Source of the DNA: Bugula neritina
Lineage: Eukaryota > Animalia > Bryozoa
Direction: 5' to 3'
DNA length: 64,000 bases
Assembly (NCBI GenBank): GCA_964035545.1
Contig: OZ037771.1
Span: 8,549,408 to 8,613,407, forward strand
This document shows positions 1 to 64,000 of this stretch, one piece after another. A program made the position numbers and the translations under genes. The number at the start of each line of letters is the position of its first letter. Positions within the stretch are counted from its first letter, which is position 1. The notes beneath the pieces were generated by a model. That model saw only the letters and a list, made by a program, of their open reading frames with translations, searched no databases and was not told the origin of the DNA.

Positions 1-149
1 CTTTAAGCAACTCAGTAAAAATAACAACCAACTCCCACAATGACGAATCTATAAAACTGTAGCATTTACAAAACAAGCCCCTGTAAGCCAAATAAAGAAA
101 CCTTCTGAAAAAAAAGAAGATGGAAAAGGTGAGAAAAAAACAACACAGT

Positions 150-560
150 CAGCCCGCTTCACTTGTGAGGGAATAGATTGTTACGTGCAAAAGCAGAAAA
201 GTTTAAAACAACAGAGTACAAAACCTAGCTGGATATTCTGTGATTTATGTAAAAAATTGTTTTATGCCACTTGCCAGGGGATGGCTGAAAAAAAACACAA
301 ACAACCTTGGTAACCTCAATCACTTAAGTGGAGTGAAATATGTTTGCCTACATGTAATGTGGGGATTTGAAAGGGTTTGGAAGGTGATAATGGTGAAGAC
401 AAAATTTCCTTTGCTGTTGCGAGTAGTGCACTGATAAATAAGCTTAGTAATCTTAAAGAGTTATTCAAAAATCTAGCATCTAGCAACTGCAGAGTACAAA
501 CTCAACAAAGCTAGAGGAAAAAATGGAAAAGCTGGAAAAAGTTATGCACATGCATCTGCT
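150..560 (+). mobile_element. Degenerate PHD-finger + coiled-coil remnant, probably ORF1 of a CR1/L2-type LINE
   Basis: Manual translation FTCEGIDC...WIFCDLCKKLFYATCQG...(frameshift)KYVCLH resembles a C4HC3 PHD finger with His replaced by Tyr; followed by STKLEEKMEKLEKVM, a coiled-coil-like stretch; stops and frameshifts present. Confidence 0.45.
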
Positions 561-944
561 TCTAACACAGAAGAGATAAGGAATACAACTCAGCTCAATA
601 GCAATGCTAACTCCCCACCTGGTATCGACTGAGAGCTTCGTACTGTCAACCCTTGCACACAAAGCTGAGTTGCCTAACCCTTCTCATCTAGTTTGATATA
701 ACCCAACTGGTAATGGACCCAACTGATATACAAGGAAACACCCTGGAATTATTGCTGCAAAAGTTATATACCCTAGTTTCAGCAAGCACTATATTATTCA
801 GACAATGTTAGAAATTGATATGCAGAAAGTGAGAAACTGACAGCATGCAGCAAAACTGTACTACAAAGCTGACATAGACAGAGCCAGTGATAAGATGTGG
901 AGACTAAAAACCAATATGACCAATACTGATGATGTTGAGGTTTA

Positions 945-2645
945 GCACCTGGGAAATTTTATGGGATGGCTAAAATACACAAACTGAAACAAGGAGATGG
1001 TATAGAGAAGCTACAAATGCGACCAATAATTTCTAACATAGGCACTGCATCATACCAACTTGCGAAATACCTGGCCAAAGTGCTAAAACCACTTAGTGAA
1101 TCTGAAAGTAATATCGAATCAACCGATAGTTTTCTTACATATATATGACAACTTCATATTCCAGCAAACCATCAACTGATATCATTTGGTGTTGTTTCCC
1201 TCTTTACTTCTGTACCACTTGACTACGCGATTTCAGCAATCATAAATGATATTTATGAGAAACAACGAATCCAAACAACTATACCAAAACAGAAAACGAT
1301 AAACTTACTCAACCTTTGTACAAAACAAGTTCACTTTACTTTCAACGACATCATTTATACAAAGACGAATGGTGTTTCTATGGGGTCTCCTCTGGGACCA
1401 ATAATTGCCAATATATTCATGACAAAACTTGGGTAAGATACATAGATGATATATTTGCAACAATATACCCTGATTATATTAACACAACATTCAACACACT
1501 TAATAATTTTCATCTCAATATAAAATAACTAGAAACCAATAAATCACTTTCTTTTCTGGATGTTACAGTTTTGCGACACAATAGCTCAGTGGAAACCACA
1601 GTATTCCGCAAGCCAACACATAACGATACATATTTACATTGGAACTCTTTCTCACTGGAAACGTGGAAGCTAAGCACACTAAAGTCACTAGTATTAAATA
1701 TAATAAAATATGTTCTACTCCAGCACTTAAGACCCAAGAACTAAACTATATTCGAAATATTTTTGAACATAAAAATGGTTACCCTAAATATGTAATAGAT
1801 AAAACTATTAACAACATTGGTGACGGACTACTCAGTGAAAAAGACAACAGGAAACACATTTTACTCCAACTGCCTTATAAAAGAGTAACAGGAGAAAAAC
1901 TAATCCATTCCCTCAATAAATTAATTGCAGACTCTTTTCCAAATGGACTCAATGCCCAGACTTTATTTAAAGGAACCCCCTCAAGTTCACATTTTAATCT
2001 CAAAAATAAAACCAATAAAGAACACATACACAACCTAGTTTACAAAATAACCTGCCCTGAAGCTTCATGTCAACAAACATATGTAGACGAAACCGGACGT
2101 TGCCTATCACACAGGATACATGAACATTGCCATAACATCAATTCCAAAATTTTTCAACATATCTCCACCACTAACCACGGAAACATATCAATAGACAATG
2201 TAACAGTTTTTAAATCATTCATTTAAAGAAACCCACCATCAAAAAGTAGCCAAAGCTCTCTACATTAAACAAATGAAACCGCAACTTAATAAACAAAATT
2301 ACTCCATACCACTATAACTATACCAATAAGCTCCACACTACTCAACTCTCACATAGTTTCACTAACCCATGCTGTTTTTATACTTGGATATCTATTTTTT
2401 GTCAACTCTAATTTATTTTTTATGCAAAAAAATCAGTATAATTTTTGACTTGCGTAATATATAAAATAAGATTAACTCCCTTAGTTTCAATAATTTACAA
2501 TAACTGCCACTCTCTATCCTTTGTGTCATGCATAGTGTTCAGCGTAACGTAATAATTTTTGAATTTCAATCATTCATTGCTACTCTGAAGATGGGCACAG
2601 TGGTGCCTGAAATATCGGTATAATTACTTTGACTAATAAAGTAAT
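945..2645 (+). mobile_element. Penelope-like retroelement (RT + GIY-YIG endonuclease), 5'-truncated and decayed
   Basis: APGKFYGMAKIHK, MRPIISNIGTASYQLAKYL, GVSMGSPLGPIIANIFM, WVRYIDDIF, SFLDVTV, VFRKPT, then NLVYKITC...TYVDETGRCLSHRIHEH (GIY-YIG); several stops and frameshifts; hammerhead-like core and AATAAA at the 3' end. Confidence 0.9.
2581..2630 (+). ncRNA. Degenerate minimal type I hammerhead ribozyme in the Penelope terminal repeat
   Basis: CTGAAGA (2585-2591), stem II GGGCAC-agtg-GTGCCT, GAAA (2609-2612), near-palindromic stem III TATCGGTA, AUA cleavage triplet; stem I pairs poorly. Confidence 0.65.
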
Positions 2646-3119
2646 AAATCAACAATGTTTCTCGTATACTCATTTATAATATATATATATATTTTTTTTT
2701 TTTCAACTCTTATTTGTAAACAGATCATAAATTGGAGAAGCGCATATGTGCGTAAATCAAAAATTCTCTTAAAGGGAGGAATTTTTCCAAGAGATTGGGC
2801 TATTTTGTCACTAACAGCGTTACAGTATGGTGCCTATTCATATGATTTTTGAATCCGATTAGTGAGGTGGTCTGGTGAAACTCGAGCTAGAACCACACTT
2901 AGTAAGGCTCTTTTTAAAGAGTCATAACCTTAGCTGAAACGCATCTGTGCATAACAGCCATTGCACACACTTCCATTATTGAATAGTATGCTAATGTATA
3001 AAAAATAGACACAGGTGCCTCCTGTAATATTGTGCCAAATTCTTTTTTTAAGCGGTTGAAACTTGAAAACGAAGACATTAAAAGCTGGAACCAGAACCTT
3101 TTCTCTTTGGCAGTAATCA

Positions 3120-5200
3120 ACTTAAGGCATAAGGTAAAATATCCTTATTGTTGAAATATATAAAAACAATTCAGTGCATGGTTTTGTTTTAGTAGAACAA
3201 GGTGAGACAACTCTTTTGGGTCTCCCAAGTAGTATTGCCATAGGTTTAGTAGAAATTGCATGTGCAATTTCAAATGCTGTTGTGTCAGAGTTTTCTGATG
3301 TTTTTCAAGGTTTAGGTAAATTGCCTTGTAATCATGCTTTGAGACTTAAAAAGGCAGTGAGCATGTAATACAAAGTGCTAGAGGTGCACCATTTAGCGTA
3401 TGAGATAGGCTAAAATATATGGAATATGGAATCTAGCAGCACAATTACCAAAGTCAAACAACCAACTGTTTAGGTCCATGCAATAGTTAATGTGCTAAAA
3501 CCTGACCGGTCATTATGTGTCTGTCTAGACTGCACTGAGCTGAACAAGTGTATCATAAGGGAACACTTTTTATTACCTACAGCTACAGAAGTATTCTCAA
3601 AATTGTCATATTCACAAGTTTTCCCAACTTTAGATGCAACTTCAGATCATGATAGTAGTTTTCTCACTACGTGTGCTACTCCATTTGGCCGATATAGATA
3701 TTTGAGGCTACCTTTTGGAATAGTTTGGCACCTGAAGTATTTCATAGAGAATTAAATGAAATATTTGCAGATATAGATGGAGCTGAGACTTTTGTAGATG
3801 GCCTATTGTTACATGCTGCTACAAAGGTAAAGCATGATGTTATTCTGCGTAAAATGCTAGATAGAACAGCAAGTTAACTTAAAGCTTAATTTAGCAAAAT
3901 ATATTCTTGAGAAGTCCGGGCTTAAGTATCTAGGTCACATAGTTGGACAGGGTATCACAAAAGCTGACCCAAATAAAATTAAATCTAGTCGACATCCCTT
4001 TGCCACAAAATGTAGAAGAGTTGCTAGACCGTATGAGCACGTATTTAGTAAAGCTTCGTCTAAATTTAGCAGAAATTACAGCCCCACTGAGAGAGCTGAC
4101 AAAGAAGGTCCTTCATGGGTTTGGGATAGTAAAAAAGAGCAGTCAATGAAAGAACCCAAATCTATTGTAGCTAGTGGACAACTTCTAAAAATGTTTGACC
4201 TTGCTCTGCCAATTGAACTTAGTGTAGACAGTTCACAAAATGTAATAGGAGCAATAGTTTTACAGAATGATCAAACAATACAATTTGCCAATTGTAGCTT
4301 AAACAAGGCACAAAGAGCTTAAGCACAAATAGAAAAAGAATTTTTAGCTATACAGTATAGGTTAAATAGGTTTCATCAATATGTACATGGTCAAAAAAGT
4401 GTTGTAGAAACCGATAATTGCTTAGCATTGCTTAGCATAAAAAAAGGGTTTAAACGATTCAACACCTAGACTAACTCCCATGAGGCTGAGAGCTCAGTTA
4501 TATGATTTTGATCTTGTAGATAATACCTCTAAATGTTCTGCCATAAGCTTTGGGCCAAATAAACAACACCAGTCAAACTATACACTCAGTTCCTCTCCTA
4601 TTCCATCGGTTAAAAGCACAAAATATCTTAGCATCACCCTACAGCACAACCTGAGCTTCAACAAGCACATTGATGTAAAAATTGAGAAAGCAAGTAATAT
4701 CTTAGGTGCTATAAAATATATACTCCACTCTGCGCCAAAACACAGTCGCCTTCTTGCATACACTAGTTTATGTAAACCCATTTTGGACTATGCTGATACG
4801 GTGTGGGACCCAGCCACTAAAAGTGTAGCAGAAAGATTAGAAAGGATTTAAAACAAGGCTGTAAGATACATAAGTGAACTGAAGGGTCGTGAAAGTGTTA
4901 CTGATGCCAGAAACCAGCTTGGGTTGAAGACGTTTTCCGAGACAGTTTCCTTCCCAGGACCATATGCGATATGCGTCTATTACAAAATGAAACTGATGAC
5001 TAATGTCAAACAGCGTTACGCTAGAACCTCAGACCATAGTTTCTGCAACACCGTTTTTATTTAGCACACCCGAGGCGCTCTGCTTGTGCTTCTAGTAATC
5101 TCGAGCGTGCAAAGGATACAGAGGTAATACAGAGGTAAACCTGGTAGCCAGATGTACATAGCTGATGCATTGAGTAGAGCACTTTTCATAATGATATTGA
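3120..5200 (+). mobile_element. Ty3/Gypsy LTR retrotransposon pol remnant (protease C-terminus, RT, RNase H), interrupted by a LINE fragment
   Basis: TTLLGLPSS, EFSDVFQGLGKLP, KPDRSLCVCLDCTELNKCI, TPFGRYRYLRLPFGI, FVDG (decayed YxDD), LSVDSSQ, AQIEKEFLAI, VETD, YDFDLV, resuming after the insertion as KPGSQMYIADALSRA at 5137-5181. No LTRs recognised. Confidence 0.88.
4521..5138 (+). mobile_element. 5'-truncated non-LTR retrotransposon 3' fragment nested in the Gypsy RNase H region
   Basis: NTSKC...KYLSITLQHNLSFNKHI...LAYTSLCKPILDYADTVWDP is homologous to the C-terminus of the LINE at 7590-8050; ends in a short tandem tail (TACAGAGGTAA-type); TAA is shared at both junctions. Confidence 0.85.
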
Positions 5201-5549
5201 TGATCAAAAAAAAGTTAAGGTTAAGGTTGATGATACGAGATTACTCCAACAAAAAGCTGGATACACTCACTTATTAATAATACTTGACAATAATATATTG
5301 TTTAATCTAATAATAATTCATATTGCATTATCATTATGACTATGATTATTGCCATAAGCCTAAGAGCTAAAGCATAAGATGTAGTACTACTACTAGTACT
5401 AGTAGCAGTAGTCTAGGAGTAGACAAAGACTAAGACATCAGACATGTTGGCGCGTTTTTGCTAAAACTAAAAGTAAAGTCGCACCCACAGGATAATAACA
5501 AACTTTGTAATAATATTCATGATGTTTATAATTTACTATAAACATTTAT

Positions 5550-8107
5550 TTGAATCAAATATCAAATAATATATTATCTCTTGCTATGAATTACGATATA
5601 GTGTGTGTCACTGAAACCCATGTTGATGAGAGTGTCACTGATAAACAAATCCTGGATCTCTCTCAGAAGACTGTCTTTCGATGTGATAGGAACCTTCACG
5701 GTGGTGGTGTAATGATTGCCATTGACAATAAACTGAGTGTTAAACATGTAGAAGTCGGATCAGCAGACCTGGAAATAGTTGTCCTAAGACTAGATGATAA
5801 TACTATTATTGGGTGTTTCTATAGACCCAACATTGCACACAGTCTCTCTCAATTTTGGCTTCTCCTCGAAGAAATTTCTAGCAAATATCCTACCGATCGA
5901 ATAATCATAACTGGTGATTTCAATCTTCCTATTGTTGATTGGAAATATACCTAACTAAAAAAAAACTGCCAATATCAAGCCCTTCACCAAGAGTTTCTCA
6001 ATTTAATTGCTGAAAATAACCTGACTCAACTCATTGACCAACCTACTCACATCCAGGGTAATACTTTAGATCTCATTCTCACAAATCAACCCAAAGACAT
6101 TCAATCAATCAATATTGTTGAACCTGGCTTAAGTGACCACTTTCTTATTGAGGCTTCTATACAACATAGAGTGGCTACTACTAGTGTCACACCTCAATTG
6201 AAATACATTAAACTATACCGCCAAGCTAATATTGAGGGTTTCTGAGAACAAATGTCTCATGTACAACTTCAGCTGGAAGAAATGAGTGATGTCGATAGCA
6301 TGTGGCCGCTGTTTGTCTCCCAACTTAGAACCTCAATCTCTAACCACGTCCCTATAAGAATATGCAAACCAAAAGGTGATCAACCTGCATGGTTCAATCT
6401 TAGAGCGAAGAAGCTAGTCCAGAAACAACGTGAAACGTATAACAAATTTAAACAAACAAATGACCCTTTTTTTCTGACAAAATACAAACAACAAAGACGT
6501 GACACTAAACGCACTCTGAGAGAACTAAGGAACAACTATACTACTGAAGTAATATGCGGACCATTGGAAGCTGGAAACAGCAAACCCTTCTTTAAATATC
6601 TGAAGAATATTCAGAACAAAACAAAACCCATGCTGACACTTACTCACCCTAATGGTACTTCCACAACTGATCCTCGAGAAAATGCTGAGATACTCAATAA
6701 TTTCTTTCAGCAACAGTTCTGCCAGCAAAATTTCTACACCGACGACCTCCCTTATCACTCTGATGATGATGATCTGAATGTGACTCCCGAAGGGGTGGAA
6801 AAGCTTATGAACGATCTCAAAACTGGTAAGGCACCTGGTCCGGACGGACTTAACAAAGAGGATCTCTGCATCGATACTAGATTGATAGCCAACGGCCTAA
6901 CACTAATCTTTAACGCATCCTTGCGCAGTGCCAAACTTCCTGCGGGATGGAAGCTAGCCAACATCATCCCTGTCCACAAGAAAGGCCAACTAGATATGCC
7001 AAACAACTATCGACCAATATCATTAACCAGTATACCTTGCAAGTTACTGGAACACATTGTGCTACACTATCTCAATAAACTGTTAGATCCCATCCTCCAT
7101 AATCGTCAACATGGTTTCCGTCGTGGCTTGTCCTGCGAAACCCAGCTTTGTGGAACCCTCCATGAAATTGCCAGGTCAATGAACAACTCTCACACCACTC
7201 ATGCTCTTGTTCTCGACTTCCAGAAGGCCTTCGACAAAGTCCCCCACAAGCTACTCATACATAAGTTAAGCGTCGTTGATGAAATTAATCCTCACATACT
7301 CCGATGGCTCCAGAATTTTTTGACAAAGCGAGAGCAGCAAGTAATCATAGATGGCCACTCTTTTGGTAGATTACCAGTCTTTTCTGGCGTTCCACAGGGC
7401 TCTGTCCTGGGGCCCACCCTATTCCTTCTTTACATCAATGATCTCCCTGATCTACTAAGTTGCAGTGTCAGTTTATTTGCTGATGACACACTGATTTTTC
7501 AAGAGGTAGACTCCCTAGATGATGTCCGAAAATTCCAAAAGAATATTGAACAGATTGAGAATTGGTCTCTGAAGTGGAAGATGCCGTTCAACTCCTCAAA
7601 ATGCCGAATCATGTCATTTGGCAAAGATCCCCAAATTCAACCATCATATCGACTAGGGGGAGAAACATTGCCCTACGTAGATGAGATTACCTACCTTGGA
7701 GTTACACTACAATCTAACCTCAAGTTTCACAGCCACATAACTAAAAAAATAAACAAAGCATACAAGGTTCTTGGCATGCTAAAGCTATCCCTCTATGGAG
7801 CTCCCAAGAAAGCAAAGCTGCTGGCATATATGACTCTCTGCAGACCTATACTAGAATACGCTGCAACCACTTGGGATCCTGTAACAAAGCAACTTGTGAA
7901 AGAAATTGAGTTAGTCCAGAACCGAGCTATTAGATTCATCTGCTGTCTCAAAGGCCGGGAGGCTAGCATCAGTGATGCAAGAGAACAACTCAACATATCA
8001 TCACTGGAAGATCGTCGCAAAAGCCTACGAATAACCCTCCTTTTGAAGATCTTGCGCCTTATGGTGATCTAGCGTGTGCTAAAGTCGAAGTAAGAAGTAA
8101 GTAAGTA
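5550..8107 (+). mobile_element. Non-LTR retrotransposon ORF2 (AP endonuclease + RT; CR1/L2/Jockey-group-like), few lesions
   Basis: APE motifs DIVCVTETH, RCDRNLHGGGV, FYRP, GDFNLP, GNTLDLILTN, LSDH; RT motifs KAPGPDG, YRPISLTSIPCKLLE, QHGFR, LDFQKAFDKVPH, GVPQGSVLGPTLF, LFADD. Disrupted at ~5954 and ~6243; (AAGT)n tail at 8088-8107. Confidence 0.93.
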
Positions 8108-9185
8108 TTACTATTAGTATTAGTATTTGATTTTATTTGAAATAGTCAAATACTTTACGAAAGAAGTATATCAACTTGAGTTAACATTACTAGAATGATT
8201 TTATAGGCAGCATTCGAGTTAGAGCCGACTGATAACACTATGACTAGGAAAAGATTGCAGTTGCCGAGTATCAAGTTGGGGGTTTCACTAAACTTCACTT
8301 CCAAACTTGGGGACTACAAACCGAAACTACATTCACTGTACGGGTACCTCTACCTGGTCACTCCCAACTCGGTGCTGCTTATAAATTTATTTTTACTGCA
8401 ACATCAGCAAGGACTATTGCATTTAGTGATCCAACGAGAGTCTTGCAAATTAGTTTCAATCAAAAATGTAGCTATTAGCTAAATTAATACTTTACCCACT
8501 ACCCGTTGGTCAAAATAACGTTTGCAGCAATGAACTGGAAAAGACCTTTTCTAGCTCAATGGTTTGAATGGTTCAGCCAATGAACTCAATAATATTCCAG
8601 CTCAGTGGGTTCAGCTACTCGTCATAGTTATAAAGAAGATAACTCTGTAAGAGAAATCGGAGTTAATTTATAGCCGCCATAACCATCGTGATCGTTGCAT
8701 TCGCATTGGTGATAGGATTTGGGCTATTTTTGTGAAAGCTAAAGTTATTTATCAGTCACACTCACTGAGTCAGTAGCCTAACTAATCCTCACTTTATATC
8801 ATTATTTTTTGTATTTATATACTTATACTTATAGGTGTATCCCATGCCCATTACTAGGTCTAGTGGTTTATGAATACTTATGCCTATGGTAATCATAATG
8901 ATAATCATAATACATTACATTTATTTAATAGTAATACTTATAGAGTTATACTAATACTAATAGTAATAGTAATACTAATACAGTAATAGTAATACTAATA
9001 GTAATAGTAATAGTGAGTTTAATAGTTAATCACTTAATCATAACGTTATAGTTATACTTATACTTATAATTATAGTAATACTAATACTAATAGTAATAGT
9101 AATACTTATACACTCATACAGTAATACTAATAGTAATAGTAATAGTTATTGTAAATCAACATGTAATACTAGTACTAGTAGTAGT

Positions 9186-9770
9186 CAGGGTTGGGGTCAA
9201 TTACATGTGCATGTAATTATTACAATTACAATTAGTATTACTATTACTATTAGTATTAGTATTACATCATTATCAAACATGATTATGATACATGAGCATT
9301 TGTCAATTACAGTTACAATTAATGAATTATAATTACAGTCGAAATAAAATTAAATCATAAATGTAATTAATTACAATTGCATGGTAATGTGATACTAATT
9401 AACTACAATTACTTTTATTGTCACAAAGACAAATAAAAGTTATACAATCTCACCTTTGAGGTCCAACTACCAGGATCAATTTTGACAACTGAAAGCCTTC
9501 TTCTTTCTCAACAGTAACGAATAAGGTGATAAATATGACATTAAATTAATCTGAACTTTTTATTAAACAGTAGGCATGGTATGAATTTTAAGAGATTTAA
9601 AAATATGAAGTAACTGTTATGTAATTAGAAAGTAATTGTAAAATTAAATTACATTAGCAATGTAATTAATTGCAATTACATTTTTATACATCAATTACAA
9701 ATTAAATTCAATTACTTGAAAAAATGTAATTAATTACAACCGATTACAAATTACAATTACCCCAACCCTG
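9186..9770. mobile_element. Non-autonomous hAT-like MITE
   Basis: TIR CAGGGTTGGGGT...ACCCCAACCCTG; the 8-bp TSD GTAGTAGT (9178-9185) is recovered at 10416-10423 once the adjacent inserted element is removed; many internal AATTAC/GTAATT motifs. Confidence 0.8.
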
Positions 9771-9774
9771 GTAG

Positions 9775-10410
9775 GGGAACGGAGCAATATTCCAAAGGCC
9801 CATTGCTCCGAAGGCCCATTGTTCCGAAGGTCCATTAGTCCGAAAATTAGTATACACAAAATTTAGTTTAAGTTCTTGCTATATTATTGCTCTGTGGGTG
9901 GCATGCGTGTTGCCTCACTGAGCTGGAAAAGATTATTATTATTATTGAGTTTGATGTGTTGCCTACTTGTGATTGTTTAGCCTGAGATTACACTATGATC
10001 AATAAGCAGCTACGTCATCCATCGAACTCTTTTCCAGCTCAGTGAGATCATCATATCAACATATGCGTACATTATTAATCACAGGCTTGCTAGCTGACAG
10101 GCTAGTGAATAGCTTGGTGTGTACTTTTTGTATGGAGCAGCCATACTTGAGGCAGCTGCTTATTGAGACAGCTTCATAGAGTAATCTCAGGCTAAGCAAT
10201 ACCAAGTAGGCAACACGCATGCCACCCAAAGAGCAATAATATAGCAAGAACCTAAACTAAGTTGTGAGTGAAATTTATGATATTCTCAGTGAGGATGCCC
10301 TTAACTATCCTGTATCTACTAATTTTCGGACTAATGGACCTTCGGAACAATGGACCTTCGGAACAATGGACCTTTGGAGCAATGGGCCTTCGGAATATTG
10401 ACTAGTCACC
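9775..10410. mobile_element. Mutator/Foldback-like MITE with long TIRs containing 15-bp subrepeats
   Basis: 9-bp TSD CCCTGGTAG (9766-9774 and 10411-10419); GG...CC termini; inverted arms with tandem CCATTG(C/T)TCCGAAGG-type units and an inner inverted block CTTGCTATATTATTGCTCT...GGCATGCGTGTTGCCT. Confidence 0.8.
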
Positions 10411-10449
10411 CCCTGGTAGTAGTACTATTAGGTCTGGTACTGCTAGTAG

Positions 10450-10679
10450 CAGGGTTGGGGTCAATTACATGTGAATGTAATTAATTACAATTACATGAGA
10501 ATTTGTCAATTATAAAAACAGTTAAAAGAAATGTAATTAATTACAATTACATGGCAATGTAATTAACTACAATTAAAATGACTTTTGTTCTCACAAGAGA
10601 TAAATAACTATTTTTATAATTGACAAATTTTCATGTAATTGTAATTAATTACATTCACATGTAATTGACCCCAACCCTG
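10450..10679. mobile_element. Foldback (palindromic) derivative of the same hAT-like MITE
   Basis: ~75-bp near-perfect inverted arms, both matching the left end of the 9186 element; no direct TSD. Confidence 0.75.
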
Positions 10680-12979
10680 AGTCTAGCAGTACTAGTACTA
10701 GTTAGTAGTAACAGTAACACTAACAGTAAATCACATAAAATTAAATCAGAAATGTAATTCTAAGCCTACCGATGATAAAGATAATTGATATTATAACTTA
10801 GATAGTAATGCCAGTAAATTATTATTAAAGATAATAAATAATATTATTAATTTTTATAATAATGTAAATAGTAATACTAATACTAAAAGTAATAGGACTA
10901 GTTCTAGTAGTAGTACTACTAGTAGTAAATCACTAAATGTAATACTAATAGTTATAGCCAGTAAGCATAACACCGCATATTATAACTAATACTATAAGTA
11001 TAACATTTACTCATACTCATATTCATAGTCGATTGAAAATAAATGCATTCGTAATTTGATTCAAGTTAAACTTAGTCATAGTCATAATAAATAGGATATT
11101 GATAATGATTAAGATGTTTAAATTCAATATCAGAATCAAGATGCGATTGCAATATTACTAGTAATAGTACTAGTAGTACTCATACTACTACTGGTACTAG
11201 TAGGCTAGTAGTAGTACTGTACTAGTTCTAGGTCTACTGGTGCCTGTAGTCTGCACTCACAGTCACTGCAGTGGTACTGGTAATCAAAACAACATTCATA
11301 ATGATAATTATAATGCAGTGGTTGTAGTAGCTTCAAAGTTGCTCACAATAATGGTAATCATAATCATTCTGATTCTCACCTTTAAGTTTATCATAATAAT
11401 GATGGTGATAATCAAAATTACCTTGACTGACTATGATAAATCACTACCATTACCACTGGCACTACTAGTAAAAAGCAATAAAAGTACTGATTCAACATAG
11501 CCATATGGACTGAAGGTAAATTAGTTGACCGAAAGTGAAACTGAATGACGTCGAATGTGATTGTGATAGTTTATTTTTAGTTGAAGTTTAACACGCTTGA
11601 CTTTATTTTCATATTGGGTATAAAAACTCAAATTGAGTAATGCTATTACTTAAAGGAAGTGTTAACTGATATGGTATTCATTATAGTTATGATATGGATT
11701 CAAAAATTTCATATTAATTGCTATATTCACATTGATGATTGATGTTGAATCTGTCAATTGTCATCATTAAATTTGATTTAAAAGAAAAAATTAGTTTTAC
11801 TGCAAGAAATTCTGTGCTCATATGTATTCAATCAGCTATTGACTCAAACTCACCTGCTGTGACTCATCTCAGTAACGCCAGCCTTGAAGAATCAAGATTA
11901 TTGCTAATTTTATGTTACTATATGCATACTGATAGCTAAAAGGTTTAAAATTTCAAACACTGCTACATAAAAATAAAACTACCCTGCAACAAATGTTAAA
12001 GCTGTTTGTTGAATTATGAAACATTTGGAAAATAAAATGGTCTATTTTCAATGTGCTGAATATCTGGGATAATTTAGATAAGCATTAGTGCAGTGGCATC
12101 AAATGCAATTTGACTATATTGATAACCAAAGTTATTATTGCTATAGCTATTGCAATTCTAATCTCTTTGGTTGTTCATCATAATGCTTTATTTTGATTTA
12201 TGTTTAGCTCAAGCTCAAACTGATCAATATTAGTGTGGATATATATATATTACAATTGCTATTTTAGTGTTATCTAGTTAGCCACAAAAGAATCTGATTA
12301 TTTTGTAATAATATCACTGAAGTCTAGATATTTTTCAGATTCCAATATTACGTACGTAGATGTACCGGAGTAGCCCTGATTCTAGAGTACACTGTGACCA
12401 CAGGTTTGATTATTACTAATTAAATACAGTGTAAGTCTTTTCTTTATACGAATATTATTTTTAATTTGCATTTTACAATACCATCTATAGTTACTTATTG
12501 GTAAATAGTGAATTATGTAATAACAAAAGTGATTCTAGTCATTAGCCAATAGCATAATCAGTGGATATCTTTAGCAAATTATAATGGCTGCTTAGCAATA
12601 TTTAGAATGTACTATTGTAATGTTTATCATTCACCGTGGTAAATCTGTTATTAGTGGTTGATCATGAAATGTAATTAATATCAATGTAATATTGAAATTT
12701 TATATACTCAACCAATTATATAAATATTACTACTGGTTCTTGCCGTACTGTTGTAAAAAACATTATTCATAGCAGTCATTTCTATAATAATTTCTATTAT
12801 CTAGAACTAACAACAATCCAATATCAACCAACTAATGCCCCCATAGTTGAATTCACCAAACAACACTCAGTTCTCAACAAATCATCAGTATTTGTATTTA
12901 ATTGTTTAGTGTTTCTACAAGTATTATTATTGTACTAATTAACTTGTTTAACCTTGTATCACACTGTCTCTGCAGGTTT

Positions 12980-15415
<2,436 letters not shown>

Positions 15416-17088
15416 CTGAAGTAGAATCTAGCATCTGCACAGTTGGAGCATTTCTCATCTCTTCATTAAAATACTTGCTCGCTACACATACATTATATAT
15501 ATATATATATATATTATATTATATATATCTACTATGTGTACATTGTGTCTAAACTAGTGCAAGCATACAGTCACAGTCTTCACCATTCATTGTTAAATGG
15601 GTGAGGTTTTACTCCACCATCATTTATAGAATCAAATACTTATATGGTCCAATGTGTGCTTGGTAATTTCAATGCTGTCCAAGTGCTGACAACTGCCTCA
15701 TTTCTATCTCCTTCAATTTAAATGTAAATATTAATCAATGTAAATAATATATAGTTAAATGGCGTTGAAAGCATTAATTTTTCAACTGCTATTGCTTTTA
15801 TGCCATTTTAAATTAAAACAAGACAATATTTTACTTTGACATACATAATACACTGCATCAACTGAAATATTTTGGCTCAGAAACTAAAAAAAGGGTAGTT
15901 AGTAAAGCTTTCTTTCATTAAAATAAGGGTTCAAAGTTGTCTACATGCATCTAATGGTTTGTAATTTATTTATTTTCTTATCTAGTATGTTGGAGCTTTT
16001 GTTTTTTGTATCATCATTTTACAAAGTGTTATATAATTACAAGTCTTCAATTGTTATCAATAGTATAGAATTTTCCCATGTTCAAACAACTAGCTAGTAA
16101 TATATTTTTTTACTTTTGGGCTATGCATGTGGCTAGTAGATGCATTCAGTCTTAAGCTGATAAGTTAGGACAAGTGTCCATTTTCTATATTCATATCCTC
16201 AGTTTCAACAAAATATAACTTCGAAGCATTTCTATATTATTTTGACATGTCATTTATATATCAGCTATCCTATAATTTAATGCCATGGTTTATAGGTATA
16301 TTAGCTACCAATCACTTTTAGAACATACTATATTATCTACAACTGCAATGTGTCAATAGTGAAGAGTTCGATGAGCATCAATATTTGCATATATTACAAG
16401 TTTATAATTTTGAGTGAATATTGCTTGAATTTATACAGATTGCATCTAACTTTTATAAATTTTATAGTTGAGTATTTCAATAAGTAGGCAAGTCTCACAG
16501 CAGAAGTATATTTCAAATGTACTATTTTAAATTCTAATCTACCCATTGGGTAATCTCCCAAATAACTTATAATAGTGTTTTTAAACTCTTGAGAAAGTGA
16601 AGTGACCCTCTCATATTTCACACAAACATTTAACTGTCATTTTATAAAATCCAGTTAATTCAAAAAGCATTTATAATATAATGAGCGATAATCCATACAA
16701 GAGAAAACAAAACTGTGATACTGATAGCGCCAAGCAAAAGGTAACAAAAGAATAATCTAACTAAAGCTATTTGGACAAAAATTTGAGCATCACGCAGGGT
16801 ACAAAAAGTTTGTAAAGCTTAAAATAACTGCAGAAAGAAAAAATATTTTTTTGCGGAACTCGAAAATAGTCTAGGAAGCAGACATATTTTTAAGTATAGC
16901 TTAGATAAAAGTAGATGGAGAGCTATAACAAGCACACATATCACAACATTGTTCAAGTCCTATCATGAAAGTCCATATGGCACTGTATTTATTTACAAAA
17001 TTATAATTATAAGATTTTTGTGCCATAGAGATTATAAGAGTATCTTACAAAACATTATCATCTTGACCACAGTGTCGCCATGGTGAAT

Positions 17089-20000
17089 CTATTGTTTAGA
17101 TGTTTGGGCCACAGGGGGAGGCTCGCTAGATTCCCCACTTGAAGCATTGGCTTTACTTGGCATGTGACCATTTGTTAGTTTACTTGAGTTAGGCCCAGAA
17201 CGGCGATTGTTCCTAAACTTTCTTTGATCTTTCGGAGGTTCTGCTGTTGGCCCGTTACTAAGGGCCGGGCTGGTCTACAAATAATGGGAAAAAACTCAAT
17301 ACTAATGGGACTTTTTATAACATCAGGCAAACAGTGCAGCACTCAAAAGTCTCAAGAGTCGGTCGTCATATTTATACATTTTAGTATAGGCTTGGAATGT
17401 TCAGTAAGTTTATTGCATTACATCATCAGCCCACTGCATTGCTCAGTATACACAGTTCTGCCCTCAAATGATGAGACAACTCCCATCTCACAGGAAAAAA
17501 ACAGGCAGTTCATCAGTTCTCAAACTTCACCTGACCAGAGACTGGTGTCTTGCGACTGAAAAGGCTCAAGACACCAGTCACCAGTCCAACAGACTTTTGA
17601 ATCAATTAAAACGCTGAATGCAATAAACAAACCTCCTTGTGTTTTGGCAGTGCAGCCTTTTTAACATCTCCATTTGGCAGTGCAGGTTTCACCGGAGTAA
17701 CAGCGGTAGTAGAATTAGGCTGTGTTTTTGATTTAGGTACAGCAGGTGGTACATCGGTGGGTGTATTTGTAGCTGCAACTTCCTTTGGCTGAGATGATTG
17801 CCTAATAAATTACAACATGCTTTTATAGAAAGACTCATCTAGAAATAAATTAGATTTTAAAATATTCTTTTCATTATAAGGAAAAAGAAGGCGCAGATTT
17901 CATATGACGAAGTATTCTTATCAATTTGATTAGTGAAACTTAATAGCTGGCCATACTTAAAGCACAGTTCACATACAGTCTGCACATACCTATTATGATT
18001 AGCAGCTACATCATTGCCACTAGAATTGTTGGGCGTGTCTTTACTTGCAGCTCGATGTTTATATCTTCGACTTGACCTATTACTTTGTGGTGGCTTCTTG
18101 CCTTCTACTTTTCCCTCCCCATCTTCTATACATATTGAGTGTAAAGGTTATCATTACAGACTAAATACATCAACTTGATACGCTACAGAACAGTGGGAAC
18201 TGGAAATAATAAATTATGACCGCACATTTCCGAGGTAGGTACAGTAGTAAGGAATAAATTTGGAAATATTGTGTTCTAGATGGGAAATATAGCAAGAGAT
18301 GCTACGTCATTGTGAGACTGTCATCCCGCAGATAAAATCAAAAGCCACAATTAAAGAACTTGGTCTATTCAAAATTTCTCAGTTACTGGACTTCAATGTG
18401 ACGTTAGATTTCAATCAACATAATCTAGCAGATGGAGCTGGCATGAAGGACAGACTGCAAGTCATAAGCCTGGCATATAACAAGCATGGTGAGAGTAGCT
18501 CAAACAAAATCACCATACCAGTAAACACAATATTAAAGGTTACAATAGTAACCATCGCATGCTGCGTAATGCCAACAATTGAGGAGTTATCACTCACCCA
18601 CTTCCTGTGTAGCGACACTCGACACTTCCTGCTGATCTAACACCGTTTCATCTTCATCGTGTCGCCGCCTTCTATTTCCTCCCTGTCTACGACCTCGACC
18701 CCTACCTCTGCCTCTACCCCTTCCATCAACATACTGTCTTGAGGGTGGAGCAGTCTCGGTCTCTTCAGTCCCACTGACTTCCACAGACCAATCACTTTGA
18801 GCTACAACATCACTCAATACACTAAATGTGGGAAGAGATATTATACAGTATGAGAAGATATGCTATACAGTGTGAGAAGAGATATTATACAGTATGAGAA
18901 GAGATATTATACAGTGTGAGAAGAGATATTATACAGTGTGAGAAGAGATATTATACAGTGTGGGAAGAGATATTATACAGTGTGAGAAGAGATATTATAC
19001 AGTGTGAGAAGAGATATTATACAGTGTGAGAAGAGATATTATACAGTATGAGAAGAGATATTATACAGTATGAGAAGATATGCTATACAGTGTGATAAGA
19101 GATATTATACAGTGTGTGAAGAGATATTATACAGTGTGATAAGAGATATTATACAGTGATAAGCTGCAGAAACAGGCTCTACTCACGTTCTCTTTTGCTA
19201 TCAAAGTCAATCAGTTCCACAGGCTCTGAGGAATGAGGAGTTCTATCAGAGCGATGCCAACCCGGCCTGTCTGCACCTCGGTTACCACGACGACCACCAC
19301 CTCGAGCGCCACCACCGCCCACCAACGACTGACTACCTCCAGCTAGAAATCCTTCGTCATCGTTAGGCATATCAATACTGCCCTCTCTTTCACTACCATA
19401 GCCTCTGTCACTAACATAACCACCTCTTCTACCTCGGCCACGGGGGCCTCCTCCACGTCCCCTTCTTCTATATGGAGGCTCACTCTCACCCCTACCGAGA
19501 CATCAAGCAAATGGTATATATTACTGTATAGCTTACATATATATCTAGCGTATGCATTCTATACAGTTGTTGCTTGTCCACAGAGAGTGGGACAGGAGGG
19601 ACTGACCTGCTGGAGTGATGCTTCTCTGCAGCCCTCAGTTCATCCTCCAGTCGCTGTTTCTGCTGCTGCAGCTGCTCCACATCTCGTAGGAAGATGATGT
19701 TGTACTCCACCAGCACCATCGCATTCTCTATACACTCCTTCGTACCGACAAAGATGAATGGCAGGTGCCCATCTTCTTTGGCCACCTGCCAATATCAGAC
19801 ATTGGTCCATTAACACATCAAACGTATGAGAACTGCATTCAGAAGGTGGTGCAACAGTGATTAGTATATCTTCCACAGAACACTAGTGAAAGGAGCCTCT
19901 TTATGCCAGAGAATTGTTCAACAATGCATTTGTAAACTTTACAAACATTTTTAGTGCTTCAGTACTTGAAAAGTGACATAAAAAAATAAATCACATGGTA

Positions 20001-23000
20001 AGAGCATGCAACTTATTAGCAAATATTTCTTCATCTATTCAAATTCTGTTGATACTCTCATATAGCTGAGCATTCACACAGCAGGTAGACCTGCAGACAC
20101 ACCTGAGAGATTTCCTGCTCGCCTTCTATCCTTACTCGCACCAAACCAGCCTTGTCTACTATCTCTTGAATGTTTTTGCCATTTTTCCCTATAATTCTAG
20201 CAACTAAATCTTGTGGTACTTGATAGGTGGATTCACTATACTCTAGAATATTCCTAGCCTGCTCCACAGCTTCAGAAGTGTTCCCGCATACCTTAGGAGA
20301 ATAACAAACAAGCAATGTTTCAGGTAAGGGATACACATGCATGTATAGCCTGCAAGTATTGGAGAGACTTACATACTCTCATTTACAAAACAACCCTTCC
20401 TCCTTTTACCATGCACAGAGTAATTGGTTTATGGCTAACAAACCTACCTGAGAGATTTTTATCGAACAAACTCTGGAAGATATTTGAAGTAAATATCAGC
20501 AACATAAGAATTGCATGCCTTTCCTAGGGCTTCATTTATTCCAAACATACTAGTAAGTGCATAGTGACTAGAGTAGGCAAGAGAACTTCCTTTAAGTTGC
20601 TTTGATAAAGTTATTTCAGCACCAGTTATATAATCCCACAATACAAGGAGGTCTGCTTATCCTTATGCTGTGGAGTTTAAACAAACTCTAAAGAGACTCT
20701 ACTACAGTTACACAAGAGTTTCAACATACCTTGAACATGTTTGTGCTAGGATCAAATATGACGTCTGTGATGCCAGCAATCTCCCTGGCCGCCTGCATGT
20801 TGGCACCATGACTTCCAATTGCCAACCCAATTAGCTCTGATGGTATAGAAAATTCCTCACAGAAAGGACTGGCAACAGTCAACTAAAATCAGCATTGACC
20901 ATGGAATAGTAAGTAGACTACATGTAAGTATGGTGAATACAAGTATAGTAGACATGTAAGTATAGTAAAGACAAGTATAGTAGACATGTAAGTATACTAA
21001 ATACAAGTATAGTATACATGTAAGTATACTAAATACAAGTATAGTAGACATGTAAGTAGAGTAAATACAAGTATAGTAGACATGTAAGTATAGTAAATAC
21101 AAGTATAGTAGACATGTAAGTAGAGTAAATACAAGTATAGTAGACATGTAAGTATAGTGAATGTAATGAGAGTACAGGTAAGCAGTCTTGGTCTAAGGGT
21201 TAGAGCGTTTGCTTAGTACACACAAAGTCTTGGGTTCAGTCGCCAGTAAAGGCCATTGATGATGCTAGGAAGAGCATTCAGTCATAATTGCTCATGTGCC
21301 ACATATGAATAAGTTTTTAGCCCACTTCAAAAAAACCCTTCCATCAGGGGCTTTCACAGGGATAGTGACTTGACTATAAACTTGCGTGAGAATAAGAGTA
21401 CGTGTAAGTATAGCATATGTAGGTATGGTATATGTAAGTAGAGTACATGCAAACAGAAAGTAAGTATGCTAAAGGTAAGTAATGAAGCAAAGTAATGAAT
21501 GGAGAATGGAGAGTAAGAGAGTAAGTAAGGCCACGTATAGTTTTCTGTACCAGAGCTGGTCTCAAAAGTTACAGTCGCCAAGAAACATTTAAGACTTTTC
21601 AGGTGCAGCTACTGAGCCTTACTTTAGTTGACTCTATTTTCTTAGTCGTCTCATCCATCTTCTTTTCTATGACCATTTTCTGTTTGAGGTTCCTGAGATG
21701 CATGTCAGCCATCATTGAAGCTCTTTTGTATGTGGTTTGGTCAGAACACTGCAACACCACAGTACCTAGTACACTGTACAGGATGCAGACACACCTACAC
21801 TTTAAACTCTACTACTGAATAGGCAGCAGCTGTACATGCAGATGAAAACAAAGCTGTCATACATACAATCTAAATGATAGGTCAGTTATACATCTGGCTG
21901 AATGTACATTTTTTCACAAAGAACTCCTCTGAAAATTGAGATCTGGCTGCTAGCATCCCTGGTAACATCGGCTGACCAGGAGGGTGTAACCAGCAGCTAA
22001 CAGGGTGTAACCAGGTGACTACTATGCTTACTATAAGTTGTAGTCACACACATGCACCCAAAGCTTCAATTATGACTCTCAAAATGTCTACATATTCATA
22101 TAATACACGAGACATAACCTAATATCCCCAATAATAACATTGCAGAGAGCCTGTTGAACATGCAGTCTACCTTGACTAGAGATATATTAGCATTGAGTAG
22201 ATGGGACTGATACTCACCAGAACAACTAGTATGTGGTCATTATGATCGTAATATACTACAGGAGCTTTACACAGATTCTTGAAGTCTTTGTGATGTGACT
22301 GATCAGAACAGCTGCAAATAGAACAAATAGTCCCATGAGAACCTGGTGTGGAGGGTTTTAAGGCTAAAAACTTCTTCGCTGCCTACTAATGCTGGTCACA
22401 AGAATTAGAAGCCTCATTGACACAATCTTGACTTCATCTTAGAAGTTTGAACCACCAGTCTAGCGCATCCAGTGTCATGCTAAACAAGTGCCCTTATCTA
22501 CTAGACTACAACTCAGCCGCAAATGATAGGCATAGGTTGATATATCAGCAGGTGAATGTTCAACAGCAACAAAAATAAAATATATTTATTTTGTTGCAAC
22601 CATTGTAAATATTCACATTACCAGAATGTATCCACAATATATTTTATTTGAGTAAATATAAGAAGAAAATATATAAGCATATGTGTACTGTTTAGACTTG
22701 TTATTTATTCTGCTGATGAAGAGAAAATATTGCTGTTGATAATTTAGAAGTGTAAAACATGCCGAATTCATGTATATATAAAACAGCAAAGTTCTTAATT
22801 TCTATTAAAAGAAGACTTACAACTCCCACATATCTGGTGGAACCTCCAGGGTGAACCGCAGTATTGTATCTTTTGTGACAGGTTTGCTGAAAAGAAAAGT
22901 GGATGAATATTTAATAAAATTCAATGCATTACAAACTAAACTTTATCAAACTAAAACAGAAATAAGTATGCTAACATTATATTTCAGCTAAACATACAAT

Positions 23001-26000
23001 TTTATACATTTACATACATGTAGACTACAGTTATATCAAGTTCAGTGAGATGAGATTCCAAACCCTATTGTCAAAATAGAAAGGAGTTGGAGAAAGATGG
23101 TAAAGAGCGAATTATATCTGCCTCTACTAGTTCAAAGCATAGTTGAGTGAATTAAAATGGGGAGGAAACTCTTGAACTATACATAGAAGTTGAAAGGAGT
23201 GAAAAAGCAGACAATGAAAAAAAAACCCAGCTTTGCAAACTTACAAAAACAAGGGTTATTCACAAAGTTAAAATTACCATCAAATGTTTTGAACCACATA
23301 TTTTTTGCTTTTAAAACACATCAACTTTTGGTGGGTATACTGGGACTTTTCAAATTTTTAGGACAATATAATAACAAGCAAGGAATGTTATGTTATACCA
23401 ACAACGCATAAAATATGGTAATATTAGAGACAACTGAGTACAAGTTAATAAGTTGTGACCTCTGTCTCTCTCTATATGCAATAGCTAATAGACCTGCACC
23501 TCCATCACTTCCCAAACACTTATCAATAAAATATCATTTAATAATGAGTATAATTATTACAGCACATATAAATTGGCAGAATTTGGTAGTTTGATTTCTC
23601 TTAATTTCAATATTAACTTTACTTGAATGATAATTTAATTAGTCAATTTATTGCTAAAACCTTTTTACTGCTTATTTTCAAAGTTGAAAAGTAAAACAGA
23701 AAACTACAGTCCGCAAACTCAGTGTTCGGGTGGCTTTAATTAAACAGTAGAGAAGACAATTCATAAAAATTAGATGAAATAAAATAATTTACAACACCAG
23801 CAAATATTAATGCTGAAGTAATATACTGCACTGAGGCAATAGTGTACTGAGGTAACACTGTACTGAGGTAATAGTGTATTGAGGTAACACTGTACTGAGG
23901 TAGTACTGTACTGAGGTAACACTGTACCGGGGTAATAGTGTACTGAGGTAATACTGTACTGAGGTAATACTATACTGAGGTAATGGTGTACTGAGGTAAT
24001 ACTGTATACTCACCACAAGCCTGCTGGTCTAAGATTTTCTGCAGGAAGGATTTCATTAAATTTACCATCGTTACCACCATATTCCACGACGATGAATTCT
24101 CCCTTCACCATCTTTACTCGACCTCTCCACCAGCCACAAGGCTCATTCTGAGCTGTGCATGAAAGGGCCTGCGAATAAGAAGACAGTGTAATAAGTAGCC
24201 TAATATGAATCTTATAGGTCAGTGTATCAGATACACAGAGCCTTGTGATCTATGTATTATGTGTGCCAACTATCCTAGTAACAAAGGTGTCACTAATTAA
24301 CTCCACCAACTGCAAGCCTGAAACTGTATGCACAAGGATGAGAAGCTTCAGTAATTAGATGAGTATCAACATTACAGTGCAAAGTTTACTATATACTAGA
24401 GAGTGTATTACTATATACTAGAGAGTGTATTACTATATACTAGAGAGTGTATTACTTTATACTAAAGAGTGTATTACTATATTATACTAGAGAGTGTATT
24501 ACTATATACTAGAGAGTGTATTATTATATACTAGAGAGTGTATTACTATATACTAGAGAGTGTATTACTATATACTAGAGAGTGTATTACTATATACTAG
24601 AGAGTGTATTACTATATACTAGAGAGAGTATTACTGCATACTAGAGAGTGTATTACTATATACTAGAGAGTGTATTACTATATACTAGAGTGTATTACTA
24701 TATAATAGAGGGAGTATTACTATATAATAGAGGGAGTATTACTATATACTAGAGAGTGTATTACTATATACTAGAGAGAGTATTACTATATACTAGAGAG
24801 TGTATTACTATATACTAGAGAGTGTATTACTATAATATACTAGAGAGTGTATTACTGCATACTAGAGAGTGTATTACTATATGCTAGAGAGTGTATTACT
24901 ATATACTAGAGAGTGTATTACTATATACTAGAGAGTGTATTACTATATACTAGAGAGTGTATTACTATATACTAGAGAGTTTATTACTATATACTAGAGA
25001 GTGTATTACTATATACTAGAGAGTTTATTACTATATACTAGCGAGTGTATTACTATATACTAGAAAGTGTATTACTATATACTAGAGAGTGTATTACTGC
25101 ATACTAGAGAGTGTATTACTATATACTAGAGAGTGTATTACTATATACTAGAGAGTGTATTACTATATACTAGAGAGTGTATTACTATATACTAGAGAGT
25201 GCATTACTATATACTAGAGAGTGTATTACTATATACTAGAGAGTGTATTACTGCATACTAGAGAGTGTATTACTATATACTAGAGTGCAAAGTCTGTACT
25301 GCCCATCAGGCAGATTTATCCGGTTGTTGACAATTTTACTAGCTGAGATAAGAAGCCTGCTTATGGTTTTAGCAACTCTTTAGATAAAGGGAAATCCAAG
25401 ACAAGGGGATTCCCCTAGTTCATCACACAAATCAATAAACTATTCAATAGACCTATAGATCAAGTAAACCAAAGTGTTGCTCATGATGTTAATAGTTACC
25501 AAGTGTTCTATAACAATGGATGGAATATCAATACACAGTGATTCGAATGCTAGCAAACAATTATTGAACCTAAATATAAGGGACTACAGACATTTAGTAT
25601 GCTAGATGGGCAGGTATGTGAAACTACACTTCAACACTACGCAGAGTAATCACTCATTTACCAACCTCTATCTCCTGGTTCTCCACGTAATCTGTTATTG
25701 GGGTGTTGCCATGATAAGGCAATCTGGCTTCACTGTAAGCTATTTTACGATCTGGTTTCCAACTACAATAGTACTGCAAAGTAACACACCTGGTAGTAAA
25801 TTAAAAAGCCTGTATTAAATTAAAAATACCAGACTATAAAAACAAAGTTCAACCAACAGTTGATGCAAATAGGCAAGGCAATACACACTTGTGTGCCTCT
25901 TACTCTTCTTGTCATGATGATTGGTTATGTGCACCCCAGGATGACTAAACTAGACACACCAAGCACCATGGCATTTTGACCTTGTAGAACCTACTGTTTA

Positions 26001-28299
26001 TATGCACAGAGATCAAACTAAAGCATTCCAATGATGAAGGAAAGTGAGTTCCGTCAAAAGGATTGTTACCCCCAGACACTAGATGTCAACAAAACCACCA
26101 TAATATAGCTATCTCTGTCTAGAGATATAACACAGCTCCTTTAGTCTACATTTTATTTAAAACATCATAAATTTAGCATTATTTATATGACTTACTTGTT
26201 CGGATATGAGACAATAAGACCATCCGATTCAACTTCCAGCACATAAGCCTGCCAACAGAAAATTATTACATGCATAAGCTAGATTACGATTGTTTTAAGA
26301 CAATTATTATTCACAAGATGTCCATAGTCATAGTATTAGTCAAAATACCAGTGAAATATTTTTGTTTATCAACATATGCTAAAATATGCTAAACTAGTAT
26401 ACAACTTGTAAATCAGTCAGTTTTTTCTTTTTTCTAGAAGCTTAACTGTTAGTTTTGGTGCTATATGTATTAAAAAGTGTGTAAGTATAACAATACATAA
26501 GTTAGGGAATAACTAGCTTTGAGAACAGCGCTACACTACGAGCACTAGCAGGAGTGTAGACCACCAAGAGAAATTCTAAGCTTGACCTTTAAAATATTAA
26601 TGGGCTAATATAATTAAAATAATCATTATATGCTAGTCTAGCACTTACAATTGGTCTTATAACTAGATAATTAGCCTTACGACCAGATTCAACTTACCTT
26701 CTCATTAAGTATCATTGTGAACATAAAATTCATTTCAAGTATCTACCTTTTTAAATAAATATTTAATTTAGTATTAACAATAGTATTATTATTAATATTA
26801 GTATAGAAATACTACTAATTTACAACTTAAATTGAACACTGAAAGTAAGTTGGGTATAAATTTCAATAACTACTAGGCCTACTAGCTGTGGAGCAATAAA
26901 CAGTGGTTAAGGTGAGGGGGTCTTTAGTACTAGGTCTAGTAGCATGACTATTGTTATGGCTTGGTGTTATTATTTTAACCAATAACTCAAGCTGCCCACA
27001 CCCATAAATATTAAATATCACGTTTGCAAAACTCACAAAATTTTCAATAATTGATTTAGTTCAACTTTGAATTTATGATATTTATTATTATTAGTATCAC
27101 TGTCAGTTATTAATACTAGCTAAACCTAATCCTAATCTTTAACTTACAGTAAAACTAAGACTAATAGTAAAACCGTAGGTATAGTATTACTAATACTATT
27201 AGCAACAGTTATACTTATGTCTTATAGTATAGCAATACTAATCCTAACATAATAATAACACTAATAGTAATAACATAAACCAACATATTGGTATTGGCTA
27301 TTGCTAATAGTAGCAATAGTATTTATTTATTACTTCAACATCAACTTTCAAAATCAATTCAATTTACAAATTAAAATTTCAAATATCAAATAAGAATACA
27401 GTCTCAATTTGAATCACATGGCTAGGTAATACTAAAACTTAATTTTAAACTAAAACTGAAAGGGAAAGCTCAATCACGATGACAATGAAAAGTAGCAAGT
27501 CCAAGGTCAACAAATACTTATTTTTATTTTATATTGAAGCTAAACTTCAACACAGACAATACTACTACTAGCACCACTACTAGTACACTGCAAATGCACA
27601 TAACTCACAAGACTAAGACTGAGTAGTAACTAGTAGTAGTAAGTTATTGCTTAACTTCAAATTCAACTTTGATGCTGAAGTTAAAGTTGTGATTGAGTTT
27701 TATTCAAATCACAATAGGTTGTGGTTATACTAATTACTTAGTTATAGTATGAGATTGAGTATCACTTAGTATCAGTATGACTATCATAATCATTACTATC
27801 AGTATCACTATCAGTATCAATATCACTATCACTATCAGTCATTCAGTGTATCACTAATAGTAATAGTAATACTAATAGTAACACACTGACACTATCAATA
27901 TCCCTCTATCAGTATCACTATTACTATTAGTATTACTATTAGTATTAGTATTACTCTAAGTCTATGACTATGAGTGAGAGTCTATCGGTATCAGACTCAG
28001 TATGAGTATCAGTATGACTATCACTATGCCCTATGCCTATGGCTATCAGTATAACTATAAGCTTTACATAACTCTAACTATAGGCTTACAACTATAATCA
28101 TAAGATAAGTTTAACTACAACTATTACTATAACTATAAGTTAAAGTATTACTCTGATATTGATAAAGTATAAGGCAAAAGCTCATACTCATATTGATAGT
28201 GTAAGCATTACAAATGTTCAAATAAAATACTAATAGACTTACAGAATAATAGACTCCGTTATTATCGCAAACTTCCACGCATAAATAGTTTTCTTCCAT
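17089..28299 (-). CDS. FMR1: Fragile X messenger ribonucleoprotein (FMR1/FXR family): tandem Agenet/Tudor, KH0, KH1, KH2, RGG
   Basis: Exon 1 28299-28243 [19 protein letters not shown]; exon 2 26248-26196; [18 protein letters not shown] (~24100); [12 protein letters not shown] (~21700); KH1 [17 protein letters not shown] (~20800); KH2 [26 protein letters not shown] (~20150); [14 protein letters not shown]; SDWS motif; RG-rich boxes; last exon ends AQTSKQ-TAG at 17089. Confidence 0.93.
18830..19160. repeat. 22-bp intronic minisatellite (GAAGAGATATTATACAGTGTGA)n
   Basis: About 15 tandem units filling almost the whole FMR1 intron. Confidence 0.95.
20905..21160. repeat. ~32-bp intronic minisatellite (AGTAGACATGTAAGTATAGTAAATACAAGTAT)n
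   Basis: Visible tandem units made of two related half-units. Confidence 0.9.
21180..21300 (+). mobile_element. Decayed tRNA-derived SINE (copy 1)
   Basis: A-box-like TGGTCTAAGGG and B-box-like GGTTCAGTCGCC, then CATTGATGATGCTAGGAAGAGCATTCAGTCATAATTGCTC, which matches a second copy at 61150-62030. Confidence 0.6.
23820..24008. repeat. 17-bp intronic minisatellite (ACTGTACTGAGGTAATA)n
   Basis: About 11 units starting directly after an FMR1 donor site (minus strand). Confidence 0.92.
24386..25287. repeat. 22-bp intronic minisatellite (TTACTATATACTAGAGAGTGTA)n
   Basis: About 40 tandem units in an FMR1 intron. Confidence 0.97.
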
Positions 28300-28700
28300 T
28301 TTGGTTTTGATTTTTAATGAACTTAAAATTTATAGTTGGTAAAAAGTTCAACTTCAGCTTGTATGAACATTAGGGCCCATTTACCTACTGACCACGTGAC
28401 TTCATTCATTTGCGAAGATTGGCTTTTCGAGTCAAAGACGTCTACAATACTTAATATAAAGTAGTCGTAAATTGGTATGTTTATCATTGTAATCGCACTT
28501 TCAGACCGAATCCTGATAATAGCAACATTATTGCCTGTTTTCTATGTTTATTATATGAACCAATGAACTCAATAATTTTCAGCTCAGTGATATGGATGAT
28601 GAATATTTTCCAGTCCATTGGTTAACCCTTTAGTTACTTATTAGGATCTCTTGCTAAATTTCCGTTTACACCAAATGTGGGAATTTCGATTTCTGGTTTC
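28300..28700. promoter_or_regulatory. Probable bidirectional promoter FMR1/TRIP13
   Basis: Divergent gene arrangement; E-box CCACGTGAC at ~28392-28400; GACGTC at ~28437; candidate + strand 5'UTR donor TTG|GTATGT at ~28475. Confidence 0.45.
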
Positions 28701-30004
28701 AGATAAGTTGGGGTTATCTGATACTAATAGTAAAAGTTATCTATAAGTATAACTATTACTTCTATAGGCTATAGTAGTAATAGTTATACTTATAGAATAA
28801 TAGTATATGATAAATTTAATACTAATAGTATTAGCAGTAATAATAATAGCCTATAAGTCTAAGATTAGGTGAAAGTATAACAGTATTAGTATTAGTATTA
28901 CTATTAGTATTAGTATTACTATTAGTATTAGTATTACTATTAGTATTAGTATAAGTTAAGTATAGCATTTGTATTTTTATTTTAACAAGTCCACATGAAC
29001 ATATTGATATCCATGTTGAGTTCATGTTCATGTTAGTATAACTATAAGTATTGGTATTAATATATTTATAATTATAATTTAAATTACAACAATTTTAATT
29101 TATAATAATTAATATGAAATTGAATATAAATCAAAATATCAATATCAATATGATTAAATAATATAAATTGAAAACGTTTGCTTTAAATTTATGGCATAAT
29201 GATAATCGTTATTATAATTAATTATAATAAGTCTTTTATTATAAATAATTGTGACACTGACAGAATATCAATATGGAGTGAATATGAATATTGTAATTAT
29301 TGAATTGATATTAATATTTCAATTTATATTTGACTTAATCAAAACGGCAAAGTACTTGTGTGCACTAAAGCTCTTCTTGCTCACAACAGAAGTTCTTTGG
29401 TAATTAAGGTGCTAAAACAAAGCTGGGAAAGTGAAAACTGAAAGCTTCTACTAGAACTCACATAGGATTAGGTGATATAAGTATATCAGGCATGGACTAA
29501 AGGCGTTAGTGATGTTTGATTGTGGGCTTTCTCGAAGTTTACTCGGCTCCCATCAAATTGAGACAGGAGCTAGAAAATATGCACTCAATATAATTTGTGT
29601 AGTATCAATATATACCTTTAAATATTTTACTGATAGATTAAATCAAAACTACTCAACAGTCAATTAAAATATTTCTTTTAATAGTTTCAATATATACAAT
29701 CATAATCAGTTATTAGTTAAGACCAAATATATATGTTTTTGTTATAGTTTTTTGCTATGGGATTAACATGAATAAGCTTTAGTCATTCACTGATTGCCTA
29801 CTTAGGTCACTGAAATTATGGCATTGAGCTGTAGGTTATATGAGTCATACATTCATACAATTTTGATTGGTTTATTAGTTTTTGTCATTAAAGTCACAAG
29901 GTTAAAGCCATGTATAAAAGTATTTGCAATATTACCCCCTTCCCCACATTTTAGCTACACGTACATTTTGTGCTCTTTTCATTTTAGAAATCAGTTTCTG
30001 TGGT

Positions 30005-33000
30005 ATGGATGAGCCCAATGATCATATTATATTGAATGGGCATGCATCTTTACCTATAGTAAATGTTGATGTTTGTGCCAAGCCTTCTAGCACCGCGAGA
30101 GTCAATAAGATTAAGGAGCATGTTAAACTTTTTTTAGAACAGATAAAGGTGAGAAAAGTTTTGGAAGCTTTATAAAATTATAAAATAATAGTTACATAAC
30201 ATGCTCTCAAACTCTTTCAATTAAAAACCTTTCAGCATTATGATAACTTCGGGAAACCTTTATATATACCATTTGTAGCTCACCAAGTTTTTTAATATGC
30301 ATATAAACGTAGAATTTTCAGGTTTCAAATTTTATTAATTAATTCACTGTTTGAAAACTGCCTCAATCAGTTTTGAATGATACAGGGAGCTTATTATGGC
30401 CACAAATTCACAGACTTTACAGATGAGTTTTTACAGCAGCATGTTGACACAGTTCAGGTTTCAGAAGATGACCAGACAGCAGACTTATCTCTATCTCATC
30501 GCGTGCTGAAGATCCACGTATATCAGTGTCATCAAGGTCTACACTATTTCTATATCATTACTGGTGTTGGCAGATTTTTGCAAAAACACTGAATTGGTTA
30601 TTAATAATGCCTGTGACTTTTAACTCACTGATAAGGTCATTTACTGTGTAAATGCCTGTGACTTTTGCCGATCTAATGAGGTTGTTGTAACTGCTGTTAA
30701 TTTACTGTGTAAATGTGATGTGCCATAATTTGCTTACAGGTGGAAGCACACAGTAAGTATGTTTATTCTATCCAGTTAGGCTTGTGTGTAATCACACTGG
30801 TCTCTTCATTGTATACAGAGTGTGAAGGGGAGTATAAGTGACGCAATGAGCTGTACAGTTTACTTATAATATGTTGTGTATGCAGAGGGTCCTGGAGCTG
30901 AGGAAATTGATGACCAGGAAGATGTTTCTGCAGCCACTCATTGGTTGCTGCCCGCTGCCGAAATGGAGGGACTCTGGGAGAATCTGATTTTTGATAGGTA
31001 TAGTTATTGTACTGATAGTATAGTTATTGTACTGATAGTATAGTTATTGTACTGATAGTATAGTTATTGTACTGATAGTATAGTTATTGTACTGATAGTA
31101 TAGTTATTGTACTGATAGTATAGTTATTGTTCTGATAGTATAGTTATGGTATACAGCTAACAGAAGAGCACAGCCAAAGATGTTGGGTAGTTTCGAATTC
31201 CCTAAACTTTTTTCAATTTTGGTTGTAAATGTGCAAATTGTTTGGCCCTGGCTTGGAAATTATGCCATCAAAACCTTAATTTATTTGTTCGATAAATCCA
31301 TGTGTTTGGTATGTTGGGTGGTTGTCAAGGCAAATATTGTAAATTATTTTGCAGTGAGATAAAGAACAACCTGCTGCAGTATGCTCAGACTACAATGCTC
31401 TTCTCCTCAGCTAAAGTTGACAGTAACATCATATCCTGGAACAGGGTAGTTCTCTTGCATGGTTAGTCATTGTTGAGAGGGAAATTATTATAATAAAGTT
31501 ATTTAAAAATAATAATTGCTATTTTCAAGTTCAAAACTTGTAGAATATGCTTATTATGCTGTAATGAAGTATTTTAAGAACTTTTAGCTGAAAGTTTGCT
31601 CTCCTTACTACTTTTACTTATGCTGAATGAATATTTTGTATAATTGTAAAGCATAAATCATTTCATTGTGTGACTTACTGGTTGGACTTGCAGGTCCACC
31701 TGGGACAGGCAAAACTTCTCTCTGCAAAGCATTAGCACAGAAATTGTGCGTTAGAATGTCAGACAGGTTAGTAGTTATCTTCTTTCTCACATTCATGTGT
31801 TATCATTACAGTCTCTAACTCCTCTTGTTTGCAAAGTTTTTCAGACTGATGACGGAAACAATTAAACTTTTAGCTCGTCTTTATTTACTGCAAGTATTAT
31901 ATGGAATATCGCATCATCTGCTAAACTTCTGTAGATTTCGATATGGACAGCTGGTTGAGATCAATAGTCATGGCTTGTTTAGCAAATGGTTCTCAGAGTC
32001 TGGCAAATTAGTGGTGAAGATGTTCCAGAAAATTCAGGAGTTGATAGACGACCCTGAAGCTCTCATATGTATCCTCATGGATGAGGTAACTCTACTATGT
32101 CTACTTCTTATGGCCAGTATTTACACTGGATTTCACAATGTGTTTTCGTGTCTATGATATGTAGTGAATCAATGCGACAATGTTGGAGAAATTTTATCTC
32201 AATTTTGCATTTCCTATAAAGAATGTGTTATCAGGAAGTCGTTTCCCCATGTTGTAATGTTCAGGTAGAGAGCTTGACAGCGGTGAGACGGGCCAGTGGG
32301 AATGAGCCTTCTGATGCCATCCGAGTAGTCAACGCCTTATTGACTCAGATAGATCAGATTAAGGTGAGTTTTATTTCGATTGAATGATGGATAAAAACAT
32401 TGGTGCCTATTGAGCATTGTATCAATAGTATGTCATTTCTATACTGTGTCTTTAACTATGTTGTGTTACATTTAGACACGTATATGTTGTAGAGATATCC
32501 CAATGTACTCATCCTCACCACGTCAAATGTAACTGGAGCTATAGACTTGGCATTTGTAGACCGAGCAGATATAAAACAGTACATCGGGTTACCCTCCCCT
32601 GCCGCAATCTATAAAATATTTACTTCCTGTATCAATGAGCTAATAAGGACTGGTATCATAAAGACTAATCAACAGGTGAGTTGCCTCCGCCTTTCCCTAC
32701 ATTTTCTAATAGATGGACTTGATATTTGCAAGTTTTGGTTTTATTTCAAGGGCAGAAAACTCCTCATACCACCATTTGAATTGACAAAAAACACAGCAGT
32801 CCCTATTACATATTTAACAGTGAAAATCTCGCATAACATCTGCCGACTTTGTGAGCTATAGCTAACCTAGTAGATGCAGGTAACCTAGTAGCTGCAGGTA
32901 ACCTAGTAGCTGCAGGTATCCTAGTAGCTGCAGGTATCCTAGTAGCTGCAGGTAACCTAGTAGCTGCAGGTAATCCAGCAGCTGCCAATGTCAAAATGTA

Positions 33001-33412
33001 AAAATTATGACTGACTGCATTTCCTGACATCACCTTGTGTTTCTGAAGTCAGCACCACTCGACCATAGCTACTCAATGCTTGTGTTTGAGACAACTTGTT
33101 CAATTAAAACAAATTGTTATTTTTCAAGTCACCACGTTTCAGATATTTGACTGGAAGACTCTGTCAGCATTAGGAGACACGACAAGCTCTGCCACACAGT
33201 GCTCTCTACAGTTACGGGAAGTTAGTATGTTAACTGAAGGTCTTAGTGGTAGGACTGCTCGCAAGTTACCCTTCTTAGCACATGCTCTGTACATAAACTC
33301 CCCCACTTCCTCTCTCCCAGAATTCCTTGCAGCTTTAAACCTGGCTGTGAGAAAGCAGTTGGAAGAAAGAGCTGACCTTTGCCACCAAACAGCATCTGGA
33401 GTTTCTACATGA
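30005..33412 (+). CDS. TRIP13: Pachytene checkpoint protein 2 homolog, AAA+ ATPase; 9 coding exons
   Basis: Exons 30005-30148, 30386-30536, 30886-30997, 31355-31461, 31694-31766, 31935-32085, 32265-32363, 32493-32675, 33143-33412; [104 protein letters not shown]. Confidence 0.96.
30998..31148. repeat. 20-bp minisatellite (GTATAGTTATTGTACTGATA)n beginning at the TRIP13 donor site
   Basis: About 7.5 units; the first unit starts with the intron GT. Confidence 0.95.
32860..32985. repeat. 18-bp intronic minisatellite (GCTGCAGGTAACCTAGTA)n
   Basis: About 6-7 units in the last TRIP13 intron. Confidence 0.92.
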
Positions 33413-36400
33413 TGTCCAGGACTAATGCTTATCTGTACGTGTTGTTATATCATGTGACGCTGTGAACTGAATGACAAATTAGACTATATTGTGCACTGAG
33501 AATAGAATTTATATTATTGTGATGATCTTGTATATATAATAACTGCTCAGATCAATGGGAAATGCTTTAACTGAAGTGATGGCTGCTTTATGCAATAAAA
33601 TTTTACTCCTTTCTACTAAAGATTGTAATTTAATTTCAATTGTATGGAAGTTTATTGTTCTAGAACTTTATTTAAACACATGGGATAAAATCTAGTTGAT
33701 CTGAATAAATTATAGAAAACAGGTGGTTGTAAAGAAACTTCTGTATGTTAGCATTGAAAGTGGCTATCCGCCCCTCATTTTCAAAATGCACTTTTCAAGT
33801 CATGCATATTTTAAATGTAAAAACTGTGGGAATATTTGTTTTTATTCCTTTAAAACTGATGCACAAAGAGGAAATGGTGTTTATCCAGTTCAAATTTTGC
33901 TGCCTAACTAAACTTGTAGTACTGTTCAAAGTCGACTGCAATTAAGTTACCTTCTACATCTTGGTCTATTATATGATTTTTTAACTTTCTTTGAGCAATT
34001 AGCCAGTTACTAAAATTTCTTTTTATTATTTATGATTTTATAATTGATGCAATAAAACCAAGAATGAGCTAGATCATCATTTTGGTCACTCTGTATTGTA
34101 CAAGTCACCTGGTCATTGAGAATATATTATGAAGCTTTGCACTGCATACATGTATTACTTACTTGATCAATAAAGATAAACCCAAACAAATAATATATCT
34201 AAAAATAATGGATATGCCTGAACTAAAAAAAGTTAGTTGTTATCTAAGCAAGTTAAAATATTTTAAAAATGCTCCAAAAATATTTAAGAGGTAGTTTTTA
34301 TTATTTATAGAGGTTTTGTAAAAAAAATATTTTTTTATAAGTTTTTGTAATCAGTCAAAAATAGATTGTCATTTCAAATAAAAACAACACCTGAATTGGG
34401 AAACATCGGCTTTTAGTAAGTTTTCGGTCTCAAGCAGCTGCTTGTGCATGTATACATCATGTTGCTAACATATATATAAATTGATTATACCAACAGCTCT
34501 GCAGATTATGGTACCTTACCTCAGTTTAAAGCACTGCTGCAGTTATATGCTTTTAAAGTAACACTTCTAGGGCCTAGAGTCTAGACTACTACTCCTATTC
34601 TCAACATCAACTATAACAGCAAAGCTGCCATTTACTACTAAATCATTAATAATATTATATAAGCAACAAATTCATGTCATTAACTGTATCTACCAATTTC
34701 AGAAATATTTCAATGTTAATTATTTCAAGTTCCAACATTTAAGATTATATTAAAGATAATAACAATCAATTAGAGAGACAAATTTTTATTACAATATACT
34801 TTGAGGGACAACCAGTAAAAGCATAATTCAATTGTCATTATATTATATGCACTATGCTATAAGTCTGCATAAAATAAATCATGACTTAAATTTCCAATCA
34901 ATTAGCTCTATGCCATTATTTAAAAAAAAACTTTTTGAAAACATAGTATATAATAGTCAGTTGCAAAAGAAAATACAAATTTCCAAATAAACTTATATAT
35001 TCTTATGCTTCTGAAGCATAACTACATTTTTGCAATAGTGATGATTATTCTGTTGATACTTCGTCATAATAATAATGCGTCACACCAACATTGTTGGAGT
35101 TACAGACTCATGCAAAACCAAGCTCGCCTTTCTCCACTTCCCCACTGCACTCTGCAATAACCAGAGACTGAATGGTTGTGGCGGTTCCATAACTAGCCAG
35201 ATGAAAATCTAGTACAATGCAAAGATAATACTCTTGGTGAGTAAACATTAATTTTATAAATGAGTCAATAAAAGTTGGTAGTGGTAGTACTACTCTATTA
35301 GACTACTACTTACAACTTAGTGCCAGTAGCAGTGCTATTAGACTTAGTTCTACTACTACGTCTAGTCACGGTCAGGTCTACTTCTAGTGTACTACTACAA
35401 CAACAACTACTACTGCTACTGCTGCTGCTACTACTACTACTTCTACTAATAGTAGTAAAAGTACTAGTACTAGTAGTACTACTACTGCTACTACTACTAC
35501 TTGTACTGTAGTATTACTATTACTATTAGTATTAGTATTAGACTTAGTATTTACTACTTAGTATTTTGTATTACTCACTAATTACTCATGAGTATTGACT
35601 CATAGGCCATAATGATGAGACTAAGTAAAAGTAAATTTATCATGGTGCTACAGCTAATGTTATAGTTGTACTAACAATACGTTTTTTTTAAATTTTTTGA
35701 CTCATTACATTTATTAATTGAGTTTGACATTACTCATCATATTAGTCATTGTGAATTCATTATTCATGATGATGATACATTGTATTTGTAATTCTAATCG
35801 TATCAGCATCAGTATGAGTCGTAGCATTACTCTTGACTATTAGTGTTATTATTGTTTGAATATGAAAATACTCTAGTCATGGTCAGAGTGAATTATCATT
35901 ATTTATTTATTATTATATCATACTGAGTTTATGGCCATATAATATAGTCAACCTAAGGCTAAGGCTATAGTCTACAAGTATAATGATTATAGGAATATGA
36001 GTGGGCCTAGTGAATAGCAATAGTAGTTTCCTATTGGCTATTAGTATCACTATTATTCTTATAAATATACTGACTTTGTTATGAATTTAAATTCAATAAA
36101 TTGCATTGTCAGATCTGGTATGAATCAACTTTTATCAATGATTGTGGTCACGATATAGATATAAATACTCATCAGCTGTGTAGTTGGTATTTCAGTTGTT
36201 CTGCTGCTGCTGCTGTGGTCACAATGCATTATATACTTTAACTTGAGCTGTTCTTCCACCACAATAGTACAATTTGCAACAGTACCTCCATAATATAACT
36301 AGAATTACATATTCACATTCATACCAGGTGTTGGCATTTTCATACATTAGAGAGGATATTTATGTATGAATTCATTTGACTTTGTTGTGTAACTGCTAAA

Positions 36401-36974
36401 CTTCACTCAGGTATGCTTAGTTATCTCTTTTAATTTTACACTTGGATGATTTCTCTTTGTAAAGTCGATTTTTTAATTTGTGTATTAAGCTTCAGAGGGT
36501 AGCTCAATCACTTGTATAGAAGCAACTTTGATGTTTATTTGTTTTTTATAATAATCTATATCTTAGGGTTAATGTTCAGAATTTCAAGTAGGTAATTAGC
36601 CTACACAAGGATACTTTCTAAACACTAGTCTAAATGGTTGGTGGAACTAAAGTAAGCTTAGCTGGAACTGGCCAACAAACTGCATTCAAAGTGGGAAATA
36701 AATTTTATTACAAAACTGTTGAAGTTATATAGCTCATTGAAGTATGCCAACCATGTTTCCCTCCCAAATTATACTGTTGCTATGGTGTAGTGTATCACTG
36801 GAGTGATTCTATGGGAGTACCTAGGTCAATATTTACATAATTTCATAAACTATGATTATTGTAGAGTTACAGCTTTAGCTTAAAGTTATAATAATTCATT
36901 ACTACAGCCACAATTGTCTTTTAGATTGCAAGAACTTGTTTAATTGCACTAGTCTAGAACTATAAGAAGTAATA

Positions 36975-39900
36975 ATGGAAATCTTATACGGCCTGCTGAT
37001 AATTACCTATCTAATACATCCTGCAGGTAAAACGAAATAGAGAACTCTATTAATTTTTTGTTACCAAGTTATGTATGGTAACATCATGTGCTTGTTTAGT
37101 TGTATAAGAAATTGTTGAATGATAGTACTACATTTTTTAATCATATAATATGTAATATGATTAATTATAATATATTATATAATATGTAATATAACATATT
37201 ATAATATATAACATATATAATATATTATGTAGCATGTAATATAACATTATAATATATAACATATATAATATATTATGTAGCATGTAATATAACATATTAT
37301 ATAATATACTTTTTCAACAATAAAGGTCTCTACTATGTATAACTATTAGTTCAGACACAGTATGTCTCTATTGACGCTGATACACTGTGATTGGGGCATA
37401 CTGCTGAACAAGTGTGATAACTTGCAGACCAAACTGTCAATCTAACAGTAATTTGATTGTAACTCTAGATAAAGTATGCAGCCACCACGTTCACTGCTGA
37501 TAGGTAATGCATATTCTAGCAGTGTTTAGTATAGCAATAAAAACTAATAAAAATTGAAGCTAATAGTTTTTTAAAAATTTTCAACTTTAGCAGACCCACA
37601 TTGTAAGTTACATAACCAATATTAAGTTATATTATTCGACTTTTACTGTCTGCTACAGAGCAAAATAGAATAGAGTATAATATATATGTTGTATGTTGTA
37701 CAGCCACACAAGCATCTGACTGCAAGGTGACCATCAGTAAACCTGACTTCTACTCTTACGTACTCAACTACGACACCTGCCAGGTCTCAGCCGATCTCTC
37801 TCAGTTGCAGAACGAGTTTCCGATAGTCAGTCAGGCCTTCACTCTTGCCGGGGACTTTGACAAAACTGCTATTGACTATGAGGGCCTCTCCACTTTCTGC
37901 ATGTATGTTTACACTAGTTTCCTTGGTGTTAGTTCCTACAGATACGCTGTAGAGATATTTATGCAGTTACAGAGATCTCTATGCTGTGACAGAGATGTCT
38001 ATGCTGTTACAGAGATGTCTATGCTGTGACAGAGATCTCTATGCTGTGATAGAGATATCTATGCTGTTACGATGTGTTTTGTTTCTGTAGGGATCTCGCC
38101 AGCTGCAAAGGATCTCTAACATCCTGTGAGTCTGACTTGAATGACTTCATCCGGGGTGCTGGGAGTGCCCTCTGTGCTAATGGTGAAGCCATGAGCAACG
38201 GTATGCCATGTTCTATGTACACAAGTAGTTGAACACGGCCAGTGTGCTGCACCTGCTCTAATTCATATTCTCATTTAAACAATCTTGTAGCCTAAGTTCT
38301 TGCATTCGAAATTGAATGAATTTATGCTGGCTGTTAAAGACAGACTTATTATAACTAGGTAGTAGCTAAGGCTTACAGAAAGAGTGTTAGTAATACTGCT
38401 ACTTGGGGTATGAAGGGTATCATTTTCTTTCTGTTCCGGCAGCTATAATGGAGGCAGCAGAAGTGCTGTCTAAAGACGCATGTTCTGGCGCAGCAGAGAC
38501 GACTGGTTTACTTCCCAATGGTTGCTATCTGTCTATGGACTCAGTCACTATGCCCACCTACCTCCAAACCATTACCAGGAAGAATAAGTAAGTAGTTCAC
38601 TCGACAAGCCTACGTACAGCTCATGAATGCTCTTGTGTATGGTGATACATGATATATTTCTTAGGAATTTGTCAATGTTGAGCATATTTTTGCATGTAGG
38701 GTATTTTCTCGTGTATTTCTTTACTCACTGTAAGTTGAAGAGACAGTATAGATTCTCGGAACATTGTGTGACTTTTAAGAAGATGACTAACTTTGTTTCT
38801 AGTACGACTCAAGACCCATGTTCACTTCGGACATATAGTGGCTTTTATGCAAGACAAGTTGGTGAATTTGCCATGTGTAAATAGAAGGGCCTGCTCTGTT
38901 TTTGATGTTGGCTGCTTCTATTATTGCAGAATAAAATCAGCAGAGAGTCGTTGTCTCTCCCGATATTTGGAGGAGAACAAAGTGTGTACGGCGAAGTCCA
39001 TCAAGGCTCTGAATACTCTGATAGCAGCCAGTAACCGGGTGGAGAGTATTGGCACGTCATTTAACTCCTACACCAACTATGCTAAGCCGGTAAGTGCCTG
39101 AGGCCGATCTTTCTCTTACAGAGGATATCGTTTATACCTTTTTAACTCTTCTGCTGTTATCAATCTCTAAACAGTTTAGAGATTGATAACAGCAGAAGAA
39201 GTTGGTTACATCTTTACACTCCTCTGTTTATTATGTTGACTCAGATATTAAATATTGAAATGTTGTGATCTCATTGTTTATATTTCTGATGAGCAACATA
39301 CTTGTGCTGATATTAAGGAAGTGTGGTGAGATAAGATTTGTCTAGTAGCTGCTGTTTTCAACTCTATATAATCTATTATCATCACGCCTTTTCATAGACT
39401 CTTAGTGATGAAAGGGTAACACTATCTCTAGTTGGGTTTGCCCACCTCTACAAAGAGGACGAGAGACAGGCTACGTGCAATAGTCTGGCTGACTCTAAGG
39501 TCCTCTTGTGGAATCCATACATCAATATTGACGGTACACTGAGGACACTGGAGCCCACCGTCCCCTACTACCTTCTCTCTGATGTTAGTCTTACAACTCG
39601 TAATTATATAATATTATGACAATTCTGACACAGCATGGTGTAGCTCTTTTACACAGCAACCTCCATGTGTTATGCAGCCTAATTTTACTTCAGTACAGGC
39701 CAACTGGTGTACAATATCATAATGTAGATGAACTGCACTTGTCTAAAGTTAGCTTAGCTTAGCTCTGTGCAAGTGCTGTAAGGTGTCATTGTTTCCATTG
39801 ATTATTGGAGTTAAAATTATTGTTGTTAAATTGTAGAAACATGTTGTGTTTGAATTGGTGTTTAGTTGGAAGTAGTAGTTAATTCAGGCCCCTGCTTTCT

Positions 39901-42585
39901 AAAAGACATCTATTGTAAGCATCTCCAGCTACATTGGTTGCATTTTCAGGTGTATATTCAATTCTCAAATGCCTTTGGCCAAGTAGTAGACAGCTACCTA
40001 GCATCAGCATCCTCTGACGAGCTCACCATAATGACTCAGAGGCAGCTGGGAGGGCTGAAGTCTGACGTAGATCTCGAAGTGAAGGGGGATAACGTGGTTG
40101 TGTTGTACCATCCTGGTCAGTTTCTATCTACTTCTAGTTCCTCCATTTTGTCTAAATCTCTTTTCTGTGCTCACTTTATTTCAACTATAAATTATGCTAA
40201 GTGATGCTAATAGTTAGCAGATGCATCAAGGTCAAGTGAATCACTCAAGTGCACTGGGCATTGTATTCGCATTCCATTCACTATGATGAAGCTTTCAGTG
40301 TTCAATTGCTTATTTCACAGTCATCTAGTATTTCACACAGCTGAGAAAAGTCTGCTATGAAATGCTGGCCCAGATTTGAAGTATCAATGCTTCTCAGTCA
40401 AAGGTTAAACATTCTGTTTGGTGCTAGCTCCCACCAGCTCTATTCTGTCACAATGCACTACATTTGCGCTGTAATCATGCAAATCATTGTTGACACATGA
40501 CTAAGGAGATGAGCTCACACATTGACCTGTGATGACTCATGCAGTGCTATAAATGACCTCTCTTTAAAACTTCATCCTATCTCTGTTTGAACAATTACAG
40601 CTGATTTTCTTCCATTCAATGAGATATCAAATAATAGTGATTAATAAACTTAATCAATGTTATGCCTTTGACAGACTCACTCACTCAAAGCATGAGTCAT
40701 TACCATAACATTATCTTAAGTGTACAACAGGAATAGTTATATTGTAGATTCCAAAATAAGGGTCACCGTTGGTAAAGTGGAAGATACGCTGTCTCTCGTA
40801 CTCACTATGCCACAGTCTCTGTATGACTCTGAGTCGGCTGGTGTTCTGGTGGATGGCTGTGAGGCTTACAATGGTGTGGCTGCCACTGGTGAGTACCTGT
40901 TGACTACACCTGCTGACATACTTGCCCCACTTTAGACTCACTACTTCTTTGACCTTTATGATGCCCAATTTGAACTTTTTAACCTTTTGTAAAGTTTCAG
41001 ACTGAAAGCAAATTGACTCCAGCTTTTAGAAGCTCAATCAGATTTTTTCTAGTGTCACAGCTGATGTTTAAAACAGGATTTCTTGGAAAAGTGATTTATG
41101 AGAAGGACATTAATGTGAATGGCTTATATGTTGTAGTACTGTAGTACAATATGCATAATGTTGTGAGTATATACTGTAGTAAAGTAGGCTACGATGTTTG
41201 CTATCTGTGATTAAGCCTCATGCAAGTTGAAAAAACCACAATGATGGCTACTATCAGATATTCACCTCTCTCTCTTATACAATTTTACTGCAGAAAGGGG
41301 TTAGCAATGTGAGGGTGGCATTGGCCAACTAGGAGTTTGACCTCTACCAATATTCATCCCACTTCATGTATGGAAATTAAACCCTGCATTTGACATCAAT
41401 GAGTTCAACATTTTTACCCTAAATCTTTGTGCTGTGTCCTGTAATTGTGTTTATGATCATCACATCTTTAATCTTACATTCAAGTTTTTGCTAAGCTGTC
41501 TACATATTACATAATTTGTCTTTCAAAGCAAATTGAGGTTCCACTGTTCCTTTTTTGTAACAGATACCTATCAAATGTTGTCACAAATGCTTGTTAAGGC
41601 ATTAGCTGGTGGAGTTTATATGTAGTCATCAATTTGGTTCTACGTGATGGCTTGTAGACTACCTGTTTTATATACCTTGATGCAGGGCATTGTTATTCAG
41701 TGAGCATTTGAGTTAATTGACACAACTCATTAGTGAAAACAAATGCTGAGCAAAATGGGAGGCTACCTATTTATTGATCATATGAGCTAGTGGGTACCAG
41801 GAAGATTGTAGTCTGATGACTGTTTCATCTGTCCGGGTTTTCTTTTCTAACTATTGTTTTTTCATTTTAACTTGATGAGTTTTAATCACCACCAAAGGAC
41901 TAGTCATCTGTATGATTCACACTATTTATCCCATGTTTATTGGACTGCTGCCAAAAGTAAGAGAACTAATTTGTGATTGGACAGAAGTTCTACACTAAGT
42001 TATGCACAGTATAGTTACACAACTGTTGTTTGTAGATGTTACCACGGTTACTAATGATGACTGCATATCCAAATGTGCTTCTGCTGCTGCATATAAAGAT
42101 GAATGTGCCTATGACTGTGATAATGGTATAGCTGGATCAGTAAGTGGACATTATACTGTATAATACATCACTCTAACATATAACATTTACAATTGGACAG
42201 TTCTATAGTTTGTCAACCATAAAACTTGAGCTGTTCTTACTTGTATATGTAGTATTTCCGGTGTATTGTGATAATTTAAAGTTTGTTTTTATGGATCTAG
42301 ATATTTAAATATGTCCAGATATTTTTAACAATTAGTACTATTATCACCCAAGAATGTTAACTATGTTTCTACCATGCAATTAATCACGTGACTAGACTAG
42401 CTCTTCCTCCAGCAGTAATACTAAGGATGCTTATAACATTGTAGAATGAGATCTACACTCTATTAGTCACTCAGATTTCGGAAGCAGAAGCCCCTATTAT
42501 TGATGAACAAGGTGGCGTTGGCAGCTCTGGCACCCTGGCACTCTCCCTTATTACTATGTTCCTATCACTGCTACTCGTATTGTAA
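36975..42585 (+). CDS. Divergent repulsive guidance molecule (RGM)-like / partial vWD protein, secreted and probably GPI-anchored, ~467 aa, 10 coding exons
   Basis: Exons 36975-37026, 37704-37902, 38091-38200, 38443-38587, 38930-39089, 39398-39583, 39950-40115, 40748-40888, 42036-42139, 42445-42585 join in frame with GT-AG introns; signal peptide MEILYGLLIITYLIHPAATQA; C-terminal GSSG + hydrophobic tail; RGM-like blocks SLVGFAHL...TC...LLWNPYINI, YLASASSDEL, LSLVLTMP...GVLVDGC, YKDECAYD. Confidence 0.78.
37960..38070. repeat. ~20-bp intronic minisatellite (GT(T/G)ACAGAGAT(C/G)TCTATGCT)n
   Basis: About 5 units ending just upstream of the 38091 acceptor. Confidence 0.85.
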
Positions 42586-43820
42586 CTACCAGAAAATCAC
42601 TCATCTCCATCTCTCTTTCACTTGTCTTCCATTTTTTTTTCAGAACAAACTATCTACTTACTTACTATATGTATTATTTTATGCTTTAATCTACTCAAAG
42701 TTTTATTATATATACCTACGCATATCATTTTATCAGATGGTGCCTACTTTACTAGATGCTTAATATTTTTAGTTGTGAATCAAAAACATTTCGTCATGTT
42801 TAAGAGATAATTTTTAGCATGTGTTAATAGATTTTATAAAAGCTCTCAACAATCTAATTTCGTGATGAGTTTTCATCAATAAGAATATATTATGTTTATT
42901 TTGTAAATCAATGTAGTATTCTAGTTATATAATATGCTTACATTCCATAGTTCTTTATTGTCAATAAGTTATTAAGAAAAATAAACACAACTTATATAAC
43001 ATGAACACATATGATCTTTTTTCAACAGCTCTCAACATTTTGCCTCCGATATTTATGGAGCGAAACTCTTTCAAAGCAGTAAGTAGAAATATAATTAAGT
43101 TAGAAGCAATTATAACAATCAACTGCCAAAATAATTGTATTTTTATCCAAATTGATTAATTCTATTTTTAAGAATGCTAATTTTTGTACTGCTGGTTTCA
43201 AAAGCTAATTAGGGTTTTTAAGTAAATACCCTATCACACAGCTCTAACATTAAATGCATCTAATCCAACTAGTGCTAAAAATATTTTTATAAAATATTAT
43301 AAAAACATGTTTAGCACTAGTTGGATTGCTTTGAAGGAAGTGCATTGTGTAACTGCCTCAGTGTGGTCCACACTAATTAAATTGCATGTTAGCCAATGTT
43401 AACAAAGGCATCTTTTAGCAAGTTATATTTTCACACACTTTATTAAACTAAAAATATTAAAAAACAACATTCCTTTCAAGAAAATCCAAGTACACAATAT
43501 CAGCACATCTTGAAACAATTAACCACAGAAATTGCTAGAAGTTACATTATTTCTAACTCATGTTTGGCATTAGTTGGATGGAATAAAACCACAACAAATC
43601 AATCTATATGATTGACCAGTGTTAAAATAGTGTTTGGGTGCCAGAGGAAAGTTCATTAAGAAATTGATAAACAAGGGTGCACAATAATGTATAATAGGGT
43701 GGGATGAAACCAATGTAACATAAAATTAAGTGACAATTACTACTAGGACATATTATATAGAATGAGATGCCAGACTCATACCAACAGTAATATCAAGTTG
43801 TTTCCTCTTCTTACACATAC

Positions 43821-46800
43821 CTACACAACGTAAACTAACTTCGTTACAGGTTCATTAAACCCAGATATACAGATCTCACTTGTCGGAGATACTGTAAAGA
43901 CACTATCATCTGATACATTGACAAGGCCACTCTGCAAATTATCCGGTTTCGGCATCCTCCGTTGGTCTTGGGGACATTCATATGTGCGTAGTTGAATATC
44001 AGACTTGTCTAAAATTACGAAACACTTATATTTAGTCAAGCCTACCTACACAAGTCACATTGTTAAATTTTTGCTTAAATTCATATGAATCAAAGACAGG
44101 CACTCAACTTGTGTAAGCTAGTGAATGGTCATTTGATGCTAGCATAGTTGCTATATTGAAGTTCAAAAATTGTTCAAACAGAATGACAAAATGATTTCTT
44201 TTTCTTTTGTAACACACAATACCTAATTACTGGCTGATTGGTGCACGAATCAGTATAACTTGAAAAGAAAATTGATTGAATTAAGTTCAACAATTCAGTG
44301 CTAAAAGCAATTAAAAACTGATTAGGTAAACTGGCTGGGCAAACAGAGTGAATGAAGTTTCACACAGTGCAAGAGATGTTTATCGCTCAGTTAAATAATG
44401 TTCTAAATTTGCAGCATAACTTCTGCTAAAAGTGTTCACTGGTGTGAAAATATTGGAACTCTAAGTTTGTACCATAGAGAAAGGCATTTTAACAAGAATA
44501 TCAGGAAATATTTAGAGGAATGCTTGTATTTATCATAAATCAACAGACTAATTGATATACCAATTGATAAATTGATTAATGGTATAAAACAGCAATGTTA
44601 ATAAACCAGTAGGCATTTATGCCAATTGGTACATCAACTATACATCAGAAGATTTTAAAGTAGAGGTTTAATAAAGACAGCAACATATTCCTTAACATAT
44701 TGCAACAGACAATAACTACACATAAAGGGGCCACACAAACTTTTCCAACTGAAGGGGTCTATATACAAATATCATAGTGCAATCAAAGAAATGATGGCAT
44801 GCAAAGTTATATATAGAAGTTTGAGGGAAGATTTTGACTAATGAAAAGTTTGTTCAAGTTTCTAAACGAAAGCTAAGTATATGCTTTATTAATTCAGCCT
44901 TTGGGAGAGGTTTCAACCCTCTCCCAATGGCGTCACATCTATGACTACATTTTCTAAAAGTTCCAAATTTACAGGGTAGTCTTATAATGAAAATCTCGGT
45001 ACACACCACTTCTGTTAGAGTGTGAGTGAGCATCGTTTATTATAGAGCATTAATTGAGTTTGTCAGACTGAAAAGCTTACTAGCTAACTTAAGCATGTAC
45101 AAAGTGCTACCAGACAATAGTTGAACATCTCTAGGTCCACCCATCAACTAAAAATTACTTGTGTTAAAACTTTCTTAGTTGCTCCTACTGACCGATGAGA
45201 AAATAAACTAAAATAACCCACTGAAATATTCACACCAACATTACAACATAAAATACTAGCATGAAAATAATAACTTGCAAGTTGTTCTATAAATTTTGCG
45301 AAGCAATAAATGAATATTAAAGTGAAATATATCTATAACAAAACTTGTTGTTATCAAGAGAGAGCTAATCTGTTGTAAAGATTTGAGTTTTAAACCATTT
45401 TGGAGCTTTAGATAGAAGACAATTCCAGAAAACAAGAGATTCTACCTTTCACTATATTCTGTAAGTGAGAGGCTATCCTAGCTTTGACAACTCCGGCAGT
45501 TTCATTATTGAATATAGGGAAATCAAAGCCGAAGACACCATTGCAAGGCTGAGGGTTAGCCAGGTTAAGGGAGGCAGCTGTGAGGACCATGAAGGGCTTA
45601 TTCGGTCTGCAGTCATCCTTTATACTGTCCACAGCGTTACTGGAGTCACATATCTCTACGTCTTCCAGCTAAAGAATATTGAGATTCTACAATACTGAAT
45701 AACTCCAACAAAAACGCTAACTGAGATTGTTATAATTGGGGAGACAATTTCCACTTGAGAAGACTGGAGAGAGTTCAAAATAAACGAAGTTATGAAGCAG
45801 CTGCAGATATTAAATCATTCATATGACATAAAATTGATCGGACTATATATATGTAACAGTCTCAAGGGAGTTCAAGCCTTCCTCATGACCTATGAAAGTG
45901 TGTGAGGAGAAAGGGAACACTGTATCTCATTTGAACAATCTATGCATTTGGTTCAACAAATATATCCGGCATGGCCTAATGGAGAAAGTTCATAGATATA
46001 TGTAGTGAATAATGTACAACTGGTGGTGGTAGATTCTCCTACTGAGAATCTTCACACTTACATCCAGTGTCTTCTTGATGTACTCCTTACATAGACTTAG
46101 CACTTCCATCTCATCGACTTCTGAAGTCGTATTTAGAGCAGATGGGCCGTCCCTCTCAACATTCTCCTGTAGGACCACAATACATTAGATATTATATTAC
46201 ATAGACATATGGTACATATGTAATATAATATTACATATACATATGGTACATATGTAATATAATATTGCATATACATTTTTTTGATAAATAGAAAAGTAAC
46301 TTTCTATTTAATAGAACTTTTGAAATGAGGAGATACACTTATAACAATAAACAAGTACCTGTAATTCTAGAAATAATATACTATGAGCGAAACTAAAAAC
46401 CAGTTTGGTAATTTGAATGAATTTTGACTTCTAGATTACCTGTACAGCCAATCTAACTAAAGACTGAGGACCTATCAATAATTTTTTGTTTTACTAAGTT
46501 CTAATTCTGTCATTAGCCAAAATTATAAACACCTACCTTCAGCAAAGCAACAAAAGGCATTAGTTTCTTCTTGTGTTTGGAAGGTATGTCCACATCTTTC
46601 AAAGCAGTTACTATTGTCCTATTGTCTGGCAGAGTGTTGGTATCATCCAACAGCTCATGTAACTTGTGTAGAACTCTATCCTGCCACGGAGGGAAATTCT
46701 TTGCAACCCAAATTATAGCATGTCGAGGCTTGAGCTTCTTTGCAGCTTCTTCCTTAGAACCTATTAATGAACACGTGCTATTATATGCCGAACAACCTAT

Positions 46801-49800
46801 ACATTAAATACCGGCTCTTTTATATGCAGGGTATTTAATTCATAAATGAAAAAAAATATATACACACCACCCTATAAGTCTAATAAGATACTGCAGTGTA
46901 GTTAACTATATCAACACTATGAGTATACCACTGTACTAAGGAATAGTAGAGATAGAGATATAACACTATACTAAGGAATAGTAGAGATGGAGATATAACA
47001 CTGTACTAAGGAATAGTAGAGATAGAGATATAACACTATACTAAGGAATAGTAGAGATGGAGATATAACACTGTACTAAGGAATAGTAGAGATGGAGATA
47101 TAACACTGTACTAAGGAATAGTAGAGATAGAGATATAACACTATACTAAGGAATAGTAGAGATGGAGATATAACACTGTACTAAGGAACAGTAGAGATGG
47201 AGATATAACACTGTACTAAGGAATAGTAGAGATGGAGATATAACACTGTACTAAGGAATAGTAGAGATAGAGATATAACACTGTACTAAGGAATAGTAGA
47301 GATGGAGATATAACACTGTACTAAGGAATAGTAGAGATGGAGATATAACACTGTACTAAGGAATAGTAGAGATGGAGATATAACACTGTACTAAGGAACA
47401 GTAGAGATGGAGATATAACACTGTACTAAGGAATAGTACGAGATGGAGATATAACACTGTACTAAGGAACAGTAGAGATGGAGATATAACACTGTACTAA
47501 GGAATAGTAGAGATGGAGATATAACACTGTACTAAGGAATAGTAGAGATGGAGATATAACACTGTACTAAGGAACAGTAGAGATGGAGATATAACACTGT
47601 ACTAAGGAATAGTAGAGATGGAGATATAACACTGTACTAAGGAATAGTAGAGATGGAGATATAACACTGTACTAAGGAATAGTACGAGATATAACACTGT
47701 ACTAAGGAATAGTAGAGATGGAGATATAACACTATACTAAGGAACAGTAGAGATGGAGATATAACACTATACTAAGGAACAGTAGAGATGGAGATATAAC
47801 ACTATACTAAGGAACAGTAGAGATGGAGATATAACACTGTACTAAGGAACAGTAGAGATGGAGATATAACACTGTACTAAGGAATAGTACGAGATGGAGA
47901 TATAACACTGTACTAAGGAATAGTAGAGATGGAGATATAACACTGTACTAAGGAATAGTAGAGATGGAGATATAACACTGTACTAAGGAATAGTAGAGAT
48001 GGAGATATAACACTGTACTAAGGAATAGTAGAGATGGAGATATAACACTGTACTAAGGAATAGTAGAGATGGAGATATAACACTGTACTAAGGAATAGTA
48101 GAGATGGAGATATAACACTGTACTAAGGAATAGTACGAGATATAACACTGTACTAAGGAACAGTAGAGATGGAGATATAACACTGTACTAAGGAATAGTA
48201 GAGATGGAGATATAACACTATACTAAGGAATAGTACGAGATATAACACTGTACTGAGGAATAGTACGAGATATAACACTGTACTAAGGAATAGTACGAGA
48301 TAGAGATATAACACTGTACTAAGGAATAGTAGAGATGGAGATATAACACTATACTAAGGAACAGTAGAGATGGAGATATAACACTATACTAAGGAATAGT
48401 AGAGATGGAGATATAACACTGTACTAAGGAATAGTAGAGATGGAGATATAACACTGTACTAAGGAATAGTACGAGATATAACACTGTACTAAGGAACAGT
48501 AGAGATGGAGATATAACACTATACTAAGGAACAGTAGAGATGGAGATATAACACTATACTAAGGAACAGTAGAGATGGAGATATAACACTATACTAAGGA
48601 ACAGTAGAGATGGAGATATAACACTGTACTAAGGAACAGTAGAGATGGAGATATAACACTGTACTAAGGAATAGTACGAGATGGAGATATAACACTGTAC
48701 TAAGGAATAGTAGAGATGGAGATATAACACTGTACTAAGGAATAGTAGAGATGGAGATATAACACTGTACTAAGGAATAGTAGAGATGGAGATATAACAC
48801 TGTACTAAGGAATAGTAGAGATGGAGATATAACACTATACTAAGGAATAGTACGAGATATAACACTGTACTGAGGAATAGTACGAGATATAACACTGTAC
48901 TAAGGAATAGTACGAGATAGAGATATAACACTGTACTAAGGAATAGTAGAGATGGAGATATAACACTATACTAAGGAACAGTAGAGATGGAGATATAACA
49001 CTATACTAAGGAACAGTAGAGATGGAGATATAACACTGTACTAAGGAACAGTAGAGATGGAGATATAACACTGTACTAAGGAACAGTAGAGATGGAGATA
49101 TAACACTGTACTAAGGAATAGTAGAGATGGAGATATAACACTGTACTAAGGAATAGTACGAGATAGAGATATAACACTGTACTAAGGAATAGTAGAGATG
49201 GAGATATAACACTGTACTAAGGAATAGTAGAGATGGAGATATAACACTGTACTGAGGAATAGTACGAGATATAACACTGTACTAAGGAATAGTACGAGAT
49301 ATAACACTGTACTGAGGAATAGTACGAGATATAACACTGTACTAAGGAATAGTAGAGATAGAGATATAACACTGTACTAAGGAATAGTAGAGATGGAGAT
49401 ATAACACTGTACTAAGGAACAGTAGAGATAGAGATATAACACTGTACTAAGGAATAGTAGAGATGGAGATATAACACTGTACTGAGGAATAGTACGAGAT
49501 ATAACACTGTACTAAGGAATAGTAGAGATAGAGATATAACACTGTACTAAGGAATAGTAGAGATGGAGATATAACACTGTACTAAGGAACAGTAGAGATG
49601 GAGATATAACACTGTACTAAGGAATAGTAGAGATGGAGATATAACACTGTACTAAGGAATAGTACGAGATGGAGATATAACACTATACTAAGGAATAGTA
49701 CGAGATATAACACTGTACTAAGGAATAGTACGAGATATAACACTGTACTAAGGAATAGTAGAGATGGAGATATAACACTATACTAAGGAACAGTAGAGAT

Positions 49801-52800
49801 GGAGATATAACACTATACTAAGGAACAGTAGAGATGGAGATATAACACTGTACTAAGGAACAGTAGAGATGGAGATATAACACTGTACTAAGGAATAGTA
49901 GAGATGGAGATATAACACTGTACTAAGGAACAGTAGAGATGGAGATATAACACTGTACTAAGGAATAGTACGAGATAGAGATATAACACTGTACTAAGGA
50001 ATAGTACGAGATAGAGATATAACACTGTACTAAGGAATAGTAGAGATGGAGATATAACACTGTACTAAGGAATAGTAGAGATGGAGATATAACACTGTAC
50101 TAAGGAATAGTATGAGATGGAGATATCAGTGTATTTACTCAGTCTGCAGGTGTTAGCTCACAGTCAATGAAAGAAAAAAACAGTTTACAAGAAACATTAG
50201 ACGAAGCAAGATGGAGATTGATAGACAATGGATAATGGTGGTCATGATGACTGCAATAGCAGCTTCCAAGACAATAGCTGCACCAGATCACTTTAATTGG
50301 GTATCCAAAGGAGTTGTGGCACCACCAAAAAACCAAGGACAGCTGGGAAGCTCAGAGCTGTACGCTGCTGCAGACGCAATTCACAGCTATGTGGCTATAA
50401 ATTCAGGAAGAATGGTGGCTCCAAGTGTCTACGAGATGAACGACTGCTGCAAGAAGTTGGAGAATCTCTTCTCGTGTGTGCTACGCCTGGGGGGCCTGTG
50501 CAGTGACAAGGACTACCCCAGTGTCACAGGGTCATGCAGGAGTCACAGCTGTCCTGGTGACATAACTATCAAAGGCTTTAGGAACGTAACAATGGGCTCC
50601 GAAAGAGACTTGATGATGGCTGTGCTGGTTAACCCTGTAGTTGTGAATATAGACGCTTCATTAGAGTCATTCCAACTGTACCGCGGAGGAGTCTACAGTG
50701 ACAGCGCTTGCTCAAGTCAGCGATTAGACCACGCCCTGCTGCTGGTTGGTTACGGGACGATGCAAGGGTCAGACTACTGGCTGTGTCAAAATAGCTGGGG
50801 ATCCTCCTGGGGTCAAAAAGGCTACATTCTAATTGCAAGAAACAAAAGTAACATGTGTGGCATCGCATCTGCTGCTTCATATCCTATTTGAAGCCCTAAC
50901 ACTATACATATATTCAGAAACATATTATGATGTATCTGTATTCAGGAATATATTAACAGTATGTATATGTATCTATTTGTTTACAAAGCCAGACTTCAAA
51001 AGCTTCATATATAAAGTTTATTTTGTGTTGGTTTAGTTTTCTTCCTGATACAACGACTCTAGCTACTACAATATATTACTACAACACTGCATTTCACAGT
51101 TCACTTAATAACCATTATTACTAATACTATACTAGTACCAATACATTGGATCATAAAGCCTGCTTAAGGAAGAAGCCACATTAGGCAGACTTCCAGCATG
51201 AACGTCCAAATACGTGAAAATTAGCTGCAGGAACCATTTAACACATTGCATTTCGTAGGGAGCGGAAATTTAATAGCTAATGATATTAGCGTTTAACTTT
51301 GCTGCTGCCCTACAGGCTTTTGTTATATAAATAAGTGAGAAGATAACTCTATATTTAAACACAAAAAAGAAAAAACTCAATTGATAGAAAGTAAAAACAT
51401 GAACTCAAAACTCAAAGTGTGCTCGCTAAATAGCAACCAGCCAATAAGATCAAATCCAGACCAACTTTCCAAACTGATTGTTCAGAATTTTGCCTGCACG
51501 GAACCCACCCACAACAGCTCATTTTTGGCCTGTGCGAATCTCCTGCATGGCCAGTACATGAAATCTTCTTAGTATGATACCCTTACATGCTGCTGCAACA
51601 ATTCAGCCCACATAGCAATGTTTTTGTGAAAAACACATGTTTTATAGCCAGCTGCTAAACAGACAAGCATATTGAGACATTGAAAACATAACACCCTATA
51701 GAGCACCCTTAAGTAGAGTGTGAACAGACGCTGGCAAAAATGAGAAAAAGTATAGAAATCAAATAGAATTGGTGAAAACTTCTCTGAACAGTGCGGTGGA
51801 GTGGTGAAAGAATAAGAGTATCACAGGTACACAACCAGGGAAACATGTGGCCAGAATAACCTTCTATTCACAGCTGAACTGCTGACAGTCCAGTCCTAAA
51901 AATCACTAAGGAGAGGCAGTTAAACCTGCTGAAATATGGTGGTGACAGCTGATTAAACGGCTACTGGAAATTTTTAATGCATTAGGAACAGTGAAGTGAC
52001 TTTTGCTGACTTAAAATACTTAACATTATACGGCTAACAAACAGAGACCTTATCTAAACATTTAACCTTTCAAAAGATGACTACAATGTACATAAACCAA
52101 GTACTTCCTTGGAAAACAGCTAGAAGCAGCACCAAGTTGGTGGTCACTGAGTGCAGTTTGAAAGTTGGGGTTTGGAGTTTAGACAAACCAATGGCTATAC
52201 AAACTCTGCACTGAGTCACCACAACTGCGTGCTGCTTCTAGCGATTTTCATCCCCTTGAGTCCAGAGCACACAGCGAGCAGAGCATACCTTTAGCCTGAG
52301 ATTTAGCCTGTGACTTAGCCGGTTTAGAGACTGTCATAAACTGTTTTGATCTCAGTCTAAACTCGTGGCAGGAATCCATAAGGTAGTCGATATCCTTGAG
52401 CAGAGAGGCATTATAAGGAGCTGTCACAGGCCACGATGCACGCATAATTGAGCTCTCCTGCAAGGTGTATCAGTTATAGTGAGTACAGAGTATCAGTTAT
52501 AGTGAGTACAGAGTATCAGTTATAGTGAGTACAGAGTATCAGTTATAGTGAGTACAGAGTATCAGTTATAGTGAGTACAGAGTATCAGTTATAGTGAGTA
52601 CAGAGTATCAGTTATAGTTAGTATAGTCAGTTCTAGTCAGTATCTAGTTTCAGGCAGAATTTCAGATTAACTATTAAATTTCAAAATAAAGCTGCCTATA
52701 TGATAGTTTACTACATGTAGCTTTCTACAAAATTTCGATATAGGAATAATATACTTCAAGTTCAAAATCCATCTAAAGATCATACAGAAACTGTCTTCCA

Positions 52801-55800
52801 CTGAACACCGATGGTTTTCCAGTCATTAGCATAAAGCTCAAGCAACATTCATTACATTACAAAAAGCTTTCTAGTAGAAACTAAATATGTATAGATTTGA
52901 AACAAACAAGCATTTGTAGTATTCAAGACATCTGCAGACCAATCAAATTCATCGATGTGGGAAGTATCATTCCTACACATTCTACAACAGCTAGTCAATT
53001 TTCTAATCATTCAAATTTTTATTACTGTCATTTGATGAAAGGATCAGAAGCATAAAAGGCACTTGACAATGTAAAGTAAGTATATATGTATATAGAAGGG
53101 TAGGAATATAGCAAGTAACAAGTATATGTATATAGAAGGGTAGGAATATAGCAAGTAACAAGTACATGCACATAACCTCAAGCTCTGAAGGGAACAGAAC
53201 ATACAGTTACTACCTTGCCGAGAAGTTGCCAGATATGCTCACAGACGTGGGGACAGATAGGGGAGAGTATGAGTGTCTGCCACTCAATGAACTGCATTAT
53301 GAGATCCTGTCGCATCTGACCCTGGGTCAGCTCTCGGTACTTGTCTTTGGCAGCCTGGAACTCAAAGAAGCCGGTTCTCAGGGCTTCTTTAAACATCATC
53401 TTCTCATAGTAATCCTTAGTCATGTTTACCTTGTGGTTCATCTCACTGTACAATACCACACTGTTACATTAGTATTTACACTCTCTCTGCTATTCTGTGC
53501 TGCTTTATGTCTTACAATCACCTTGACCTTAATGGTGCTCTACGATCACTAGATAATATTAATAACCATGAAGATTCATGTACTACTTTACTTAAAAACT
53601 TAGGTGTTGAGAAGATTGTAAATTTAGGAGGCCATAAAAATGTCAATAAACTACAAATTAGTGCTGACTTCTTAGTCGATCTTAAAATCGGAATGAATTT
53701 AAAAGCAACATTTATTGATGCCATAGAATCGAGCTTACAACAAACTGTGTAACACACGAGTCGAGCCCACAAAGCTCCAAGTACTATTTCTCAAGTTAAG
53801 TGCAAGGAAATAGCCTCTGGCAGAATATTCTCTGTATAGTAAGACCCAGTAATAAAAGGTAACCCATGCACCTGGTGAAGCAGTCATCAGCGAACTGATG
53901 ACCTGAGGAGTTGATTCTCATTTCCTCTTTGCTGCTGAGCACCTCCTTCACCCACTCTATCAGATTGTGGAGACGGAGGAGCCCGGCATCAGCCATAGTC
54001 TCTACAAAGTTGGCATCTTCCACCGTGTCTCCGGCATCAGCTAGTGACATTCTCATACCTGCAGCACCACGTACAGTGTAAACAGGAGTTTGTAGACAGG
54101 GGTGTATACAGGGGTGTGTACACAGGAGTGTATAGACAGGGGTGTGTAAACAGAAGTGTATACAGGGATGCATAGATAGGGGTGTAAACAGAAGGGTACA
54201 GACATAAGGGTGTACACAGGAGTGTAGATAGGGATGTAGATATGAGTATGATAGCCAGAAGTACATGTATGGAATGGTGAATATTTTGTTGAGCTGATGC
54301 TAGATGATGAAGGATTTGCTTTAGAGGCACTATTCCCAAAATTTAAGAATTTTAGCTAATAATTTAATAAACTGTTGAATCATATAACTGTAGGTGTAGA
54401 CGTTTATTGATGCTACAAGCAGTTCTTCCATTCTAAAATATTTATAGCTGCTCTTTCATATATTGTTGCAAAGCTTCAATATAACAAAATATCCTTGAGC
54501 CCTCTAAATAATTTATACAATATCAAAGACCAAAGCCCAATAAAAATAAACTAGTTTGTACAATTCAATGACACACTTCAAGTCCTTTAAGCCCAACAAG
54601 TAAATATGTGAGAGGACAGAATAATGTACGACATACCATCTGCAGAGAACTTTTCAATTGCGTCAGTCATAGTAAGGAAGTTGCCTTCTGATTTTGACAT
54701 CTAAATAGATCATATTATAGTTTAAAAGCTTATTGTAACAATTAGATTCCACTTAGCAATGCACTGCTGTATTAGCTGTATTAAACTCATTTGCTAGCAC
54801 TTCATGTATCATTAGTTGAAGCATAAAGTCAACTTTACCATATGTGACAAGTAGCTTAGTTTAGGCATGTCTTACAGTCAGTTCTCATGAAAGGTTATGA
54901 GAAGGTCATAAGTCACTCACTTTCTGTCCATTGAGGAGGAGATGGCCATTGGCCCGAATACCTTTGGGCCACTTGCTTGGGTTGTCAGGCCACATAGCCA
55001 CATGGTTATAGAGATAGTATGTGAGATGGTTTGGGACAAGATCCTTGCCAGACGCTCTGAGGTCTACCGGATACCAGAACTCAAACTCTTGCCGTAGTTT
55101 AGCTAATTTCTCAATGTGTATCTGAGCGTGCTTAGGTGGTGTTGATGTTTGACAAAAGATGTAATCCCAGACCTAGGAACAAGGACACACTATGACTCAT
55201 TGTACACTATACCTGTTGAGGTAGTGCTTCTTTATTGCTGACACAAATCAGTGAAATACTTTCGCAGAGCATTAATTAGGTGAGCATTTGACTACATTAA
55301 CTACTAGCAGAAGTTCTTATAACCATTCAACTTATCAGAATAGGTTGGATTGACCGTAGAATATATAACCAGTTGCACTTCACCTCTGGAGTGAGCTGCT
55401 CAGGGGTGATACAGAAGGGCCCCATCTCAGAGCCATTAAAGTTGCCCTTAGCCTGAAGAAGATGGCACACGGTGTAGTAGGCGTTGTATATAGTAGAATC
55501 TGAGAGAGACTCTATCAAATACTGAGTGTCCCAAGGCATCTTTGTACCTGCAACCATTCACAGTATAGTAAGATTGTAATGTAATGTAGCAAACTGAAAA
55601 TATAGCCCTTATTGTTCCACTCAACACTTTACTGTGCATAAAACTCCACAACTAACCAACAGAGCCCAGTAAAGGCTATATTTAGAGAGCTGATGTATAA
55701 TAAAGTCAGCAGTAGTGGTAGTAAGTGTCTCTAAATAGAATTTGTTATCAAAAAGTGTAAAGTTTTACTTCACACACTTCTGCTTGCATATCTCTATTAC

Positions 55801-58800
55801 AAAGAGAGACAGCTGAGTAAAGCAGTGAGATGCTGCTCTCACCTAAGCCATAGGATCTGGAGCATGCATGCTCGTGCAGCCAATCCAGAGTGGAGCGGAA
55901 ATTCTCCTTAACAGAGCTCGTGTACGTCTCACACTGTTCAAGTGCTTTCTCCGTCAACTTTCTCCAGTTCTTCTCTCCGTAGTCCAGATACCTAAAGAGT
56001 ACATGCAACTGTACAACCCATCACACATAGAGAGACCACAAGCAGAGTTATGATGTATTCATGTGACATCTAACACACATCTCATTAGTTTCGTCACTCC
56101 ATTTATACTGGAGCAATTATCATCTAGTAACCTATATCAAGTGATTGCAAACATAAAAATTATAATCGTTGAAGAAAATTAATTGATTATGAAAACTTGA
56201 ACAATTATTCTTTTCCAAACTTATTAACCTGATTAATAAATCATTTCTAATCAGTAGTTCCAAGGTAACAATATTTATTAGTATTCCTATTCACATTGAA
56301 AACTCGAACTCACGAGGATGAGAAAGATTGAATAAACCTGACCTGAACTTCTACAAATCTTCTTTAATAACATACTCAAGTGTTGTTATAAGTTAAAAAA
56401 ATTGCTAAAAAAAGAAAATGGTGACTATTCTTGCAATATGCATTTCACCGGAGCTTTTTGCTAATACAAATTAGCCACTCATTGAGCTAAAACTTAGTTT
56501 GATAGGGCCAATGGAAACCTTTGTTGAATTGATCATGTGGTCCAAAATTACTATTGTCTTCGGACCATTCAAAGAATGATTTTGGGCAGGAAATGTTGTC
56601 TGTATGAATATACCATTATCAAAAAACTTTGAAGTCATTTACATTCCTTTATCACCCAATTCTAAACATTTGCTGGTGATATGATATAAACTGCCTCAAA
56701 ACTCCAGTCCTTTTAACTCCTTTTAACTAAACCCAAGAATGAAAAAACATGTTTCATCAATTTTTAATTAAAACATAATTTTTGGTGAAATAAAGAGAAT
56801 CATTCTTAATAAGTACAAGTTTTGGGCAGGGGGCACATTGGCAAGAAAACCGCAAACCAAACTTATTCTATGAAAAGGGTGCCTATAGAATTTACCACTG
56901 ATCACAGAGAGCTACGACACACTCATCGCCAGATCGGGACATAACCTTCCTCTCCGGCTCCATGTATTTAGCTGCCAGCTTGTCATCATACAGCTTCTTC
57001 TGAATCTCCTTTTTTACATCAGAGACTTTGCGTCCTTTATAGCCATCAACTTGAAGTATCTGTCCGAACCAGAAAGGACACAATAGAATGTTATGGAGAC
57101 AATAAAACATCATAGACACAATCAAAATAGGTTATGGCCACAAGAATATTTTAATGCAAGAAAACTCTACCTGCAAACTAGCCCATACATTACTAGGAGT
57201 AAAGAATTGTTGTTTCCATTAAGCTTTGGCACAAAAACAAATTCCACGTGCAATTTCTGTTAACCACTCAATTTCTAAACTTAGCCATCACACGCAATTT
57301 TAATAATAATTTTGAAAATAGATGCTATAACTGCACATCTTATTTTATTGCATACAAAGTATTATCACATGCGGCCAACTGTCATGCTCAGTGTTAACTG
57401 CATATACTCACGCCTTCATTAAACCCTTTTAAGTATACTTCATCTTTCGCTTCAGCCAGCTTCACGCTGTCATTTTGACTCTGTATTTTCAACTTGTTAT
57501 ACATAAAGACGGCAGCGTGAGGGCCATACCCGGGTATATTTATTATCTCAATCGGTTCATAGGGCAGCACCTGGGGATATGATTAAGTGATAAACTAAGG
57601 CTAAGACAGCGACATCTTCAACGCTAATAATAAACTAAGGCAGCTACAATGAAATCTGCAACACTAATAATAATAAACTAAGGCTATTACAGTGACATCC
57701 ATTACATAATATACAATGTCTAATAACATCTATAACACTAGTGATAGAAACTACAGTACTAAAGCAGCATACACAACACAAACTGGTGAGATACTGAGAA
57801 TAAATGTCAACTTACCATATGATCTTTTAGTCCATGTTTGGCTCGGAAATCTTTCTTCTTTTTGAGATCCTCGAGGGCGGCATAGTCATCAGGAGAGTCT
57901 GAAGGTACAGAGGTGACAATTCCAGTCCCCTTGTCTTCCTTGATGGTCATCATAGGTAAGGCGTACACTTTATCATTGCTTGTCAGTGGTGCTTTCAAAG
58001 CCACGCCCATTAGATTCTGTAGAATAGGTACAGTATAATATGTAGATGTGTAGAGTATAGTATGTAGAATAGATAAAGTATAATATCTATATATAATGTA
58101 TGCAATAGAATACGTAAAATGTAGACCGGTAACAAATAATTTTCATTTCAATAAATTATATATAAAAACAGACAAAGTCCTAGAGTGCGATTTTAGCACA
58201 GATTGGAGTGTAGTCTCCCCCCAACAAACATACTGGGACATACTGGAGAGACATGAGTTTACAAAGTGACCAAAAGCAGCCCTAGTATTAATACTCAATA
58301 AGAAACGAGTGCAGCTAAACGGTTGAACGAGTCAACAGCTTGCATGAGCATATAATTGCATATACTAAACAAGAAATCAACACAAATAACCTCTTGAGTT
58401 GATTTCTCAACACCCCAGTAGTATGAATATACCAACATGACCCTATTATATGTACATACACTGCCTTGGATGGTAGCCATGACGTCATAAATCCCATTTT
58501 TAGTTGTAAAACCTTGGTAGCTCATATTCCTCGCCGCTCTTTTAGTAGAAATAAACACCTACAAACAAAGTTAGTTACTGCAGAATATACCTATAGCCTT
58601 CCTATACCAGTGCTAGTAGTAATGGACCATGAAATCTTTCCATTCACATTCACAATAAAGAGAATCTTCTACACTGTATAGGTACAGTTTACTATGAATA
58701 TCCAAACATACAACTACATTTTGTATAATATTTGTGGAATACAACGTTGTACATTATTTAAGCAGGCTTCACTCACTTCCGGCCCACATCCAGGCAGGTT

Positions 58801-61800
58801 GACTGTGAAAGCAACATATTTGATGTTAGGGTGAACCCAGCAATTAGTTTGCCCAAACATAGTCTCAGGTCTTAAGGTGGCTGCCACTAGATATATGGGC
58901 AGGTCAGTCTTAAGACCCCTAAAATACAAAGATAAAACACACCTGCATATATCTATATATTTAACAGTAGAAAATTGAATAATGGAAAGTTTCCAAATCT
59001 TTTCAATAAAATCATTAGACTCTAAAGTCTACATAATATAAAATTCACAAAGAGAGGATGACTGCTGAAATAAGATTGATACCGAAAACAATGCGAAAGC
59101 AAAACTGACCGGGAAACCCAGCCATAGCCTTAAATTGCACCATTAGCCATGTTCAACATATTTTGGTCAGTATGCTGTGAAGGATATTATATGAAAAGAA
59201 TGACTACACCAAGTAAAGTTATAATATAAGTACAGTAGACGTACTCAATGTGAGACAAGGAATCCAGAACTCTCATCTTCACCAGAGTTTGCTCCTGGGG
59301 GCCAACTCCCTCCCCGGAGCTGCGGTCATGGTCCATACAAGGCTGATCATCCTTTGGAGAATAGATGGTATATCTGCAATAAATACAGCAAGTCTACTCA
59401 TTTGAAATGAAATTCTTTCAACCAAAAACAATCATAGTAAGCAATTTAGTTGAAAGAATCTTCAATAATAATTTAAACTCGTTATAACAGAATAAATGAA
59501 AACCCAGTTTAGACATGTTGATAGGCTAATTAAAACTAGATATAGCTGCAATGATATAAACAAAAAACACTAAAGACCAACACAATATATAATTTAGACA
59601 GCCGCACACTTACCTCTTTCCAAACTCTATCTTTCCCCGTTCTTTCAGACGAATAAACTGCCACCTAACAAATGAGTCATAGAAAGGATTGACATCAGTG
59701 GTGATGAATGATCTTCTCCAGTCAACCTGCACAGACACAGTAGTGAGTTACTTAACTGTGCAGACACAGTAGTGAGTTACTTAACTGTGCAGACACAGTA
59801 GTGAGTTACTTAACTGTGCAGACACAGTAGTGAGTTACTTTACTGTGCAGACACAGTAATGAGTTACTTAACTGAATAGAATAGTAAAACATTCCAACAA
59901 ATAATGAATTGGTGAAACCCGTGATAGTAATTATTTATTTAAATAACAAGTTATGACTAATAAAACTACTGCCAACAGTTAAGGGCCCAGACTATGAAAC
60001 TAGACATATCATCAATATTGACAAGAAAATTATCCTTACAGGAAAAAGAATCACCAATACTATACAGTCATTGGTGTTAAAATGCAAAACAAAAGGTGCT
60101 AAGCTGATTTCCATCACCTTCAGTCCCATCTTCTTGCAGTCATCCATGCAGTGTGGAGGAAAATACTTCAGCCAATGCATTGGGTCAGCAAACAGTTTGA
60201 TTTCCTCGTCACTCAGGTGGATACTCTGCATTATCTGCCACTGGTACTTAGCAGCCACCTGTTTGGCAGCAGCCTTGCTCTGCATGGAATAGAGTACACA
60301 GAGTACATCAACATGTGCATTAGAATATAATAAGCAGAAGGTTTGCTTTACCATTGAGTCTGTTATGAAAAGGGAAGATGTTAATACACAGTCTATACTC
60401 GACACATTTTATAAATCTCAACTATTATCTAGAAATATTGAACTTGACCTCTACACCAGACAAAACAATATGATTGGCCGTGTTCTACTATTCATACTTA
60501 TGATTAGCATTGTACAGGCAACAGCTGAGGTTTAGCGGCCATCTTGTAGAAAACATAGATATAAACACCAATGCTGAGCTGAGTATTGAGTTGACGGAGT
60601 AGAAAGTGTTGAGTTGACTGAGTAGAAGTGTTGAGTTGACTGAGTAGAAAGTGTTGAGTTGACTGAGTAGAAATTGTTTAGTTGACTGAGTAGAAAGTGT
60701 TTAGTTGACTGAGTAGAAAGTGTTTAGTTGACGGAGTAGAAATTGTTTAGTTGACAGAGGAGAAAGTGTTTAGTTGACTGAGTAGAAAGTGTTGAGTTGA
60801 CTGAGGAGAAAGTGTTTAGTTGACTGAGGAGAAAGTGTTGAGTTGACTGAGGAGAAAGTGTTTAGTTGACTGAGGAGAAAGTGTTTAGTTGACAGAGGAG
60901 AAAGTGTTGAGTTGACTGAGTAGAAAGTGTTCAGTTGACTGAGTAGAAAGTATGCACCTTTTTGCCCTTTGCCTTGTCCTTTATTACGGGATCAGAGCTC
61001 TGAACCTCTTCAGGTGCAACAGCTTCCTCTTCCTTCGGGAAGTTTGGAGGATACCCAAAGTCCTCCATTTCCCTTTTCAACTTGTCGGCACATGCCTACA
61101 ATGTACAGGTATTAGAGAGGAGTGAGACATTCTGATGCACATAATAGGGTAGCAGTGGTAGTCCACGGGTTGGGGCGCAGGCCTAGTGTGACACAGGTCA
61201 TAGGTTAGAGTGCAGGTCATTGGTGAGGTCAGGAAGAACATCAGAATCACGGGCTTTCCATGTACCGACCTTAGATCGATCTCGCTGAGAAATGTGCTCA
61301 GATCGATCGTTTTTCCATGAGAGTGTCAGATCGATCTCGCGAAGTTGCCTCCTTTTAAGTAAAGAATACTTTAAAAGTATATTTTGTTTACCTATTTGAG
61401 TGATTAAAGCTACTACTGTTGAAAACAAGACGGTTGTAGTCTAAAATTTAATCCCAGCTATAAACTATACGCAGCAAAGCTTTCAGTGTATGGTAATTTG
61501 GCCGATTTAAAATAATTAATTTTAATTTTTTAGCTTGACAGCCTATATAAAATTAATGACTGTCTTGCAGATTATTAATAAACTTACAGGACTGTTAGGC
61601 TTAAAATCACAAAGAAAATAGCTAATAAAACTAAGTTTTAATAGTCATTTAAATTCAGTTTAAATTCTCCCATTTTTTTACCTTCTACTGCATATAATTG
61701 AGTTTTTTTTAATCATTGTACTGAAAGTCAAAGTTTTGGCATCTGAAAAGGTGGCTATCGTAATTATTAAATACTTTGCTTAGTAATTATCAATAAGTTA

Positions 61801-63199
61801 TCATTTTTATTAGCAGACAACATTGTAGCGTGCAGTCTTTTTCTATTTCTCAGATCGATCTGGCGTCTTTCCATGGTCTTATTGACATGAGATCGATCTG
61901 AGTTCGAGCTCCACAGACCGACCAGCTCAGATCGACGGAGATCGATCTTTGGCGTCTTTCCATGGATCGATCTCGCTGAGATCGATCTGAGATCGGTACA
62001 TAGAAAGCCGGTAATTATAATTGCTCCTATAACTGAGTAAAAACCATCAAACCCGAATAATTGAGGGCACAGAGCTTCTTAAGACACTTGAGATCCCTTG
62101 CAAGCAGGGGTTCTCACAGGGGTAGAGACTTTAAAAGCAAAACAAATTTTATAAACCTAGAACACAGGACACACATGTATAGAACAAAATAATATAACTA
62201 ACATCATATAGAGCTTATAAGGCAAGTTTTGAGATGTTATTTTGCATAACAATGCAAGCTATTGACCTACAGAAAAAGTGAATGAGTCACATAATCCTTA
62301 CCTTGATTGGCATTCCCGTGCAGTGAAATCCAAAAGGAAACAAACACTTCTTTCCTTGCAGTCGTTGGTAACCAGCAGCAAACTATAAAATTTAACCATA
62401 TATTTAGAAGTGCTAAACATTAAACAATTGTTTATGATAAATGTTTAGGGCTCTAGGCTGACGAGAAATTCCCTATCCAGTAATAACTAGAAGAACTAAT
62501 GAGAGTGATAGACTGAAGACATTGCTAATGATCCAGTAGTTAGACAACTAGCACAGTAAACTGCTGCTAATGCATGATCTTTTGAACAAGTGTAGTTGAG
62601 GAAAGGCATGACAGGTAAGTTTTGAATGCAGGACTTTTCGAGTGAAAGTTTGATATTTTAGGACTCACACAATGAGCTTGACTTGATAAAAGTTATAATT
62701 ACCTCACATTTGGATAAGGAAAAAGTGTGTCCCAAGTGCAGTCGACCATTCATATAAGGATACGGGAAAGTACACAAAAACTTCTCGCTTCTAGAATATA
62801 CAATCAATTGTTAAAATTAACATGCAAACATACCAGACGCCATTCTAAGTAATTGTGTTTTGAACCCATTAACTTGATTGCATCAAGATTAGGCCTACAT
62901 AGGGAGGGGTAAACTTCCATGTAGTGGGCTAAACCTTTACTGATGATTAGTGGAGCAAATATTATTCCCATTGCTATCATAACAACATGTTTCAGCAATC
63001 CTAAGAAACACATATCAAACAAGACACTATATGTTGTTACAGGCTTGTGTACATTAACTGATATTGATATAGTATGATAGTCATACTTTTCATTTGATGC
63101 ATCAACTTCAAACGTTTTTTCCCGTTCCCATTTTGCTTGAATGTCTCTTTCAATAACTCTCAACTCATCCAGCTTAGCTGTACCTTTCCTTGCCGCCAT
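43821..63199 (-). CDS. LARS1: Cytosolic leucyl-tRNA synthetase, multi-exon
   Basis: Start [17 protein letters not shown]; HIGH-type [14 protein letters not shown] (~62730-62770); [10 protein letters not shown]; [24 protein letters not shown]; [16 protein letters not shown]; CP1 [15 protein letters not shown]; [17 protein letters not shown]; [11 protein letters not shown]; [13 protein letters not shown]; KMSKS split by the intron at 54920-54702; last exon ends [11 protein letters not shown] at 43821. Confidence 0.97.
46928..50126. repeat. ~3.2-kb minisatellite, 35-bp unit (CTGTACTAAGGAATAGTAGAGATGGAGATATAACA)n with 30- and 36-bp variants
   Basis: Roughly 90 highly similar tandem units within LARS1 intron 46761-52288. 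Confidence 0.98.
50211..50891 (+). CDS. Single-coding-exon secreted papain-family (C1A, cathepsin L-like) protein with Cys25->Ser and no propeptide, nested antisense in a LARS1 intron
   Basis: Intact 226-aa ORF: signal-like N-terminus, [89 protein letters not shown]. Confidence 0.92.
   Translation: MEIDRQWIMVVMMTAIAASKTIAAPDHFNWVSKGVVAPPKNQGQLGSSELYAAADAIHSYVAINSGRMVAPSVYEMNDCCKKLENLFSCVLRLGGLCSDKDYPSVTGSCRSHSCPGDITIKGFRNVTMGSERDLMMAVLVNPVVVNIDASLESFQLYRGGVYSDSACSSQRLDHALLLVGYGTMQGSDYWLCQNSWGSSWGQKGYILIARNKSNMCGIASAASYPI
52467..52640. repeat. 23-bp intronic minisatellite (GTATCAGTTATAGTGAGTACAGA)n
   Basis: About 7 units adjacent to a LARS1 acceptor. Confidence 0.93.
54075..54245. repeat. 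Degenerate ~16-bp tandem repeat (ACAGG(A/G)GTGT-based)
   Basis: Imperfect units just upstream of the LARS1 acceptor at 54059-54060. Confidence 0.8.
59727..59875. repeat. 29-bp minisatellite (CTGTGCAGACACAGTAGTGAGTTACTTAA)n overlapping a LARS1 acceptor
   Basis: About 5 units. Confidence 0.93.
60575..60951. repeat. 23-bp minisatellite (GTTGACTGAGTAGAAAGTGTTGA)n
   Basis: About 16 units starting right after a LARS1 donor (minus strand). Confidence 0.95.
61248..62013. mobile_element. Non-autonomous DNA transposon (CMC/EnSpm-like MITE) inserted in a SINE copy
   Basis: TIRs CACGGGCTTTCCATGTACCGA...TCGGTACATAGAAAGCCGGTA, AT dinucleotide on both sides, multiple subterminal AGATCGATCT palindromes; the flanks rejoin into the SINE body AGGAAGAACATCAGAAT|TATAATTGCTCC. 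Confidence 0.75.
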
Positions 63200-64000
63200 A
63201 TTTTAGCTAAAACAGGCACTACAAACTGGGAAAATTAAATGATTTAATTTATTCAATATAAATTAGCGTCCTATGAAATGAATTGAAAGGGACATGTAGG
63301 GGCCGCTTTTGGGAATCAAACAAAATTTAAGGCTCTCTCTATAACAATCTGATATTAAACATGTAGGAACAATTTATGCAACTGCTATTTGCAGTAACAA
63401 GCAATATTAAGACTCTTCACAAAAAGAAGCATCTAAAATGTGTGTATTTGCAAAACTACTGATACATACACTACACCAGCTATTGAATAAAACCTATGAG
63501 TGATTAGAGCACTGGTGTATTGGTACCCCCATAACCCAATTTGATCAATATTTAAATAAACATTACAAGTATTGGTTTGATCAAATACATGGAACTCAAA
63601 TCAAATTGATTTGAGTCAAGTTAAGCCACCATTATTGATTGACTTAGCCTGAACCATATCACTTTTTGACTTGGTTGGCTATTGACTGGACCCACAGTAA
63701 GTTCAGCACATATTTTGTCTCTTACCTTATTTGTGTAACTAAACTTATAATAAATTGAAGTTAAATTACATGAATTAGTATAGTAGCTTTGAAACATATA
63801 TTATAAAATGCTTCTAGTAAATCTTTTTAATATAATTGTATTACTATACCATAGTGAGTGATTATAGATTAGCGAATTGCCAACTAAATTTATAACCATT
63901 AATTAATAAATTTAATGTTCCGATTTAGAATTATAAATTATGTAAAATAGTATTATAGATATTACATAAAAATGTACAACCGTTGAACTGATACTGTTGT

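Follow-up and report, generated by a model that had tools for sequence, protein, structure and literature searches.

A probable secreted, inactive cathepsin-L-fold pseudoprotease of an ancient animal-wide C1A clade in the bryozoan Bugula neritina

There is growing recognition that catalytically dead protease homologues can serve as regulators and matrix proteins. TINAG and TINAGL1, which are cathepsin-B-like matricellular proteins, and Plasmodium SERA5, which carries Ser at the nucleophile site, are secreted C1 homologues in which the catalytic Cys has been replaced; binding is believed to be their main mode of action. Within the cathepsin L group the inactive examples are, to our knowledge, lineage-specific, as in the sponge silicateins. 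Silicatein alpha of demosponges (PDB 6zq3; chimeric ‘cathsilicatein’ 2vhs) is derived from cathepsin L, has Ser at the Cys25 position and retains His and Asn. Silicateins are sponge-specific, and they keep the Cys22 bridge, the GCxGG loop and the propeptide. A working Ser triad has been proposed for silicatein or Plasmodium SERA5.

Here we analyse a gene in a 64,000-nucleotide stretch of the B. neritina genome (contig OZ037771.1), which we call the window; the encoded protein is hereafter the window protein. An initial annotation had read it as a secreted, propeptide-less cathepsin-L-like protein with a silicatein-type Ser-His-Asn triad. We conclude that this is a functional single-exon gene, probably encoding a secreted, inactive cathepsin-L-fold pseudoprotease that belongs to an ancient, animal-wide C1A clade, and we put the probability of this reading at about 0.7.

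The active site and the scaffold

The features of the gene are as follows, in window coordinates; the clade is the 44-member group described in the next section.

50211 to 50891, + strand: coding sequence of the Cys-less cathepsin-L-like protein, from the list of open reading frames; complete, single exon, 226 amino acids plus stop
50211 to 50279, + strand: residues 1–23, putative signal peptide by hydrophobicity, directly abutting the mature domain
50280 to 50888, + strand: residues 24–226, papain-fold domain, starting where mature cathepsin L starts (APDHFNW); alignments to mature cathepsin L and K chains run from residue 1–3
50334 to 50336, + strand: Gln42, the oxyanion-hole Gln19, retained by alignment; Q in 40 of 44 clade members
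50343 to 50345, + strand: Leu45, at the Cys22 position by alignment; the disulfide partner loop is deleted
50352 to 50354, + strand: Ser48 (TCA, codon 48), at the catalytic Cys25 position; QLGSSELY against QCGSCWAF in the alignment to cathepsins L and K
50445 to 50552, + strand: remodelled L-domain segment, from DCC (C79, C80) via C89, C97 and C109 to C114, with clade-specific conservation
50730 to 50732, + strand: His174 (CAC), the catalytic His159, retained by alignment; H in 42 of 44 clade members
50790 to 50792, + strand: Asn194 (AAT), equivalent to Asn175, retained by alignment; N in 43 of 44 clade members

The window protein has the C1A fold. In a Pfam scan PF00112 matched residues 25–226 (E = 6.6e-48) over profile positions 2–220 of 220, scoring 164 bits where the cut-off is 20.7, and the 226-residue reading frame contains no internal stop, in keeping with the otherwise intact ORF originally described. 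An AF2 model built from 89 sequences has a pLDDT of 93.3 and supersedes an earlier one built from 10 sequences (pLDDT 63.5). Foldseek paired the model with cathepsins L, K and S (MEROPS C1, subfamily C1A; PF00112), which share the whole mature-domain fold (TM 0.82–0.89, rmsd about 2 Å, probability 1.00; 35–43% identity). Silicatein was absent from the best 50 Foldseek fold matches, and a feature search of the ESM Atlas returned generic Peptidase_C1 clusters only.

Much of the cathepsin scaffold is in place. As in cathepsins L, K and S, there are equivalents of Gln19, His159, Asn175 and Trp177, and two of the three disulfides are kept (the C56–C98 and C156–C209 equivalents). Unlike those enzymes, the window protein is without Cys25, the Cys22–Cys65 bridge, Trp26, the GCxGG-Leu-Met loop and I29. 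It also has cysteines that they do not: C80, C89, C97, C114 and C192. Cys192 lies two residues before Asn194 and is present in 24 of 44 clade members.

The motif QGQCGSCWAF of active enzymes corresponds to [10 protein letters not shown] in the window protein, which carries no Cys at the Cys25-equivalent site or next to it. The initial annotation had reported Ser (TCA) at the nucleophile site with Gln, His and Asn kept, and every position it gave is correct; its remark that TCA is two substitutions away from a Cys codon is true for TGT and TGC. The alignment agrees, too, that Cys22 (now Leu45) and the GCxGG loop have gone. The columns of the canonical G-N-x-G-C-x-G-G-L-M loop are missing, with [12 protein letters not shown] in their stead, and the segment at 50445–50552, which bears clade-specific cysteines, takes the place of the GCxGG-Leu-Met S2/S3 loop. 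Both Trp26 and the S2/S3 substrate-binding loop are lost. An active C1A cysteine peptidase pairs Cys25 with His159 and has an I29 propeptide and an intact GCxGG-L-M S2/S3 loop; the window protein has neither the pair, nor the propeptide, nor the loop. Judged from its residues, it is predicted to be catalytically inactive, and cannot be a cysteine peptidase.

The new cysteines probably form bridges of their own. Their presence and absence covary across the clade (C97–C114, phi 0.81; C80–C89, phi 0.63), and C80–C89 and C97–C114 are most likely two replacement disulfides, a predicted pairing that rests on covariation among phylogenetically non-independent sequences. The other predicted pairs are C79–C109 and C167–C216, which would leave C192 unpaired.

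The protein is probably secreted. Its N-terminal leader (Kyte-Doolittle maximum 2.6 over 10 amino acids; residues 1–23 form a low-confidence helix in the AF2 model) is called a signal peptide from its hydrophobicity and its presence in divergent orthologues, and the cleavage site is inferred. In five such orthologues, P0001–P0004 included, a Met and a hydrophobic leader stand exactly before the mature N-terminus.

The clade and the silicatein question

The feature of the window gene is not peculiar to bryozoans; members of the family occur from sponges to deuterostomes. An IQ-TREE analysis of 139 mature domains (LG+G4, quick search, no bootstrap; named silicateins were not among the sequences) recovered a 44-row clade with SH-aLRT 96. 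This clade, which we call the DCC clade, holds every DCC-type protein and not one protease with both Cys22 and Cys25, and its members come from a sponge, molluscs, a brachiopod, a rotifer, echinoderms and a hemichordate. The window protein is placed inside it, in a 10-row subclade with Lingula (support 97), and shares every signature: loss of Cys22 and Cys25, deletion of GCxGG, and DCC with C89, C97 and C114. The clade has also lost Trp26 and Cys65, the partner of Cys22. Across the clade Gln19, His and Asn are nearly invariant.

The clade has no name. Its members carry automatic labels such as ‘procathepsin L-like’, ‘cathepsin L1’ and ‘cathepsin J-like’; examples are Lingula anatina P0005, Saccostrea P0007, Mya arenaria XP_052780813, Strongylocentrotus purpuratus XP_780996 and Sycon ciliatum XP_065178271. 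Most named members keep I29 and the mapped Lingula genes are multi-exon. Unlike these, the window gene has a single exon and no propeptide, as is true of its nearest relatives, many of the propeptide-less relatives being prokaryote-style ORF calls on metagenome contigs. A literature search found no description or functional study of the clade, no use of its accessions and no mention of the SRA runs examined below, and the clade is apparently an undescribed family of inactive cathepsin look-alikes.

This setting undercuts the proposed silicatein-type triad. S48, H174 and N194 do supply the Ser, His and Asn of a silicatein, but the Ser is not conserved among relatives. The nucleophile column of the 44 members reads S15/V13/A10/P3/G/T/D, and within the 10-member subclade the site is Val (P0004), Ala (Lingula P0005 and P0009, P0047, P0053) or Gly (P0056). 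Since the column is so mixed, Ser would be one tolerated small residue; codons for S, A and V lie one step apart. The silicatein scaffold is not there either, as the Cys22 bridge, the GCxGG loop and the propeptide are all three missing, and the nearest relatives in our tree, which holds no named silicatein, are lophotrochozoan Cys-less proteins. Moreover, silicatein is a weaker PDB sequence match (6e-36) than cathepsin L/K chains (about 5e-49). With Trp26 and the S2/S3 loop gone as well, the catalytic or biomineral chemistry that had been suggested finds little to rest on.

Could the triad nevertheless work in one bryozoan sublineage, where Ser48-His174-Asn194 would turn the secreted protein into a hydrolase, an esterase or a catalyst of condensation that helps, for instance, to form skeleton or adhesive? 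The nucleophile codons of orthologues are TCA, TCG and GTA; the window protein, P0001, P0002 and P0003 all keep Ser, with one synonymous difference (TCA against TCG) despite saturated dS. The near-invariance of Gln19, His and Asn clade-wide, and the high confidence with which the fold surrounding the triad residues is modelled, would suit such an enzyme. Yet Val, Ala and Gly occupy the same site within the same small subclade, the substrate-positioning loop has been lost together with Trp26 and Cys22, and silicatein is the weaker match; we consider a working triad improbable. Directed-evolution work is reported to have set out to test the silicatein triad hypothesis itself (PMC11740617).

Selection, genomic setting and origin

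Codon comparisons indicate that the window gene is under purifying selection. Against the sister-species orthologue P0001, dS is 0.155 and dN 0.039 (omega = 0.25, Fisher p = 2e-5), and this dS agrees with the 13–14% divergence of flanking non-coding DNA. The P0002–P0004 orthologues are intact despite saturated dS. Variation within the species amounts to about 4 amino-acid and 4 synonymous changes. The initial annotation had held that the Ser is no fresh lesion, and this is supported both by the dN/dS and by deep orthologues that share the losses of nucleophile, disulfide and propeptide; a fresh pseudogene is excluded by the same dN/dS and the deep intact orthologues. The selected non-proteolytic role that it had proposed is likewise favoured by the omega value, by orthologues that share the losses and by the lack of an upstream propeptide exon.

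The gene lies antisense within an intron of LARS1, whose exons we mapped by TIGR00395 and PF24810, with an RNA contig junction from 52287 to about 46760:

46533 to 46760, - strand: LARS1 exon, RagD-binding domain (RBD_LARS1), from PF24810 (E = 2.2e-14), translation and splice junction; left boundary approximate
46761 to 52286, - strand: LARS1 host intron, boundaries approximate to a few bases; contains the 35-bp array and, in antisense, the complete ORF
46924 to 50126, no strand: 35-bp tandem array of 93 copies (TRF), ending 85 bp upstream of the ATG

The RBD_LARS1 exon is the neighbour on the upstream side of the ORF. In the sister species the gene is nested within LARS1 in the same way, and the array has only about 3 copies there (contig L023). 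No LARS1 is annotated among the gene's neighbours on contigs L036–L038; L026–L028 are short contigs.

Such a setting is what a truncated retrocopy typically looks like: a single exon, antisense in a host intron, beside a fast-evolving satellite and without the 5' propeptide part. One might propose that the ORF has no function and is a retro-pseudogene or a relic within the intron, still open by chance. In two RNA-Seq-labelled runs of the sister species the contig depth over the ORF, a poor measure taken from assembled contigs of one sample, was not above intron background (78.9 against 68.2 for the LARS1 intron, and 22.3 against 9.4–14.4), where a LARS1 exon reached 400–5700. Against this stand an omega of 0.25 (p = 2e-5) between flanks that diverge neutrally, the ORF and leader intact in four further orthologues at 53–57% identity with dS saturated, and the conservation of clade-specific cysteines and core residues. 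A chance relic is very unlikely.

That the leader joins the mature domain directly, with no I29, is borne out by negative Pfam and propeptide HMM searches, the signal peptide itself being putative. Pfam detected no I29 domain in the window protein, and a Pfam I29 scan of the genome gave none within the 64-kb window. A propeptide HMM built from members of the clade, applied to all six frames of the window and of the sister-species contig, found nothing above noise; as a positive control, the same HMM recovered the propeptide exons of a canonical paralogue (E ~1e-7). An in-frame stop lies 18 codons 5' of the ATG. One might also suppose that an undetected upstream exon encodes a divergent propeptide along with a signal peptide, which would make the propeptide-less form an annotation artefact. 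This has in its favour the I29 of the closest named relatives (Lingula, oysters, chiton) and the AG dinucleotides between that stop and the ATG, but it is very unlikely given the empty six-frame search with its working control, a sister-species gap of only about 316 bp from the ATG to an opposite-strand LARS1 exon, the leaders placed right before the mature N-terminus of five divergent orthologues, and RefSeq models that are also without I29 (Sycon, 239 amino acids; Glandiceps, 269 amino acids). We excluded the upstream I29 exon on the genome scan and the controlled HMM search.

How did the gene come to be intronless? The other C1A genes of the genome are canonical, multi-exon and I29-bearing, and the loci C3 (a pair), C6, C5 and C7:8.25 Mb all have QGQCGSCWAF and GCxGG. 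With no Cys-less parent among them, a recent retrocopy of a paralogue in the same genome is excluded. In Lingula, P0005 and P0009 carry I29 and are split into at least 5 exons, Sycon has 2 exons, and another organism has four tandem single-exon, propeptide-less clade members. The window ORF is thus an intronless copy with intron-bearing relatives. Because it is single-exon while its Lingula relatives are multi-exon with a propeptide, the comparison suggests an old retrocopy, intron absence being the one line of evidence. The event would predate orthologues at 53–57% identity, so a poly(A) tract or target-site duplications are not expected to survive.

A possible binding role and its meaning

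By analogy, the window protein is most likely a secreted non-catalytic binding protein, and the binding role of TINAG and SERA5 is the analogy that we favour. The comparison is at family level: TINAG, TINAGL1 and SERA5 belong to other C1 subfamilies and domain contexts and have no specific relationship with the window protein. Binding, not catalysis, would take place in the cleft, which is remodelled and still offers Gln19, His159, Asn175 and Trp177, and Ser48 would simply reflect a tolerance for small residues (S/A/V) at the N-terminal end of the central helix. Capture of cystatins appears less likely because the cleft has been remodelled. A pure scaffold role would not explain why Gln, His, Asn and Trp stay near-invariant without a nucleophile.

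We propose that a multi-exon, propeptide-bearing ancestor gave rise to a 5'-truncated retrocopy that was inserted into the LARS1 intron and gained a signal peptide, and that the propeptide was probably lost then. A dead enzyme needs no zymogen latency, and therefore the propeptide would have become dispensable before its loss. The extra disulfides may aid folding of the domain without the propeptide chaperone.

A bolder reading, which we offer tentatively and think less probable than not, is that the DCC clade is an undescribed secreted family, more than 500 million years old, in which the cathepsin L cleft became a site, built on His/Gln/Asn/Trp, that binds a conserved extracellular partner or acts on it by non-thiol catalysis. 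It would have been streamlined independently, in bryozoans and several other lineages, to intronless, propeptide-free folding with two new disulfides. If this is true, the clade would represent a new kind of extracellular pseudoenzyme, common to most phyla of marine invertebrates but absent, through loss, from vertebrates and arthropods.

The gene points to a conserved clade of inactive cathepsin L proteins in sponges, lophotrochozoans, rotifers and ambulacrarian deuterostomes. Its members are annotated as ordinary ‘(pro)cathepsin L’; as a result protease counts are inflated, and a possibly important extracellular family has been overlooked. For silicatein research the clade is a caution, as Ser at the Cys25 position arises readily in dead cathepsins that have no connection to silica. 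It is also a natural experiment twice over: in how a papain fold dispenses with its propeptide chaperone, and in the retention of Gln, His, Asn and Trp after the nucleophile has been lost.

The reading frame and its active site

On sequence grounds, the bryozoan gene in the window fits best into an ancient clade of putatively secreted cathepsin-L pseudoproteases that is apparently undescribed. The coordinates and codon reasoning of the initial annotation were correct, and Leu45 and the following features were all found again:

50211-50891, + strand: Cys-less cathepsin-L-like ORF, 226 codons, uninterrupted
50352-50354, + strand: Ser48 (codon TCA) at the Cys25 position, from the cathepsin L/K alignment
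50730-50732, + strand: His174, kept in the same alignment
50790-50792, + strand: Asn194, likewise kept

Residues 25-226 match the full Pfam Peptidase_C1 profile (E = 6.6e-48), and mature cathepsin L and K chains match the protein from their first residues on (best E = 5e-49). These alignments set QLGSSELY over QCGSCWAF, which places Ser48 at the Cys25 position and Leu45 at that of Cys22; Gln42 is also kept. The AlphaFold model, built on an 89-sequence alignment, gives a confident papain fold (pLDDT 93.3, pTM 0.89), whose overlay on cathepsins L, K, S and V yields TM 0.82-0.89 and ∼2 Å rmsd.

A clade of Cys-less relatives

An exhaustive HMMER search returned 27,812 C1 relatives, and the best 150 were classified by their residues at the catalytic and cysteine positions. 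One signature recurs among them: no Cys22, a variable Cys25 position, a 'DCC' motif and extra cysteines at positions 89, 97, 114 and often 192 of the window protein, with His, Asn and Trp retained. A maximum-likelihood tree was built from 139 mature domains, none of them a named silicatein. It unites the proteins with this signature in a single 44-member clade (SH-aLRT 96), and no Cys22+Cys25 protease falls inside that clade. The phylogeny proposed by the initial annotation, in its cathepsin L part, puts the window protein inside a Cys-less clade, where it shares a 10-member subclade (support 97) with two Lingula proteins. By source name, clade members come from a brachiopod (Lingula), molluscs (Saccostrea, Mya, Solemya, Haliotis, Babylonia, Liolophura), a rotifer (Adineta), echinoderms (Strongylocentrotus, Diadema, Acanthaster), a hemichordate (Glandiceps) and a calcareous sponge (Sycon). 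They carry automatic names only, such as 'procathepsin L-like', and we found neither a description of the clade nor any use of its accessions in the literature.

The disulfide pattern has been remodelled in part. The canonical pairs C56-C98 and C156-C209 are retained as C79-C109 and C167-C216. Within a set of 174 domains, whose counts are not phylogenetically independent, C97 is present or absent together with C114 (phi 0.81), as is C80 with C89 (phi 0.63). We read this covariation as two predicted replacement disulfides in the L domain, C97-C114 and C80-C89. Cys192, two residues N-terminal to Asn194, has no evident partner.

Is the Ser-His-Asn arrangement a silicatein-type triad, as first proposed? 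The relatives argue otherwise. The nucleophile column of the 44-member clade reads S15, V13, A10, P3, G1, T1 and D1, and even the window protein's own subclade has Val (the divergent orthologue P0004), Ala (Lingula, P0047, P0053) or Gly (P0056) at this site. Serine is encoded by TCA or TCG and valine by GTA; as single-step codon neighbours, Ser, Ala and Val would fit a site needing a small residue, not a nucleophile. Moreover, Trp26 is replaced in the clade, and the G-N-x-G-C-x-G-G-L-M columns, which form the S2/S3 subsites, are deleted in ∼39 of the 44 members. PDB silicatein chains match the window protein more weakly than do cathepsins L and K (6e-36 versus 5e-49), and no silicatein is among the best 50 fold matches of the model. 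On this evidence a silicatein-type triad lacks support, as does any catalytic or biomineral chemistry derived from it.

Propeptide, genomic setting and origin

The reported lack of a propeptide was borne out. A Pfam scan found no I29 match in the protein, and none of the genome's ten I29 loci lies within the window. A propeptide profile built from the protein's own closest relatives was scanned over the window and the sister-species contig in all six frames and gave nothing above noise in the window; the same profile did recover a canonical paralogue's propeptide exons (E ∼1e-7). An in-frame stop lies 18 codons upstream of the ATG. Similarly, four further orthologues (53-92% identity) open with Met and a hydrophobic leader that runs directly up to the mature N-terminus, and each has an upstream in-frame stop. 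These leaders suggest that the protein is secreted.

The ORF lies within the leucyl-tRNA synthetase gene LARS1, which extends over at least 16 kb of the minus strand:

∼62.8 kb down to 54.9 kb, - strand: LARS1 exons
57819-62789 and 54912-55175 (both within that stretch) and 52287-52463, - strand: LARS1 segments
46533-46760, - strand: LARS1 RagD-binding-domain exon
46924-50126: 35-bp tandem array, 93 copies, 94% matches, filling most of the intron upstream of the ORF
52467-52623: tandem array, 23 bp x 6.8, just right of the ORF-bearing intron
53083-53168: tandem array, 40 bp x 2.2, likewise just right of it

A sister-species RNA contig (run X6) joins 52287 directly to ∼46760, defining an intron at ∼46761-52286 that holds the whole ORF, antisense, together with the 35-bp array. 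The array ends 85 bp before the ATG and has expanded recently, because the sister-species contig L023 has only ∼3 copies. A short, very high-copy dispersed repeat occupies ∼52119-52157 (contig depth ∼13,500 versus ∼110 in run X1, from a second individual); positions 52119 and 52157 mark the ends or divergence points of hundreds of contigs. On the contigs of the divergent orthologues P0002 and P0004, short tandem repeats adjoin the gene at the contig end.

In assembled contigs from RNA-Seq-labelled runs of one sample, depth over the ORF is about that of the surrounding intron and a LARS1 exon is 20-70x deeper. By contig depth, which is a weak measure, nothing points to expression of the gene in that sample.

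Elsewhere in the genome, cathepsin-L-like genes are canonical, contain several exons and encode I29; in Lingula, the relatives are likewise I29-bearing and have five or more exons. We infer that the simplest origin of the window gene is an old, 5'-truncated retrocopy. The short form recurs across the clade: Sycon and Glandiceps RefSeq models lack I29, and in another organism (ENA ERZ19433661; L037 10001-17469 and L038 10001-17417) four single-exon, propeptide-less members of 221, 221, 207 and 238 aa stand head to tail at ∼2 kb spacing. In Lingula anatina (LFEI02000304.1; L034 8001-17638) P0005 and P0009 form a tandem pair, multi-exon, I29-bearing and Cys-less; duplicated exon matches in the P0009 region suggest a third, partial copy.

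Cathepsin and leucyl-tRNA synthetase genes also occur on small contigs of assembly G000 (C147, C220, C190, C306, C244, C291, C202, C274 and C185; loci L002, L005-L011 and L013-L017). Genes on most of them have many in-frame TAA/TAG codons (19 TAA and 2 TAG in the C291 synthetase), a ciliate-type code that makes an associated ciliate or contaminant their probable source.

Selection and function

Contig L023 stems from a 2016 'symbiont metagenome' study. Its colinearity with the window extends through non-coding DNA (84-89% identity), which assigns it to a sister species. For this gene pair dS is 0.155, in agreement with the divergence of the flanking DNA, and dN is 0.039, giving the dN/dS estimate that had been called for: omega = 0.25 (Fisher p = 2e-5). 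The ORFs of P0002-P0004 are intact although synonymous sites are saturated. Within the window's species, run X1 differs in the gene by ∼4 synonymous and ∼4 amino-acid changes.

Gln19, His159, Asn175 and Trp177 are near-invariant across the clade although the nucleophile is gone. The data support the earlier proposal that the protein has a selected, non-proteolytic role, and it would most likely act by binding.
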